Source: a bacterium
GTDB lineage: Bacteria; UBA8248
Length of the DNA stretch: 64,000 bases
Reading direction: 5' to 3'
Assembly (NCBI GenBank): GCA_965221165.1
Contig: CBDCRP010000003.1
Location: 1,312,001-1,376,000, forward strand
A program made the position numbers and the translations under genes. Position 1 is the first letter of the stretch. The number at the start of each line of letters is the position of its first letter. This document shows positions 1 to 64,000 of the stretch, in pieces. The notes beneath the pieces are model-generated. The model did no database searches and was not told the DNA's origin. It saw only the letters and a list, made by a program, of their open reading frames with translations.

Positions 1-1270
1 TGGCGCAGGAAATCACCTCCCAGGCGGCTCTCAGGCCGTTCTGGAAGTGGGTGGCCGACATGCCGCGCTCGTATTTCAAGGCCGCATCGGCCACGAATTC
101 GTAAAAAGCGCTCTCCGCTTCGGAATCGCCGGACGGCGAACGCTCGAGGCGGCCGTCGCGATAGCGCTTCACCATGTTCAGGGTCCGGTGCAGCAGGTTC
201 CCCAAATCGTTCGCTAGATCGCTGTTGATGCGGTCGATCAGGGCGTTGTGGGAGAAATCGCCATCCAGCCCGAAGGGGATTTCCTTGAGCAGGAAATAGC
301 GGATGGCGTCGACGCCGTATTCCTCGATCAGCCAATGCGGGTCAACCGCGTTGCCCAGGCTTTTGGACATCTTCTGGCCCTCGACCGTCCACCACCCGTG
401 GCTGAAAACCTGCCCGGGCAGGGGAACCCCGGCGGAGAGCAGGAAGGCGGGCCAGTACACCGCGTGGAATCTCAGAATGTCTTTTCCGATGAAATGCTGA
501 TCCGTCGGCCAGGGGCTTCCCTCGCGAACCCCGTTCTCATCGAAGCCCGGAGCGGTCAGGTAATTGCTCAGCGCGTCGAACCACACGTAAATCACGTGGT
601 TTTCATCCCCCGGCACGGGGATGCCCCACTGAAAACTCGTGCGCGAGAGGGAAAGATCCTTCAAACCGCCACGCACGAAGCTCATCACCTCGTTTCTTCT
701 GGTCTCGGGCTGAACGAACTGAGGGTTTTTCTCGTAATGCTCCAGAAGCGGCTCCGCGAACCTGCTCAGGCGAAAGAAATAACTCGGCTCCTCCACCCAT
801 TCGACCTCGGCACCCGTAGGGGCCAGCTTTCCGCCCTCAGTACCCTCGGTGAGTTCGCTCTCGGTGTAGAAGGCCTCGTCGCGAACAGCGTACCAGCCGG
901 CGTAGGCGCCCAGGTAGATGTCGCCCGCCGCCTCCACGCGCCGCCAAAGCTCCTGAACGCCCCGGATGTGGCGCTCCTCCGTCGTGCGGATGTAATCGTC
1001 ATAGGAAATATCGAGCTTTTCCCAGAGTTCGCGGAATTTCGCGCTGTTCATGTCGCAAAAAGCATGGGGGTCCATGCCGGCCTCGCGAGCGGCGCGCTCG
1101 AGTTTCTGGCCGTGCTCGTCCGTGCCGGTGAGAAACTGCGTCGGCTCGCCGCGCAGCCTGTGAAAACGGGCCTTGGCGTCGCACGCCACCGTCGTATAGG
1201 CATGGCCGAGGTGCGGCTTGTCGTTGACGTAATAAATCGGCGTAGAAACGTAGAATGGTTTTTTTGTCAT
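1..1270 (-). CDS. metG: Methionyl-tRNA synthetase (3' end runs off the window)
   Basis: Not in the ORF track. Manual translation from ATG at 1270 gives MTKKPFYVSTPIYYVNDKPHLGHAYTT (HIGH-type motif), with KMSKSLGN near 355-375. ATGA overlap with the upstream gene. Confidence 0.96.
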   Translation of the reverse strand, partial: MTKKPFYVSTPIYYVNDKPHLGHAYTTVACDAKARFHRLRGEPTQFLTGTDEHGQKLERAAREAGMDPHAFCDMNSAKFRELWEKLDISYDDYIRTTEERHIRGVQELWRRVEAAGDIYLGAYAGWYAVRDEAFYTESELTEGTEGGKLAPTGAEVEWVEEPSYFFRLSRFAEPLLEHYEKNPQFVQPETRRNEVMSFVRGGLKDLSLSRTSFQWGIPVPGDENHVIYVWFDALSNYLTAPGFDENGVREGSPWPTDQHFIGKDILRFHAVYWPAFLLSAGVPLPGQVFSHGWWTVEGQKMSKSLGNAVDPHWLIEEYGVDAIRYFLLKEIPFGLDGDFSHNALIDRINSDLANDLGNLLHRTLNMVKRYRDGRLERSPSGDSEAESAFYEFVADAALKYERGMSATHFQNGLRAAWEVISCA

Positions 1271-2205
1271 TGTTTCGAGCCGTTTTCCTTCCGTGTAGCG
1301 CTTTGAGACTCATCGTTTTGCGCGGCGGTTTTAAGAGAAAACTGGCCCGTGGGCAAGCGCATCAAATCTTTCGCGTGAACCGTCATGAAATCTCCGGTTT
1401 CGAGAGCGAGGGTCACCTCTTCCTTGAGCAGGTCCTGACGCACGACGGTCGCGCCGCAGTCGCAGCCGCCGACTTTCTTCTTGCATGCGGGCAATTTCTT
1501 CTTCACCGACACGTAATGGGAATGCTCGAAGCGAAGACAGCACTTGAGCCGCCCGCAGCCGCCGGAGAGTTTGACGGGGTTTAAGCTCAGGTTCTGATCC
1601 TTCGCCATGCGAACGGAAATGGGGTCGAACGCCTTGAGAAAAGAACTGCAACAATAGGTGCGCCCGCAATCTCCGCATCCGCCCTTCATCCCCGCCTCGT
1701 CGCGAACGCCGATTTGGCGCATCTCCACGCGGACGGAGAGACGCTCGGCAAGCACCCGCACCAGCTTCCTGAAATCCACGCGGCCGTCGGAGGAGAAATA
1801 AAACGTCGCCTTTTTGTTCGAGTGAATGTAGCGAACCTCGACGAGGCGCATGGGCAGCTTCAGTTCCGATATCTTCGCCCGGCAAAAATCATAAGCGCTT
1901 TTCTCGTTCGCTTCGGTGCGAACCACCTTTTTCTCGTCATCCTCGGTGGCTCTCCGCAGCACTCCGGGAAGGGGGTCCGGATAATAGCGCGAATCCATGA
2001 CCCGGGGATTTTCGGATATCTCGCCGAACTCCGTATCGCCGTCTTTGGTCCTGGTCATGACCTTCATGCCGACCTGAAGACGCAAATCCCCATAGGTGTG
2101 ATGAACCGGCCGCGCGCCGAAGCGCGTCTTGACCCCGACCACTCCGATTTTCCGCGTCTCGGGCGGTGCCTCCGCAAGGGCGCCACCATTCGATGTTTCA
2201 CTCAT
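1267..2205 (-). CDS. yaaT: PSP1-domain protein (YaaT/RicT family)
   Basis: Motifs FYFSSDGRVDFRKLV, RQIGVRDEA, CGRTYCC and KLSGGCGRLKCCLRFE; conserved tmk-holB-yaaT-metG order. Confidence 0.9.
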   Translation of the reverse strand: MSETSNGGALAEAPPETRKIGVVGVKTRFGARPVHHTYGDLRLQVGMKVMTRTKDGDTEFGEISENPRVMDSRYYPDPLPGVLRRATEDDEKKVVRTEANEKSAYDFCRAKISELKLPMRLVEVRYIHSNKKATFYFSSDGRVDFRKLVRVLAERLSVRVEMRQIGVRDEAGMKGGCGDCGRTYCCSSFLKAFDPISVRMAKDQNLSLNPVKLSGGCGRLKCCLRFEHSHYVSVKKKLPACKKKVGGCDCGATVVRQDLLKEEVTLALETGDFMTVHAKDLMRLPTGQFSLKTAAQNDESQSATRKENGSKQ

Positions 2206-2214
2206 TTTCTCACC

Positions 2215-3240
2215 TCAAACCCCGGCGGGAACAGTCTCCCGCAGAGAATATACCAAAGTCTCGAGCGTCAGGGACGGGTTGGTATTCCCGCCTCCCACGT
2301 CGCGCATGGCCGACCCCACCCTTTCGAGGGCTTTGGTCAGACCTGCGCTTCCCCAGCGCTCTCCCATGGCGGCCAGCGCCGCCCGTATGTCCGTATGCCA
2401 TAATTCTATCGTCTCGGGCGATTCCTGCGTGATGAGTATATCGCGAAGCAGCCCGCGAAGCATTTCCAAAAAGAGAATCGTCTCGTTTCTTCCCGAAGCC
2501 CCGCTCCCCGCCCGTTCGGAGGCGAGCGTAATGAGGGTCACTTCGTCCGCCCGGCCCGCCGGCGCGCTCAACTCCTCGAGGAACCGCATCGCCTCCTCCC
2601 TGCGCTCGGAGAGAGCGCCTGCGTCCGAGGAAAGGGCGACGCCCAGCCTCCCCATGCTGAGTGAGACGAGTTTCTCCACGTCTGCACCATCCTCCCCGGA
2701 TCGCTCATTGAGGATGGCGACCAAATCCGCGCGCGCCAGAGCCTGAAACCTGAGCCGCCTGCAACGCGAGATCACCGTCGGCAGCAGCGTATGGAGGTTC
2801 GGAGTCACCAGAATCAAAATCGTACCGACGCTCGGCTCTTCCAGCGTTTTGAGCAGGGCGTTCTGACTCACCCGCGTCAGCAGATGCGCATCCTCGATGA
2901 TGAAAACCTGCCGCATCCCCTCGTTGGGACGCTGATGGGCGCGCCAGATCACCTCCTCCCTGATCAACTCCACCTTGATGGAGCGCGACCCCGCTACCGG
3001 GCGGATGGAAACGACATCGGGATGCACATTCGCGCGCACCTTCTCGCACGCGATACAATCCCCGCACGGCGGAGTCTCCCCCGGGCATTGCAAGACCTGG
3101 GCGAAAAGACACGCCGCGCTCGCCTTGCCCACCCCATCGGGGCCATAAAACAAATAAGCGCTCGCCACCTGTCCGGACGATATGTCCCTTCGCAGCAGCC
3201 TTAAGGCTGCGTCCTGGCCGCGGATGGATTTCCAGCCCAT
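2215..3240 (-). CDS. holB: DNA polymerase III delta' subunit
   Basis: AYLFYGPDGVGK, Zn motif CGDCIAC, HPD, NALLKTLEEP, LLPTVISRC; follows tmk. Confidence 0.93.
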   Translation of the reverse strand: MGWKSIRGQDAALRLLRRDISSGQVASAYLFYGPDGVGKASAACLFAQVLQCPGETPPCGDCIACEKVRANVHPDVVSIRPVAGSRSIKVELIREEVIWRAHQRPNEGMRQVFIIEDAHLLTRVSQNALLKTLEEPSVGTILILVTPNLHTLLPTVISRCRRLRFQALARADLVAILNERSGEDGADVEKLVSLSMGRLGVALSSDAGALSERREEAMRFLEELSAPAGRADEVTLITLASERAGSGASGRNETILFLEMLRGLLRDILITQESPETIELWHTDIRAALAAMGERWGSAGLTKALERVGSAMRDVGGGNTNPSLTLETLVYSLRETVPAGV

Positions 3241-3854
3241 TCGAATTTTTCCTTCACAATCGTCACTACCTCCTCGTGCACCTGCTGAATCGCGCCCTCG
3301 CCCAACACGTGAAAACGATGGGGTTCGCGCTTCGCCAGCACCTCGAAACCCGCCTGCACCCTGCGGTGAAACGCCAGACTCTCGCCCTCGAGCCGATCGC
3401 CCACACTCTCCCCCCGCGCGCGAGAGAGGCCTTCTTCCAGCGCTACGGAGAAGAGCAGCGTCAGGTCGGGGGTAATCCCCCCGCTCGCCACCCGGTTCAA
3501 CTCCATCACCATGCGCTCATCCAGCCCCCGCCCGAACGCCTGGTACGCCGTCGTGGAATCGAAAAACCGATCGCAAAGGACGTAGCGTCCCGCCTCTAAG
3601 GCCGGCCGAATCACCTCGCTCACGTGCTGCGCCCGCGCCGCCTCGTAAAGAAGGAGTTCCGTGGCGGCGTCGAGAATTTCATCGCGCGGAGCGAGGAGCA
3701 GCCCCCGAATCTCCTCTCCTGTCTTCGTGCCGCCGGGCTCGCGCGTGGCGAGAACCGGAAACCCCGCCTCCTCCATCCACGCCCGCAGGCGCGCCATCTG
3801 GGTCGACTTGCCGCAACCCTCCACACCCTCGAACGTGATGAAACTACCGCGCAT
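3201..3854 (-). CDS. tmk: Thymidylate kinase
   Basis: FITFEGVEGCGKSTQ P-loop, TREPGG, LCDRFFDSTTAYQ. Confidence 0.96.
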   Translation of the reverse strand: MRGSFITFEGVEGCGKSTQMARLRAWMEEAGFPVLATREPGGTKTGEEIRGLLLAPRDEILDAATELLLYEAARAQHVSEVIRPALEAGRYVLCDRFFDSTTAYQAFGRGLDERMVMELNRVASGGITPDLTLLFSVALEEGLSRARGESVGDRLEGESLAFHRRVQAGFEVLAKREPHRFHVLGEGAIQQVHEEVVTIVKEKFEWAGNPSAARTQP

Positions 3855-3940
3855 CGGCGAAATTTCCTTTCCTCAAAGCGTCTCCGGAGACAGCTTAACA
3901 CAACCGGCCCATGGGGCGGGGCCAGCGGGCGGGCGAGCGA

Positions 3941-5320
3941 TCAGTTCCCATCCAGCTTGCGGTAAATGGTGCGCGTGGCGATTCCCAGAAGACGGGCGGC
4001 GGCGCTTTTGTCACCACCCGTGTGGCGGAGGGTCTCCAGGATCACCCGGCGCTCAACCTCCGCGAGCGGGGTGCCGATCTCGAGGTTGATGAGCGGCAAG
4101 TCCGACGCCATCGGCTGTTCCTGGCTCGAGCGCTCGCCCCGGGCGACTTGCGCAGGCAAATCATCCACCGAAAGAATTTCTCCCCGGCTCAACACCACGG
4201 CGCGCTCCACCATATTTTCGAGTTCCCGCACATTTCCCGGCCAATGGTAGTTCGACATCGCATCGAGCGCCTCGCGTGAAAACGCGAGAGCGGGGCGGTT
4301 GTTCTTCGCGGCGAAACGCTGAAGGAAATGCTCGGCGAGAAAGGGAATGTCGCTGCGCCGATCCCGCAGAGAGGGCAGGTGGATGGTGATCACGTTCAGG
4401 CGATAGTAGAGGTCGTCGCGAAACCTCTTCTCGGCCACGGCGGTTTGCAAGTCCGCGTTGGTGGAAGCCACGATCCGCGCGTCCACCTTGAGGGTTTCCG
4501 TCCCGCCGACGCGCTCGAATTCGCCCTCCTGCAAGACGCGAAGAATCTTCGGCTGAAGAACGGGGGGCATATCCCCGATTTCATCGAGAAACAGCGTACC
4601 CTCGTCCGCGAGCTTGAAGCGGCCTTCCTTCCGGCCCACGGCGCCCGTAAACGCCCCGCGCTCGTAGCCGAAGAGTTCGCTCTCGAGGAGGTTCTCCGGC
4701 AGCGCCGCGCAGTTCACCTTCACCATCGCCTTGCCCGCTCTATCGCTCGCCTCGTGCAGGGCGTTCGCCACCAGTTCCTTGCCCGTCCCGCTCTCGCCCA
4801 GAATCAGGACCGTGGCCGCGGTGGGCGCGACCTGGAGAACCATCTCCTTCACCCGGCGAATCGAGGGGTGGTTGCCCATCATGCCCGAAGTGTCTCTCAG
4901 GCTCTGAAGCTGCGCCCGCAAATCCGCGTTCTCGCGCAGGAGCGCCTGTTTTTCGAGCGCCTTGTCTATCGCTTTGAGAACAACCACGCGCTCCAGCGGC
5001 TTGGTCAAAAAATCATAAGCCCCCTCGCGCATCGCCTCGACGGCCGACTCGATGCTCCCGGCGCCGGAAATCAGAATCACTTCCGTATCCGGGCTGATGC
5101 GCTTGACCTCCTTGAGCAACCCGATGCCGTCCATCCCGGGCATTCTGAGATCGGTGATCAGCAGATTCACGGGCTCGGCGACGAACATCTCGGCGGCGGT
5201 TTCCGCGTCATGCGCCATGGCGACGTCGAACCCCTCCTTGGCGATCATCTTCTGGAGGGCTTCGCGGCTGCCTCGCTTGTCGTCCACCACCATCACGCGC
5301 GCGCCGGCGTGGCCGCTCAT
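3941..5320 (-). CDS. Sigma-54-dependent response regulator (NtrC/AtoC family)
   Basis: Receiver domain (VVDD, TDLRMPGMDG), AAA+ GESGTGKE, GAFTGA, WPGNVRELEN, C-terminal Fis-type HTH. Confidence 0.95.
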   Translation of the reverse strand: MSGHAGARVMVVDDKRGSREALQKMIAKEGFDVAMAHDAETAAEMFVAEPVNLLITDLRMPGMDGIGLLKEVKRISPDTEVILISGAGSIESAVEAMREGAYDFLTKPLERVVVLKAIDKALEKQALLRENADLRAQLQSLRDTSGMMGNHPSIRRVKEMVLQVAPTAATVLILGESGTGKELVANALHEASDRAGKAMVKVNCAALPENLLESELFGYERGAFTGAVGRKEGRFKLADEGTLFLDEIGDMPPVLQPKILRVLQEGEFERVGGTETLKVDARIVASTNADLQTAVAEKRFRDDLYYRLNVITIHLPSLRDRRSDIPFLAEHFLQRFAAKNNRPALAFSREALDAMSNYHWPGNVRELENMVERAVVLSRGEILSVDDLPAQVARGERSSQEQPMASDLPLINLEIGTPLAEVERRVILETLRHTGGDKSAAARLLGIATRTIYRKLDGN

Positions 5321-7530
5321 GCCTTCACCTCCTGCACCACGGGGAGCGGCAGTTCGACGATGAAAGTGGCCCCCGCCCCCTCCTCGCTTTCAAAGCGGAT
5401 GCTTCCCTTGTGCTCGGTGATGATCTGCTGGCTCAGCACGAGTCCGAGGCCCGTTCCATTCACCTTCGTCGTGAAAAACGGCGTGAATAAAGAGGCCTGA
5501 TCCTTGAGGCTGATCCCGGCGCCGCTGTCCGATATCCTGATGGTGAGGTGCTGGTTTTCCAGTTCGGTCCTGACCAGGAGACGACCACCATCGGGCATCG
5601 CGTCGAACCCGTTCAAGATAAGATTCTGAATGGCGACGCGCATTTGCGTTTCATCCAGGACGACGTCGGGCACATCTCTTTCCAGTTCCTTTTCAATCCG
5701 GATTTTTCTGCTCGCCGCCACTTCCGCGTGGAAAATCAGTAAATCCTCGATCATCTCGTTGCAGTCGACCGATGTTCTCTCCGGGCTCGGCATCCGCACG
5801 AATTTGAGATAATCGGCCGTCACCTGGCTGATAATATCCACTTCCGCCCTCACGGATCTGAGCAACGCCCACGCCTCGGAGGTATCCGACTCCTTGAATT
5901 GCGACAACTCATCGCCGAGCAATTCCGCGTTCAGGTTGATGGCCGAGAGCGGGTTGCGTACGGAATGCGCAATCTGGGTGCTCATCTTACCGACGATCGA
6001 GAGCCTGTCGCGTTGCAAGACTTCCTTCTCGAGCGCCTTGCGCCCGGTCACATCCTTCAAATACAAAATCACTTGCAGCGTCGCTCCCGAGGCGTCGAGA
6101 ATCGGGTAGGTGTAGTATTCCATCTCCATCCGGCGCCCATCGTCCCACGAAATCGATTTTTCGAAAAAGCCCGGTTCGCCGGTCGCAAAAGTATCGACGA
6201 TCAGGGATCGCTCGACGAAAGGCTCTGGCACCGCGGTGAGCGGCGATATCTCCCATTGTTGATCCAGCAACTCGGAAACCTCGCGCCCGAAGAGCCTGGC
6301 CATCGAGCGATTGAGCATCCGGATGCGAAAATCCTTGTCCAGAATGCCGATGGCGTCCGTGATGCCGTCGAACAGCGCCTGAAGCCGTCTGTTGCTCTCC
6401 AGCACCTGCTCGGACCAGTGTATCCTGTCCTCGGCCCGTATGCGCCTGCGCTCGCGATCGAGTATCAAAAGGGCGGCCAGAATCAAGGAGATGAACGCGA
6501 AACCCGTCAAGAGCAGACCTTTTCGGAACAAGCGCCCGATCAACCCGACGAACTCCGCAGATGGCGCCGTGAGGGCGAAAGTCCATCTCTCATGCCCCAC
6601 CGGGAAGCTGCTGAAAGCCGTCAGGTATCGCAGGCTTTTCTCTTTTTTCTCGGGCCTCAAGTCCAGGTGCCAATCGAAACCCTTCTCTTCCGTCTTCATG
6701 CGCCCGACCAGTTTTTCCAGTCTCTCATCCCCCAATGCGCGCGCGAGGGTGGACAAATGGATGCCCTCCAGCCGGGGGATGCCCGGAGGAAAGATGATTC
6801 TACCCTCGCCGTCCACGAGCCACGCCCGTCTCCGGCTTCCCGATTGAACGGGTTCGACGAACGCGCGCACCAAATCCGCCATGGAAATGCGCGCGTAGAG
6901 CCATTCGCGCTTTCGCTGCCTCTCTCCTCCTTTGGGCCCATCCTCCTTCGACGCCACGGGCACCGCCACGAACAGGGAGGCGACCCTTCGGGCCTCGTCC
7001 CGAATCACGAGAAGACAGGCGCCTTCCGGCCAGGCGCAGCCCCGTAACGTATCGAGGTATTCCTTCGGAATCGCGGCGCTCGACTCGTGGCCTTCCTGCA
7101 GATACCCCACCTCGCTCACGCGGAACCTTCCGCCCAGCCTTTCGTACAAGCCGCTCATCGCCGCCATTCTTCCCGGATGATGGGGTTCGATCGTGCGCAG
7201 AAAGCCCGCGCTGTAGCGCAAAGACGCCGTGAGCGCCTCCAGGAAAGAAGCAATCCGGTCGCCTGCCTGCTCCACGAGAAGAAGCTGCTGGCGGTTGAAT
7301 CTCTCTGCGATCTCGGCCTTGGCGTCCACGTAGTGCCGATTGGAGAGAAAAATCAATATCCCTATCAAAACGAACGTCCAGGCTATCGTATGATACTGGA
7401 ACTTGCGGTTCACCCGGCGCGATTGCGCGATTCGCGAGCGCGCCGTCCCGTAAGGCCGCGGCAGCCCCCGCTTGCGCCATCTATCGAGAATTCCCCTCAA
7501 CAACCTCGTCCATGCGCTCGACATAAGCAT
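5317..7530 (-). CDS. Membrane sensor histidine kinase (two TM segments, extracytoplasmic domain, PAS)
   Basis: H-box IAHSVRNPL, N-box NLILNGFDAM, DSGAGI, PFFTTK, GTGLGL. Start moved from 7794 to about 7530/7524 because the longer ORF runs through the divergent promoter and into the next gene. Confidence 0.9.
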   Translation of the reverse strand: MLMSSAWTRLLRGILDRWRKRGLPRPYGTARSRIAQSRRVNRKFQYHTIAWTFVLIGILIFLSNRHYVDAKAEIAERFNRQQLLLVEQAGDRIASFLEALTASLRYSAGFLRTIEPHHPGRMAAMSGLYERLGGRFRVSEVGYLQEGHESSAAIPKEYLDTLRGCAWPEGACLLVIRDEARRVASLFVAVPVASKEDGPKGGERQRKREWLYARISMADLVRAFVEPVQSGSRRRAWLVDGEGRIIFPPGIPRLEGIHLSTLARALGDERLEKLVGRMKTEEKGFDWHLDLRPEKKEKSLRYLTAFSSFPVGHERWTFALTAPSAEFVGLIGRLFRKGLLLTGFAFISLILAALLILDRERRRIRAEDRIHWSEQVLESNRRLQALFDGITDAIGILDKDFRIRMLNRSMARLFGREVSELLDQQWEISPLTAVPEPFVERSLIVDTFATGEPGFFEKSISWDDGRRMEMEYYTYPILDASGATLQVILYLKDVTGRKALEKEVLQRDRLSIVGKMSTQIAHSVRNPLSAINLNAELLGDELSQFKESDTSEAWALLRSVRAEVDIISQVTADYLKFVRMPSPERTSVDCNEMIEDLLIFHAEVAASRKIRIEKELERDVPDVVLDETQMRVAIQNLILNGFDAMPDGGRLLVRTELENQHLTIRISDSGAGISLKDQASLFTPFFTTKVNGTGLGLVLSQQIITEHKGSIRFESEEGAGATFIVELPLPVVQEVKA

Positions 7531-7630
7531 TCCCAGGAAAATCGGCTGGTTTCGACCAGCCTTGTCGCCCAAGGTCCGGGATTCGGGTATGAGGGTCCGA
7601 AAACCACTCCCCCGCCCCGGCGCCACCAGC

Positions 7631-7659
7631 TTGACAGGGGGGAAATCCCCCCATATCTT
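7631..7659 (+). promoter_or_regulatory. Sigma-70-type promoter, copy 1
   Basis: TTGACA (7631-7636), 17-nt spacer, TATCTT (7654-7659). Confidence 0.85.
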
Positions 7660-7666
7660 GCACAAA

Positions 7667-7693
7667 TTAGCACTCCATGAGCCGGAGTGCCAC
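7667..7693 (+). promoter_or_regulatory. CIRCE operator (HrcA binding site), copy 1
   Basis: TTAGCACTC-CATGAGCCG-GAGTGCCAC versus consensus TTAGCACTC-N9-GAGTGCTAA. Confidence 0.92.
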
Positions 7694-7748
7694 ACCAAAT
7701 CCAGCGCGGAAGACTTGCAACCGTGACCGGCAACCTCAAGAGTACGGG

Positions 7749-9785
7749 ATGGCCACAATGAACAAGATGACAAACGAATCCAGCGAATTTGCACTTTTCT
7801 CCGAGGAGGAGAATCGGGCTCTTGACGAACGCACGTTTATAAAGAATGTAAGAGGCAAGCCAGCGACTTGCGTAAATTGCCTAATTCGCGGTAAGGACGT
7901 GCAACTAAAACCCGAAGAACGCATCCGGCAACTATGGCTGTCCCGCTTAATCGACCAATATGACTATTCCCCCTCACGCATCGCGCTTGAATACTCGATC
8001 ATTTTTGGCCGCGACAGTTCCAAGCGAGCCGACATCGTCGTGTTCGACGCTGACCGTCCCACCGTACCTTACATCATAATCGAAGTGAAACAGGGCAAAC
8101 TGCGCGATGGGAAAGAACAACTTCGCTCCTATGCTCATGCAACCGGCGCGCCGCTGGTTATGTGGAGCAATGGAATTCTAGCCGAAGTCTGGCACCGCAA
8201 GAATCCCAACTACTTCGTTCCCATTCATCATCTCCCACGCGCCAACCAGACGATTGAGGCCATTGTCGATCAGCCTTGGACCATCGAAACCCTTATCTTC
8301 AAGGAGAATGAACGCGAGCGCGAAGGGTCCAAGGCCCGGTCGCTGCGTGATCTGATTGTCGAGATGGAGAACGAAGTTCTCGCGAACGCTGGCGTGGACG
8401 TGTTCGAAGAGGTGTTCAAACTTGTCTTCACCAAACTCTACGACGAGATGTTTCACTACCGGGGCAGACATCCGTTCTTGCGCTTTCGCAACAGCAACAC
8501 GGCAGCACAACTGAAGAGTACGATACAGGAACTTTTCGACGAGGCGAAACAGCAATGGCCCGGTGTGTTCTTGTTCGACGAACGCATCCGCCTTTCCCCT
8601 GATCACTTACAGGTCTGTATCGGCTCACTCGAAGAATGGAAGCTGTTCAACTCCAATCTCGACGTGATCGACGACGCATTCGAGTATCTCGTGAACAAGT
8701 CGTCGAAAGGTGAAAAAGGCCAATACTTCACGCCACGCTGGGTAATCGACATGTGTGTGAAGATGCTCAACCCGCAAGAACATGAGGCGGTAATTGACAC
8801 CGCTTGCGGTTCATCGGGCTTCACCGTGCATACCATGTTCCATGTCTGGCGCAACATCATCGCCGACATGGGATTAAAGGAAAGCCACCTGCTCACGATG
8901 GATGGCAAACCCTCGCGTTGTGAAGACTATGTGCGCGACAAAATGTTCGCAATTGACTTCGATGAAAAGAGCGTTCGCGTCTCGCGCTGTCTGAATCTGA
9001 TTGCGGGCGATGGAGAAACCAACGTCCTGCATCTAAATACGCTCGATTGGCCCAAGTGGGACGAGACCGTGAAGGAAGATGATTGGTTGGATGCCTACGG
9101 CGAAGGCTGGCGGCGGTTGCGTAAACTGCGGGCTAAGACTAAACAAGCGGACTACCGACAGTTCAAGTTCGAAATCCTCATGGCCAATCCGCCCTTCGCA
9201 GGCGACATCAAACAATCCGACATGCTTGCTCCCTATGACTTGGCCCATAAAAAGACAGGTAAGCTGGAACGCGCCGTTGGCCGTGACCTTTTGTTCATCG
9301 AGCGCAACCTCGACTTCCTAAAACCCGGCGGGCGCATGGCGATTGTTTTGCCGCAAGGGCGGTTCAACAACTCGTCCGATCAGCGGGTACGTGAGTTCAT
9401 CATGGAACACTGTCGTATTCTTGCCGTTGTGGGCTTGCACCCAAACACATTCAAACCCCACACTGGCACCAAGACCAGTGTCCTGTTTGTTCAGAAATGG
9501 AACGACAATCCCGCTGCCGGACCACTTTGCCCGAAGGTGGACGATTACAACATATTCTTCGCCACTCAACAGGTAGAAAGCGTCAACAACAGCGGCGAGA
9601 AGGTTTACGTGCGCAACAACGACGGAAACCCGATGCGGGATGCACATGGGCATTTCATTGTCGCTCATGATCTGTTCAATCATGAAGGAAAGACACAAAA
9701 CGGGGTCGCCGAAGCCTTTCGAGAATTCGCTGCCGGGGAGGGCTTAAGTTTTTTTCGCCCCGCCCCTTCGACGGTAGCCAACTAA
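7749..9785 (+). CDS. Fused restriction endonuclease-N6-adenine methyltransferase (Type IIB/IIG-like RM subunit)
   Basis: N-terminal HsdR-N-like PD-(D/E)xK region (PEERIRQ, RADIVVF, IIEVK); MTase motifs GQYFTPR, DTACGSSGF, NPPF. Start uncertain among ATGs at 7749, 7758 and 7767. Confidence 0.9.
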   Translation: MATMNKMTNESSEFALFSEEENRALDERTFIKNVRGKPATCVNCLIRGKDVQLKPEERIRQLWLSRLIDQYDYSPSRIALEYSIIFGRDSSKRADIVVFDADRPTVPYIIIEVKQGKLRDGKEQLRSYAHATGAPLVMWSNGILAEVWHRKNPNYFVPIHHLPRANQTIEAIVDQPWTIETLIFKENEREREGSKARSLRDLIVEMENEVLANAGVDVFEEVFKLVFTKLYDEMFHYRGRHPFLRFRNSNTAAQLKSTIQELFDEAKQQWPGVFLFDERIRLSPDHLQVCIGSLEEWKLFNSNLDVIDDAFEYLVNKSSKGEKGQYFTPRWVIDMCVKMLNPQEHEAVIDTACGSSGFTVHTMFHVWRNIIADMGLKESHLLTMDGKPSRCEDYVRDKMFAIDFDEKSVRVSRCLNLIAGDGETNVLHLNTLDWPKWDETVKEDDWLDAYGEGWRRLRKLRAKTKQADYRQFKFEILMANPPFAGDIKQSDMLAPYDLAHKKTGKLERAVGRDLLFIERNLDFLKPGGRMAIVLPQGRFNNSSDQRVREFIMEHCRILAVVGLHPNTFKPHTGTKTSVLFVQKWNDNPAAGPLCPKVDDYNIFFATQQVESVNNSGEKVYVRNNDGNPMRDAHGHFIVAHDLFNHEGKTQNGVAEAFREFAAGEGLSFFRPAPSTVAN

Positions 9786-9803
9786 GCGAACTGTTGGAGG
9801 GGC
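9735..9803 (+). other. Candidate -1 programmed ribosomal frameshift signal
   Basis: GGAGG at 9737-9741; T_TTT_TTT at 9749-9755 in the RM frame; 6-nt spacer; stem 9762-9775 pairing with 9790-9803; the -1 frame is open into the S ORF. Confidence 0.65.
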
Positions 9804-11212
9804 TAGAAGCCTCAATCTTGTCAATCAACGAATGGCGTGAAGACAACGTCTTTTTTCGGCTCGATAGTGAGTATCAGTCCAAGACTCATGTTGTGGCTAT
9901 CGAGTCGCTCAAACAGTTTGGGGCTGTTCAACTCAAAGATGACCAACCCGAGATCATCCATCCGCATGAAATCAAGCGGGAGTATGTCGAAGAGGATGGG
10001 GTTTGGTTCCTTCGAGCCCAGAATGTTAGGCCACTAAGAATTAGCCCAACGAACAAGGTATTGATTTCAAAGGACGACGCTAACAAGCTTACCAAAAACG
10101 TGATTAAAACTAATGACGTGTTGATAACCAGAACAGGCGCTAACCGCGGAGAGTGTGCAATTTTTGATCGAAAAGAGTGCGCCATTGCCTCTTCACATAC
10201 TTTCATCATCCGTCCACAGAAAATTGATCCGAAATTTCTAACTGTTTTTATGAATTGCGTTTATGGAAAAACTCAAATCGACAAAGGTGTTTATGGTGCG
10301 GCGCAGCCTGAAATTGCGCCTTATTACCTTGGTAATATCTGGATTCCGACTGTCAGCGCCTCTTTTGTCATGCGCATTAAGTCTATATTCGATACCTCAA
10401 CGGCAAATAACACTTTGACCGAGACCAAGCAAAAGGAAGCTGAGGAAACGCTGCTTGCTGCTCTTGGGCTGGCGGATTGGACGCCGCCAGAACCTCTCAG
10501 CTATATCGCCCGCGCCAGTAATGCCTGCACCGCTGGGCGGTTAGATGCACAGTATTTCATGCCTGCCAAAGAACAGGTATGCCAGTCTCTCGCTGCGATG
10601 CCAGGAAGCAGCTTGGGCGAGTGCGTTGATTGCATACGTGAAATGTTCGTACCAAACAGTGCTACTAACACGATGAAATTACGAAATTACGATGTGACCG
10701 ATGCGCTTGTACCCATTCTCAACTCTGAGAAACAGCCCTCTTTCGCCGTCGAGATCGGCAGCAACAAGAAAACTTTCAAAGACGGCGACGTTGTGATCTC
10801 CCGTTTACGAGCCTACCTAAAGGAAATCGCCGTTGTGCGAATCAACGATGAGTTCCCCTCGGTCGGCTCATCGGAGTTCATCGTTCTGCGACTGAAAAAA
10901 AGCAAGTCCGATATCTCGCCGGAAACGCTTATGGTATTCCTTCGTTCAATCCCGGTGCAGACCATTCTGAAGTGGTGCCAAGACGGATCACAACACCCGC
11001 GTTTCAGTGAGGGCGACTTGCTGTCTATTACAGTGCCCGATGCCGTAGTCAGAGTCTCCAAAAAGATCACCAAGAGCATTCAAGAAGGTTTCGCCGCTCG
11101 CCACCAAGCCCGCCAGCTTCTCGAAGAAGCTAAGCGCGCTGTTGAGATCGCCATTGAAAACGGAGAAGCCGCCGCAATGACCTTCCTTGACCAAGCCGTA
11201 GGGGCAAGCTGA
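9794..11212 (+). CDS. Restriction-modification specificity (S) subunit with two TRDs
   Basis: Internal repeat FRLDSEY / GRLDAQYF; TRD-type segments (FLRAQNV, DVLITRTG, GAAQPEI; GDVVISRLRAYL, GSSEFIVLR, GSQHPR); helical spacers. Only a TTG start with no clear SD. Confidence 0.85.
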   Translation: MEGLEASILSINEWREDNVFFRLDSEYQSKTHVVAIESLKQFGAVQLKDDQPEIIHPHEIKREYVEEDGVWFLRAQNVRPLRISPTNKVLISKDDANKLTKNVIKTNDVLITRTGANRGECAIFDRKECAIASSHTFIIRPQKIDPKFLTVFMNCVYGKTQIDKGVYGAAQPEIAPYYLGNIWIPTVSASFVMRIKSIFDTSTANNTLTETKQKEAEETLLAALGLADWTPPEPLSYIARASNACTAGRLDAQYFMPAKEQVCQSLAAMPGSSLGECVDCIREMFVPNSATNTMKLRNYDVTDALVPILNSEKQPSFAVEIGSNKKTFKDGDVVISRLRAYLKEIAVVRINDEFPSVGSSEFIVLRLKKSKSDISPETLMVFLRSIPVQTILKWCQDGSQHPRFSEGDLLSITVPDAVVRVSKKITKSIQEGFAARHQARQLLEEAKRAVEIAIENGEAAAMTFLDQAVGAS

Positions 11213-12003
11213 TGACACTTCCTTCTCATGCAGCAGACTGGATGAGCCGGGCCGAGATCGACTATATCGGTCCTTTCCTCAAAGCTTGGGCCGCGTTCAA
11301 CGCATGGTATCGCCACGACTCGGGACAGGCTCAGGAGCGCGACATGCTGGAGCATGTGAAAAACCGGCCTAACGCGGTGCGGCGGAGCATTCTACCTTTG
11401 TTGGATAAAAACAATGAAACCGCTGATGCGCTGAAACTAAAGCAAGCAGTCTACGACCTTCAACAACGCCTCGACGCCATTCATCTTGAGGTAACACACA
11501 AAGGAGTCAATGAACGTATTTCGCTTCGCACAGTTTGCATCCAATCCCAGCCTTTGCAACAGCGGCAGCATGTCCGCTATAGGAACGAGTTCAAAGCAGA
11601 AAGGATTCAGGGTGGAGCAATCGAGATCACAGTCACTTCTCAACAAACACAGCAAGTACGCTTTAAGCACACACAAGAGCAATATGCTCCCAACGAAGTT
11701 TATGCTCTTCCCAGCTTTACCGAGAGCCTCACGGAAGACCAGCGCAACACACTTATTGGGTTCTATGACAGTTGCAACCCGCGTCCTGTGCGCGACCTCG
11801 TTATGGGAGGCGGGCCAGCATTGTCCATAGGGACCATGCAGTTCCATTGCAGCCCGGAGGATCTATTATCTGGGTTGGTAGAAACTATCTATGCGATGCG
11901 AAATGCATTATTTCACGGTGAAGTGGAACCTGAATCGCAAATCTTAGCCTGCTATGAACCAGCTTACCGGATCGTTATGCAGTTCCTCACCTGCATTCAG
12001 TAA
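11212..12003 (+). CDS. HEPN-superfamily-like protein (putative RNase)
   Basis: N-terminal helix FLKAWAAFNAWY and C-terminal RxxxxH motif (YAMRNALFHG); TGATG overlap with the S gene. Confidence 0.65.
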   Translation: MTLPSHAADWMSRAEIDYIGPFLKAWAAFNAWYRHDSGQAQERDMLEHVKNRPNAVRRSILPLLDKNNETADALKLKQAVYDLQQRLDAIHLEVTHKGVNERISLRTVCIQSQPLQQRQHVRYRNEFKAERIQGGAIEITVTSQQTQQVRFKHTQEQYAPNEVYALPSFTESLTEDQRNTLIGFYDSCNPRPVRDLVMGGGPALSIGTMQFHCSPEDLLSGLVETIYAMRNALFHGEVEPESQILACYEPAYRIVMQFLTCIQ

Positions 12004-12066
12004 AAAATGACCCCTCGGGAACGAAAAAGGATACCCACACCACTCCTCCGCCCCGGCGCCACACGC

Positions 12067-12095
12067 TTGACAGGGGGAAAATCCCCCCATATCTT
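12067..12095 (+). promoter_or_regulatory. Sigma-70-type promoter of hrcA, copy 2
   Basis: TTGACA (12067-12072), 17 nt, TATCTT (12090-12095). Confidence 0.85.
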
Positions 12096-12102
12096 GCACA
12101 AA

Positions 12103-12129
12103 TTAGCACTCCATGAGCCGGAGTGCCAC
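12103..12129 (+). promoter_or_regulatory. CIRCE operator, copy 2
   Basis: TTAGCACTC-N9-GAGTGCCAC directly upstream of hrcA, the canonical autoregulatory position. Confidence 0.95.
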
Positions 12130-12173
12130 ACCAAAATACTGCGACGAAGACGCCGCACCGGGAGACTTTCAAA

Positions 12174-13226
12174 ATGGACGCCCTGGAACTTGCCCAGAGA
12201 AACCGGGAAATCCTGCGCGCCATCATCAACATTTTCGTGGATACGGGCGAACCCGTGGGGAGCCGCACGCTCTCGAAGTATTCGGACCTAGCCTTGAGCC
12301 CCGCCACCATCCGCAACATCATGAGCGACCTGGCCGACGCGGGCTTTCTCACCAAGCCCCACATCTCCTCCGGCAGGCTCCCCACCGACCTGGGGTATCG
12401 CGTTTTCGTCGACGATCTGATGGATTCCCATACCCTCACGAGCGAGGAGCAGGAATCCATGCGCCTCGGCGCTTCCGCGCAAGCCGCTCAAATCGAACAG
12501 GTGCTCGCGCAGGCCACGCGCATACTCTCCGAACTCACCAACACGGCGGGGCTCGTGCTCCTGCCCGCAGGGGAGCAACTCCACTTCAAGCACATCAACT
12601 TCGTCAAGATGTCGGAAGAAAAAACCCTGGCCGTCATCGTCTCCATGAGCGGAGTGGTGCAAAACCGCGTCATCCCGACCGATACTCCCATCAGCCAGGA
12701 TGAGATGAACAGGGTTTCCAACCTGCTGAACGAGGAGTTCAGCGGTCTCGCCTTAAGAGAGGTGCGCGGGAAGATAATCCAGAAAATGACCCATGCGCGC
12801 GACAACCTCGATACCCTCTACCAGCAGGCTCTCAAGCTCAGCAAAGAGGCGCTCTCAGAAAGCGAAGCCGCGCAGGAATCCGTTTTCGTGGAGGGGGCGT
12901 CACGCGTGTTCTCACAACCCGATTTCGCCACCAACGCCGAGAAGCTCCAGACTCTCTACCGCACGTTCGAGGAGAGGGAGAAGCTCGTCCGCCTGCTGGA
13001 CAAATGCCTCGAATCCTCGGACATCACCATTCTCATCGGTTCCGAGAACGATTTCGAGGAGATGAAGGATTGCAGCGTCGTCGCCCAGCGCTACTACATG
13101 GACGACCGCCCGCTGGGCAGCATCGGCATCATCGGGCCCAAGCGCATGCGCTACGATCGCGCCGTGTCGCTGGTGGAATGGACGGCGGATTCGGTATCGA
13201 AATTCCTCTCCTCCGGAAAGCGTTAG
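12174..13226 (+). CDS. hrcA: Heat-inducible transcription repressor HrcA
   Basis: TGEPVGSRTL, SPATIRNIMSDL, PHISSGRLPTDLGYR, GIIGPKRMRY; GGAG before ATG 12174. Confidence 0.97.
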   Translation: MDALELAQRNREILRAIINIFVDTGEPVGSRTLSKYSDLALSPATIRNIMSDLADAGFLTKPHISSGRLPTDLGYRVFVDDLMDSHTLTSEEQESMRLGASAQAAQIEQVLAQATRILSELTNTAGLVLLPAGEQLHFKHINFVKMSEEKTLAVIVSMSGVVQNRVIPTDTPISQDEMNRVSNLLNEEFSGLALREVRGKIIQKMTHARDNLDTLYQQALKLSKEALSESEAAQESVFVEGASRVFSQPDFATNAEKLQTLYRTFEEREKLVRLLDKCLESSDITILIGSENDFEEMKDCSVVAQRYYMDDRPLGSIGIIGPKRMRYDRAVSLVEWTADSVSKFLSSGKR

Positions 13227-13275
13227 GCAAAAAAGCGCTTTCATCCCCATATCCCCCGGCGGAGGTCATGATTCC

Positions 13276-14355
13276 TTGAACATCGCCGACGCCCTCAAAA
13301 TCCTGGGTCTGGAGAAAAGCGCCTCCACATCCCAACTCAAGAGCGCCTACAAAAAACTGGCACTGGAATTCCATCCGGACAGAAACCCGGACGACCCCGA
13401 GGCGGAAAGGCGCTTCAAACAGATAATCATCGCGCATGAAATCCTGAAAGACCCGAAACGCCCAGACCCCCACGGAACACCCCGTGCGAAGAAATCCACT
13501 CAGCCCCGAAACGGGTACGAGGAAAAATGGGAGGATATTTTCTCCCACATTTTCCGAAACGCGCGCGAATCGGGCGATGCGGAAAAAAGCGCACCCCAGG
13601 ACCTGCACGCCCAAATCGAGGTGACGCTCGAGGACCTCCTGGGAGACACCACAAAGGAAATTCCCGTCTCGCGCCGGATGCGCTGCGCTTCATGCGGGGG
13701 GCGCGGCGCCGATCCCCATACCCGAATGAGCGCCTGCCCCGCGTGCAAGGGCGCGGGCGAGGTTCGCTACCGTCAAGGACTCGCGGAGTTGCGCATCCCC
13801 TGTTCGGCCTGTGCGGGGAGCGGCGAATACACGGGCGAGGCGTGCGGGGCCTGCGGGGGAGAGGGCCGCACGGCCGGGCGAGATACCGTGAAGGTGGCGA
13901 TTCCCGCCGCGGCCCAAGAAGGCGCGCAAATCAAAATCAAGGGCAAGGGCGATGAGGGCGCGGACGAGGCGGGAGACCTCATCGTCACGGTGCGCGCAAA
14001 ACCCCACCCGATATTCGAGAGAGAGGGCAACCACATCCTCTTCGACCTGCCGGTGAGTTTTTCTCAAGCCGCCCTCGGCCACGAAGCCCTCGTGCCCACG
14101 CTTAAGGAAGCCCGGAAAATCAAGATTCCCGCCGGAACCCAATCGGGCCGGGTGTTTCGCTTGAAGGGAGAGGGATTATCGCCTGCGGGAGGGCGGAACA
14201 CGGGCGATCTGCGCGTCCGCGTGATCATCGAAACGCCCACCAAGCTCAACCAGCGTCAGCGGGAAATTTTAGCCGAGTTTCAAAGAATTTCCTCGCCCTC
14301 CACGCATCCGCGAACCCGGAAATTTCTGGAGAAAATGAAATCCCGTCTCGAATGA
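13276..14355 (+). CDS. dnaJ: DnaJ-family co-chaperone
   Basis: J-domain with HPD, four CxxCxGxG repeats, C-terminal GTQSG and GDL motifs; no obvious G/F-rich linker. Confidence 0.88.
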   Translation: MNIADALKILGLEKSASTSQLKSAYKKLALEFHPDRNPDDPEAERRFKQIIIAHEILKDPKRPDPHGTPRAKKSTQPRNGYEEKWEDIFSHIFRNARESGDAEKSAPQDLHAQIEVTLEDLLGDTTKEIPVSRRMRCASCGGRGADPHTRMSACPACKGAGEVRYRQGLAELRIPCSACAGSGEYTGEACGACGGEGRTAGRDTVKVAIPAAAQEGAQIKIKGKGDEGADEAGDLIVTVRAKPHPIFEREGNHILFDLPVSFSQAALGHEALVPTLKEARKIKIPAGTQSGRVFRLKGEGLSPAGGRNTGDLRVRVIIETPTKLNQRQREILAEFQRISSPSTHPRTRKFLEKMKSRLE

Positions 14356-14472
14356 CATGGCCCGGCCCGCCTTGTTGCGCCCGAAATTTCTTGCTACATA
14401 TCTCTTCCGGAAAACAAAATTCACCAGCCTGTCCGATATATCCACGAAAATCAGACATAGGAGCATTACACA

Positions 14473-15558
14473 TTGTCGAATCAAGCCCTCATCGACGAGT
14501 TCATCGAGAAGACGCAAAAACTGAACGGCCGGCCCGTGCGCGAGCGCGAGGCGTGGAACAACGAGGCGAGCGCCGACGCCATCCGCCATTTCGCATACGG
14601 CATCGACGACGACAACCCGCTTTGGCTGGACGCCGGATACGCAGCCGGCACCGCCTACGATAACGTCATGGCGCCACCCGCGTTTCTGGTGTCTGTCCTC
14701 TACCCGATTCTGCACGGAGCGCCCATGGAGGTTCCGCTCTCCTCCCTCATCGGGGGCGTGGAGTTCGAATGGGAAAAACCCATACCGCTCGGAGCCAAGC
14801 TCCGCGCGGAGTCCATCCAGAAAGATTCCTTCGTCAAGACGAACAAGGCGGGCCGACAACTTATCTTCATCATCTCCGAGTGCACCTACTGGAACGAGGA
14901 GGATGAGGTCGTCGCCAGGGGCACCGGCACGATGATAAGGACCCTCCAGGAGGGAAACGCGCTCCTCTACGAGAGGCCGATCAAGCAATACGGCGAGGCG
15001 GAGTTCCAGGAAATTGAACACGCCTACGAGGCCGAGGAGAGAAAAGGCGGCGAGAAGCGCCGCTTCGCGGAAGTATCCGTCGGGGATGAACTCCCGCCCA
15101 TGCTTCGCGGCCCCCTCACCATCGGCGACATGGTGGCCTGGAACGCGGGCAACGGCCCATCCTACAAGGCGGGAAGACGCGGCTATCTGGACCTCAAAAA
15201 AGCGCCGCACAACGCCGTCCTCATCCCCCAGATCGGCATCAAGGTGAAAAACTCCCAGCAACACGAGGACTTCAACCTCGCCTCGGGGCGCGGGATGCCG
15301 GGTCCGTTCGACAACGGCGTCATGCGCTTCGCCTGGGTGAGCCCCTTCATCACCAACTGGATGGGGGACGATGCCTTTCTCAAGAACCTCTACGTCCAGG
15401 TGCGCCGCCCCATGATCTATGGCGACACCATCCGGCACACGGGCAAGGTGGTCGAGAAAAACGAGGCCGACGGCACCGTGAAGGTGGAAATTACCGGAAC
15501 GAACCAGGAAGGCGAACTGGCGACGGCGGGCTCGGCCGTGGTTCGGCTGCCGGAATAA
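14473..15558 (+). CDS. Double-hotdog MaoC-like dehydratase
   Basis: AIRHFAYGIDDDNPLW and APPAF in the N-terminal half; second hotdog domain with GDELPP and YGDT. Confidence 0.8.
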   Translation: MSNQALIDEFIEKTQKLNGRPVREREAWNNEASADAIRHFAYGIDDDNPLWLDAGYAAGTAYDNVMAPPAFLVSVLYPILHGAPMEVPLSSLIGGVEFEWEKPIPLGAKLRAESIQKDSFVKTNKAGRQLIFIISECTYWNEEDEVVARGTGTMIRTLQEGNALLYERPIKQYGEAEFQEIEHAYEAEERKGGEKRRFAEVSVGDELPPMLRGPLTIGDMVAWNAGNGPSYKAGRRGYLDLKKAPHNAVLIPQIGIKVKNSQQHEDFNLASGRGMPGPFDNGVMRFAWVSPFITNWMGDDAFLKNLYVQVRRPMIYGDTIRHTGKVVEKNEADGTVKVEITGTNQEGELATAGSAVVRLPE

Positions 15559-15571
15559 AACGCGAGAGCCT

Positions 15572-16450
15572 GTGAAGAAAAAATGGCTCGAACTCATGGT
15601 TCAGGTTCGTGACGATCTGGCCGAGGAGGCATCCGCCCGCATATTGGACGCAGGCGCATCTGCCGTCGAGCAGCGAGACGGCGCGGGGGAAGCATCGCTC
15701 CTCATCACGCACATCGCCCTTGAAGACGGTGCGACGGCGAAACTCCGCACGATAGAAGCCCTCCTCACCGGCCTGGGCGTTGCGAAGAGCGCCATCACAC
15801 TCAAAAACATCGAGGATCAGGACTGGATCGCCCAGTCACGGGGTCATTTCAAGGGCGAAGCCTATGGGGAGAAACTCTGGGTGAGGCCGCCCTGGGATGA
15901 AAACGAGACGCCGGGCGGGCGCATCGAACTGATCCTGGAGCCGGGCCTCGCCTTCGGCACGAGCAGGCATCCCTCCACGCGCCTGGCCCTGCTCGCCGTT
16001 GAAAACGAATGCGCCAGAAAACCTCCCGAACGCATGGTGGACTTAGGGTGTGGTTCGGGCATCCTGGGCGTCGCCGCCCTTCTCTATGGCGCAAGGCAGG
16101 TGGCGGCGTTCGACCTGGACCCGAAGGCCGTGGAGGAGACCATGGCGCTTGCGCAAAGAAACGGGGTAGGAGATTGCATGACGACGCGCAACACGACACT
16201 TGCGGCAGGCGCGCTCGAAGACTGGTGGGGCCTCGTTGATTTCGTCGCGGCGAACATCTTCCTGGGCGCTCTCAGAGAACTCGCGCCGCTCATTCACGGG
16301 GCGCTCGCTCCCGGGGGCCGGGCCGTTCTCTCAGGGATAGGCTACGAGCAGGCGGACGCTCTCGCCCGCATCTACAGAGAGGCCGGCTTCACGCTCGAGA
16401 AGACGAGCCGAATCGAGGAGTGGGCGAGCATCGAGGTTTCAAAACCATGA
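15572..16450 (+). CDS. prmA: Ribosomal protein L11 methyltransferase
   Basis: EPGLAFGTSRHPST, DLGCGSGIL, ANI, LSGI; dnaJ-prmA-rsmE synteny. Confidence 0.93.
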   Translation: MKKKWLELMVQVRDDLAEEASARILDAGASAVEQRDGAGEASLLITHIALEDGATAKLRTIEALLTGLGVAKSAITLKNIEDQDWIAQSRGHFKGEAYGEKLWVRPPWDENETPGGRIELILEPGLAFGTSRHPSTRLALLAVENECARKPPERMVDLGCGSGILGVAALLYGARQVAAFDLDPKAVEETMALAQRNGVGDCMTTRNTTLAAGALEDWWGLVDFVAANIFLGALRELAPLIHGALAPGGRAVLSGIGYEQADALARIYREAGFTLEKTSRIEEWASIEVSKP

Positions 16451-17217
16451 CGCGCGACGGACTGCGGCTTTTCTACGTCGAGCCCGAAGCGGTTCAGGGC
16501 GAGCGAATCGTCCTGGGGACGGAGGAATCCGCGCACATCCGCCGCGTCCTCAAGATGAAGGCGGGCGCGATTTGCCGCGTGGCCACCGAGGATGGGCGTG
16601 AATACAAGGTGGAGCTGACGGAAATCGACGCCGATGAAAGCACCGCCCAAATCATCGAGCGCCTGCCCGAAAGACCGCCCTCCCCCATGTCGATATCCTT
16701 AGGACTTCCCCTGCTCAAAGGGGAGCGGTTCGAGTGGGTCCTCCAGAAAGCTTGCGAACTGGGTGTCGATACGTTTTATCCGCTTGCGCTCGATAGGTGC
16801 GAAGTCAGGATTCAGGAGAAAAGGAGCGCCGAGCGCCACAGACGCTGGCGGCGAATCGTACTGGAAGCCGCCAAGCAGTGCGACCGCGTGCCCCCGCCTG
16901 TTGCGCATCCACTCGGCGACCTCAAGGGTTTTCTCGCCGAAACGAAGGATTTTGATCTCAAAATCATGGGGTATCTGGGAGAAGAAGCAATTTCCGCCAA
17001 ACAAGCGCTATCGCGAGTGCGCCGGGATACGACCGCCGCGCCGCTTCGCGTCGCCCTCCTGACCGGTCCCGAGGGAGACCTCACGAACGAGGAATCAGGA
17101 GGAGCGATGGATTGCGGTTTCCTGCCGGTATCCCTGGGCCCCAGAATCCTGCGCGCAGACACGGCTCCCGTCTCGCTCGTCACCATCGTGCAACACGCCC
17201 TGGGGGATATGGGTTGA
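16447..17217 (+). CDS. rsmE: 16S rRNA m3U1498 methyltransferase
   Basis: HIRRVLK, KACELGV, EAAKQC, GPEGDL, LGPRILRADTA; ATGA overlap with prmA. Confidence 0.95.
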   Translation: MTRDGLRLFYVEPEAVQGERIVLGTEESAHIRRVLKMKAGAICRVATEDGREYKVELTEIDADESTAQIIERLPERPPSPMSISLGLPLLKGERFEWVLQKACELGVDTFYPLALDRCEVRIQEKRSAERHRRWRRIVLEAAKQCDRVPPPVAHPLGDLKGFLAETKDFDLKIMGYLGEEAISAKQALSRVRRDTTAAPLRVALLTGPEGDLTNEESGGAMDCGFLPVSLGPRILRADTAPVSLVTIVQHALGDMG

Positions 17218-17233
17218 TATGTCCCCCTATTGT

Positions 17234-17262
17234 TTGACACCTTTTTCGCGCCGCTCTACTTT
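17234..17262 (+). promoter_or_regulatory. Probable sigma-70 promoter of purD
   Basis: TTGACA-17 nt-TACTTT upstream of purD. Confidence 0.55.
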
Positions 17263-17294
17263 GTGGTCTTCACCATTTTAAGTAGGAATATCCG

Positions 17295-18575
17295 ATGAAG
17301 GTCATCATTGTCGGCGGGGGCGGTCGCGAGCACGCCCTGGCCTGGAAACTGAACCAAAGCCCGGATGTGGATGAGGTCCTCTGCGCACCCGGAAACGCGG
17401 GCACGGCGCGGGTCGGGCGAAACGTTGCCGCAGGTGCTGAGGACATCGAGGGTCTCCTCTCGCTGGCGAAAGAGGAAAAGCCGGGCCTGGTGGTCGTCGG
17501 CCCCGAGGCCCCTCTCGCCTTGGGGCTCGTGGATGAACTGGAAGCGCTCGGGATTCGGGCGTTCGGCCCATCGGCCGAGGCCGCCCGCATCGAGGCGAGC
17601 AAGGCGTTTTCAAAAGCCTTGATGGACGAGGCGGGAATCCCCACCGCCGCCTACGGTGTTTTCGAGGAAGCGGGAGCGGCCAGGGATTTCGTCTCAAAAC
17701 GCGGCGGCGCATGGGCGGTGAAGGCCGATGGCCTGGCCGCAGGCAAGGGCGTGCTCCTGTGTCCGGACGTATCGAGCGCGCACGAGGCCATATCCCAAAT
17801 CATGGAAAAAAGAGCGTTCGGAGAAGCGGGCGCCACGTGCGTGGTGGAGGAATTTTTAGAAGGCGAGGAGGCGAGCTTTCTCGCGTTCGCAGACGGGGAA
17901 ACCGCGCTCCCCATGGCCTCGGCCCAGGATCACAAGGCCATCGGCGAGAACGATACCGGCCCCAACACGGGCGGCATGGGCGCGTACTCCCCCGCACCCG
18001 TACTCTCCGGCGCGCTCGAACAAAAAGCGCTCGAAACCGTCATCAAACCCGCCATCCGCACCATGGCGAGGCGAGGAACGCCTTACCGGGGCGTTCTCTA
18101 CGCCGGCCTCATGGTGCAGGGTGATGAACTGAAAGTCCTGGAATTCAACTGCCGCTTCGGCGACCCCGAATGCCAGCCGCTGCTCACCCGCATGGAGGGG
18201 GATTTGCTGCCCGTCCTCATGGCGTGCGTGGAGGGACGACTGCACGAGACGACCATCCGCTACTCGAAAGACGCGGCGGTCTGCGTCGTCATGGCGGCGG
18301 GCGGCTACCCGGACGCCTACCGGAAGGGTGACCCGATTCACGGAATCGAGGACGCCGACTCCCTGCCCGGCGTTCACGTTTTTCATGCGGGAACGAGCCT
18401 GAGCGATTCCGGCGAGGTCGTAACCGCCGGTGGCCGCGTGCTCGGCGTCACCGCGCGCGGGATCGACATCCGCGCAGCGGTTGCGCGCGCATACGAGGCG
18501 AGCGAGCTGATTTATTGGAAAGATGCGTATTTCAGAAAAGACATCGGCGCCAAGGCGTTGAGACGTCTGGGCTGA
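17295..18575 (+). CDS. purD: Phosphoribosylamine-glycine ligase
   Basis: GGGGREHAL, KADGLAAGKGV, GPNTGGMGAYSP, EFNCRFGDPE. Confidence 0.97.
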   Translation: MKVIIVGGGGREHALAWKLNQSPDVDEVLCAPGNAGTARVGRNVAAGAEDIEGLLSLAKEEKPGLVVVGPEAPLALGLVDELEALGIRAFGPSAEAARIEASKAFSKALMDEAGIPTAAYGVFEEAGAARDFVSKRGGAWAVKADGLAAGKGVLLCPDVSSAHEAISQIMEKRAFGEAGATCVVEEFLEGEEASFLAFADGETALPMASAQDHKAIGENDTGPNTGGMGAYSPAPVLSGALEQKALETVIKPAIRTMARRGTPYRGVLYAGLMVQGDELKVLEFNCRFGDPECQPLLTRMEGDLLPVLMACVEGRLHETTIRYSKDAAVCVVMAAGGYPDAYRKGDPIHGIEDADSLPGVHVFHAGTSLSDSGEVVTAGGRVLGVTARGIDIRAAVARAYEASELIYWKDAYFRKDIGAKALRRLG

Positions 18576-18596
18576 CCCCGTGACTCCCGGTTCAGA

Positions 18597-19703
18597 ATGC
18601 GCGCCCTCATCATCCTGATCGACGGCGGCGACCCCGCCTATTTCGAGGCCTCTCCTACGCCTAACCTCGATAGAATCGAGGGCGAGGGCGCGCGCTTCAT
18701 CGTTTCTTGCCAGATGCCCTCGGTCACCAACGTGAACAACGTCTCGATGATCTGCGGCGCGCCCCCCGCCGCGCACGGGATTACGGCCAATTACTTCCTG
18801 AACCCGGAGACGGGCGAGGAGGTCTATATGGAATCGGGGGATTTCGTCCTCTCGCCCACACTCATGGAGATGGGCCGCACGGCGGGGCGTAAGACCGCCG
18901 TTTTGGCGTCCAAACAAAAACTCTGCGACATGATCGGCAAAGGGGCGGAGACGGTCGTCACCGCCGAAGACCCGCCCGGGTGGCTCATCGAAAAAGCGGG
19001 CCCCAAAGAGGAAATCTACAGCGGGGCCGTCAATCTGTGGCTCCTGCGGGCTGCGCGCGCGGTACTCGAAAACCAAAAACCAGACCTGCTCTACGTCACC
19101 ACCACGGATTTCTTACAGCACAAGTTTGGCCCGGAGAGCGCCGAGGCTCAGGAGCACCACGCCGCACTCGACGCGGAAATCGGTCATCTGGTCGATAGCT
19201 GGGTGAGCGCCCATAAAGACGGAGCGGTCTTCATCACCGCCGACCACGGGATGCGCGATAAGATGCGGGCGCTGGACCCGGGCGTCATATTAAGAGCCCG
19301 GGGCGTCGGCGCGGAGGCTGTTCCCATCATCAAGGACCGCTACGTCGTCCACCACGGCAACCAGGGCGGCGCGGCTTACGTGCACCTGGAAACCGAGGAG
19401 GCGCTCGCCGACGCCGTTTCCATCCTGAAAGCCTGCCCGGGAATCGATGATGCGCTTACGCGCGAGGAGGCGGCCGCGCGCTTTCAGCTAATGGCCGAGC
19501 GGGTAGGCGACATCATGGTTCTCGCGGATTCAGAGACCGTATTCGGCGTGATGGACGAAGCCGAGCGCGCGGTTCACCTCAGAAGCCACGGCTCTGCGCA
19601 CGAGAGCGAGGTGCCGCTATGGGCCTTGAATGCGCCTGATTTCACACCTACCGAGACGCCCCGCCATTTCGAGTGCGTCCGCTACGTGATGGACAAATTG
19701 TAA
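18597..19703 (+). CDS. Alkaline phosphatase superfamily, phosphonoacetate hydrolase-like
   Basis: IDG, PSVTNVNNVS (Thr nucleophile), TTDFLQHK, TADHGM, RSHGS. Confidence 0.8.
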   Translation: MRALIILIDGGDPAYFEASPTPNLDRIEGEGARFIVSCQMPSVTNVNNVSMICGAPPAAHGITANYFLNPETGEEVYMESGDFVLSPTLMEMGRTAGRKTAVLASKQKLCDMIGKGAETVVTAEDPPGWLIEKAGPKEEIYSGAVNLWLLRAARAVLENQKPDLLYVTTTDFLQHKFGPESAEAQEHHAALDAEIGHLVDSWVSAHKDGAVFITADHGMRDKMRALDPGVILRARGVGAEAVPIIKDRYVVHHGNQGGAAYVHLETEEALADAVSILKACPGIDDALTREEAAARFQLMAERVGDIMVLADSETVFGVMDEAERAVHLRSHGSAHESEVPLWALNAPDFTPTETPRHFECVRYVMDKL

Positions 19704-19736
19704 TGGCGGATAGCCGCGCGACCCGTAAGCGCCGTC

Positions 19737-19930
19737 CGTAGGGGCCGCATATATGCGGCCCACCGGGAGTGGTTTTCATCGCTCCAGATCCCGCATTCAA
19801 GGGTTGCGGGATGACGATCAAAGGCGAAATGCAGGGACGCATGTATGTGTGGCGGACATATATGTCCGACCTACAAAACCGCAATCCCCCCTTCCCCGGT
19901 CGGCAATGACCCTCAAGGGGGCGATTGCGA
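19737..19930. repeat. REP cluster (GTAG-tagged palindromes plus a TGAC-ended motif)
   Basis: CGTAGGGGCCGCATATATGCGGCCC at 19737-19761; inverted GTAG palindrome at 19851-19874; 30-bp motif at 19881-19910. Confidence 0.8.
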
Positions 19931-19954
19931 ACTCAAGGCCGCTCGCCCCGCACC

Positions 19955-20341
19955 TCAGGGATTGCGCTTGAGCCAGGGGAATTTCTCGTCGATGCCCGGC
20001 CAAATCTCGCGGATAGAGAAAAAACAAATCGCTATCCAGATGGCGAGGCCGACCTCGAAACCCTCGAGTACCCGCACCATCCAGATGAAATCGAATATGC
20101 CCAACACCAGAACAGCGAGATAACAGCACCACGTAAATCCGCGCCAGGTCGCCAGCCCGAACACACTCAAGGCCACCCCTCCCGCCAGCGTCGCCCAGCC
20201 GTAACCCACCCTGCCCGGCTGGTTCGTATAGAGCGCCGACGCGGTGAAGGCGAGCATCAGCAAAGCGACCAGCAGCGTGGTCTTGGCCGCGCGATTCGCG
20301 CTGAACGTTCTTTCTTCACTTACAGGGGGTTCATTCATCAT
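19955..20341 (-). CDS. Small hypothetical membrane protein (about 4 TM segments)
   Basis: Four hydrophobic stretches; start uncertain. Confidence 0.55.
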   Translation of the reverse strand: MMNEPPVSEERTFSANRAAKTTLLVALLMLAFTASALYTNQPGRVGYGWATLAGGVALSVFGLATWRGFTWCCYLAVLVLGIFDFIWMVRVLEGFEVGLAIWIAICFFSIREIWPGIDEKFPWLKRNP

Positions 20342-20484
20342 GTTTTCGCTTTCCGTGTTGGACGCCACCGGAGAGAACGCGGAGTTGCGTTCTACACCAT
20401 ACGCTCCTCGTTGCCTAGGCGCTCGCCTATGTGCTCTAATCGGGCCTCTGAAATCCGATTCCATTTTTGTGAGGAGGACGCCCC

Positions 20485-21524
20485 TTGAAGGCGATGGTGC
20501 TGAGAGAGCCGGGAAAACCCTTTGTCGAGGAAGAATATCCAGACCCCGTGCCGGGGCCGGGAGAAGCGGTCGCGAAGATACTGGCCTGCGGCGCCGGGCT
20601 GACCATCCACCACGCCCGCATGGGCCGGGTGCCCGGTGTGGATTATCCCCTCATCATCGGCCATGAGATCACCGCCGTCATCTCCGCCGTGGGCGCAGGC
20701 GTCGAGGGCTTACAGGAGGGCGACGCGGTGACCGCCCATTTCTACGTCACCTGCGGGAGGTGCAAGTGGTGCCTCATCAACCGCGAGACGCTGTGCGAGA
20801 ACTTTACGGGCTACATCGGCCGCCAGGTGCAGGGAGCCTATGCGGAATACATCAAACTGCCCGCAAGGAATTTCATCAAACTTCCCGCCGGGCTCGATTA
20901 CGAGAAGGACGCTGCGGAGGTCTCCGTCATCTGCGACGCGATAGCCACCCCTACAAGGTGACGAGGCGCGCGCGCATCGCACCGCTCGAGACCGTGGCCG
21001 TCATGGGCGCGGGCGGCGGCGTGGGCATCCACATGGTCATGATGGCGAAGTGGGCGCACGCCAGAGTCATCGCCGTGGACATCGCGGCGAACAAACTCGG
21101 CAAGTGCCGCGACGTAGGCGCGGATGAGGCCGTAGACGCATCACAAGGCGACGTGGCGGGCGCGCTTTTGGACTTGACGGGCGGCAAGGGCGTGGACGTG
21201 GTGGTCGATTTCGTATCTTCCGCCGCCACGATGGAAGCGGGCGTTCAGGCCCTGGGAATCGGCGGACGCCTCGTGACCCTGGGCGGCACGGGGCAGACGT
21301 TTCAGACCGCATCGCGCGATATGGTGACAAAAGAACTGGAGCTTCTGGGCAGCCGGTACGCGTCGAAACAGGAACTCAAGGAATCGCTCGACCTCGTGGC
21401 GCGGGGCGACGTCTGGCCCGTGGTGACGGAAACCTACTCGTTCAGCGTCGATGAGGTGGAAAAGGTCCACGAACGGCTCGAGGTGGCGGCCGTTACGGGT
21501 CGCGCGGTCGTCGTGATGGATTAG
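20485..21524 (+). pseudogene. Zn-dependent alcohol dehydrogenase, frameshifted near 20948-20951
   Basis: ORF 20485-20961 has GHE and CGRCKWC...C; ORF 20760-21524 supplies GAGGGVG and the C-terminus. One extra C in ACCCCTAC restores CDAIATPYK. Confidence 0.8.
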
Positions 21525-21542
21525 GCTATAAGCGTCAGCGGG

Positions 21543-22238
21543 CTAGTTGGCGATCTTCCACTGCCCGTCGGGCTGCCTGCAAGCGGTGCCGTAGGCGCTT
21601 TGCTCTTTGCCGTCGATGACCACTCTTTGCTGGAACTCGCGGCAATACTGGTTGCGTTCGTTCTTGAAGGCCGGCCTGGGAACGATGACGCCGCATATCC
21701 GCCTGTCGGGATTGTCCCATACGGTTCGCGTGCCGGAGCGCTGGTTCTCGAGCGCGTATTGCGTGGCGCTCGCGAGCTTGAGGCGTTCGGCCTCATCGAG
21801 GTCGCGCCCGAGTTGCCCACCCACGACGCTGCCAAGAAGCACGCCCGCGAAGGTGGCGAGCGCCCGGCCGCCGCCCTTGCCGACCTGATGTCCGATGACG
21901 CCGCCGCCGATCGCGCCTATCACCGATCCGAGAACCTCGTTGTCGTTATCCGCGACATAAGTCGCGCAGCCGAAATCCGTAGAGCGATGCACGTAACGCT
22001 TACGGGGGTAGGGCCGATAAATGACGCGCGGGCCGTACCAGGCCGGATAGCCGTACCAGACCGGAGCGACGAAGCGCGGACCATACCAGAACATGTGACG
22101 AAAGATGACCCGGGAACGGTGGTGGCGGTGACGATGTACTCCGTGGCGTCTACCGTGACGGCCAGCCGCCGCCGCATCGTTTATCAGAAAAACGACCGCC
22201 ACAACGCTCAAAGCGATAGTGATCCCAAAACGCCTCAT
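21543..22238 (-). CDS. Glycine-zipper 17-kDa surface antigen-like protein
   Basis: Signal peptide, His/Arg-rich and aromatic segment, GAIGGGVIG glycine zipper, YCREFQQ...AYGTACRQPDGQW. Confidence 0.88.
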   Translation of the reverse strand: MRRFGITIALSVVAVVFLINDAAAAGRHGRRHGVHRHRHHRSRVIFRHMFWYGPRFVAPVWYGYPAWYGPRVIYRPYPRKRYVHRSTDFGCATYVADNDNEVLGSVIGAIGGGVIGHQVGKGGGRALATFAGVLLGSVVGGQLGRDLDEAERLKLASATQYALENQRSGTRTVWDNPDRRICGVIVPRPAFKNERNQYCREFQQRVVIDGKEQSAYGTACRQPDGQWKIAN

Positions 22239-22394
22239 CTATCCATCCCCCCTGGAACTTTCCCCATCTGCCGAGAAAAGATGTGAACCGGCGACTCGCT
22301 TATTATACTATTGGACGCCGCCGGGTTCCACTCTTTGATAAAGTGTTGATATCTTTGTATTTGTATTTGTATCATTCCATGTCCGAAGCGGCTC

Positions 22395-23258
22395 TCACGC
22401 CCGTCCAATGGCCGAGGCCGGGCCGACATCTATCAACAACCGGCAGTGATCGCTCGAACCCCACTCATCGGCACCGTTCAGGGCGCGGGCGGCCACGCCC
22501 CGGTGGAATCCCCGCGAGGCGAAGACGTAATCGAGTTGATTTTGGGCGGTCGCCGGAGATTGTCTCGTCGTGAAGAAGGTCGGGACATTCTTGGTGTCGC
22601 CAGGCAAGCCCTGCGGCGTGGGCTCCGCCCGCCTGCCGTTCGGGTACTGCGGCCCCATGAACTCCAGTCCCAGCGCGTTCATTCGCTCGAAGATCGTACG
22701 ATCCCGGGCCGGGAGCGCCAGCCGATTGTCGTCCGTCGCGCCGTATATCGTGTTGAGATCGCCGGCCGCCAGAATGCGGTGCGTCGAGGGGTCCGTGTCG
22801 CCGATGAAGGCGGACAAGTCCGAGATGATTCGGTGGGCCGACCCATCCGGGTAGCCTACCCTCCATTCCGTCCCGGTCGTGACATGGGGCCTGATCCAGC
22901 GCGCATACATCGACACAACAATGAACGGTTTCCCCTCCAGCGGAATCACCCTTGCGGCCGCGATGGTGCCGATACCGCTGACCGGGATTTCATCGCGCTT
23001 CGCATGGCTAACCGGAAAAATACGCTTGAACCATTCTATCTCGACCCGCTCGGAGAGTTTGACGACCATCGCCCCTCTATCATAGAGACCCTCCTCCCAC
23101 GGCTCCCAGGGGTCTTGAGGCCCGGCCTCGACCGGACGCCTCAGATCGGGCGGTACCCTGCTCGCCTCTTGCAGCAAGGCGACGTCCACGTCCATCTCCA
23201 GCAGTTCTTCCCAAGGCGAGTTTTTCTTTCCAATGTTCCAACACACGATGCGCGTCAT
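22395..23258 (-). CDS. Endonuclease/exonuclease/phosphatase (EEP) family protein
   Basis: WNI, LLQEA, GDLN, LDYVF, SDH motifs. Confidence 0.87.
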   Translation of the reverse strand: MTRIVCWNIGKKNSPWEELLEMDVDVALLQEASRVPPDLRRPVEAGPQDPWEPWEEGLYDRGAMVVKLSERVEIEWFKRIFPVSHAKRDEIPVSGIGTIAAARVIPLEGKPFIVVSMYARWIRPHVTTGTEWRVGYPDGSAHRIISDLSAFIGDTDPSTHRILAAGDLNTIYGATDDNRLALPARDRTIFERMNALGLEFMGPQYPNGRRAEPTPQGLPGDTKNVPTFFTTRQSPATAQNQLDYVFASRGFHRGVAARALNGADEWGSSDHCRLLIDVGPASAIGRA

Positions 23259-23498
23259 GACGATGAATTCGCTCCAGTTATTCTTAGACGGTTTAATCGG
23301 GCAAGTAGGGTGCAGGCACGTACTCGGTCAATACATACCGGGCAGTATAGACGGGGTCGACTCACCGAATCAAAGGCTTCACGCCTCTCGATTCTCAACC
23401 TCACGGCAAAACCCGCGTGAACTTTGAAGATTTTCGCCCTCGCCTGTAGAATCGCCTTTCCGCAGAACCACACGACCAATCAGGAGGTTTCAGGTTTC

Positions 23499-23954
23499 AT
23501 GAGCGAAGGCGTCGCGTTTGAAAAATGGGAAGTCGGGAGCAAATTCACCACCCGGGGCAGAACCATCACCGAGACCGACGTGGTGAACTACGTCAACCTG
23601 GTGGGCTATACGGAAAGCCTGTTTCTCGACATGGAATTTTTACGGGAAAAAGGCCATGAGAAGCGCATGGCGCCGGCCCTTTTCACCTGCGGCATCGCGG
23701 ATACCTTAATCGTCCAGACGGGCGTCCTGCACGATTACGCGATAGCACTTTTAGGCGTGGACGGCCTCGTCGCGCGCGCGCCGGTGTACGTGGGAGATAC
23801 GCTCACGGTCGAAGTGGCGACGACGGACGTGCGTCCTTCTAAAAGCAGGCCCGATCGCGGCGTCGTCTCCACGCATCAAAGGGTGCTCAATCAAAAGGGC
23901 GAGGTGGTGCTCGAATACGACGTGAAGCGCATGCTGCTCAGAAGCGACGCGTGA
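23499..23954 (+). CDS. MaoC/PaaZ-like single-hotdog dehydratase
   Basis: GRTITETD, PVYVGDTL, SKSRPDRGVV, NQKGEVV; AGGAGG upstream. Confidence 0.85.
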   Translation: MSEGVAFEKWEVGSKFTTRGRTITETDVVNYVNLVGYTESLFLDMEFLREKGHEKRMAPALFTCGIADTLIVQTGVLHDYAIALLGVDGLVARAPVYVGDTLTVEVATTDVRPSKSRPDRGVVSTHQRVLNQKGEVVLEYDVKRMLLRSDA

Positions 23955-23970
23955 GGCGCGCCTGCGCGTT

Positions 23971-24948
23971 TTACAGCCCGAAAAACTCTTTGGCCGTGCC
24001 GCTCCAGATTCTTTCCGCATCCTCGGATGAAATATCCAGCGCGTTCACCATGTCGGCGTGGCGCTTCACGGGCACCCAGGGGGCGTCGCTTGCGAACATC
24101 ATCCGCGATGCGCCCATCTCCTTCAAGGAGAACTCGAGCGCCGTCTGGGAGTGAACCACCGTATCCGTGTAAAAGCGTGCGAAGTATTCGCTCGGGTCGC
24201 GGGTGATCAAGTCCTGATCGCCTCGGTAGCGCGAACTCAGGTTGTCCACCCGACCGATGAAATACGGGAGCGACGCGCCCCCGTGCGGCAAGAGCACCTT
24301 GAGGTCGGGGTGACGCTCCAGCACGCCGCCCAGGATGAGCCTGAGCGCCGCCAGACATTCATCGAACATGAAGCCGATCATCGGCCCCAGCCAGTGATCC
24401 TTGTACTGCGGCCCCGAGGGAGAAGGCCCCGGGTGCAGCACGAGCGGAACACCGCGCTCGGCCAACAGCCCCCACAGGGGTTCATGAGCCGCGTCGTCGA
24501 TGTAGCGTTTGCCGCCCACGTAGGCGAACACCTGTAAGCCCACGAAACCCAACTCATCCACGCAGCGTTCGAGTTCGCGGCAGGTCGCGTCGATATCCCC
24601 GAAACCGAGCGAAGCCAAACCGCGAAACCGTCCCGGGTGAGGGGCCCCGGCCTCGGCCAGGCCGTCGTTTCCGATTCTCGCGAGTTCATCCGCGTCTTTT
24701 GGGTTTTTTGCGAGGTCCGCGCCTGGAATGTTCATGCTGATTAGGGCAATATCGATTTCCTGCTCATCCATTTCGGCGAGTTTGATGGAGATATCCAGCG
24801 CGGGAGGCCGCATCGGAAGTTTTTCATCCGGACTCGCCCACGCCCACCAGAAATCCTCCGCATTCTCGTAGCGCGGAAAATCGGAGCGGGCGGCGAGCGC
24901 TTCCACGTAGGCTTGTGGTACATGATGGGTCTGAACGTCGATGCGCAT
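23971..24948 (-). CDS. Amidohydrolase_2 family (ACMSD-like decarboxylase/hydrolase)
   Basis: IDVQTH, LVLHP, PHGGASLPY, FASDAP. Confidence 0.85.
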   Translation of the reverse strand: MRIDVQTHHVPQAYVEALAARSDFPRYENAEDFWWAWASPDEKLPMRPPALDISIKLAEMDEQEIDIALISMNIPGADLAKNPKDADELARIGNDGLAEAGAPHPGRFRGLASLGFGDIDATCRELERCVDELGFVGLQVFAYVGGKRYIDDAAHEPLWGLLAERGVPLVLHPGPSPSGPQYKDHWLGPMIGFMFDECLAALRLILGGVLERHPDLKVLLPHGGASLPYFIGRVDNLSSRYRGDQDLITRDPSEYFARFYTDTVVHSQTALEFSLKEMGASRMMFASDAPWVPVKRHADMVNALDISSEDAERIWSGTAKEFFGL

Positions 24949-25040
24949 GGGATTCTCCCGATGTATGATGGGAATATATACGAGACAGGGGGATTATTCC
25001 CCCGAAACGAGCCGTATGCAAATTATGTGAGGAGACGATT

Positions 25041-26099
25041 GTGAAAACGACAGGAGTTGCCGTCATCGGCGCAGGCGGCATCGGAACGCTCAGAGCGCAT
25101 TCTTGCGCGCAAATCCCCCAGGTGGACTATCTCGCGGTGTGCGACATCGTGCCCGAGAAGCTCGACCGCCTGGCGGAATCGGTCCGGGCCGATGTGGCGA
25201 CGGAGAAATACGAAGTGGCGATAAGGGACGAGCGCGTCGGCGCCGTCATCGTCTCATCGGACGAGGAGTTCCACCACGGGCCGGCGGCCCTGGCGGCCGA
25301 ACTCGGCAAGCCCGTGCTCATCGAAAAACCCTTCGTCCTCGACCTGGACGAGGCGGACGACATCCTGGCGAAAGCCGACGCGTCGGGCGCGGAGATTTTC
25401 GTGGGCTACACCCAGCGCTACAGGAGGCGCTTTCTGCTCGCCAAACAAGCGGCCTTCGCCGGGCAGCTCGGCGACATCGTGATGGCGCTCGGCAAGATTT
25501 ACGTCACGCGCGCCGTGGGCGAGGCGGTGGCGAGGCGCTCGCCCAACACCACGCCCTCCATCAACACGCTCACCTACATGGTCGACCTCATCCTCTGGTA
25601 CATGGAGGGGAAAAAGCCCGTCGAGGTCTACGCCCGCTCGGCGAGTTTCGTGTTCAAGAAATACAAGCGCGACGATTTCCAGTGGATGATCGTCACCTTC
25701 GACGACGGGAGCGTGGCCACGCTGGGCACGAGCTGGCTCCAGCCCCACCACTGGCCCGCCTATACGGCGACGATGGAAATCGACTTGCAAGGCACGAAGG
25801 GCTCGCTGAACGTGGACGACGCTCACAGGGACGTGATTTTAGCGCCCGAAGAGCCGATTCCCTGCCCCTACACGCCCGAACATCAGGTGAACGTCGCCTT
25901 CCTGGGTTCCGCCATGCCGGGGGACTTCGTGATGGGCGAGTTCTTCGGCCCCATGAAAGAAGAAACAGACGCCTTCGTGCGCCATATTCTGGGAATCGGC
26001 GGGGTGGGACTCGCCACGGGCGCGCACGCGAGAGACGTACTCGCCCTCACCATGGCGGCGGATCGCTCGTGCAAGGAGCGCAAGCCCATCGAGTTTTAA
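25041..26099 (+). CDS. Gfo/Idh/MocA oxidoreductase
   Basis: GAGGIG, IEKPF, VGYTQRY. Confidence 0.88.
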   Translation: MKTTGVAVIGAGGIGTLRAHSCAQIPQVDYLAVCDIVPEKLDRLAESVRADVATEKYEVAIRDERVGAVIVSSDEEFHHGPAALAAELGKPVLIEKPFVLDLDEADDILAKADASGAEIFVGYTQRYRRRFLLAKQAAFAGQLGDIVMALGKIYVTRAVGEAVARRSPNTTPSINTLTYMVDLILWYMEGKKPVEVYARSASFVFKKYKRDDFQWMIVTFDDGSVATLGTSWLQPHHWPAYTATMEIDLQGTKGSLNVDDAHRDVILAPEEPIPCPYTPEHQVNVAFLGSAMPGDFVMGEFFGPMKEETDAFVRHILGIGGVGLATGAHARDVLALTMAADRSCKERKPIEF

Positions 26100-26190
26100 G
26101 GTTCAGACGGATTAGAAGCTGACGCGGCGTCGAGCCGCCCGAGGCGAACCGGGAGGCTCGCCGCTGCGTATTCCTTCACTTATCGGCGGG

Positions 26191-27693
26191 CTAGCGCGGC
26201 ATGAGATTCCTGATTTGCGCCTCAAGCGGTTCCGTTGTGAGTCGCCGATAGCCGAGGTGGCGGGAGAGGGAATCGCCGTCGTGGCGTTGCCCGTCGCGCC
26301 AGACCTCCAGCAGGAATCCGCCGCTCCCCCGATTGGCCCACCACCTCTTGCCGAACTTCGTCTTCAGGACCTCCGCCATCTGGGCCTGGAGCATCCACGC
26401 CCTCAGATAATTCGCGCAATAAAAAAACGGATCCACATCGTCGAGATAGGAGACTTTTGGATATTCCACCCCCGTCGCCGCACTCAGTTTTTCCCGATAC
26501 AGGGCGTCTTTGCCCGCGAGTTCCGCCCCTTGGTGAAGCGTGAGTTCATAGTCGATTTTCGCCGCATAGCGCCTCAGCATGTATAGCTCGAAAAGCGCAT
26601 GATGCTCCAGAAACGCCGCGTAGTCCGAAGCCTCCCCGCCCAGGGCGTCCTCGAGCCAGAGCGGGTCGAGCAAAAGATGATCGAAGAGCATGGCGAACCC
26701 CTCGGTCACGGAGTTATCCCCCAGGCGCTTCCACTCGAAAGCCGCATCCGCCGCCACGTTGGCGAAATGAAGCGCATGGCCGAGTTCGTGCCAGAACGCG
26801 CGGTAATCGTCATGCCCGCCCCGGGGCCTGATGACGAGGTATACCTCTTCGGGCACGTGCAAGGAGGCGCAAAACGCGCGGGGACTTTTTAAGGGGCGAT
26901 CCTCGATGTCGAGGCGCACCCGGCCTCCCGCCAATAGATCGAGGCCCATCGAGGCGCAAACTTTCCTCGCCGAGGATTCGATTTTCTCGGCCGGAAAAAG
27001 ACCGTCGAACTCGATACCCCGAAAGCAATAGAGCGCATCGTGGCGATGGGCGGCTGAAGGGGGAACGCCCGCTCGACTCAGCGCTTCTTCCATCGCCTCG
27101 GCATAAAGCGCCCCGGTGCGTTCGAGAAACCACCCCATTTCTTCGCGAACCGGACTCAAGCTGTAGCGTTTGAGCGCCGCCATCATCCCCAGATAGCCCT
27201 CGAAACCCAACACTTCGGCTATTTCATGGGTGGTGTGATGAATTTGCTGCAAGAATTCGTTCTTCTCCACCAAAGCCTCCGAGCGGGCGTTTTCCAGAAA
27301 ATTCCGATTCTCACGGTTCGACTCGTTCAAGAGCGCGACGGCGCTTTGCCGATAGGGGATGGACTCGCCCTCGGCCGTTTTCACCATCGTTTGCGTCTCG
27401 AAAAGGAGCGCCTGCTCACTTAAATCCCTGGTTGCGTCGCGTATAAAACCCAGGGTTAAGAAACCCCGCAACTCGGAGAGCCTCGTGGATTCGGCTTCAC
27501 CTTCCGCCGAATCGGCGAGGGAGCGGAGAGTATGGATGTTCTCGCGCGTAAAAAGGTCGGCGTATTCGGCGAAAATCTCGCTCAGGCGTACATCTTCCTT
27601 CAGGCCCGCGCCGACCTCGTACCACTCTTTTCGCGATTCGGCGAGAAAGGCTTCGGCGCGGGTACGGATGCCCGCCAAGTGCACGGGATTCAT
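26191..27693 (-). CDS. M3-like zinc metallopeptidase
   Basis: KSPRAFC, HELGHALH, downstream Glu in SVTEGFAMLF; ATG 27693 overlaps the glgC stop. Confidence 0.75.
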   Translation of the reverse strand: MNPVHLAGIRTRAEAFLAESRKEWYEVGAGLKEDVRLSEIFAEYADLFTRENIHTLRSLADSAEGEAESTRLSELRGFLTLGFIRDATRDLSEQALLFETQTMVKTAEGESIPYRQSAVALLNESNRENRNFLENARSEALVEKNEFLQQIHHTTHEIAEVLGFEGYLGMMAALKRYSLSPVREEMGWFLERTGALYAEAMEEALSRAGVPPSAAHRHDALYCFRGIEFDGLFPAEKIESSARKVCASMGLDLLAGGRVRLDIEDRPLKSPRAFCASLHVPEEVYLVIRPRGGHDDYRAFWHELGHALHFANVAADAAFEWKRLGDNSVTEGFAMLFDHLLLDPLWLEDALGGEASDYAAFLEHHALFELYMLRRYAAKIDYELTLHQGAELAGKDALYREKLSAATGVEYPKVSYLDDVDPFFYCANYLRAWMLQAQMAEVLKTKFGKRWWANRGSGGFLLEVWRDGQRHDGDSLSRHLGYRRLTTEPLEAQIRNLMPR

Positions 27694-28919
27694 ATGACGG
27701 GCCGGGTGAATCCGCGCGGCAGGACGATGATGCCGGAGGGATCGGAAACGGCGCCGGGGTAGGCGTCGGCGTTTCCATCCACCACCGAAGCGCCCGCTCC
27801 GATCTGGTTGAACCTGTCGACAATCGCCTTTTGCAGCTTCGCCCCGGCTCCGATATGGGTGTGATCCATGACGATGGAATCGACAACCTCCGCCCCTTTT
27901 TCGATCATCACGCCGCGGCCGATGACGGAACGCTCGATCCGCGCGCCCACAATCTGGCATCCCTCGCCGATGAGAGCGTTTTCCACTTCCGCGGATATGA
28001 TTCGGCTACCCGGCCCCGGGTAGGCGCTGGTGTGTATCGGCCAGTCGGGGTTGCTCAGATCAAGGAGCGGCGTCTCTCCCAACAGGTCCATCTGCGCCTC
28101 CCAGTAGGTCTTGATGGTGCCCACGTCGCGCCAGTAGCCCTTCTCCTCGCTCGGCTTCATACCCGGAATCTCGTTTTTCAGAAAATCATAGGCGTAGAGT
28201 TTTTTGCGCTCGCCCAGCAAGGCGGGGATGATGGTGCGCCCGAAGTCATGTTCTCCCTCACGCGCCGCGTCGCTGATGAGCGCATCCATCAACACCTGGG
28301 AGGAAAACACATAATTCCCCATGGAGCATAGGGCGCGCGAGGAATCGCCCGGCATGGGCCGGGGGTGGGGGGGCTTTTCGTCGAAACTCTCCACCCGTCC
28401 TTCCTCGTCGACCGCCAGCACCCCGAAGCCCTGGGCGTCTTCGATGGGGGCGGGCAGGGCCGATATCGTCGCATCCGCTCCGCGTGCGAGATGAAAACGA
28501 ACCATCTGGCTCACGTCCATGCGGTAGATATGGTCCGCCCCGAACACCAGGACGATGTCGGGCGCATTGTCGGTCACCAGGTTTCTGTTCTGATGGATGG
28601 AATCCGCCGTCCCCTTGAACCAGAACTCGCCCGAGCGCTGCTGGGGCGGAACGGCCGTCACGAAATTCTTCCCCAATGTCCCGCTGATGTTCCACGAGCG
28701 CCTCAAATGCTCGATCAGCGATTGCGACAGGTACTGCACCAGCACGTAGATGGACTGATAGCCCGAGTTCACCAGATTGCTCAGTACGAAGTCGATGATG
28801 CGGTATTTCGAACCGAAAGGCACGGCGGGTTTGCCGCGCGCGACCGTCAAGGGGTGAAGCCTGCTTCCGGCACCGCCCGCCATGACGAAGGATATGACTC
28901 TGGGATCACGCGAATCCAA
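27690..28919 (-). CDS. glgC: Glucose-1-phosphate adenylyltransferase
   Basis: AGGAGSRLHPLT, KPAVPFGSKYRIIDF, GTADS, YWRDVGT. Confidence 0.97.
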   Translation of the reverse strand: MDSRDPRVISFVMAGGAGSRLHPLTVARGKPAVPFGSKYRIIDFVLSNLVNSGYQSIYVLVQYLSQSLIEHLRRSWNISGTLGKNFVTAVPPQQRSGEFWFKGTADSIHQNRNLVTDNAPDIVLVFGADHIYRMDVSQMVRFHLARGADATISALPAPIEDAQGFGVLAVDEEGRVESFDEKPPHPRPMPGDSSRALCSMGNYVFSSQVLMDALISDAAREGEHDFGRTIIPALLGERKKLYAYDFLKNEIPGMKPSEEKGYWRDVGTIKTYWEAQMDLLGETPLLDLSNPDWPIHTSAYPGPGSRIISAEVENALIGEGCQIVGARIERSVIGRGVMIEKGAEVVDSIVMDHTHIGAGAKLQKAIVDRFNQIGAGASVVDGNADAYPGAVSDPSGIIVLPRGFTRPVI

Positions 28920-28945
28920 ACTCTAGCTCCTTTGTTCGACTCGCC

Positions 28946-30406
28946 TCAACCTGCCTGTGAGCGCATCGCCTTTTCGTATAAATCGACATAGCGGGGCGCG
29001 ACGCCGTCCCAGCCGGAGTTCTTCTCCATCGCGTTGCGCATCATCATACGCCAAAGCCTCTGATTCAAAAACACTTGGCAAATCGCCTTCATCCCGGCGA
29101 GGAAATCGGCAGGAGCGAACGCGTCGAAATGAAAGCCGGTGTCCACGTCCGGCTCGGGCACGGGAGATGAGTGAACAGAATCCGCGAGCCCGCCGACCCG
29201 CCGCACGTAAGGGAGAGCGCCGTAGCGCATGGCGTATAGCTGGTTCAGGCCCGAAGGTTCATAGCGCGAGGGCATCAGCAACACGTCGCCCCCCGCGTAC
29301 ATGCGGTGAGAGAGCGCCTCATCATAAGCGGGCGCGAACGCCACCCGGCCCGGATAGGCCGCGGCGGCCTCGGCCAGGGCTTCCTCCAACTCCTCCTCGC
29401 CGGTTCCCAGGACGGCCAGGCTCATGCCTGAGTCCATCAACTCGTCCATGGTTTCTAAAATCAGGTCGATTCCCTTCTGATGCGCCAGCCGCGAGACGAC
29501 GACGCACAAAGGGCCCTTCGAATCCGGGTCCAATCCCAATTCCGCCTGAAGCGCAGCCTTGCACTTCGCCTTCGCTTCCGGATGCGCGCTCGAGAAGGCG
29601 GCCGGAATATGAGGGTCGCTCTCCGGGTTCCAGACCGCCTCGTCGATGCCGTTCATGATGCCGAACAAAGAGGATGATCTCCGGGCGACCACCCCTTCCA
29701 TTCCCTCCCCCTGCTCTTGCGTCCGCATCTCTTCGGCATACCTCTCGCTCACGGTGGAGAAGGCGTCGCTGAACAAGATGCCGCCCTTCATGAAGTTCAC
29801 GTCGCCATGAAATTCCAGGCCCTCAAAACCCATCGCCTCATCGGGCAGGCACGTGTGCGCGAAATCATCCGGGTGGAAGCGGCCCTGGTACGCCAGGTTG
29901 TGAATGGTGAAAACGGTGGAAACACCGCTCCACCTCGCATCCTCCGCGCGGCGATATTTCAGCAATGGCGGTATCAAGGCGCCTTGCCAGTCATGGCAAT
30001 GGATGATGGAGGGGTACGCCCCTTCCCGCTCCATGTGGGAGAGAGCGCCCCGGGTGAGGCGCGCGAAACGCTCCGCGTTGTCGGGAAACGCCCCGCCTGA
30101 GTCTCCGTAAAACCCATCCCTATCGAACAGGTCATCGGCGGCGACGAGTTTGACCGAAACACCCTCGTGTTCGAGCGAGAACACCTCGTAGCGCGCATCC
30201 GAGAAGACGTCCGCCACCTGCGCGGGGGGAGCCGGCTTATATTTTTGAAGGATCACGCGATATGCAGGAAGATAAACGCAAACCCGGTGACCCATCCGCC
30301 CCAGGGCCGGCGGCAGCGCGCCGATGACGTCCCCGAGTCCGCCTGATTTCGCGAAGGGAAACATCTCGCTCGCCGCCATGGTGATTTCCATTGGTTCGTC
30401 CTTCAT
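28946..30406 (-). CDS. glgA: Glycogen synthase
   Basis: KSGGLGDV, HCHDWQ, TIHNLAYQG, MPSRYEPSGL. Confidence 0.96.
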   Translation of the reverse strand: MKDEPMEITMAASEMFPFAKSGGLGDVIGALPPALGRMGHRVCVYLPAYRVILQKYKPAPPAQVADVFSDARYEVFSLEHEGVSVKLVAADDLFDRDGFYGDSGGAFPDNAERFARLTRGALSHMEREGAYPSIIHCHDWQGALIPPLLKYRRAEDARWSGVSTVFTIHNLAYQGRFHPDDFAHTCLPDEAMGFEGLEFHGDVNFMKGGILFSDAFSTVSERYAEEMRTQEQGEGMEGVVARRSSSLFGIMNGIDEAVWNPESDPHIPAAFSSAHPEAKAKCKAALQAELGLDPDSKGPLCVVVSRLAHQKGIDLILETMDELMDSGMSLAVLGTGEEELEEALAEAAAAYPGRVAFAPAYDEALSHRMYAGGDVLLMPSRYEPSGLNQLYAMRYGALPYVRRVGGLADSVHSSPVPEPDVDTGFHFDAFAPADFLAGMKAICQVFLNQRLWRMMMRNAMEKNSGWDGVAPRYVDLYEKAMRSQAG

Positions 30407-30554
30407 GCCACGTACTCCCTGGTGCATCGGTTTTCGGTTTTTCGTCTTACCGGCTCATGCTTTCGATACTCTAAGCCATCGCCAACCTATACATGAATCA
30501 TAACGCTTATGTTACAATCGAATGAAGGATTCATGAAAAAGGCGTGGAGGTTCC

Positions 30555-30962
30555 ATGCGATACCTGGTGCGCGGAAAAATGATTGAGGGCAAAGGCGCCG
30601 CTCTGCTCGAAGCCATCGAGTCCGGCGAACTCGGGCGCGGCTCCATCGCGCACGGAACTTTCCTGAAATGCATGAAAGACGCGAGGCTGACCACGGAGGG
30701 CGAGGTTCGCTGGCTCGAGGTCTGCTACTGCCGCGAGGCGTTCGGGCCGGGCTACGAGTTGTATGAAGAACTGCCTTACTGGGAGGCGTATTTCGAGGAG
30801 ATCGACGTGCGCTTCGCCCGAAAACCCGAAGATTGCGAGGGCTATCCCGTCTGCGGGGATTGTGATTGCACGGAAAGACTCGAGGCGAAACTGGATAAAC
30901 TGGGCGTCCCCTTTTTCAAGCATCTGAGAAAATCCGTATCTTCTCCTAAAGCCTCACGATGA
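30555..30962 (+). CDS. Cys-rich hypothetical protein
   Basis: GGAGG SD; CYC and CxxxxxCxxCxC clusters; host-like codon usage. Confidence 0.7.
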   Translation: MRYLVRGKMIEGKGAALLEAIESGELGRGSIAHGTFLKCMKDARLTTEGEVRWLEVCYCREAFGPGYELYEELPYWEAYFEEIDVRFARKPEDCEGYPVCGDCDCTERLEAKLDKLGVPFFKHLRKSVSSPKASR

Positions 30963-31940
30963 GTCGGCCCAACGCGCGGGTCCTACTTTTTTGGTGAGCT
31001 TCCACCTGTCGTGAATCCATAGGTACTGCTCCGGTCCCTTTCGGATAAAGTTTTCCGTCTCCTCGTTCACCGCCCTCGTGAGCCTCTCGATTTCCTTCCT
31101 CGCGCTTCGCGCGCTCATATCGGGCGCTATCGGCTCGCTGAGCAAAACCTGATAGCGCCGGTCATCGCCTTTTCTCAGGCATGCGATCAACACGATGGGC
31201 CGGTTGTAGAGAACCGCGAGCGCGGCGGGGGCGGGCGTCGTCCTGGCGGGCTTGCCGAAAAACGGCGCGTCTATTCCCTCACCGCCCGCGTTCTGATCGG
31301 CTAGAATCGCTACCGAACGGCCCTTGCGCAGCGCCTCGCGCAGATGGAAAAAAGCGTTTTTCTTGGCGAGTATCTCCTGCCCGGAGGATGCGCGCATTTC
31401 ATGCAGCGCGGCTTCGAGCTTCCGGTTGTCCAGGGGACGCACGGGGATGGTGAGCGGAATCCCCGCCAGCGCGCCGGCATGGGCGAGACATTCCCAATTC
31501 CCCAGATGCGGCACGACGAACACGCAGCCACCCGCATCCACATGAACCGCGCGTACTTTGTCGAATATCTCCTCCGCCCCGTCCACGACCTCGCGCATCG
31601 TCTCGCTCGCCCGGCGCGGCTCGAAGCGATAGAGAAACTTCGCAGCCTCCAGACAAGTGAGGACGAACGCCTGGCAACTGCGCTTCGCCAGAACGAGGCG
31701 CTGTTCCTCGTCGAGTTCGGGAAACGCAATGCGCAGGTTGGCGCGCGCAATGCGCCTCCTCCTGGGAGCCAGGCGAAAAATCGCCTCTCCCGCCACGGCG
31801 GAAAACGCGCGGCAAGCCCCGTAGGGCAGCAGACGAACCACGCTCAGAAGCGAAACGAGCAAGGCGTATTCCACCCATTGGTGAAGCGCGCTCTTGTGCT
31901 TGCCGTGCTTCCTCCTGGTGCGTTTCTCGGATTTGTTCAC
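30954..31940 (-). CDS. LpxL/HtrB-family lipid acyltransferase
   Basis: N-terminal membrane anchor, PHLGNWE, LADQ, PFFG, PEQYLWIHDRWK; GTGA overlap with the upstream gene. Confidence 0.9.
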   Translation of the reverse strand: MNKSEKRTRRKHGKHKSALHQWVEYALLVSLLSVVRLLPYGACRAFSAVAGEAIFRLAPRRRRIARANLRIAFPELDEEQRLVLAKRSCQAFVLTCLEAAKFLYRFEPRRASETMREVVDGAEEIFDKVRAVHVDAGGCVFVVPHLGNWECLAHAGALAGIPLTIPVRPLDNRKLEAALHEMRASSGQEILAKKNAFFHLREALRKGRSVAILADQNAGGEGIDAPFFGKPARTTPAPAALAVLYNRPIVLIACLRKGDDRRYQVLLSEPIAPDMSARSARKEIERLTRAVNEETENFIRKGPEQYLWIHDRWKLTKKVGPARWADSS

Positions 31941-33235
31941 TGTGCGGCGACGATGGTCGCGGAGGATTGCCCGCCGATGCCGTGACTCAGGGACAAGAAC
32001 GCAGCCCCCGTGACGGCGCATTCTTCGGTGGGGATGTGGAGGGCCTCGAACGCATCGTCTTTTTGCTCGAGACCCGGCGTGGGCGGGAGGCGGCCGTCTT
32101 TCAGGGCGGAGAGCCCCAGGATAATCTCGCCCAAATCACTGGCGGAACCCATATGTCCCGTATAGGGCTTCCAGCCTGCGAGCGGGCTCGAACCTTCCGC
32201 CTTGTCGCAATACGAGAGCAAGGCGGACAATTCGCCCGCGTCTCCTTGCGGAGTCGCGCTCCCGTGGGGAAGGATGAAGGCCAACTCATCGGGTGCGAGA
32301 CCCGCCTCGGTCATCGCCGATTCCACCGAATGAAGCACCGCTTCGGTGGGAACGGGAATATAGCGTTCAGAGGAGAATTCCTGGCAATTCGCCGCGCCGA
32401 TGACGCGGCCCAGGGGCTCGGCACCCCGCGCCCGGGCGGATTCGGCGCTCTCCAGCACCAGAGCGGCGGCCCCTTCTCCGGGGAAGAATCCATCGCGCCT
32501 CCTGTCGAAAGGCCGAAACGACGCAGGACCATTCTTAGCCTGGGAGAGAATCCCCAGGCCGTCGAGTTCCAGAAGCATCACGGGGTGCGCCCAGCTTCCG
32601 CATCCCACGACCAGGCCGACGTCGGCCTCGCCGAAGCGAAGCACGCGATCGCAATTCTCGAGCGCCTGCGCGCCGCAGGAGGAAAGGCTGGAAAAACTGC
32701 CGTTCGGCCCCATGAACTCGTACATGGCCGATAGATAGCTGAAAAGATTGTTGGGCAGGCCTTCGAGCAGGAAAAAAGGGCTTACCTTGTGGAGCGCCGC
32801 TTCGTTCAGGGACTCGGGCTTCGGGAAATCCCACGCCTCGCCGGCGGTCTGTTTCAGGGCGGCGTAGAAATCCACATAGCCCACCCTCGTGAAATCACCG
32901 GCGCCCACATAGAGGGCCTTTCTCTCGGGCGCCGCCTCTCCTATGTCGAGGCCGGCGCAAGCCACCGCTTCCGCCGCCGCGTAAAGCCCCAGGATGGAGC
33001 TTCTGTTCAGGAATTTTCGCTGGCTCGCGAGTCTGGGCGGCACCTCGGGCGGGTCTTCATGGCCGGGGATTCTGCCCTGGTAGAGAAAATTATCCGGAAG
33101 GGATTCACTCTCCTCGCTTTGGTGACGGGAGACCCCGCCTGTTCCGGCGCAAAACGCCCTCCAGTTCTCCGAGGCGTTCTCGCCCACGGAGGTGAGCAGC
33201 CCTACGCCCGTGATCCACACATCCGCGCCTCGCAT
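31937..33235 (-). CDS. Ketosynthase-like protein with Ser at the catalytic Cys position (chain-length-factor-like)
   Basis: FabF fold motifs (RPFDRRRDG, GEGAAAL, PHGSAT, KPYTGH); SLSSCGAQA aligns to SACAAGAQA. Confidence 0.8.
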   Translation of the reverse strand: MRGADVWITGVGLLTSVGENASENWRAFCAGTGGVSRHQSEESESLPDNFLYQGRIPGHEDPPEVPPRLASQRKFLNRSSILGLYAAAEAVACAGLDIGEAAPERKALYVGAGDFTRVGYVDFYAALKQTAGEAWDFPKPESLNEAALHKVSPFFLLEGLPNNLFSYLSAMYEFMGPNGSFSSLSSCGAQALENCDRVLRFGEADVGLVVGCGSWAHPVMLLELDGLGILSQAKNGPASFRPFDRRRDGFFPGEGAAALVLESAESARARGAEPLGRVIGAANCQEFSSERYIPVPTEAVLHSVESAMTEAGLAPDELAFILPHGSATPQGDAGELSALLSYCDKAEGSSPLAGWKPYTGHMGSASDLGEIILGLSALKDGRLPPTPGLEQKDDAFEALHIPTEECAVTGAAFLSLSHGIGGQSSATIVAAQ

Positions 33236-33247
33236 CGGTCATCCCAC

Positions 33248-33700
33248 CTAGCTCAACCGAATCTCGCGGCCGAGAACACGAAAATGGTGGCGCTGCTCTT
33301 CGGGATCTTCATAATCCGCAAGCGGCACCACCTTTCCACCAAAATCGGCGACCACCCGACGCTCCCCCTCCACAGTGGCCACGCCCCTGAAATGTTTAAG
33401 TCCCTCTTCCTCTCCTCGCGCCTCCACGTTCAGGAGGACCTGATCTCCGGGAAAGGCGAATCCATAGTACCTGACGCTGCAAACCTTTTCCAAAAGAATC
33501 CAGTTCGCAAAATCAGAACCCGCCGCCTCGAGCCAACCGGCAAGCTGGACGAGACCCTCGAATATCAGCGCACCCGGCATGACGGGAAACCGGGGAAAGT
33601 GAAACTCCAGAAAATCCTCGCTCATCGTAACGTTCTTCACGCCCTGGATGGAGGCTCCCGCCTCCCACGCCATTACCCTGTCCACGAGCATGTATCTCAA
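33248..33700 (-). CDS. FabZ-like 3-hydroxyacyl-ACP dehydratase
   Basis: LVDRV, KNVT, HFPRFPVMPGALIFE, PGDQV. Confidence 0.88.
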   Translation of the reverse strand: MRYMLVDRVMAWEAGASIQGVKNVTMSEDFLEFHFPRFPVMPGALIFEGLVQLAGWLEAAGSDFANWILLEKVCSVRYYGFAFPGDQVLLNVEARGEEEGLKHFRGVATVEGERRVVADFGGKVVPLADYEDPEEQRHHFRVLGREIRLS

Positions 33701-33721
33701 AACAACGACTCCCTGGCCGAC

Positions 33722-34129
33722 TTATTCCGGCCCGTCAACGCTCAAGAGAATCACCTGGGCCACCGCCAATTCCAGCGTATGGCTCAGCGAAATGGTGGAC
33801 TGGGTGATCTTCTTTCGCGCGCTCATGCGCTCCATCGAACCGCTCAGTTTGAGCGTGGGCTTGCCCGAGGCCGCCGATTCCACCTCGATCTCGCGCAGGC
33901 GGTCCCGACCGCCCAGCCCGCCCGGCTCGGAGAGGCCGAGGCCGAAAGCCTTGAGGCAGGCCTCTTTCGCCGCGAAGCGGGCGGCGAAATGGGGGTAGGG
34001 ATTGCGGCGCTTCAAGCAGTAGGCGCGCTCGGCTTCCGTGAACACGTCTTCTCGAAACGCCTCGTGGCGCTCGTAGGCTTCCTTCAAGCGCGCCACCTCC
34101 ACCAAATCCACACCCTGGTACAGCCGCAT
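33722..34129 (-). CDS. acpS: Holo-ACP synthase (phosphopantetheinyl transferase)
   Basis: GVDLVE, FAARFAAKEACLKA, GKP, SLSH. Confidence 0.92.
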   Translation of the reverse strand: MRLYQGVDLVEVARLKEAYERHEAFREDVFTEAERAYCLKRRNPYPHFAARFAAKEACLKAFGLGLSEPGGLGGRDRLREIEVESAASGKPTLKLSGSMERMSARKKITQSTISLSHTLELAVAQVILLSVDGPE

Positions 34130-34147
34130 CCCCAAAACTCCTCCGCT

Positions 34148-34900
34148 CTAGCCGGTGAGCAGACCGCCATCCACGGCTATCGCCTGACCGGTGATGTAAT
34201 CCGATTGCGCAGACGCCAGGAACACCACGAGCTTGGCCACGTCCTCGGGCTCTCCGAAGCGGCCCGCCGGTATGCGCTCCATAATCACGTCTCCACCTTT
34301 CTCGCGCACGCGCTCGCTCATGTCGGTGACGATCATGCCCGGCAAAATGGCGTTGAACTGAATACCCCGTTTTCCCATCTCGGCGGCGCAGGCGCGCATG
34401 AAGGCGATGATGCCCGCCTTGGCGGAAGCGTAGTTCGTCTGCCCGGCTCCGCCCGAGACCCCCATGACGGAGGAGATGCTGATCACCTTGCCGGAACGCT
34501 TCCTGAGCATTATCTCGCCGGCCGCCTTCGTGCAGTGATAGGCGCCGTCCAGGCTCACGCCGATGACCTTCCGCCAGCCGGCGGGCTTCATCGTGAGCAG
34601 CAGACCGTCTTGAATGACGCCCGCGTTGTTCACCAAAATGTCGAGCGTGCCGAAATCCGCCTTCACCTTTTCGAACATCGCCGTCACCTCCTCGTAGGAG
34701 GAGACGTCGGCCTGGTAGGTGAGCGCCTTGCCGCCGGCTGACTCGATCTCTCGTTTCAATTCCTCGGCGGCCTCGGCCGAGCGGCTGTAGTTGATCGCCA
34801 CCGAAGCGCCCGCATCGGCCAGGGCCGCGCAGCAGGCGCGGCCGATACCCCGCCCGCCTCCGGTCACCAGCGCAATTTTTCCGCTCAAATCGATTTTCAT
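34148..34900 (-). CDS. fabG: 3-oxoacyl-ACP reductase
   Basis: TGGGRGIG, NNAG, YASAK, ITGQAIAVDGG. Confidence 0.9.
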   Translation of the reverse strand: MKIDLSGKIALVTGGGRGIGRACCAALADAGASVAINYSRSAEAAEELKREIESAGGKALTYQADVSSYEEVTAMFEKVKADFGTLDILVNNAGVIQDGLLLTMKPAGWRKVIGVSLDGAYHCTKAAGEIMLRKRSGKVISISSVMGVSGGAGQTNYASAKAGIIAFMRACAAEMGKRGIQFNAILPGMIVTDMSERVREKGGDVIMERIPAGRFGEPEDVAKLVVFLASAQSDYITGQAIAVDGGLLTG

Positions 34901-34917
34901 TCTACATCACCTTTCTT

Positions 34918-36183
34918 CTAGGCTGCTTTTCTCACGAGGAGGGTGGCATTTTGCCCGCCGAAGCCGAATGAGTTCGTGATGGCGGCGGGCACGGGCATTT
35001 TTCTCGCCCCCTCGGCCACGTAGTCGAGATCGCACTTCGGGTCCGGGTTCTCCAGGTTCGTCGTAGGATGCACGATGTCGCGAGCGACGCTCAAGGCCGT
35101 GAAGATGAACTCGGGCGCGCCGCAGGCGGCGATTAAATGTCCGACCATGGATTTGGACGAACTCACCGCCAGCGAATCCGCCCGCGCGCCGAAAACCTCG
35201 CGAATCGCCCTGGTCTCGACCGGATCGTTGAGCTTCGTGCCCGTGCCGTGCGCGTTGACATAGGCGACGTCGGCAGGCTCAAGGCCCGCATCTTCTATCG
35301 CCTCGCTCATCGAGCGAACCGCACCCCGGCCCGCCGGGTGCGGGGCCGTCACCTGATGGGCGTCCATGCTCGCGCCATAGCCCGACAGGGCGGCGTAGGG
35401 CGCAGCGCCCCTCTCCCGCGCATGGGCTTCTGATTCGAGAACCACCACGCCCGCTCCCTCGCCCACGGCGAGGCCGGAGCGTTTCCTGTCGAACGGACGG
35501 CAAATGGGGTCTTTGGATGTAGACGCCGCTCCCAGCAGCAGGAATATGGCCATCCCGACGGGATGGATCATCGAATCGGCCCCGCCGCAAAGAACCACGT
35601 CCGCTTCTCCCCTGCGGATCATGCGCATCCCGAGGCCTATCGCCTGGCCCGCCGCCGCACAGGCGGAGGTGATGGTGCCGGTGGGACCCGCGAGTTCAAA
35701 CCACTCCGCAATCTTCGACGTCGCCCGCTCGGGCGGATTGTTGAAGTAGCCAGAAGCGTGCGTCTTGTCGAGTTCTTTGGCGAAACGCACGGCGTCAAAA
35801 CCGTTTTCTGGGTCCGCCCAGGCGGAAAAATCCTCCAGCCGATAGCTGCTGAGCCCGGTTCCCATCACCACGCCCGCGCGCTCGGGCGCGTAATCGCCGG
35901 GGCGCATTCCGGCGTCCGCCACCGCGCCCTGCGCGGCATCGAGCGCAAACAACACCCTGCGCTCGCCCTCTCCCGCATATTCTTCGGGCAGCCTCTCCCT
36001 GATGGCGGAAAGCGCCTCCTCCGAGACCTCGCCCGCCCCGGCGATGGGCAGCGTTTTCGCGTCGAAAGATTCTATCGGCGCGAGGCCCGATTCACCCGCC
36101 AGCGCCTTATCCCACGAGGTTTCCACGTCGGCGCCCAGCGAGATCACCATGCCGAGGCCGGTGATGAAGACCTGCGCGCTCAT
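34918..36183 (-). CDS. FabF-type ketosynthase (intact Cys-His-His)
   Basis: TSACAAAG, NAHGTGT, KSMVGH, NSFGFGGQN. Confidence 0.92.
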   Translation of the reverse strand: MSAQVFITGLGMVISLGADVETSWDKALAGESGLAPIESFDAKTLPIAGAGEVSEEALSAIRERLPEEYAGEGERRVLFALDAAQGAVADAGMRPGDYAPERAGVVMGTGLSSYRLEDFSAWADPENGFDAVRFAKELDKTHASGYFNNPPERATSKIAEWFELAGPTGTITSACAAAGQAIGLGMRMIRRGEADVVLCGGADSMIHPVGMAIFLLLGAASTSKDPICRPFDRKRSGLAVGEGAGVVVLESEAHARERGAAPYAALSGYGASMDAHQVTAPHPAGRGAVRSMSEAIEDAGLEPADVAYVNAHGTGTKLNDPVETRAIREVFGARADSLAVSSSKSMVGHLIAACGAPEFIFTALSVARDIVHPTTNLENPDPKCDLDYVAEGARKMPVPAAITNSFGFGGQNATLLVRKAA

Positions 36184-36632
36184 GCACTCGCCTCGAACTC
36201 CAGCCAGCCGTAGCTTCTGAAGCGCTCTTTCAGGCCACCGGGGTCATCGTTGGGAAAATGGGGATACACGAATCGCTCCGCTTTGGCCACGGGGACGCCG
36301 TCTTTTTCAACGCGCGCGCGGCACAGGCTCGCCTGCTCGTTCGTATCGATCATCTCGCCATGAATCTCCAAAGACACTCCCGGGCGCAGGTCGCTCGCCA
36401 CTTCCACGTCGTCGATGAGCGAGATGACGCATGAGGTCTTGAAATCATACGTGTAGACCACGAGCCATCCCGTAATCTGAGCCATCGCCTCTATCAGGAC
36501 CGAGCCGGGCACCCGGGGCGCGCGCCTGAAATGCGCGTTCAGATACGCTTCCGACAAGGGAAACGTCTTGATCCCCAGGATGCGTTCTCCGCGCACCACT
36601 TCCTTAATCTGATCGAAAAAGAGAAGACGCAA
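36180..36632 (-). CDS. FabA/FabZ-like dehydratase
   Basis: HFRRAPRVPGSVLIEAMAQ. Confidence 0.82.
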   Translation of the reverse strand: MRLLFFDQIKEVVRGERILGIKTFPLSEAYLNAHFRRAPRVPGSVLIEAMAQITGWLVVYTYDFKTSCVISLIDDVEVASDLRPGVSLEIHGEMIDTNEQASLCRARVEKDGVPVAKAERFVYPHFPNDDPGGLKERFRSYGWLEFEASA

Positions 36633-36647
36633 TTTCCCGTTCTCCCG

Positions 36648-37838
36648 TCAAACGCTTTTCCCCACCACGAACCCTGAGCATACGCCGTCGAAACCCTGGA
36701 GGAGAACGAGCGCGTTTTGCAGTTCATCCGGCTCGGGGCCACCCGCCGCGCCCTGAAACAATTCCTCCATCATCCCGGGAGGCGGTAACGATCCGGCCTC
36801 GGCCAAGGCTCTGAGCGCGATGATCAAGTCCAGCGCCGGACTCCCCCCCCAAAGGTGGCCGAATATGCCCTTCGTCGCAAGCCCCCAAGGCTTGTGGCTC
36901 CCGAAAATGGCGGAAATCGCTCCCGCCTCCGCTCCATCCGCCCGGGGTTCCCCCTCTCCATGGATCACGAGGAGGTCCACTTTCTCAGGCGCGAGGCCCG
37001 CGCGGGACAGGGCGGCTTGCGCCGAATCTTGAATCGCCCAGGCGAGGCCGCCTCGTTTTTTAAGCGCACGAACCGAAGAACAACCCTTGAGCCAGCCAAG
37101 TATTTTATCTCCATCGGCATCATCCAACCCCTCGAAGCGAATCACCCCCGCGCCCTCGCCCAGCCCCCACGCGGCGGGCCACGCGCCGCGCTTCACCGCG
37201 CGGGCCAGCATCCGGGCGGAAACCACCCCGCTCACGCCGGCGGAAAGAGCGAGCCTCGCCTTGCCCAGAGCCACCGAAGCCGCCGCCTCGCAAATGGCGC
37301 GCGCCGTCGCCCCAGCACCTGCGCTGAAAACAGCGTTCTCGCCTCGCCACCCGTGCTGAATCGCCACCTGGCTGAAGCCTATCGCGTTCAGCAAGCCGAG
37401 CGGCCACAGGGGGGGGATGGTGTCCATCCCCTCGGTGAAGAAATGCCCGAGGTCCACCTGACTTCTCGATTCTCTCACCGCACCCTGCAAATCGTCTTTT
37501 CCCGGATCGACCGAGTCCATCCCTGCGAAAAAGGCGACCTCCTCCCCGGCCATCTCTAAATTGACGGGAGCATCGGCCAGCGCATCGTGAACCGCCGCCA
37601 GGAGCATATGGGTATGATGGCCCATGAGCCTCGCCGCGCGACGATCCGCGCCGATGGATTCGGGGTCGATCGGCTCACACCTTGCCGTTTTAAGCGGAGG
37701 AAAACCGGCGAGTTCGGGGTCGGCGTCGGGAGAGAGGAGGGAGCGGCCCGCGCAAAGCGCCTCCCAGGCGGGTTCGACGCCCCGTCCCGCCGCCGTTACC
37801 AGGCCGACCCCGGTGATGGGGAGGGGCGGAGACTTCAC
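36648..37838 (-). CDS. Degenerate ketosynthase lacking the catalytic Cys (chain-length-factor-like)
   Basis: ITGVGLVT, GEGAG, IHGEG, TKGIFGH; SAGAGATARA replaces SACAAG; GTGA overlap with the preceding KS. Confidence 0.78.
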   Translation of the reverse strand: MKSPPLPITGVGLVTAAGRGVEPAWEALCAGRSLLSPDADPELAGFPPLKTARCEPIDPESIGADRRAARLMGHHTHMLLAAVHDALADAPVNLEMAGEEVAFFAGMDSVDPGKDDLQGAVRESRSQVDLGHFFTEGMDTIPPLWPLGLLNAIGFSQVAIQHGWRGENAVFSAGAGATARAICEAAASVALGKARLALSAGVSGVVSARMLARAVKRGAWPAAWGLGEGAGVIRFEGLDDADGDKILGWLKGCSSVRALKKRGGLAWAIQDSAQAALSRAGLAPEKVDLLVIHGEGEPRADGAEAGAISAIFGSHKPWGLATKGIFGHLWGGSPALDLIIALRALAEAGSLPPPGMMEELFQGAAGGPEPDELQNALVLLQGFDGVCSGFVVGKSV

Positions 37839-39145
37839 GCGATCTCGGGGCCGCCCAGGCAAAGACAGGCGTTCTGCCCCCCGAAACCGAAACTATTGGA
37901 GAGGGTCACGCGATGGGCCTGCGCCCTCGTCTCGTTGGGCACGTAGTCGAGGTCGCACTTCGGGTCGCGATTTTGATAGTTGATGGTCGGCAGGATTTCC
38001 GAGCGGCGCATCCCCTCCACGGCCAGAATCGCCTCGATGGCGCCGGCCGCGCCGATGGTGTGGCCGATCATGGATTTATTGGAACTGACGGGTATCCTCT
38101 CCGCATGGGCGCCGAACACTTCCTTGATGGCCCTGGTCTCCGTCGAGTCGTTCTTGGGCGTCGAGGTGCCGTGCGCGTTGATGTATTCGACGCCATCGGG
38201 CGCGACGCCCGCGTCTTCGAGCGCCTTTTTCATGGCGAACACCGCGCCCAGCCCCCTCGGGTGCATGTCGGTGATGCGAAACGCATCCGAGGAATCGCCG
38301 TAGCCGAGCACTTCGCCCAGAATCTCGGCGCCACGGGCGCGCGCGTGCTCGTAGCTCTCGAGTATCATCGCGCCCGCGCCTTCTGACATCACGAAACCGT
38401 TTCGCCTCCTGTCGAAGGGACGAGACGCGCTTTGGGGGGTTTCGTATCTCTCCACCAACGCGGTGAGCAGGACGAACCCGAGAAACCCGACGTAGGTGAT
38501 GGCCGACTCGCAACCACCCGCCACCATGACGTCTGCCTTCGCGTCGCGGATGAGGCGCACCGATTCGCCGATCGCCTGCGCTCCCGCCGCGCAGGCCGAG
38601 CAGATGGAAACCGTGGGACCCCGGCAGTCGAAATCGAGAGCTACGATCGAGGTCGCCACGTCGGATTTTCTTCTGAAAAACGTCATCAGATCATAGACGC
38701 CGCGGCTTTTGAGTTCCTTGATGTCCCACCCGCCCCGCAAAGGGTCTCCGTCCGCGGGCTTCCAGTAGGGAAAGATGCGGAGTAATTCTTCGACCTGGGG
38801 GTGATCGCCGTGGGAGCCGAGCGCGACGCCGACTCGCTTTCTCTCGGAAATTTCGTCGAGACGCGCCATCCGGGCCGCTTGCGATACGGCCACGCGCATC
38901 ATGCGCACGCCTCGGGTGGAGAATTTGTCGAGCCTGCGGCCGCTCCCGTTTTCCCGGGAGGCGAGCCACTCGTCGTCTATCTCACCGGCGATTCGGCAGG
39001 GAAGTTTTTCGGGATCGAAGCGCCGGACCACGTCGATTCCGGAGCGCCCCTCGCGCGCGGCGTCGAACGTGGAGGCGACATCCCCGCCCAGGGGAGTCAT
39101 CGCTCCATATCCGGTAATCACGACCCTTCTGTCGCTACCGGCCAT
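37835..39145 (-). CDS. FabF-type ketosynthase (intact Cys-His-His)
   Basis: CSACAAGAQA, NAHGTST, KSMIGH, NSFGFGGQN. Confidence 0.93.
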   Translation of the reverse strand: MAGSDRRVVITGYGAMTPLGGDVASTFDAAREGRSGIDVVRRFDPEKLPCRIAGEIDDEWLASRENGSGRRLDKFSTRGVRMMRVAVSQAARMARLDEISERKRVGVALGSHGDHPQVEELLRIFPYWKPADGDPLRGGWDIKELKSRGVYDLMTFFRRKSDVATSIVALDFDCRGPTVSICSACAAGAQAIGESVRLIRDAKADVMVAGGCESAITYVGFLGFVLLTALVERYETPQSASRPFDRRRNGFVMSEGAGAMILESYEHARARGAEILGEVLGYGDSSDAFRITDMHPRGLGAVFAMKKALEDAGVAPDGVEYINAHGTSTPKNDSTETRAIKEVFGAHAERIPVSSNKSMIGHTIGAAGAIEAILAVEGMRRSEILPTINYQNRDPKCDLDYVPNETRAQAHRVTLSNSFGFGGQNACLCLGGPEIA

Positions 39146-39188
39146 TCAGGCGTTCTCCCGGTAAGGTTGGCGAGATGAAGAAGCGGCG

Positions 39189-39752
39189 TCAGGAGGAGAA
39201 GAGGCCTCTTTCCTCTTCCACCCGGTTCAACCAGTTCTGGACCACTTCATCCCCGCTGGGCAAAGAGGCGGGTTCGTTCGTCTTCGCGCATACGATGCGC
39301 GTTGCATCCTCGGTCGTCCAATCCGCATCCGCCGGACTTTTCTCGGGCAGGCAGTTCAGCACGTCGCGCACCGCGCCCACCAGCGTTTTCGGCGTAACGA
39401 GGGCCGGAAGCTCATCCACGGGGGTTCCAGGCTCCAGACCCGCAGCCGCTTCGCTTTGGCGCAGCTTCAAGACCTCGACCCCTTTTTCCGTCACCTCGCT
39501 CTCCTCGTTGATGGCCACGCCCTCGCCGAACATCTCCTCCACATGCTCTAAAACGAAATTGCGCGCCATCTTGATGCCGAACACCTGCTCGAGGCGAAAG
39601 TTCACGTCCAGAAAATCGAGAGACAAAACGCCCAGGTCATCCACGAGAGAACTGTCCGGCTCGATGGTTTCCTTATCGATGCCCGTGGTATGGGCAATCG
39701 CCTTTTTCACCTCTTCTAAAATCGTATCGTCCGAAATCAGGTTTTGCGACAT
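39189..39752 (-). CDS. Extended acyl carrier protein
   Basis: Acidic; LVDDLGVLSLDFLDVNFRLEQVFGI ACP signature with conserved Ser; 187 aa. Confidence 0.8.
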   Translation of the reverse strand: MSQNLISDDTILEEVKKAIAHTTGIDKETIEPDSSLVDDLGVLSLDFLDVNFRLEQVFGIKMARNFVLEHVEEMFGEGVAINEESEVTEKGVEVLKLRQSEAAAGLEPGTPVDELPALVTPKTLVGAVRDVLNCLPEKSPADADWTTEDATRIVCAKTNEPASLPSGDEVVQNWLNRVEEERGLFSS

Positions 39753-39889
39753 GGGTTTCCTCTGTACCGATCAGGCGCGCAGCCCATCCTCGCTCATAGG
39801 CGCGCGCGAAAATTCCCCCTCATTCAAGCGTATACAACCAAGGAGAGGAGCGAAAATCAACTGCCTTCGAAGAATCGGTCCTCATTCCA

Positions 39890-40672
39890 TCATCCCGGGG
39901 GGCGGTTCAACCGGTTGCCGAGTCCCCTGTCGACCACGAGGGTTTGCCCCCGGATGGAGCCGGCGCCCGCGCCGGCGAGGAAATAAACGGATTCGGCCAC
40001 CTCCTCGGGCGTCACGAAATAACGCTCCGGCAGTTCGTCCAATTCCGGTTGAATCCTCCGCAGCGTCTTGAACGAATCGGTCTTCACGAGACCCGCGCAG
40101 ACGGCGTTGACCGATATCCCCTTCTCGCCAAAACTCTCCGCCCAATGCCTGACCGCCGCCTCCATGGCCGCCTTCATGGGGCCCAGCGGGTATTCGGGAT
40201 GATAAAAACGACTCCCCAGGCTGGAGATGAACACGACGGCTCCTCCCCGGCGCGAGAGCAGCGGGAGCGCCGCCTGCAAGCAGAAGACGTTGCCCAGAAA
40301 ATTCGTCTCCACCAACAGCTTCAGGTCGCGCTCCAGGAGTTTATCCCACGGCTTGAAGGGTGCGCGCGCCGCGTTCAAGACAAGCACGTCGAGTCGTCCG
40401 AATTCCTCCTCCACCTGCGCGAACATGGTTCTGACGGAATCTTTTTTGGAAATATCCGCAGGCATGGCGACCGCTTGTCCCCCTGCGGCTTCGACCTCGC
40501 CGCAAAGTTCCGCCGCCTTCCGGGAGGAGCCGCCTTTACCATCTCTATGGTTCAGCACCAACCGCGCCCCGGTACGGGCGAAACGCCTCGCAATGGCGGC
40601 GCCGATGCCGCGCGAGCCGCCCGTCACCAAAACCACCTTGTCCTTCATCTCCACCGACTCCGGCGCGTCCAT
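39890..40672 (-). CDS. SDR, FabL-like enoyl-ACP reductase
   Basis: TGGSRGIG, LNAA, SSLGS, YxxxxxxK (YPLGPMK), GQTLVVD. Confidence 0.8.
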   Translation of the reverse strand: MDAPESVEMKDKVVLVTGGSRGIGAAIARRFARTGARLVLNHRDGKGGSSRKAAELCGEVEAAGGQAVAMPADISKKDSVRTMFAQVEEEFGRLDVLVLNAARAPFKPWDKLLERDLKLLVETNFLGNVFCLQAALPLLSRRGGAVVFISSLGSRFYHPEYPLGPMKAAMEAAVRHWAESFGEKGISVNAVCAGLVKTDSFKTLRRIQPELDELPERYFVTPEEVAESVYFLAGAGAGSIRGQTLVVDRGLGNRLNRPPG

Positions 40673-40926
40673 AGCCCGTCCCTCACGCCCAACCCGTATT
40701 CGGCACGCTCGCCCCGCGAACATCCAAAAGCGGGAAAACGCCTTTTCCCTCGCCGGGAAACGCCGCAGGTTTTCAGGCTGAAAATTTATATCCCACAGAC
40801 GCGTCATCATCAAACGCCGCGCGATAAACCTCGAAATAAAGGATTGAATCCCCAACCGAGACCCCATACAATGATAACCTTGTTTTTCACCTGAGAGTTA
40901 CAACGCGGTGCAGGGGGGGTAACCAA

Positions 40927-41814
40927 ATGGAATATCTCGATATCAAGGAAACGCCGAGCCTCAGAGACCCCGCTCTCCTCATGGCTTTTGCGGGCTGGAA
41001 TGACGCCAGCAGCGCAGCCACGACCGCCGCGAGCTTCATCACCGAGGAAATGGGGGGGATGGAATTCGCCCGCATCGACTCCGATCCGTTCTACAATTTT
41101 CAGGACATGCGTCCCCACGTCAGCCTCGATGAGAACAGCCGCCGAAAAATCACATGGCCCTCGAACCGGTTCTACGCATGCGAGACGCCGAATCTCGACC
41201 ACGACGTGGTGGTGTTCCTGGGCGTAGAGCCTCACCTGCAATGGGAGCGCTTCTCCAAAATCATCCTGTCCATGGTGCGCGAGTGCGAGGTGCGGATGGC
41301 CGTGACGGTGGGCGCCCTGCTCGCCGACGTCTATCACCGGAGCAGGGTACGGATCACCGGAACCTCGACGAACCCGGACCTCACCTCGCAACTAGGGCTC
41401 AAGCCCTCGCGCTATGAGGGACCCACCGGAATCGTCGGCGTGCTGAACAATCTGTTCCGCGATGAAAATCTGCCGGCCGTCAGCGTCTGGGCGAACGTGC
41501 CCCACTACGTGAACGTATCGCCCAACCCGAAAGCGGCGCTCGCCCTGTTGGAGCGGCTCAGCGATTTGCTCTCCTATCCCCTCAATCTCTCGGAACTCGA
41601 GGCGGGCGCGCATGAATTCGAGGAGAAAGTCGACGAGGCGCTGGAGAAAAACAAATCGGTACGAGACTACGTGGAGCAACTCAAGCTCAGAGACGACGGC
41701 GCCGATGAGGAAACCCAGCCGGGCGAACTTCCCTCGGGAGAAGATTTGGCCAAGGAACTGGAACGCTTCCTCAGAAACCGCGGCGCCGATGAGGAAGCGC
41801 CCGAAGAAGAATAG
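40927..41814 (+). CDS. PAC2 (proteasome assembly chaperone) family protein
   Basis: AFAGWNDA, RPHV, EPHLQW, YEGPTGIVGVL, WANVPHY, PNPKA. Confidence 0.9.
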   Translation: MEYLDIKETPSLRDPALLMAFAGWNDASSAATTAASFITEEMGGMEFARIDSDPFYNFQDMRPHVSLDENSRRKITWPSNRFYACETPNLDHDVVVFLGVEPHLQWERFSKIILSMVRECEVRMAVTVGALLADVYHRSRVRITGTSTNPDLTSQLGLKPSRYEGPTGIVGVLNNLFRDENLPAVSVWANVPHYVNVSPNPKAALALLERLSDLLSYPLNLSELEAGAHEFEEKVDEALEKNKSVRDYVEQLKLRDDGADEETQPGELPSGEDLAKELERFLRNRGADEEAPEEE

Positions 41815-41899
41815 ACGAAAACATCAACAGCTCCCATAAAATTCATGGGGCCGCTCCGTTTCGCCGGCCGGCGGCTCCGAAGAGTCGAGCGAAGCGCTC

Positions 41900-42487
41900 C
41901 TAAACAGACCTCCAGCGATTCAGAGTCGCCTCTCTCACCAAATTCCTGAGACCCACCGCATCCACCGGCTTCGAGAGGCAATACGCCGCGCCCATGTCCA
42001 GAATGCGCTTGCGCTCGTCCCCGTCGGCGCCGCCGCCGAGCGCGAGGACGAACGTGTCACCGCCCGTGTTGCTCTGCTTGATCTGACGACACACATCGAA
42101 ACCATCCACACCGGAATGGTTCAGGTCGAGTATCACCACATCCGGATGCGAGTCGGAGTAAAGGACTCCCGCGCGAAACCCGTCGTGCGCCACCTGAACC
42201 TCATAGCCCGGATTGCCGAACAGCAACGCTCCCTTGAGAGAGTCGGCGAGGCCTTCGTCGCCGTTCACGATGAGGACCTTGGGAGCCCCCCCTTTTTCCG
42301 GGAAAGGGTGGGGCATGTTGCGTGATTCCAGAAAGGCGAGGAGCGCCTCTTTGCGAACCCTCCTGTGCCCTCCGGGCGTTCGGTATGCGCGCAGCCAGCC
42401 CTTGTCTATCCAGTTTTGAATCGTGACCGGCGTGACCTCGCACACTTCCGCCACTTCGAACGTAGTGAATACCTTTTTGTTGGACAA
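41900..42487 (-). CDS. Response regulator with N-terminal excisionase/MerR-like HTH
   Basis: FTTFEVA...WIDKG..RTPGGHRR, then receiver domain PDVVILDL, SKP; TTG start with SD. Confidence 0.85.
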   Translation of the reverse strand: MSNKKVFTTFEVAEVCEVTPVTIQNWIDKGWLRAYRTPGGHRRVRKEALLAFLESRNMPHPFPEKGGAPKVLIVNGDEGLADSLKGALLFGNPGYEVQVAHDGFRAGVLYSDSHPDVVILDLNHSGVDGFDVCRQIKQSNTGGDTFVLALGGGADGDERKRILDMGAAYCLSKPVDAVGLRNLVREATLNRWRSV

Positions 42488-42788
42488 CTTCCCCTCGCTG
42501 GACAATGTCCGCCCCCGTCGTCGTGTAGGATATGAAGCAGCATTCACCTAATGTGCGTGAGAGATGCGAAAAATTTCGATAGCAATATGTCGCACATTGC
42601 TCCCCGCATTTCAACCAAAGCGCGCCATCCGGATGGCTTGAGAATGCCGCCTGAACGGGATGAGGTTCGAGGGCATTGAATTTTAAGAGCCTCGCCATAT
42701 ATTCTTGACCCCATGCGGCGGCGCAAAGCAGGTTCGAGGAGAAGCGCGCCGTCCGGAGAAAATGAAAAAAACCACGGGATGAGCGAAT

Positions 42789-43238
42789 ATGAGAGCCGTT
42801 GTCCAGCGCACGCGTGAAGCAAGCGTCCGGGTAAACTCGGAGGTGGTCGGAGAAATTCGGGGCGGACTCCTCGTTTTTCTGGGGGTCGGGCGCGAGGATA
42901 GTGAAAAAGACGCCGATTTCCTCGCCGAGAAAATCACCCACTTGAGGATATTCCAGGATGAGGCGCAGAAAATGAACCTCTCGCTTCTCGACTCGGGCGG
43001 AGCGATGCTCGTCGTCAGCCAGTTCACCCTGCACGGTGATTGCAGAAAAGGGAGACGTCCCAGCTTCGTCGCCGCGGCCCCGCCCGGGGAGGCCGTACCT
43101 CTCTATGAGCGCTTTATCGCGCGAGTCGAAAAACTGGGGGTTCCTGTCGCCGCGGGCCGCTTCGGCGCGATGATGGAGGTGGAAATCGTGAACGACGGAC
43201 CCGTCACCCTGCTGCTCGATACGAGAGGCGCGTTTTGA
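42789..43238 (+). CDS. dtd: D-aminoacyl-tRNA deacylase
   Basis: MRAVVQR, VSQFTL, KGRRPSF, NDGPVT. Confidence 0.97.
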
Positions 43239-44203
43239 TGACGCCGGGAGACGTGCGCCTCCTCAGGAACAAGCTCGACGCGCTCGCCCGCACCTACCAC
43301 GACGCCTATCTCGCCACCGATCCGCTCGGGATCGCGCACGGCTTCGAGGGCGAGCGGAATCGCGAGGTCGCAGCGTTTCTGAGCGCATCGCTGGCCTTCG
43401 GCAACGCCGCCGCCATACGGATGAGCGTCAAGCGCGTCATGGAGCGGCTCGGCCCCCAGCCGGCGATCGCGCTACGGCGCTATGGTCCCGAGAAAGGCGC
43501 CTCCCTCTTCGAGGGCCTCTACCACCGATGGGTGGGGCCGGAGGCCATCGGGCTCCTCGCCGGGGCGATCGGCGAGGCGCTCAACAACGAGGGCTCGCTC
43601 GAAGCCCTGTTTCTCAAGGGCTATCGTCCAGATGAGGAGACCCTCCAGGGGGCGCTCAAAAGGTTCAGGGATCGCCTGCTCCGCTCCCTCCCGAAGGCGC
43701 GCAGGAGCGCGCGGGTCGAGCGCGGCATCCACTACCTGCTGCCGGACCCGGGGGGCGGAAGCGCGTGCAAGCGGCTCCACCTGTTTCTCCGCTGGATGGT
43801 GCGGCCCGCCGACGGTCTGGACCTGGGGCTCTGGAAAGGGCCCAAAACACACCAGCTCATCATACCGCTCGACACCCACATCGCGCGCATCGGGCGTCTT
43901 TTGGGCCTCACCGACAGGAAGACGCCGGACCTCAAAATGGCGCTCGAGATCACCAAAAATCTAAAGCGCATCGACCCCGAGGACCCGGTACGCTACGATT
44001 TCGCCATCTCGCGGATGGGCATTCTCAAGCATTGCCCGAGCAAGAGAAACGTAAAACTCTGCGCGGGCTGCCCCTTGCAGGACGCCTGCCGCTTCTGGCG
44101 GCGTCTTCCCCGACGCAGAAAAGACGCTGCGCTGCGCGCGCGGATGACGCCCAAGAGCGGTTGCCGCAGCGCATACCCTGGGATACCTTGCCACCGGGGC
44201 TGA
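43235..44203 (+). CDS. TIGR02757/DUF2400 family protein (HhH-GPD-like, C-terminal Fe-S motif)
   Basis: [29 protein letters not shown]-x6-8-CxxC-x5-C. Confidence 0.88.
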
Positions 44204-44220
44204 ATCGGGAGATTTATCAC

Positions 44221-45126
44221 GTGTCGACGAACATTAAGCGCATCGCATTGACCGCATGGGCGGACGCGCAAAAAAACCCGCTCGACTTCACCAGGCTCAC
44301 CGCCTGGCTGAAAGAGAGAGGCTTCGAGGTTCATCTCGATCTGGATACGGCCGAGATGGCGGGAGAGAAACCAGGCCTGGCGCGCGAGGAGGTCGTCAGG
44401 CGCGCCGATTTGGTCATCGTCTTCGGCGGCGACGGCTCCATGCTGCGCACCGCCCACAACATCGGGGAGGAATCTCCCCTCCTTCTGGGCATCAACACGG
44501 GCCATCTGGGTTTTCTGGCCGACATCCCCCAGGCAGAACTCTACCCGGCGCTGGAGAGGATACTGCTCAACGGGGAATTTTCCACCGAATCGCGGATGCG
44601 GCTCGGCGCTTCGGTGCGCAAAAACGGGGGCGCGCCGCCTTCGCTGTCCGATTCGCTGAACGACATCGTGCTCACCACCGGACCCCTGGCGCGCATGGTC
44701 GAATACGAGATCCAGATGGAAGACCGCCACCTCGGCTATTTCCGCGCGGACGGCCTCATCATCGCCACGCCCACCGGCTCCACGGCCTACTCTCTCTCCG
44801 CGGGCGGGCCGCTCGTGCTGCCCGATCTGAACGTGATACTCATCAACCCGATATGCCCGCACACGCTCAGCAACCGGCCCATCGTCGTCCCCGCCGAGGC
44901 GGAACTGGAAATCACCATCTTCCCGGACACCGAGGCGGAAGGCCGGGAGGTTCTCCTCACGCTCGACGGCTTTCCCGGATGCGGACTCGAGGCGGGCGAT
45001 TCGGTGAAGATCAAAAAGAGCCGGACCCCCGTGCGGATCATACGCCCCCAGGGGGCGGATTTCTTTCAAACCCTGCGGGAGAAACTCCTGTGGGAGACCC
45101 ACCCGCGCGGCGGGCGGAAAACGTAA
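44221..45126 (+). CDS. nadK: NAD+ kinase
   Basis: GGDGSML, GHLGFL, LND, DGLIIATPTGSTAYSLSAGGP; precedes recN; GTG start at 44221. Confidence 0.95.
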   Translation: MSTNIKRIALTAWADAQKNPLDFTRLTAWLKERGFEVHLDLDTAEMAGEKPGLAREEVVRRADLVIVFGGDGSMLRTAHNIGEESPLLLGINTGHLGFLADIPQAELYPALERILLNGEFSTESRMRLGASVRKNGGAPPSLSDSLNDIVLTTGPLARMVEYEIQMEDRHLGYFRADGLIIATPTGSTAYSLSAGGPLVLPDLNVILINPICPHTLSNRPIVVPAEAELEITIFPDTEAEGREVLLTLDGFPGCGLEAGDSVKIKKSRTPVRIIRPQGADFFQTLREKLLWETHPRGGRKT

Positions 45127-45133
45127 AAACGCC

Positions 45134-46849
45134 ATGCTCCGCCTCCTCAAGATCACGAATTTCGCCATCATCGACGACCTGGAAATCGCCTTCGGCCCGG
45201 GCCTGAACGTCCTGACGGGCGAGACGGGCGCGGGCAAATCCATCATCTTCGACGCCCTGAACCTCACACTGGGCGCGCGGGCGCGGGGCGACCTCGTTCG
45301 CACGGGCGCCAAAGAGGCCGTCGTCGAATCCGTCTTCGAGATACCCGGCACCGCCGGCGGTCTCGCGGCCCGCTCCCTGCTCGATGAAGCGGGCGTGGAA
45401 ATCGAGGATGACGGCGAACTCATCGTGCGGCGCAGGGTCGCGGAGGCGGGCAGAAGCCGTATCTACTTAAACGGCGTCCTCGGCACGGCGTCCCTGCTAT
45501 CCCAGGTAGGCGAGCGCCTCGTGAACATCCACGGCCAGCACGCGCACCAGAGCCTCCTTCGCTCCGCCGGCCATCTGGGGCTTCTGGATGATTTCGCGGA
45601 AACGAGCGGGCGAAGAGCCGCGCTGGGCGAACTGGTGCGCGAACTCAAAACCGCTGAAGAGAAGCTCCGCGCGCACCGCGAGGGTGTGCGCGAGCGCGCC
45701 CAAAGGGCGGATCTCCTCCGCTTTCAGGTGGAAGAACTCGAAAAAGCCGCTCTGCGTCCTGGAGAGCTTGCGGAGATCGAGAGCGAACTCCCGAGGCTCA
45801 GAAACGCCGGCCGTCTGAGAGAAGGCGCCGCCTCACTTTATGAGCGGCTCTATGAGGCGGAAGGCGCGGTCGTCGAAAAAACGGGCGAAATTCACCGCGA
45901 ACTCGAAGGCATGGCCGTTCTGGATGAATCCCTGCGCCCGCTTCTGGAGGAAGCCGCATCCGCCCAGGCGCAACTGGAGACTTTAGCGGATTCCCTGCGC
46001 GACTACACGGAAGGGATAGCGCACGACCCCGGCCTCCTGGAGGAACTCGAAGAGAGGCGCGCGCTGGTTCGCGAGATGATCAGAAAATACGGGAGCGATG
46101 AGGCGGAATGCCTCGCGTTTTTAGACGATTGCAGGAATCGGCTCACCGTGATCTCGGACGAGGAAGGAACCGAAGCGCGCCTCACGGATGCGCGCGACGC
46201 GCTTGGAACGGAACTCTCGAAAATCGCACTCGCACTATCCGAAGAGAGAAAAAACGCGGCCAAGAACCTCGATGCGCGCATGGAAGAAGCCCTGGGCGAA
46301 CTGGGTCTTGTCGGAGCGAGATTCCAGACGCTGCTCACGCATCAGGACGACCCCGAGGGCTTTATCGAGGTGGAGGGGCGCGCGGTCGCCGTTCGCGCCG
46401 ATGGCATAGACCGCGCCCAGTTCCACTTCTCGCCCAACCCCGGTGAGGCGCCCAGGCCTTTGAGCCGGACGGCCTCCGGCGGCGAACTCTCGCGGCTGAT
46501 GCTGGCCCTGGAATCGACTTTAAGACGCTCAGACCTCATTCCGACTCTCATTTTCGACGAGGTGGACGCCGGCATCGGCGGGGCCGTGGCCGAGGTGGTG
46601 GGAAGAAAACTCAAAGGGGTGTCGGAAAGCCACCAGGTGCTCGTCGTCACCCACCTGCCGCAAGTCGCCAGCCTGGGCGCGCGCCATTTCCGGGTCGAAA
46701 AACACGTCGTAGACGAACGCACGGCGTCGCGCGTCGAGGTTCTCGACGATGGCGCCAGGGTAGAGGAAATCGCCCGCATGGGAGCGGGGCTCGAGGTCAC
46801 CGACGCAGCCCGCGAACACGCGCGGGAGATGCTGGGAAAGGCGGGGTGA
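45134..46849 (+). CDS. recN: DNA repair protein RecN
   Basis: TGETGAGKS, IHGQH, ASGGELSR, FDEVDAGIGG, VTHLPQVA. Confidence 0.97.
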   Translation: MLRLLKITNFAIIDDLEIAFGPGLNVLTGETGAGKSIIFDALNLTLGARARGDLVRTGAKEAVVESVFEIPGTAGGLAARSLLDEAGVEIEDDGELIVRRRVAEAGRSRIYLNGVLGTASLLSQVGERLVNIHGQHAHQSLLRSAGHLGLLDDFAETSGRRAALGELVRELKTAEEKLRAHREGVRERAQRADLLRFQVEELEKAALRPGELAEIESELPRLRNAGRLREGAASLYERLYEAEGAVVEKTGEIHRELEGMAVLDESLRPLLEEAASAQAQLETLADSLRDYTEGIAHDPGLLEELEERRALVREMIRKYGSDEAECLAFLDDCRNRLTVISDEEGTEARLTDARDALGTELSKIALALSEERKNAAKNLDARMEEALGELGLVGARFQTLLTHQDDPEGFIEVEGRAVAVRADGIDRAQFHFSPNPGEAPRPLSRTASGGELSRLMLALESTLRRSDLIPTLIFDEVDAGIGGAVAEVVGRKLKGVSESHQVLVVTHLPQVASLGARHFRVEKHVVDERTASRVEVLDDGARVEEIARMGAGLEVTDAAREHAREMLGKAG

Positions 46850-46910
46850 GAAGGGCTGATTCACCATAGGTGTAGCCCCGTGCCCCTCCTCATCGCGCCC
46901 GGTCCGACAT

Positions 46911-46938
46911 GGGACAACCACAGGGGGTTGCGCTTACG
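46911..46938 (-). repeat. Degenerate GTAG-type REP
   Basis: GGGACAACCACAGGGGGTTGCGCTTACG resembles 48232-48259; lies between convergent genes. Confidence 0.6.
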
Positions 46939-46991
46939 TTTTTCAACAGAAGGTGGGCGGCTCCGATCTTGAAAAGATAGAAAGAAATTGT

Positions 46992-48200
46992 CTAGGCCGG
47001 TATTCCGTCGCGCGCGGAGAGCGTCGTGACGCCGCCTGCGCTCAGTGAATCCGAATACCGGAGGCCCGAGCCCGTGTTCATCAAGAGCACGCGCTCACCC
47101 GAGTGAACGACGCCGGCCTCGATGGCGCGCTTGAGACCCGCCAGTGTGGTGGCCCCCTCGGGACAGGCCAGAATCCCCTCGTGACGCGCCAACTCCTCCA
47201 CGGCGAGAAGCGTTTCTTCTTTATGGACGGCGACCGCGGAGCCGTTCGTCACCCGAATCAGCCTGAGCACATGGAGGCCTCCCGCGGGGTTTGGCGATTT
47301 CAGGCCACCCGGGATGATGTCGATCTCCCCCCAGGTCTCCACGTGCTCCTCTCCGCGCTCGAAGGCGCGCACGATGGGCGCGCACCCCTTATATTGGGTC
47401 ACCACGAGCCTGGGGTCCGGGCCTTCCACCCAGCCCAACTCGCGGAGTTCCGCTATCGCCTTGTAAATCGCCACGACGCCCAGCCCCCCGCCCGTGGGAT
47501 AGAAGATGACGTCGGGCAACTTCCAGCCCAACTGCTCGCAGATTTCCAGGCCCATGGTCTTTTTTCCCTCGACCCGGTAGGGCTCGCGCATCGTGTTCAC
47601 GTAGTGCCACCCGTTCGCGCGGGCGGCCTCGAAAACCATGCGCCCCGATTCCGCCCAGTGGCCGTCGAGCGTGAAGACGCGCGCGCCGAAAAGAGCGCAT
47701 TGGCGCACCGCGCCCGCCGGGGCGTCATGGGGCAGCAAAACGGTGCATTCCATTCCCGCCCGCGCCGCATAGGAGGCCCACGCCACGCCCGCGTTTCCCG
47801 AACTGTTCAACACCACGTGCGCAGCCCCCAACTCGCGCGCCCGGCTCAAGGCCACGCTCGCGCCGCGATCCTTGAACGTCCCCGTGGGATTCACGCCCTC
47901 GTTCTTCACCCACAGCGCGTCGAGGCCGAGCGCACGCCCGAGCCGCTCCGCATGGTGGAGGGGCGTCCAGCCCTCGTTCTGGGAGACGGCGTTTTCCGCC
48001 TCCGCCACCGGCAAAAAGGGCGCATAGCGCCAGAGCGTCGCCGGGCCTGCGCTTATCTGATCCTTCGTCACCTCACTTTTGAGCCTCGCCACGTCGTAGC
48101 ACGCGAACAAACACCCCCCGCAGGAGCAGATGTTCACGAGCGCATCCGCCGCGTGCGTTCGCCCGCAATCGGTGCATACCAGATGGGATAAGTAGGACAT
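46992..48200 (-). CDS. thrC: Threonine synthase-like PLP enzyme
   Basis: LWRY, EGWTPL, NPTGTFKDRG, SSGNAG, EGKKTMG, PTGGG. Confidence 0.82.
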   Translation of the reverse strand: MSYLSHLVCTDCGRTHAADALVNICSCGGCLFACYDVARLKSEVTKDQISAGPATLWRYAPFLPVAEAENAVSQNEGWTPLHHAERLGRALGLDALWVKNEGVNPTGTFKDRGASVALSRARELGAAHVVLNSSGNAGVAWASYAARAGMECTVLLPHDAPAGAVRQCALFGARVFTLDGHWAESGRMVFEAARANGWHYVNTMREPYRVEGKKTMGLEICEQLGWKLPDVIFYPTGGGLGVVAIYKAIAELRELGWVEGPDPRLVVTQYKGCAPIVRAFERGEEHVETWGEIDIIPGGLKSPNPAGGLHVLRLIRVTNGSAVAVHKEETLLAVEELARHEGILACPEGATTLAGLKRAIEAGVVHSGERVLLMNTGSGLRYSDSLSAGGVTTLSARDGIPA

Positions 48201-48231
48201 GGCCGCTGCTCCTAGGAGACTGCTCCGAGAA

Positions 48232-48479
48232 AGGACAACCACGGGGGATTGTCCCTACGCATGGGGTATTCGGGACAAATACGACGATTCTCGCCGTAGG
48301 GACAGGCCCCTGTGCCTGTCCTCGAACAACTATCCGTAGGGGACGCATACATGCGTCCCTTCGGGGTTGCCACCTTCAAGGTTCGCGTTCCTGCGGGGTT
48401 GGTCGATCTCGCGGTCGCCACCTCCGGGAAGGCCGGAATTCACAATCCCTCTCTCTTCGGTCGGGAGCGACAGTGAATT
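48232..48479. repeat. REP cluster
   Basis: GTAG palindromes at 48232-48259 (-), 48295-48322 (+) and 48335-48360 (+); 30-bp motif at 48442-48471. Confidence 0.85.
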
Positions 48480-48511
48480 TCTCGCCCGATGTTTATCAGG
48501 ATTCTTGAACG

Positions 48512-49672
48512 TCAGCGCTCAATCAGCTTCAACTGTGAACCGAATTTAACGCCCGCGACTTTGCAGGCGGTTTCAATTTTTTTCTGGATGTCCTTTGTGC
48601 TGAGGTGGTGTCCCAACCACCATCCATTCCCCAGATTCAGAGATGATTTCTCCACGAACTTGGGATTGTCGTAAAGATCATTGCGGTTTCGCGCCACCAA
48701 CCGCCTTGTCCTACCCACTGTTTTCTCAGCGAGGCGCTCCATGAAGTCGGGGGCACGGCGGTCAAACGCCTTTAACACTTCTGCCAAGGTGCGATATGCA
48801 GCTTTGGTTTCAAAGCGCTCGCCATCAAATTCAAACCCGATAACAGTAGACTGCGGCTTGCCTACCCATTTCAACCCAACAGAAGTTGATTTCCTATTCC
48901 GGTCCAATGATTTAGAAGAAGTTGACGACCCAATTTCCGGTTTCTGGGATGAGGCAGAGGCAGGCTTCGATGGACGGGGGCGAGAAGTTGGCGATGTGGC
49001 CTCTGAAAGAAGTCCCTTCAAGAACGCCTCTACATCATCAAGTTTCGGCCTGGTTCCGCACGCTCTCGCCACTTCTTCCGCAAGCAGGTCACGAAGTATA
49101 TCGTCCGGAGTCTCCAGCAGGGTTCGCCAGACACCCGGAATGGCCTTGCGCGCTTTCCCCCGCTCCCGGTTGCTCTTGAGCCGCTGTTCCGCCTCAAGCC
49201 GGGCCTCCTCGGAAACAACACGACTTTTCAAAAGATGTTTCTCGAAAAATTCGACGTATTCGGAAATCCTCTCCTCGTTCGTCAATTCCACCCGATAGAA
49301 TTGCCTATCGGGAGGGTCGCCTGCCGCCATGCTGAGGTAAAAATCCCAAAGATTGCCGTCCGTCAGGATAAGGAACGGCACGCCCCTGTTGACGGCATAT
49401 CGAAACACCTGCTCCTCGCCTTTGATGTCCACGCCACCCAGCCCTTTGGCTTCGATGAAAACCAGCGGGCCACCGCCGCTTCTTAACAGCGCGTAGTCCA
49501 CTCGTCCGTTACCAGCGGAAAATTCCGGCACGAACTCGGCAGGGTCGCTATCGTCCCAATCCAGAGCGCGCAGAATCGGCAGGATGACCGCCTGCTTGAC
49601 TTGGGCCTCATTCTCCAGCGAACCGGAATGGATACGTTCGACTGCTTTTCTTAAAACTTCTTCCAGACTCAT
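48512..49672 (-). CDS. Orphan PD-(D/E)xK (HsdR-N-like) endonuclease with C-terminal SeqA-like domain
   Basis: NEAQVK, PEF...RVDYAL, FIEAK, ILTDG; Ser/Pro/Lys linker; C-terminal GRTRRLVA...GWWLGHHLS. The C-terminal assignment is by eye only. Confidence 0.72.
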   Translation of the reverse strand: MSLEEVLRKAVERIHSGSLENEAQVKQAVILPILRALDWDDSDPAEFVPEFSAGNGRVDYALLRSGGGPLVFIEAKGLGGVDIKGEEQVFRYAVNRGVPFLILTDGNLWDFYLSMAAGDPPDRQFYRVELTNEERISEYVEFFEKHLLKSRVVSEEARLEAEQRLKSNRERGKARKAIPGVWRTLLETPDDILRDLLAEEVARACGTRPKLDDVEAFLKGLLSEATSPTSRPRPSKPASASSQKPEIGSSTSSKSLDRNRKSTSVGLKWVGKPQSTVIGFEFDGERFETKAAYRTLAEVLKAFDRRAPDFMERLAEKTVGRTRRLVARNRNDLYDNPKFVEKSSLNLGNGWWLGHHLSTKDIQKKIETACKVAGVKFGSQLKLIER

Positions 49673-49851
49673 TCCGCCGAAAATTCCTCCCTTTTGATCG
49701 TAATCCACTCCCCCTTGAGGGGAGGTAAGGACGCAGCGCGCAAGCGGACTGGTGGGGAGCCAATTCCGAGCGAAGAGCGAGGAATTGCGGACCGATGTTT
49801 TCCTCGTCTATGGCCTATGCAAACCCTCCCTCATCGGTCGGGTTTGACCCC

Positions 49852-51807
<1,956 letters not shown>

Positions 51808-51920
51808 GAGATCACCTCCCGACTCGGTCATGTGAAAATTATAGTCTTGGCGATTTTCCGCATTGTTGTGTATTCGGGGGGATTTCTCAAGTAGTGGGGC
51901 GGGGAAAACCACACGCCCGC

Positions 51921-52547
51921 TCAAACCGTGAGCGCAGCCCGCACCTCGCGCGCCGCTTGGGCGGGGTCGTCCGCTCCGAGGATGGCGCCGATGAGCGCGA
52001 CGCCGTATGCGCCTCTTTTAAGGCACGCGGAAGCGTTCGCAGCCCCCACGCCTCCGAGGGCATAAACGGGGCCATTGCAGGTCGCAAGTTCTTGTTCGAA
52101 CTTATCGAGGCCCAGGAGGGGGCCGGATGAGAATTTGCTGTTGGTCGGGAAAACGGGGCTCAGCGTCACGAAATCAGCGCCTTGGGCGAATACGCCCGCG
52201 GCCTCAACTCCTGAGTGGGCGGAGTAGCCGATGAGGCCTGCATACCCTCCCGCGCGGGCTGCGGAGACGGAGAGCGTCCCTTTGCCGAGGTGCACGCCGT
52301 CCGCACCCAGGGCTTCGGCCAGTTCCGGATCTGCGTTCACGAGCAGGCGCGCACCGTATTGATTCGCGAGCGAGACGACTTCTCTGCCGATCTTCAGGCG
52401 CTTCTCATAGGATAAATCTTTTTCCCGGAACTGAACGAAGCGCACCCCGCCGCCTAAGGCGGCTTCCAGCGCGCCCGGAAGATCGCCCGATGGGGGAGCG
52501 TGCCTGTCCGTGATGAGATAGAGCGGGTCGAGCGTTAATGATTCCAA
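51921..52547 (-). CDS. thiE: Thiamine-phosphate synthase
   Basis: LYLITD, QFREK, DGVHL, SPVFPT, ALGG; follows thiG. Confidence 0.88.
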
Positions 52548-52566
52548 AATTTTCCCGAAACCAGCC

Positions 52567-53343
52567 TTAAGACCCGATGACGCCCGCCAGCGGGCTCGAC
52601 GCCGTGGCGTAGAGCTTCATGGGAATGCGCCCCGCCTCATAGGCGAGCCTGCCCGCCCCGACGCCCAGGTTCATGGCCCGCGCCATCTTCACCGGATCGT
52701 CGGCGCCTGCGATGGCCGTCTGCATCAAGACGGCGGCCGCGCCCAGCTCCATGGCCACGGCGGCGTCCGAAGCCGTGCCCACGCCCGCGTCCACGATGAC
52801 GGGAACCGAAATCTGCTGCATGATGATCTGGAGGTTGTAGGGGTTTCGTATACCCATCCCGGAACCTATCGGCGCGGCGAGGGGCATGACGGCGTGGCAG
52901 CCCAACTGTTCGAGCTTCTTGCAGATCACCGGGTCGTCGATGCAGTAGGGCAGGACGATGAAGCCGTCGTCCAGCAGGATTTTGCACGCCTCGAGCAGGC
53001 CCTCGTTGTCCGGGAAGAGCGTGTCCTCATCGCCGATGACCTCGACCTTCACGAAGTCCGACCCCGTGGCCTCGCGCGCGAGCCTCGCCGTCGTCACCGC
53101 GCTTTTCACGTCGTAGCAGCCCGCCGTGTTGGGCAGCATCGTATATTTTTCCTTATCGAAATGCGCCCAGAAACCCTCGGAAGAATCATCTTCCAGGTCC
53201 ACGCGGCGCACGGCGACGGTGACGATTTCCGTACCGCTCGCTTCGAGCGCATCGCGCATCACGGCGAAACTCGGATATTTGCCCGAACCCACCAAAAGGC
53301 GAGAAGTGAACGTCTTTCCCCCGATCTCATACGTGCTCATCAC
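52567..53343 (-). CDS. thiG: Thiazole synthase
   Basis: [37 protein letters not shown]. Confidence 0.97.
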
Positions 53344-53392
53344 ACCCCCTCCCGGCGCCGACGCATAAGGCCGCGCCCGTTTTCATTTATGA

Positions 53393-53593
53393 TCAGCCCC
53401 CGCCCACGGCGCGGACGATCTCGACCTCGTCTCCATCGGATAAATGCGTATCCCCGTATTCGCCCCGGCGGACGATCTCCATGTTGAGCGCCACGGCGAT
53501 GCCGTTGACTTCGAGCGACATGGACTCCAGAAGAGCGGCTATCGTCGCGCCCGCATCCAGCTCCCTGTCCTCTCCGTTCACCCGGACTTGCAA
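53393..53593 (-). CDS. thiS: Sulfur carrier protein ThiS
   Basis: 66 aa, VNGE, C-terminal VGGG. Confidence 0.95.
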   Translation of the reverse strand: MQVRVNGEDRELDAGATIAALLESMSLEVNGIAVALNMEIVRRGEYGDTHLSDGDEVEIVRAVGGG

Positions 53594-53643
53594 GAATTCA
53601 TCTCCCGAGACGACACCCGGTACGAAACACCCCGCGCGCCATC

Positions 53644-53674
53644 AAAAAAAGCCGCCCCGCGATTCGGGAGCGGC
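53644..53674 (-). terminator. Intrinsic terminator in the thiS leader (riboswitch expression platform)
   Basis: Minus strand GCCGCTCCCG-AAT-CGCGGGGCGGC followed by T7. Confidence 0.8.
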
Positions 53675-53697
53675 CAAAGACGACTGCATTCTCGGGC

Positions 53698-53785
53698 CCG
53701 CTTCCCTTCGCTGGAATTACCCAGTGCAGGTTCCAAGGGTTGCCCTCTATTCCGGGCTCTCAGCACATCCACCCCTAGCAGGAAC
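53698..53785 (-). ncRNA. TPP riboswitch
   Basis: Minus strand GGGGT...GCTGAGA...ACCCTTGGAACCTG...GGTAATTCCAGCGAAGGGAAG, upstream of thiSGE. Confidence 0.93.
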
Positions 53786-53959
53786 TTCCACCCAAGAGCA
53801 TATATGGACGCAGCGCGAGTTGCAACGCGCAAAAGGCAAACGCGCGCGGCGAGGCGGTGTGCAATTCCACCTGATTTCGGGTATGAATACGAAAAACCAC
53901 AAAACGTCGCCTTAGGTTCCCCGAACCTTGCGCATACCCATCGACCGAGGAGCATGCCC

Positions 53960-55060
53960 ATGAAAGCAGCCATCTTCCACGAAGTCGGCAAACCGATGAC
54001 CATCGAACCCATCGAGGTGGCCCCGCCCAAGGCGGGAGAAGTACTCGTACACTACCGCGCGGGCGGCGTCTGCCACAGCGACCACCACGCCATGGTGGGC
54101 TTGTTCCCGGTGCCCACGCCCATCGTCATGGGCCATGAGGGCGCAGGCGTCGTGGAAGAGGTCGGCCCCGGCGTGACCTCCGTGAAGCCCGGCGATCACG
54201 TGGTATCCGTCTGGCGCTACAGCTGCGGCGCGTGCGAGCTCTGCCTCTCGGGGCGGCCCGCCATCTGCGGCGAGGGCATCCGCATGCGGGCGGACGGCAC
54301 GCTATCGGACGGAACGACGCGCTTTTCCGTCAACGGCGAGAAGGTGCATCACTTTCTCGGCGTCTCCACCTTCAGTTCCCACTCGGTGATGTCCGAGAAA
54401 TCGGTGCTCAAGATAAGAGAAGACTTTTCGCTGGAGAAGGCGGCGGTGGTGAGTTGCGCCGTCATCACGGGGGTGGGCGCGGTGGTGAACGGCGCCAAGG
54501 TGGCTCCGGGCGAGAGCGTGGCCGTGTTCGGCGCGGGCGGCGTGGGGCTGAACGCGATTCAGGGGGCGGCCCTCATAGGGGCTGAGCCCATCATCGCGGT
54601 CGACCTGATGCAGAACAAACTCGAGATGGCGAAAAAGTTCGGCGCGACCCACACGGTGAACTCCTCCGATGAGGACGCGATAGAGGCCATTCGCGAGATC
54701 ACCGGCGGCAAGGGCGCGCACTACGCCTTCGAGTTCATCGGCGTGCCCGAGGTGATGTCCACGGCGTTCGACAGCGTACGCACGGGCGGCACGGCCGTCA
54801 TCGTGGGCATCGCGGGCGTGAAATCGAAGGTCTCGATACCCCCCGTGTCCCTGGTGACGGAGGAAAAACGCCTCATCGGCTCCCTCTACGGCTCATCCAA
54901 CCCGCGCCTCTTCGTGCCCCGGCTCATCGACCTCTACATGGCCGGAAAACTGAATCTCGACGATCTGCTCACCAAGGAGTGGCCCATCGAGCAGATCAAC
55001 GAGGCGTACGAGGCGCTCTTGAACGGCGAGGTGGCCCGCAGCGTCGTCGTGCACGAATAA
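53960..55060 (+). CDS. Zn-dependent alcohol dehydrogenase (class III-like)
   Basis: CHSD, GHEGAG, CGACELC, GAGGVG; GAGGAG SD. Confidence 0.92.
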
Positions 55061-55312
55061 AGGGGAAATTATCGGGGGAAAAAAGAATTCGCGTTAGATG
55101 TAATTGTTACAATTTCGGGGTGCGTTTTGCTTGTCAATGTGTTTCGGACGTCCTCATTCCACGCGCGCGGCGGGGTGCAAAGCCCAAACAAGCCCCCGAT
55201 CCGGGCGTTTGACCGGTTTATCCTTTTTGATTAGCCTGCTCTTGGGGAAAAGAACGGGTTCATCAGTCCGTAGCGGCAGTTGTCGCCAGTCTCGCATACA
55301 AGGAGGCGCATT

Positions 55313-56848
55313 TTGACTGACTATACCGTGATTCGCGATGGCTCGGACGAGAACACCTACCAAGACGCCGATGGCGTCGCCCACGCCTACACATTCTACT
55401 ACGGTCACGGAAACGACACCATCACCAACTTCGCCGACGGCGAAGACCGCATCGATCTCAGCCGATTTCCCACCATTTCGGACTTCTCCAACTTGACTAT
55501 AACCTCCGATGCGGATGGCGTCACGATCGACCTCACCGACCACGGCGGCGGCACGATCCGGCTCGAAGGATTCGACGTTACGAACCTCGACGCGTCGGAT
55601 TTCCTGTTTCGCGTCGATCAGACGATAGAGGGTGACGAAGGCGACAACACCCTCAGGGGCGACACCGGCGACGACACCATTTATGGCGGCGCAGGAGACG
55701 ACCATCTCTCGGGCAACGCGGGAGAGGACACGTTATACGGCGGTGAGGGCGATGACGGTTTTAGTGGCGGCGAGGGCGATGACTCACTCTATGGCGGCGT
55801 GGGCGACGACGATCTCTACGGCCATGGGGGCAAAGACGCGCTTTACGGCGGCGCAGGCAGCGACTTTCTCATCGGCGGCGGAGGTGACGATACTCTCGAG
55901 GGCGGCGCGGGTTTCGACTATCTCAACGGCGGCTCCGGGAACGACACATTGCGTGGTGGCGACGAGGACGACACGCTGAAAGGCGGCGCGGGCGACGACA
56001 ACCTCTATGGCGACGCGGGCGACGATACCCTCATCGGCGGCGAGGGAGACGACACGCTCACGGGCGGCGCCGGCGACGACGCCTTCACGTTCGGTCCTAC
56101 TCACGGGAACGACACCATTACCGACTTTACCGAAGGGCCGGACCGCATCGATCTCAGCGGGTTTTCCACCATATCGGACTTCTCCGACCTGACGGTGACT
56201 TCAGACGGGGACGACGCCGTGATCGACCTCACCGCTCATGGAGGCGGGACGATTCGCCTCGAGGGATTCGACGCCTCGAACCTAGACACGGCGGACTTCC
56301 TGTTCAAACCGATCGAGGGCGACAACGGCGACAACACACTCACGGGCGGTGCGGGCGACGACACCATTTGGGGCGGTCATCTGGGCGACGACACGATCTA
56401 TGGCGGTGCGGGCGACGATACGATCGATGGTGTCGCGGGCGACGATACCATTTATGGCGGCGCAGGAGATGATTGTCTCGATGGCGGCGAGGGCGACGAC
56501 ACGATTTCAGGCGGCGCGGGCGACGATTATATCGACGGCGGCGGGGACGACGACACGCTCACGGGCGGCGCGGGCGACGATAACTTCGTGATCGGCTACG
56601 ATCAAGGAAACGACACGATCACCGACTTCACTGGCGGGGAAGACCGCATCGATCTCTCTTGGCTCTATGAGATTTCCGGTTTCGATGATCTGACCATCAC
56701 CGCAGACGGAAACGACGCCGTGATCGACCTGACCGCACATGGCAGCGGCACGATCCGGCTTGAGAACTTCGCCGTCGCGAACCTCGATGCTGAAGACTTC
56801 ACGTTTTACGATTCATCGGCAGATGAGGGTGGCGTCGACGGCATGTGA
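55313..56848 (+). CDS. RTX/hemolysin-type Ca-binding repeat protein
   Basis: Many GGxGxDxLx nonapeptides and three copies of a GNDTITDF..DRIDLS..IDLT.HGGGTIRLE module; AGGAGG before TTG 55313. Confidence 0.92.
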   Translation: MTDYTVIRDGSDENTYQDADGVAHAYTFYYGHGNDTITNFADGEDRIDLSRFPTISDFSNLTITSDADGVTIDLTDHGGGTIRLEGFDVTNLDASDFLFRVDQTIEGDEGDNTLRGDTGDDTIYGGAGDDHLSGNAGEDTLYGGEGDDGFSGGEGDDSLYGGVGDDDLYGHGGKDALYGGAGSDFLIGGGGDDTLEGGAGFDYLNGGSGNDTLRGGDEDDTLKGGAGDDNLYGDAGDDTLIGGEGDDTLTGGAGDDAFTFGPTHGNDTITDFTEGPDRIDLSGFSTISDFSDLTVTSDGDDAVIDLTAHGGGTIRLEGFDASNLDTADFLFKPIEGDNGDNTLTGGAGDDTIWGGHLGDDTIYGGAGDDTIDGVAGDDTIYGGAGDDCLDGGEGDDTISGGAGDDYIDGGGDDDTLTGGAGDDNFVIGYDQGNDTITDFTGGEDRIDLSWLYEISGFDDLTITADGNDAVIDLTAHGSGTIRLENFAVANLDAEDFTFYDSSADEGGVDGM

Positions 56849-57090
56849 GGCGCGAAGGTTTTTTTCGTCGACTCCTCTACTCGATGATTCCCGATGAATC
56901 TCACGGTCCGCTTCCCCGTTGCGCTCAAGGGACCACTCTCCGCAAGCCGGCGGCGCGGCGCGCTCTGTTCCTCTTTCCTCCCCTGGCACACTGGGCCGCC
57001 CCTCTCGAAAACCGGCGTTTGGACATGCGCGCTCGTTTTTTGATATTCTGGCCTCATCCTATCCCACCTGATCCCGCCGGAGGAGAGCGC

Positions 57091-57720
57091 ATGGCCATCA
57101 TCGACATCTCGGTTCCCGTAGAAGAAGGAAAAATGCCAATCTATCCCGGGAATCCGGGGCTTTCGATGCGCTTTCACGCTTCTTTCGATGCGGGAGACGA
57201 CGTCTGCCTCACCGAGGCCGTCTTCGGCGTGCACACCGGCACGCATCTGGACGCTCCCATGCACTACCTGCATGATGCGGGCGGCATCGAGACGCTCGAT
57301 CTCAAGACCCTCATGGGTCCCGCCCGGGTGATCGCGATAGAGAACCACGAGTGCATCACGGCGGAAGAACTGAGAACGAAAAATCTGGAGGGCGCGACGC
57401 GCTTTCTCATCAAGACGCGCAATTCGGACGAGGGATGGTGGGCGAAACCATACTATCCTAATTACTGCCACATGACGCCCGAAGCCGGCCAGCTTCTCTA
57501 CGACCACGGGATGGCGCTCCTGGGCGTGGACTACCTCGGCGTGGACGCGCCCGACCCGAACGCGCCCGTCCACATGCTGCTGATGCCCCTTGGCGTCGTC
57601 CTGCTCGAAGGTCTGAACCTGGCGAACGCGCCCGAGGGCGATTATGAACTCATCGCCCTGCCCGCCCTCCTCAAGGGGCGAGACGGCGCGCCCGCCCGCG
57701 CGGTTTTGAGAACCCTCTAA
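57091..57720 (+). CDS. Cyclase family (kynurenine formamidase-like)
   Basis: HTGTHLDAPMH, GVDYL, DGAPARA. Confidence 0.9.
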   Translation: MAIIDISVPVEEGKMPIYPGNPGLSMRFHASFDAGDDVCLTEAVFGVHTGTHLDAPMHYLHDAGGIETLDLKTLMGPARVIAIENHECITAEELRTKNLEGATRFLIKTRNSDEGWWAKPYYPNYCHMTPEAGQLLYDHGMALLGVDYLGVDAPDPNAPVHMLLMPLGVVLLEGLNLANAPEGDYELIALPALLKGRDGAPARAVLRTL

Positions 57721-57798
57721 GCCGCTTGCCCCAAAACCGATTTTCGGGAAATACTCCCACCCGCAAACAGATTTCACGATTTCCCGACGAGGAGTAGT

Positions 57799-58578
57799 AT
57801 GAACACGTCCAGGGAACAAAGAGACGCCGTACAGAAAATATACAACCAGGATTCTGACTACTACGTCACCAGCGCGCCCCATGCGCGGAGCAGTTCCCTC
57901 GCGCGCGCAGCCGAGGTGCTGAACCCGAGCGGCGGGGTCCACCTGGACATCGCCACCGGTGCGGGCCACACGGCCTACCAGATGGCGGAGAAGTGCCGCC
58001 ACGTCATCGCGAGCGACTTGACGGCGGGCATGCTCGATTCCGCGCGCAAACTCGGGCAAGAGAAGGGAATCGGGAACGCCTCGTTCTTGAGAACGGACGC
58101 CGAGAACATCGCCGTCCAGACGGGTTCGCTCGATTCGGTGTCGGTGCGCATCGCGCCCCATCATTTCCCGGACGTTCCGGCGTCGATGCGCGAGATGTTC
58201 CGTGTGCTGAAGCCGGGGGGAAGGCTGGTCTACATCGACAACATCGCGCCCGAAGAACCCAAAGAACAGGACAGCTACAACGATTTCGAGCGCCTGCGCG
58301 ACCCGAGCCACAACCGCTGCGACAGCCTGCCCGGCCTGGTGGAAATGCTCGAGGCGGCGGGCTTTCGCGTCCTCTATTCCGAGACCTTGAGGAAGAAGAT
58401 GGTGCTCTCCCATTGGGTGCAGCGCCCCCACCTCACGGATGAGGACAAGGCGGCGCTTCGCGAATATCTCGAAACCGCCTCGCCCGCGATCTCCTACTGG
58501 CTCGACCCGCGCGAGGAGGACGGCGAATACGCCTTCGACGAGCAGGAAGCCGTCATCCTCGCCGAACGCCCCGCATGA
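57799..58578 (+). CDS. Class I SAM-dependent methyltransferase
   Basis: LDIATGAGH, APHHFPD, RVLKPGG, RDPSH. Confidence 0.9.
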   Translation: MNTSREQRDAVQKIYNQDSDYYVTSAPHARSSSLARAAEVLNPSGGVHLDIATGAGHTAYQMAEKCRHVIASDLTAGMLDSARKLGQEKGIGNASFLRTDAENIAVQTGSLDSVSVRIAPHHFPDVPASMREMFRVLKPGGRLVYIDNIAPEEPKEQDSYNDFERLRDPSHNRCDSLPGLVEMLEAAGFRVLYSETLRKKMVLSHWVQRPHLTDEDKAALREYLETASPAISYWLDPREEDGEYAFDEQEAVILAERPA

Positions 58579-59948
58579 GCACCGACGAAACGCAGCGCCT
58601 CCGCCGCCTGATAGACGCGGACAGAAAACACCTCTGGCATCCCTTCACCTCCATGGACGAATGGGAGCGCGAAGACCCCCCACTCATCGTCGAGCGCGGC
58701 GAGGGGGCGTACTTGATCGACGTGGAGGGTAAGCGCTATCTCGACGGCGTCTCCTCCCTGTGGGTGAACGTCCACGGACACCGAAAAGAGGAAATCGACG
58801 AGGCGGTTCGCGCGCAGCTCGGGCGAATCGCCCACACCACCCAACTGGGGATGGCGAACCCCGCCGCCATAGAACTCGCGGAAAAGCTCACGGAAATCGC
58901 ACCGGCGGGCTTAACCCGCGTCTTTTATTCGGACTCGGGCGCAACGGCGGTGGAGGTCGCCCTCAAGATGGCCTTTCAGTACCAAAAGCAACGAAAGAAT
59001 CCGAAACCCGAGAAAGACAGGTTCCTGACGTTAAACCTCGCCTATCACGGCGATACCATCGGCGCGGTGTCTCTTGGCGGAATCGATCTGTTCCACCACA
59101 TCTTCGGCCCCTTGCTGTTCCGGACCATGCGGGCGGAGGCGCCCTATTGCTTCTGGTGCCCGAGGGGGGCGGAGAACCCGCCGTGCCCGGTCTGCGCGGG
59201 AGATGAGATGGCGGGCCAAATCGAAGAAAACGCAGCCCATCTCGCCGCCGTAGTGGTCGAGCCGATGGTGCAGGGGGCGGCGGGGATGATCGTGCAGCCG
59301 CCCGGTTTTCTCCATAAAGTGCGCGAAGCGTGCACCGGGCACGACGTGCTCCTGATAGCCGACGAGGTGGCTACGGGCTTTGGGCGCACCGGCCCCATGT
59401 TCGCCTGCGAGCACGAAGGCGTGGCGCCCGACATCCTGTGCGTGGCCAAGGGGATCACGGGCGGCTATCTGCCGCTGGCGGCGACGCTCGCGACCGAGGA
59501 GATATTCGACGCCTTTCGCGGCCCGCCCGAGATGGGCCGCGCGTTTTTTCACGGACATTCCTACACGGGAAATCCCCTGGGCTGCGCCGCCGCGCTGGCG
59601 AACCTCGAAATTTTCGAGCGGGAAAAAACAATTCAAAACAACGCGCCCAAGATCGCGCACCTGTGGAGCGAACTCGAAAAACTGAAAAACGCAGCGCACG
59701 TGGGCGAGGTTCGCGGCCTGGGCTGGATGGTGGGCGTGGAACTCGTGAAGGACAAGGAGAAGAAAGAACCCTACACCCCTGCGGAGCGCAAGGGACGCGA
59801 AGTCATCCTCGCGGCGAGAAGGCGCGGCCTCGCCGTGCGGCCCCTGGGCGACGTGGTCGTTCTCATGCCGCCTTATTGCGTGACGAACGAGGAAACAAGC
59901 CGGATGGTCGGCGTCCTGGACGAGGCGATACGCGAGGCGTGCGCCTAG
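58575..59948 (+). CDS. bioA: Adenosylmethionine-8-amino-7-oxononanoate aminotransferase
   Basis: HLWHPFT, SSLWVNVHG, YHGDT, DEVATGFGRTG, AKGITGGYLP, HGHSYTGNP. Confidence 0.94.
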   Translation: MSTDETQRLRRLIDADRKHLWHPFTSMDEWEREDPPLIVERGEGAYLIDVEGKRYLDGVSSLWVNVHGHRKEEIDEAVRAQLGRIAHTTQLGMANPAAIELAEKLTEIAPAGLTRVFYSDSGATAVEVALKMAFQYQKQRKNPKPEKDRFLTLNLAYHGDTIGAVSLGGIDLFHHIFGPLLFRTMRAEAPYCFWCPRGAENPPCPVCAGDEMAGQIEENAAHLAAVVVEPMVQGAAGMIVQPPGFLHKVREACTGHDVLLIADEVATGFGRTGPMFACEHEGVAPDILCVAKGITGGYLPLAATLATEEIFDAFRGPPEMGRAFFHGHSYTGNPLGCAAALANLEIFEREKTIQNNAPKIAHLWSELEKLKNAAHVGEVRGLGWMVGVELVKDKEKKEPYTPAERKGREVILAARRRGLAVRPLGDVVVLMPPYCVTNEETSRMVGVLDEAIREACA

Positions 59949-60754
59949 CGCGAATTTTCAGGCGCACCGGCGGGAGCGCCCACCGCGCCTACGTCCGACT
60001 TGCTCTTCGGAACGCCCACGGCCTCGACGGGAGCGCTCCCCACGGGCGGAATTTTCTCCCCAGGAAGTCTTGCCGCGTCCCTCGTAGGAGGACTTCCCGC
60101 GGGAGTCGGGGGCGCGCCGCCCGCCTCCGTCTCGTTTGACGTCGTCGGCGACGCATCGGCTTTGCCGGGGGAGGCGCCCCTCTTCGCGATCAGTTCGTCT
60201 CTCGCCTTGAGCGGACCCGTAATGGCGAGAGAACCGGCGATGCTGTGCGCCTCCTGGCCCCCTATGAGCAGCACGACGCGATCGAACAGATCCGGAAAAT
60301 TCTTGATGACGGTGTTGGCGACGCCATAGGCGGTCATCAATTCCGCCCATGCGCCGCCCGGGTGCGCGTCCCTGAGAGATTCGTCGAAGTCGACGTAGAC
60401 GATTCCGCCGGAACCCGGAAACGCCACGCGCAGCCTCGTTCCCTTGGGCAGAATCGGCGCATATCCCTCCTCCCGGGGTCCCTCGATAAGAGCCGCCAGA
60501 AGGTTGCGCAGGGTGTCGATGTTGTTTTTTCCGATTTCCACTTCCACGGGGTATGGGGCCAAAAGGTCTTCTTCCGCCCCGGCGAAATAAAGCGTCTTCC
60601 TGACGGTCGGCGCGCCCGTGGAACCTCGCCGCGCGGGGTCGAGTGCGGCGTCGCGGCCCCGCTCGATGAAGTCGAGGACGGCTTCCTGAAAATTCCACAC
60701 GAGCGCTCCGCTCACCACGACGATCAAGACGGCGAGCGCGATCTTCCTGGACAT
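59945..60754 (-). CDS. GerMN-domain membrane-anchored protein
   Basis: N-terminal TM, LYF, LIEGP, YVDF, HPGG, ANT; next to an amidase. Confidence 0.82.
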   Translation of the reverse strand: MSRKIALAVLIVVVSGALVWNFQEAVLDFIERGRDAALDPARRGSTGAPTVRKTLYFAGAEEDLLAPYPVEVEIGKNNIDTLRNLLAALIEGPREEGYAPILPKGTRLRVAFPGSGGIVYVDFDESLRDAHPGGAWAELMTAYGVANTVIKNFPDLFDRVVLLIGGQEAHSIAGSLAITGPLKARDELIAKRGASPGKADASPTTSNETEAGGAPPTPAGSPPTRDAARLPGEKIPPVGSAPVEAVGVPKSKSDVGAVGAPAGAPENSR

Positions 60755-60755
60755 A

Positions 60756-61778
60756 CTAGCGCCCCTCCCCCGCCGGAGCGGCGTTTTGCGCCTCGGGCGC
60801 GCTCGCCTCGGAGCGTGGCGATTCAGAAGGCGCGCCTTCGGTTTCCGAAGATTCAGAGGGGGCGGCTTCTGATTCCTGCGGCCCGGATGGAACAGCGCCT
60901 GTTTCCGATGCGCCGGGCGGCCCTGGCGATTCGCGGGACTCCAACGATTCGGCAGGTGCGGCGCCGGACAGCGGCGCGGGCGGTTTGGGCGGCAGGTCTT
61001 CCGTGAGACCCGCGAACCGGAGCACCGCCTTGGCGAGCGCCGTGAGGTAGGGGTCCTCTTCGCCCGTCTCGCTGAGCCGCGCCTCGTCTTCGGGCGTGCT
61101 GATGACGCCGAGGCTCACGTAGGCCGCGGGCATGCGCGCGCCTTCCAGATCACGCACGGCCAGAATATGGAGGGGCGGGTTTTCGCCGGGGCGAATGGCG
61201 GCGAAGCGCCTCTGCAGACTCAAGGCGAAACGGCGGTTCGAGGCCAGATGGATGTTCTGGCTCCGCTGCCAGCGAAAGGCCACGGCCTGGATCGCTTCTT
61301 CCGCCACGCGCGGCGGACGTCTGGGCGCAGCCACCAAGATGGTCGGCCCGCGCGCGCCGGGCCGCCAGGAGGCGTCCGCATGAAGGGTGAGGAACAAGGA
61401 GGCGGCGTTGTAATTCGCCACCGAGGCGCGCTGCACGGCGGTCATCTCCGTGTCGGCCTCGCGCGTGAGGATGGCCTTCACCTCGGGGCGTCTGGACAGG
61501 AGCGCGGCCACCATCTGCGACGCGCGAAGCGCGAAATCCTTTTCCAGCAACTGCGCGCCGCGACTCCCCGAATCCCCGCCGCCGTGGCCCGGGTCGATCA
61601 CCACGACGAAAGGAGCGGAAGCGGTGGGACCGCCCGGCTTGAGCGTTCCGCCCCGGGCGGCGGCTTGCGGCCGGCGCAGCGATGCTCCTTCCCGCGCGGG
61701 CCCCGCCAAGGCGTCGCCGCACAGGTGGATGAGCAGCCCGAAGGCCGCCGCCAGAATGATGCGTGAATACCGTCGCAA
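60756..61778 (-). CDS. N-acetylmuramoyl-L-alanine amidase (Amidase_3)
   Basis: Signal peptide, VIDPGHGG, EK, LTR, LHAD; GGAGGAG before TTG 61778. Confidence 0.82.
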   Translation of the reverse strand: MRRYSRIILAAAFGLLIHLCGDALAGPAREGASLRRPQAAARGGTLKPGGPTASAPFVVVIDPGHGGGDSGSRGAQLLEKDFALRASQMVAALLSRRPEVKAILTREADTEMTAVQRASVANYNAASLFLTLHADASWRPGARGPTILVAAPRRPPRVAEEAIQAVAFRWQRSQNIHLASNRRFALSLQRRFAAIRPGENPPLHILAVRDLEGARMPAAYVSLGVISTPEDEARLSETGEEDPYLTALAKAVLRFAGLTEDLPPKPPAPLSGAAPAESLESRESPGPPGASETGAVPSGPQESEAAPSESSETEGAPSESPRSEASAPEAQNAAPAGEGR

Positions 61779-61929
61779 GGCGTCTCCTCCCGTTCTCTGG
61801 CCCCAAACTACCATTTCATGGAACCGGAAACCAACCGGAGGCGAGGATGGGGAGGCGGCGGGGCGACATGCGCAAGGGGAAGTCGGCCCGTAACGCCATA
61901 TTGCCGGATGGGGGAACATGAGTTCGTCT

Positions 61930-62483
61930 CGTAGGGACAGGCCCCCGTGACTGTCCTGACAAACTCTGAAGGGTCATCCCCGACCGGAGGAGAGGGTTTG
62001 TGTTTTTTCGTAGGGGCCGTTCGCGAACCGCCCCTACGGGGAGAGCGACACAGAGCCGTCGTTCCGTGATGATTTTATAGGAAATCCAGAGCCTCTTTTG
62101 GAAAGGCAACCGTACTCCCCGCCGCTTCCCGCATACAAGCATTGCGAGATGACGATCGAAACGAAGAGCAGGGACGCATGTATGCGTCCCCTACGCCAAG
62201 AACGTGAACGACGATGATTCCGCAGGGGCCGCATATATGCGACCCGTCGTTTTGCGGACAGACTAGGGGGCCTGCCCCTACGGGTTCGTTGCGATACATG
62301 AGAAGTTCGTAGGGGCCGCATACATGCGGCCCTGTTTTTCACATGTCCACCCCATGCGTCGCGCCTCGGCAAAACGCGCGGGCCGCCACTACGAAGAACG
62401 CCGTTTCATGCGCCGGAATGACGGGCAAAGCGGCAAACCCTCCCTCTTCAATCGCAATCCCTCCCTTCTCGGTCGCGATTGAC
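61930..62483. repeat. Large REP cluster
   Basis: GTAG palindromes at 61930-61957, 62009-62038, 62170-62195 (exact reverse complement of 48335-48360), 62221-62245, 62258-62282 and 62308-62333; 30-bp motif at 61973-62000 and 62454-62483. Confidence 0.88.
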
Positions 62484-62592
62484 TCTCATTCATCAATCGG
62501 GTTTGATCCTTGCGCCTTGCGCGAATTTCCCCGAACATGGGCGTGGTTTAATATCTTGGGCTTGTGGTGAGGCTACATGGAGGGCTTGAGAT

Positions 62593-62865
62593 TTGTGGAG
62601 CGATAAAACGCCCGAGGGCGTCAAGGGATCATCCGACTTGAAGCGAATCGCCACGGTGGGCGGGCAGATGGAGGCACTGATCCTGAAAAGCAGGCTCGAG
62701 GCGGAACGCATACCCGTGCACCTGAACTATGATTCGGCGGGTTCGGTCTATGGGTTCAGCCAGACGAATCTGGGTTCGGTGCACCTCATGGTGCCCGAAG
62801 CCTTCGAAGAAGCGGCTCTCCACCTCTACCACAAGATTCGGACCACCGAAGACGCGCCCGAATAA
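62593..62865 (+). CDS. DUF2007-like small protein
   Basis: EALILKSRLEAERIP...VHLMVPE pattern. Confidence 0.7.
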   Translation: MWSDKTPEGVKGSSDLKRIATVGGQMEALILKSRLEAERIPVHLNYDSAGSVYGFSQTNLGSVHLMVPEAFEEAALHLYHKIRTTEDAPE

Positions 62866-62900
62866 ATTCATCCATGCTTAGAAACACATAAAGGGACGCC

Positions 62901-63470
62901 ATGACGAAAACAGGAGCGGACCTGGAAGCGCTGCGAGGGCTTCTGCTGGAAAAAGCGTATGAGAAAAAAACGGTGACGCTCGCCTCGGGCAAGGTGAGCG
63001 ATTTTTACGTCGACTGCCGCCAGGTGACCCTCCACGGCGAGGGAGCGCGGCTCGTGGGCCGTGTGATATTCGAGCGCATCAAAGAGGGCGGCGTCCAGGC
63101 CGTGGGCGGACCCACCCTGGGCGCGGACCCGATGGTGACGGCCGTCTCGATGACGGCGGCCCTCGAAGGCCGCGACGTTCCCGCCTTCATCATCAGGAAG
63201 GCCGAGAAGGGCCACGGGATGCAAAACCGCATCGAGGGGGCGGGAAACCTGAAGCCGGGGATGAAGGTCGCCATCATCGAGGACGTGGTGACCACCGCGT
63301 CTTCCACCTTCACGGCCATCGACGCGGCCATCGGCGCAGGCCTCGAAATCGCCCACGTCGTCTGCCTCGTGGACAGAGAAGAAGGCGGACGCGAGAACCT
63401 CGCCGCGCGCGGCTTCGCGCTGGATGCGGTGTTCACGAAAACGAGTTTGTTGGCCAATCCCGACCGATGA
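62901..63470 (+). CDS. pyrE: Orotate phosphoribosyltransferase
   Basis: TLASGKVSDFYVD, GADP, IIRK, IEDVVTT, VDREEGG. Confidence 0.95.
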   Translation: MTKTGADLEALRGLLLEKAYEKKTVTLASGKVSDFYVDCRQVTLHGEGARLVGRVIFERIKEGGVQAVGGPTLGADPMVTAVSMTAALEGRDVPAFIIRKAEKGHGMQNRIEGAGNLKPGMKVAIIEDVVTTASSTFTAIDAAIGAGLEIAHVVCLVDREEGGRENLAARGFALDAVFTKTSLLANPDR

Positions 63471-63780
63471 GGGTCAGTCCCGACCGAAATGGAAGGGACT
63501 GCGCTTCCCCGAGAAGGGGGAGTTCGTGCCGACCGAGAACGGAGGGGCCGGGCCCTTTCCGGTCGAGAATCGACCTCAAGAGGAGAGTGATATTAACCAC
63601 CTCGCCTTGGCCGTCATTCCGCAATGCGGAAACGCGGAATCCAGGGAATTTCGCATTTGTCTTATCTTATAACGTCGCCGCCTTCATGGGCGCCGGCCAA
63701 CCTTGCGGTCGCCACCGGCATGCGCCGGAATGAGGGGTGCGGGGCCAAGATGAGGTGAGGAACATCAAGGCTGGGGAAGT

Positions 63781-63850
63781 CCCGAAAATATCGAAAAATA
63801 GGTGAAAATATCTGAAAATAAATGAAAATTTAACTTGTTGATATATATAT
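63781..63850. promoter_or_regulatory. Phased A-tracts plus IHF consensus site
   Basis: Five 10-bp units ending in AAAAT(A/T) at 63781-63830; TATCAACAAGTTA on the minus strand at 63831-63843 matches WATCAANNNNTTR. Confidence 0.6.
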
Positions 63851-64000
63851 GGTTATACGAGAATTTCCCCTCTGGAGGCATATAGGGGGGGTGCCCGGCG
63901 CTTCAGGCCCCCTTCTCCCAATAGAGCCACAGGCCGTGCTTCGCCGCGATGCGGGCGGAGGCAAGTCCTGAGTTTTCAGCGATTCCGCGCACATCGGCGC

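Follow-up and report, generated by a model that had tools for sequence, protein, structure and literature searches.

Among Type IIB restriction-modification enzymes, BcgI has separate RM and S subunits. The EcoprrI type I RM locus contains the gene for the PrrC anticodon nuclease. Restriction-modification (RM) genes are also said to insert with long target duplication, an observation attributed to Nobusato et al. in 2000. This mode of RM gene insertion was described by Furuta, Abe and Kobayashi 2010 (PMC2853133), whose text defines such cases by homologues of both R and M, an insert of < 20 kb without other mobile-element genes, a repeat that is not multi-copy, and a flanking direct repeat of > 30 bp that aligns to single-copy sequence at the empty site of a relative. 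In the same text, "chance insertions between repeated sequences" form a separate class, and the word "promoter" is absent from its main part. The "putative mobile promoters" of Nijveen, Matus-Garcia and van Passel 2012 (PMC3575422) are presented there as pairs that are typically 92% identical over at least 50 bp, with the Cit+ case of Blount et al. cited as promoter capture and reuse. HrcA/CIRCE regulons, as set out by Rodionov et al. 2004 (PMC545781), are small and made up of chaperone genes, with groESL as the constant member and hrcA-grpE-dnaKJ and rpoH included in some; no RM operon stands among the members described in that text.

We analyzed a 64,000-nucleotide stretch of a bacterial genome (the window, in whose coordinates all positions are given). 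A sensor histidine kinase gene of the PAS/HisKA/HATPase type on the minus strand (5317..7524; Pfam HATPase_c 3e-23, PAS_4, HisKA) forms the left flank of the insertion site; its start is inferred to be the ATG at 7524 from the conserved N-terminus of relatives, the longest frame given by the ORF finder reaching 7794. On the right, hrcA (12174..13226, plus strand, 350 aa; Pfam HrcA 1.3e-65) is followed by a gene for a DnaJ-type co-chaperone (13276..14355, plus strand; Pfam DnaJ, DnaJ_CXXCXGXG, DnaJ_C). Between the two flanks, a 4,324-bp cassette (7715..12038, plus strand) is bracketed by two direct copies of one block: copy 1 at 7603..7714 (plus strand, 112 bp, with edges good to about 3 bp as judged from the repeat and the alignment of relatives) and copy 2 at 12039..12151 (plus strand, 113 bp), directly ahead of hrcA. 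The repeat finder returned a single family of long direct repeats within 6500-13500 (7592-7699 and 12028-12135, 92% identical, 4436 bp start to start), and searching the entire genome (3,686,044 bases in 3 contigs) with 7560-7760 gave exactly two places, the query itself and 12039-12151, the latter matching 7603-7714 at 92% (E 5.1e-40). Chance is excluded as the reason for the double occurrence, and both searches confirmed the preliminary description of a promoter and CIRCE block present twice, 4436 bp apart. That description had given the block as 97 bp with 4 mismatches; the four substitutions are indeed present within 7603-7699 (at 7611, 7627, 7628, and 7642), but they are joined there by a 1-bp indel after 7696, and the full block extends to 112/113 bp, with 104/113 columns identical and the other 9 made up of 8 substitutions and one 1-bp indel.

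Both insertion junctions exist in reads. Unitigs from two runs of a single sample, which may be the source sample, showed 0 differences from the window and connected the kinase flank to copy 1 (7111-7672), copy 1 to the first cassette gene (7670-8657), the third gene to copy 2 (11289-12108), and copy 2 to hrcA (12106-12464). The read check that had been proposed at the outset thus gave both junctions, although no single piece covers the whole cassette; the unitigs break inside the identical core only, which is compatible with a sub-population having the empty site. An assembly artefact, in which a mis-join would have created the second copy or put the cassette where it is, might be suspected from these break points and from the reported genome contamination of 8.47%, but four unitigs in each of the two runs carry copy-specific variants at a depth similar to that of the flanks, and nine differences between the copies are not produced by collapsed or duplicated assembly, which leaves a mis-join extremely improbable.

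Comparison with relatives, which the preliminary description had suggested for the interval between the kinase gene and hrcA, revealed the empty site: at 16 of the 19 loci from the same genus, the two genes are adjacent with a single copy of the promoter/CIRCE block and no extra DNA, which argues that the 4,324-bp cassette was inserted with long target duplication. In the closest species (G005), window positions 1-7714 align at 94.6% and 12039-19226 at 90.5%, and these two matches share 115 bp of G005, corresponding to the duplicated segment. The GC content of the cassette in 400-bp windows is 0.42-0.56, as against 0.58-0.65 in the flanks; the other examined genomes of the genus lack the cassette at this site, and the arrangement occurs in 1 of 22 genus genomes. 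Among 41 other genomes of the family, cassette DNA was not found, bar partial matches of 64-83% to the methylase gene at other loci of four genus genomes and one 31-bp match in one other genome. The insert holds three genes only, none of them an integrase or transposase by the ORF list and Pfam. By these comparisons, the cassette is a horizontally acquired insertion that came with a long duplication of its target.

The relationship between the two copies also bears on the order of events. They share 104/113 columns, whereas either copy shares at most 102/113 with any of 13 relatives (copy 1 with its best orthologue, 102/113). With so narrow a difference, the history could be more involved than one recent duplication. 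The departures of copy 2 from copy 1 lie mainly at the two edges of copy 2, which is the more derived of the pair with respect to all relatives; its surplus changes could conceivably be a footprint of error-prone synthesis during insertion. Alternatively, a tandem promoter duplication may have come first, with the cassette entering later between the copies, or a circle carrying cassette and promoter may have integrated in a Campbell-type event from a related donor. The edge-concentrated, more derived state of copy 2, which could mean a different source as well as error-prone synthesis, would suit such a history, as would the higher identity of G005 on the left of the insert than on the right and the separate class of insertions between repeats recognized in PMC2853133. 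However, none of the 19 genus loci examined carries a tandem promoter duplication without cargo, neither the family genomes nor 79 related loci yielded a donor with the cassette beside hrcA, and the copies are closest to each other, which favours duplication of resident sequence. We consider either of these alternative orders very unlikely. Two metagenome scans yielded no second example of the cassette-hrcA arrangement.

The first gene of the inserted cassette (7749..9785, plus strand) encodes a 678-aa nuclease-methyltransferase fusion (Pfam HSDR_N_2 PD-(D/E)xK and N6_Mtase), which matches PADLOC MTase_I PDLC03034, labelled "Type I methyltransferase", end to end at 1245 bits. Its best solved relative is RM.BsaXI (8w0p, E 1.7e-22), with a match limited to the methyltransferase part, residues 303-584. 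D95, E112-V-K114, and N480-P-P-F483 are invariant in 12 homologues, and the motifs were also checked in a larger set of 25. The second gene (9794..11212, plus strand) encodes a 472-aa specificity (S) subunit (PADLOC Specificity_I PDLC03197, 1.2e-43 over 1-471; Pfam Methylase_S), whose identity to homologues ranges from 24 to 67% while the neighbouring genes remain conserved. Gene 3 (11212..12003, plus strand), whose start overlaps the S stop by 1 nt, encodes a 263-aa protein of an unnamed family. It carries the motif R230-N-A-L-F-H235 (Rx4-6H type), with R230, N231, and H235 invariant in 29 sequences, and its AF2 model (pLDDT 86.4) places this motif at the end of helix 215-234. Foldseek gave no match at E <= 0.001, and VIA-align gave Z scores of 4.5-5.6 to the HEPN chains 1wwp, 8xdj, 5yep, and 7ae2 and to AbiA 8oz7, below the level that the tool treats as meaningful for helical proteins. 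No Pfam HEPN family matched at E <= 1, nor did any NCBIfam or PADLOC family, and two UniRef entries among its 399 homologues are named "Apea-like HEPN". We accordingly use "HEPN-like" as a provisional label, taken from the invariant R-N-x3-H motif and weak fold matches only. Of the lower-GC RM-S-HEPN operon described initially, the GC contrast and the RM and S assignments (Pfam, PADLOC) were borne out, while the HEPN label has to be softened in this way.

No hsdR above the cut-off was detected in the genome, the single match scoring 54 bits. Judged from its domains, the cassette is a Type IIB-like fusion with a specificity subunit and a conserved HEPN-like protein. Its identity as a MADS system was considered and rejected: MAD2 scored 320.9 bits against an NCBIfam cut-off of 720 and MAD5 130.7 against 400, and the insert has three genes only. 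Proteins with 68-88% identity to the first cassette protein are encoded at 79 loci in several phyla; gene 3 lies beside RM and S in 42 of these, and an HsdR-like gene lies within 6 kb in two. DNA homology to the related cassettes is confined to the coding block (7743/7758 to about 12005), and the 160 bp preceding the first gene, compared across 11 relatives, resemble neither the window nor, with the exception of one close pair, each other.

What the insertion duplicated is a set of regulatory signals. In copy 1, a sigma-70-like promoter (7631..7659, plus strand) consists of TTGACA, a 17-bp spacer, and TATCTT, with hexamers that equal those of copy 2 and are kept in genus relatives; the promoter scan gave the same TTGACA-17-TATCTT arrangement in copy 2 (12067..12095, plus strand). 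Beginning 7 nt past the -10, a CIRCE-like inverted repeat (7667..7693, plus strand; TTAGCACTC-N9-GAGTGCCAC) is identical to that of copy 2 (12103..12129, plus strand, by consensus scan) and differs from the consensus TTAGCACTC-N9-GAGTGCTAA by 2 mismatches that are confined to the three final bases of the right arm. One CIRCE (<= 3 mismatches) per locus is present in 17 of the 19 relatives' hrcA loci, and groES in the same genome has a near-consensus upstream CIRCE (1 mismatch); together with the presence of hrcA, this suggests that CIRCE is likely functional in the lineage. By this comparison, copy 1 is a complete copy of the genus-conserved hrcA promoter and operator.

The cassette itself brought only 34 foreign bases ahead of its first start codon. 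Two sigma-70-like sites, each with 10/12 matches, were found in 7300-13400, and these are the two copies, a count to be read against a mean of 4.0 sites in shuffles; the consensus scan is crude and could miss a promoter that is weak or not of the sigma-70 type, whether in the 34-bp junction or within the first gene. As DNA homology ends at the coding block and no other promoter-like site was seen, the cassette appears to have come without a promoter of its own. The promoter of copy 1 is directed into the cassette, its -10 lying 89 bp from the start codon, and no terminator-like site was found on the plus strand between copy 1 and the first gene. With only 34 bp brought in upstream, copy 1 is the most probable source of cassette transcription, and such transcription under HrcA control is the most likely and most economical prediction from the sequence.

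Based on these results, we propose that the three-gene cassette entered the short divergent intergenic region between the sensor kinase gene and hrcA, and that the insertion would have duplicated about 112 bp of target, a segment that happened to hold the entire hrcA promoter (-35 and -10) and the CIRCE operator. The cassette would then be transcribed from copy 1 and repressed by HrcA, so that heat or protein-folding stress would de-repress it, while hrcA would retain a promoter copy of its own. Taken as a whole, this sequence of a target-duplicating insertion followed by most probable control through copy 1 and HrcA, with induction by heat or folding stress, is an account that we regard as reasonably probable. 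If copy 1 were instead a silent scar, the cassette would be unexpressed or would use an unrecognized promoter in the junction or inside the first gene, and HrcA would have no effect on it. Related cassettes likewise lack a consensus sigma-70 promoter over the 160 bp preceding their first gene (0/11) and are presumably expressed nonetheless, suggesting that the family may use promoters missed by the scan. Silence would nevertheless be unexpected for a promoter whose core is identical to a working one: the -35, spacer length, and -10 of copy 1 are those of the genus-conserved hrcA copy, and the promoter faces the cassette with no intervening terminator-like site. A silent copy 1 therefore seems distinctly unlikely.

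Whether selection has shaped the proposed HrcA-controlled arrangement was considered from the distribution of the nine differences. All of them spare the -35 (7631-7636), the -10 (7654-7659), and the CIRCE-like repeat (7667-7693), and the spacer holds one (7642), so that the initial statement that all mismatches lie outside these elements extends to all nine. Only 1/9 differences lies within the 63 bp that run from the -35 through CIRCE (P = 0.007 under uniform spread). This intactness of copy 1 could suggest an adaptive wiring, in which copy 1 has been kept by selection and stress-induced expression of the restriction and HEPN-like proteins has been of benefit, for instance where phage infection titrates the chaperones; the 8% divergence of the copies, by which the arrangement may not be very young, points in the same direction, and with nuclease and methylase in one polypeptide, co-induction would not be expected to unbalance restriction and protection. 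However, polarization with 13 relatives assigned 8/9 differences to copy 2 as derived, leaving copy 1 with one 1-bp deletion. The pattern is therefore uninformative on constraint at copy 1, as the sparing of the core is attributable to constraint on the hrcA copy, and the suggestion in the preliminary description that mismatch placement hints at maintenance of both copies fails on this point. The little-changed state of copy 1 is also explained by a recent origin, and the test of the differences against genus-invariant columns was not significant (Fisher P = 0.23).

The survey of homologous RM genes for CIRCE, another check proposed at the outset, was negative as well: no CIRCE (<= 3 mismatches) was present in the 79 related cassette loci (923,443 bases), indicating a single event rather than a recurrent design. 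Of 22 genus genomes, 1 has the arrangement. The duplication is fully explained by the insertion mode described in PMC2853133 and needs no adaptive explanation. We consider adaptive wiring unlikely and see the regulatory link most readily as a by-product of the manner of insertion, with no demonstrated adaptation. The insertions likely to survive are, moreover, those that leave the upstream regions of the two neighbouring genes intact. The repressor activity of HrcA depends on free GroEL. It is conceivable, although we rate it a rather remote prospect, that protein-folding stress gates the cassette as a defence module, in which HrcA would hold the restriction enzyme and the HEPN-like protein low until they were de-repressed by heat shock or by a phage infection whose capsid proteins flood the chaperones. 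If true, long target duplication would be a general route for promoter-less defence cassettes to gain host stress regulation.

Among the known systems, PrrC in EcoprrI resembles this locus in that an RM cassette contains a gene for a HEPN-type (here, HEPN-like) protein, and this analogy suggests that gene 3 might be a back-up toxin restrained by the RM proteins; unlike PrrC, gene 3 encodes 263 aa without an ATPase domain and has no sequence match to named HEPN families. The Type IIB enzyme BsaXI (PDB 8w0p) similarly has nuclease and adenine methyltransferase in one polypeptide and a separate two-domain S, and, as in BsaXI, no HsdR motor gene is part of the unit, but the present cassette differs from it in the conserved third gene attached. 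With regard to regulation, the locus shares with the regulons described in the text of PMC545781 a TTAGCACTC-N9-GAGTGC-type repeat by a sigma-70 promoter, the presence of hrcA, and CIRCE at groES and hrcA. It is like the mobile promoters described in PMC3575422 in having a highly similar promoter region ahead of two unrelated genes in one genome, with regulation that would be rewired, and unlike them in that the second copy is traceable to target duplication and includes a defined operator (CIRCE). A close parallel is given by the insertions of Furuta et al. (PMC2853133): every defining feature listed in their text is found here, including an RM unit of < 20 kb, no mobility gene, a unique repeat, and a known empty site, and the repeat identity of 92% lies inside the range tabulated there (e.g., 384/412). 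The mode of insertion is thus known, while the predicted regulatory outcome is unusual: in contrast to the cases in that text, the target here is a complete promoter together with its operator, and there is almost no upstream DNA in the cassette, so that the duplication itself supplies the likely transcription signals of the cassette.

We queried the full assembly (3 contigs totalling 3,686,044 bases, with the window at C3:1312001-1376000) with positions 7560-7760, and this matched two places only, the query itself and 12039-12151, which aligns with 7603-7714 at 92% identity (E 5.1e-40), and the duplicated block therefore measures 112/113 bp. Within 6500-13500, a repeat finder returned a single long direct-repeat family (7592-7699 and 12028-12135, 92% identity, spacing 4436). 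The 97-bp block that the preliminary description placed twice, 4436 bp apart, is thus a real repeat but a larger one. Copy 1 (7603-7714) leads into a restriction-modification (RM) cassette, and copy 2 (12039-12151) precedes hrcA. Both copies contain TTGACA, a 17-bp spacer, and TATCTT, and a promoter scan of 7300-13400 found no sigma-70-like site other than these two. Seven nt past the -10, each copy carries TTAGCACTC-N9-GAGTGCCAC, a CIRCE with two mismatches, and the operator of copy 1 is identical to the operator at hrcA. A GC-rich hairpin between the start of the left-flanking sensor histidine kinase gene and copy 1 (7544-7561) was flagged as terminator-like on the - strand; both of its arms are altered in the orthologue of G005, the closest species.

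Two runs of a single sample, which may be the source of the genome, yielded unitigs that match the window with 0 differences in four pieces (kinase/copy 1, copy 1/cassette, cassette/copy 2, and copy 2/hrcA), so the arrangement is no assembly invention. The breaks were confined to the identical core of the repeat, and among the listed pieces a single one across the whole stretch was absent.

The hrcA region was present in 22/22 other genomes of the genus, and all 22 lacked a duplicate of the promoter block. Nineteen loci (L004-L022) were examined, three more genus genomes having matched outside the locus set. The kinase-hrcA interval, which had been put forward as the place to look for an empty site or other cargo, ran in 16/19 loci from the kinase flank through a single promoter/CIRCE to hrcA without extra DNA; other cargo occupied it in 2/19, and L022 had no kinase flank inside the locus. 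G005 aligned with 1-7714 at 94.6% over 7.7 kb and with 12039-19226 at 90.5% over 7.2 kb, and the two matches overlap there by 115 bp, which is exactly the duplicated segment. Identity to this species (L117) is higher on the left of the insert than on the right, and inside hrcA itself the members of the genus hardly differ in closeness (about 89-95%). Further along the right flank, downstream of a dnaJ-like gene, a 442-aa open reading frame (14269-15597, - strand) had no Pfam match at E <= 0.001. The cassette itself comprises 4,324 bp (7715-12038) and, as described earlier, is lower in GC (0.42-0.56) than its flanks (0.58-0.65). Its DNA was not found in 41 other family genomes apart from 64-83% partial matches to the methylase gene at other loci of four genus genomes and a 31-bp match in one other genome, and exact-pattern metagenome scans with the left junction and the promoter/CIRCE core returned 0 stretches each.

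Two relatives carried different DNA at the same intergenic spot. In G014, a gene on the + strand of the locus (L118 6812-7900), pointing away from hrcA, encodes a 362-aa AbiJ_NTD4 protein (E 1.2e-20) with a C-terminal R-N-P-F-G-H (an R-N-x3-H motif), which looks like another defence-type insertion. In G003, the spot holds an alpha/beta hydrolase gene (L119 3946-5166, - strand of the locus) whose 406-aa product has a signal-like N-terminus, and the foreign DNA reaches within about 8 bp of the hrcA -35. Neither cargo was surrounded by flanking repeats. Three different insertions among 19 loci suggest that the kinase-hrcA spot is a permissive site.

The cassette contains three genes. Gene 1 (7749-9785) encodes a 678-aa fusion of an HSDR_N_2 nuclease domain and an N6 adenine methyltransferase, matches PADLOC PDLC03034 end to end (1245 bits), and has as its closest solved relative the Type IIB enzyme RM.BsaXI, over the methyltransferase part; D95, E112-V-K114, and N480-P-P-F483 are invariant among its homologues. 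Gene 2 (9794-11212) encodes a full-length specificity subunit with 24-67% identity to its homologues, while its neighbours are conserved. Gene 3 (11212-12003; 263 aa) overlaps the gene 2 stop by one base, and searches of Pfam, NCBIfam, and PADLOC assigned it to no family. Its 399 homologues are nearly all hypothetical, two UniRef names reading 'Apea-like HEPN', and R230, N231, and H235 do not vary across 29 sequences. In a confident model (pLDDT 86.4), a beta domain is inserted into a helical core; Foldseek against PDB gave no match at E <= 0.001, and a wider structural search returned only weak, tied rows (Z 4.5-5.6), several HEPN toxins and AbiA among them. The earlier assignment of a HEPN gene to this operon draws on the invariant R/N/H and the weak fold matches, profile families being absent, and HEPN-like is a reasonable rather than a demonstrated label. 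A complex prediction of gene 3 with the fusion protein (score 0.00, mark 0.32) speaks neither for nor against binding.

Proteins 68-88% identical to that of gene 1 are encoded in 79 loci spanning Alpha- and Gammaproteobacteria, Acidobacteriota, Chloroflexota, Verrucomicrobiota, and one cyanobacterium, with all three genes together in 42/79, several loci being cut by contig ends. Only 2/79 loci have an HsdR-like gene within 6 kb, and our host genome has no HsdR over the family cut-off, so the Type IIB comparison is the best one; the alternative of a Type I system lacking its HsdR motor was rejected as the general state. Among 45 flanking open reading frames from 21 related loci there was no constant partner gene. 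Serine resolvase genes stood just upstream of the cassette in 4/21 (L039, L070, L071, and L073). L058 and L112 carried Mrr-like genes directly 3' of gene 3, and in L067 gene 3 was followed by an HNH gene; an rve fragment occurred in one locus, a phage-type integrase in one, and HsdR-like genes in two. The contexts of the cassette are variable and partly mobile or defence-related. Of the 79 loci, 72 had enough flank for testing, and flanking direct repeats were absent in 71 of these, and long target duplication is therefore not regular in this family (within 2.5 kb). The sole exception, L110, has 515-bp repeats (4624-5138 and 9638-10152, 87.6%) around its fusion-gene homologue, which may represent a further long target duplication or a mobile element present twice.

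Related cassettes resemble this one at the DNA level only between 7743/7758 and about 12005, a stretch bounded by the gene 1 start codon and the gene 3 stop, leaving 34 foreign bases before the start codon and 35 after the final stop. In 11 relatives, the 160 bp preceding gene 1 shared nothing with the window or, except for one close pair, with each other, and under the same scan rule a consensus sigma-70 match was present in 0/11. The cassette thus seems to have brought no promoter of its own. Neither the interval from copy 1 to gene 1 nor that from gene 3 to copy 2 had a terminator-like site on the + strand. The cassette is thus most likely transcribed from copy 1, with a leader of ~83 nt that would contain the CIRCE, and some transcripts could read through into copy 2 and hrcA.

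Four sites in the genome lie within 3 mismatches of the CIRCE consensus. One (1 mismatch) is directly upstream of the groES promoter and two are copy 1 and copy 2; the fourth is a weak site with 3 mismatches at G000:C3:144544-144570 (L125 1501-1527), between a diacylglycerol-kinase-like gene and an ABC transporter ATPase gene, and may be a chance occurrence. The hrcA-type CIRCE is kept in 17/19 loci of the relatives. In delta-proteobacteria, the HrcA regulon is described as small and composed of chaperone genes, with groESL constant and hrcA-grpE-dnaKJ and rpoH joining in some species (PMC545781). The groES site and the conserved hrcA site make it likely that the HrcA-CIRCE circuit is functional in the host organism, and we consider it fairly probable that the cassette is under HrcA control. 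CIRCE upstream of homologous RM genes in other genomes, for which the preliminary description had suggested a search, was found in none of the 79 related loci (923,443 bases), so the link between HrcA and the cassette is a single event.

The two copies are identical in 104/113 columns and differ by 8 substitutions and one 1-bp indel. One difference, at 7642, sits in the promoter spacer, and the -35, the -10, and the arms and spacer of CIRCE have none; the 4 mismatches counted earlier within 97 bp are 4 of these substitutions and do spare those elements. The placement had been taken as a hint that both copies are maintained, which would agree with adaptive wiring of the cassette into HrcA control: the 63 bp that begin at the -35 and close with CIRCE contain only 1/9 differences, a constraint-like pattern (P = 0.007 if evenly spread). 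Polarisation with 13 relatives, however, assigned six differences clearly to copy 2 and two more to it with the sister species G005 as guide, leaving one in copy 1, a 1-bp deletion in an A run (8 vs 1, P = 0.039; unambiguous changes only, 6 vs 1, P = 0.125). Copy 1, hardly changed, is as close as copy 2, or closer, to 13/13 relatives. The sparing of the core is therefore attributable to constraint on the hrcA copy, as expected, and says nothing about constraint on copy 1. A fairly recent origin explains the little-changed copy 1 equally well, and a test of the differences against genus-invariant columns was not significant (P = 0.23). The evidence offered for adaptive wiring gives it no support, and we regard it as possible but unlikely. 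The differences derived in copy 2 cluster at its two edges (equivalents of 7611-7628 and 7701-7708), which may be a footprint of the duplication process or of later tuning of hrcA.

The duplication also accords with a known mode of insertion. Long-target-duplication insertions have been recognized by R and M homologues, an insert < 20 kb, a duplication > 30 bp, no other mobile element, and repeats whose counterpart in an insert-free genome is a single copy (PMC2853133), and the cassette shows every one of these features. Integron-like or tRNA-type site-specific integration was rejected, the insert having no integrase and the target being an intergenic promoter; import of one flank from another lineage was dropped, as G005 is closest on both sides and a clear recombination tract was not seen. 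The intergenic region is short and common to two divergent genes, the interval from kinase start to hrcA start being about 200 bases without the insert and given as about 650 bases in the window. The duplication keeps the full upstream regions of both genes, so insertions of this kind would be likely survivors. In our reading, a mobile, Type IIB-like RM and HEPN-like cassette inserted by the long-target-duplication route and in doing so ended up downstream of an intact hrcA promoter-operator. The structure is real and has a good explanation, and an adaptive account is unnecessary for the duplication.

If copy 1 is active, the mode of insertion of an RM cassette would itself supply a host promoter and a stress-responsive operator in a natural case, and a foreign non-chaperone operon would join a normally tiny regulon. 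The case is a concrete example of how newly acquired defence genes gain regulation, and it offers two clean junctions for the study of an unexplained insertion mechanism. Because it comes from one genome with an inferred regulatory step, its present weight is moderate. One full-text literature search on CIRCE, HrcA, and restriction-modification brought up no CIRCE-controlled RM operon among the papers listed, in agreement with the preliminary description. A Type I system of Streptococcus thermophilus is heat-induced, but CIRCE is reported at dnaK and groESL only (PMC3192767); in pneumococcus, RM phase variants affect competence and HrcA is a chaperone regulator (PMC10602874). Reuse of promoters before unrelated genes is well documented (PMC3575422). 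In the main text of PMC2853133 the word 'promoter' has 0 occurrences, so the regulatory side effect lies outside its discussion, whereas the duplication in the window carries a promoter-operator.
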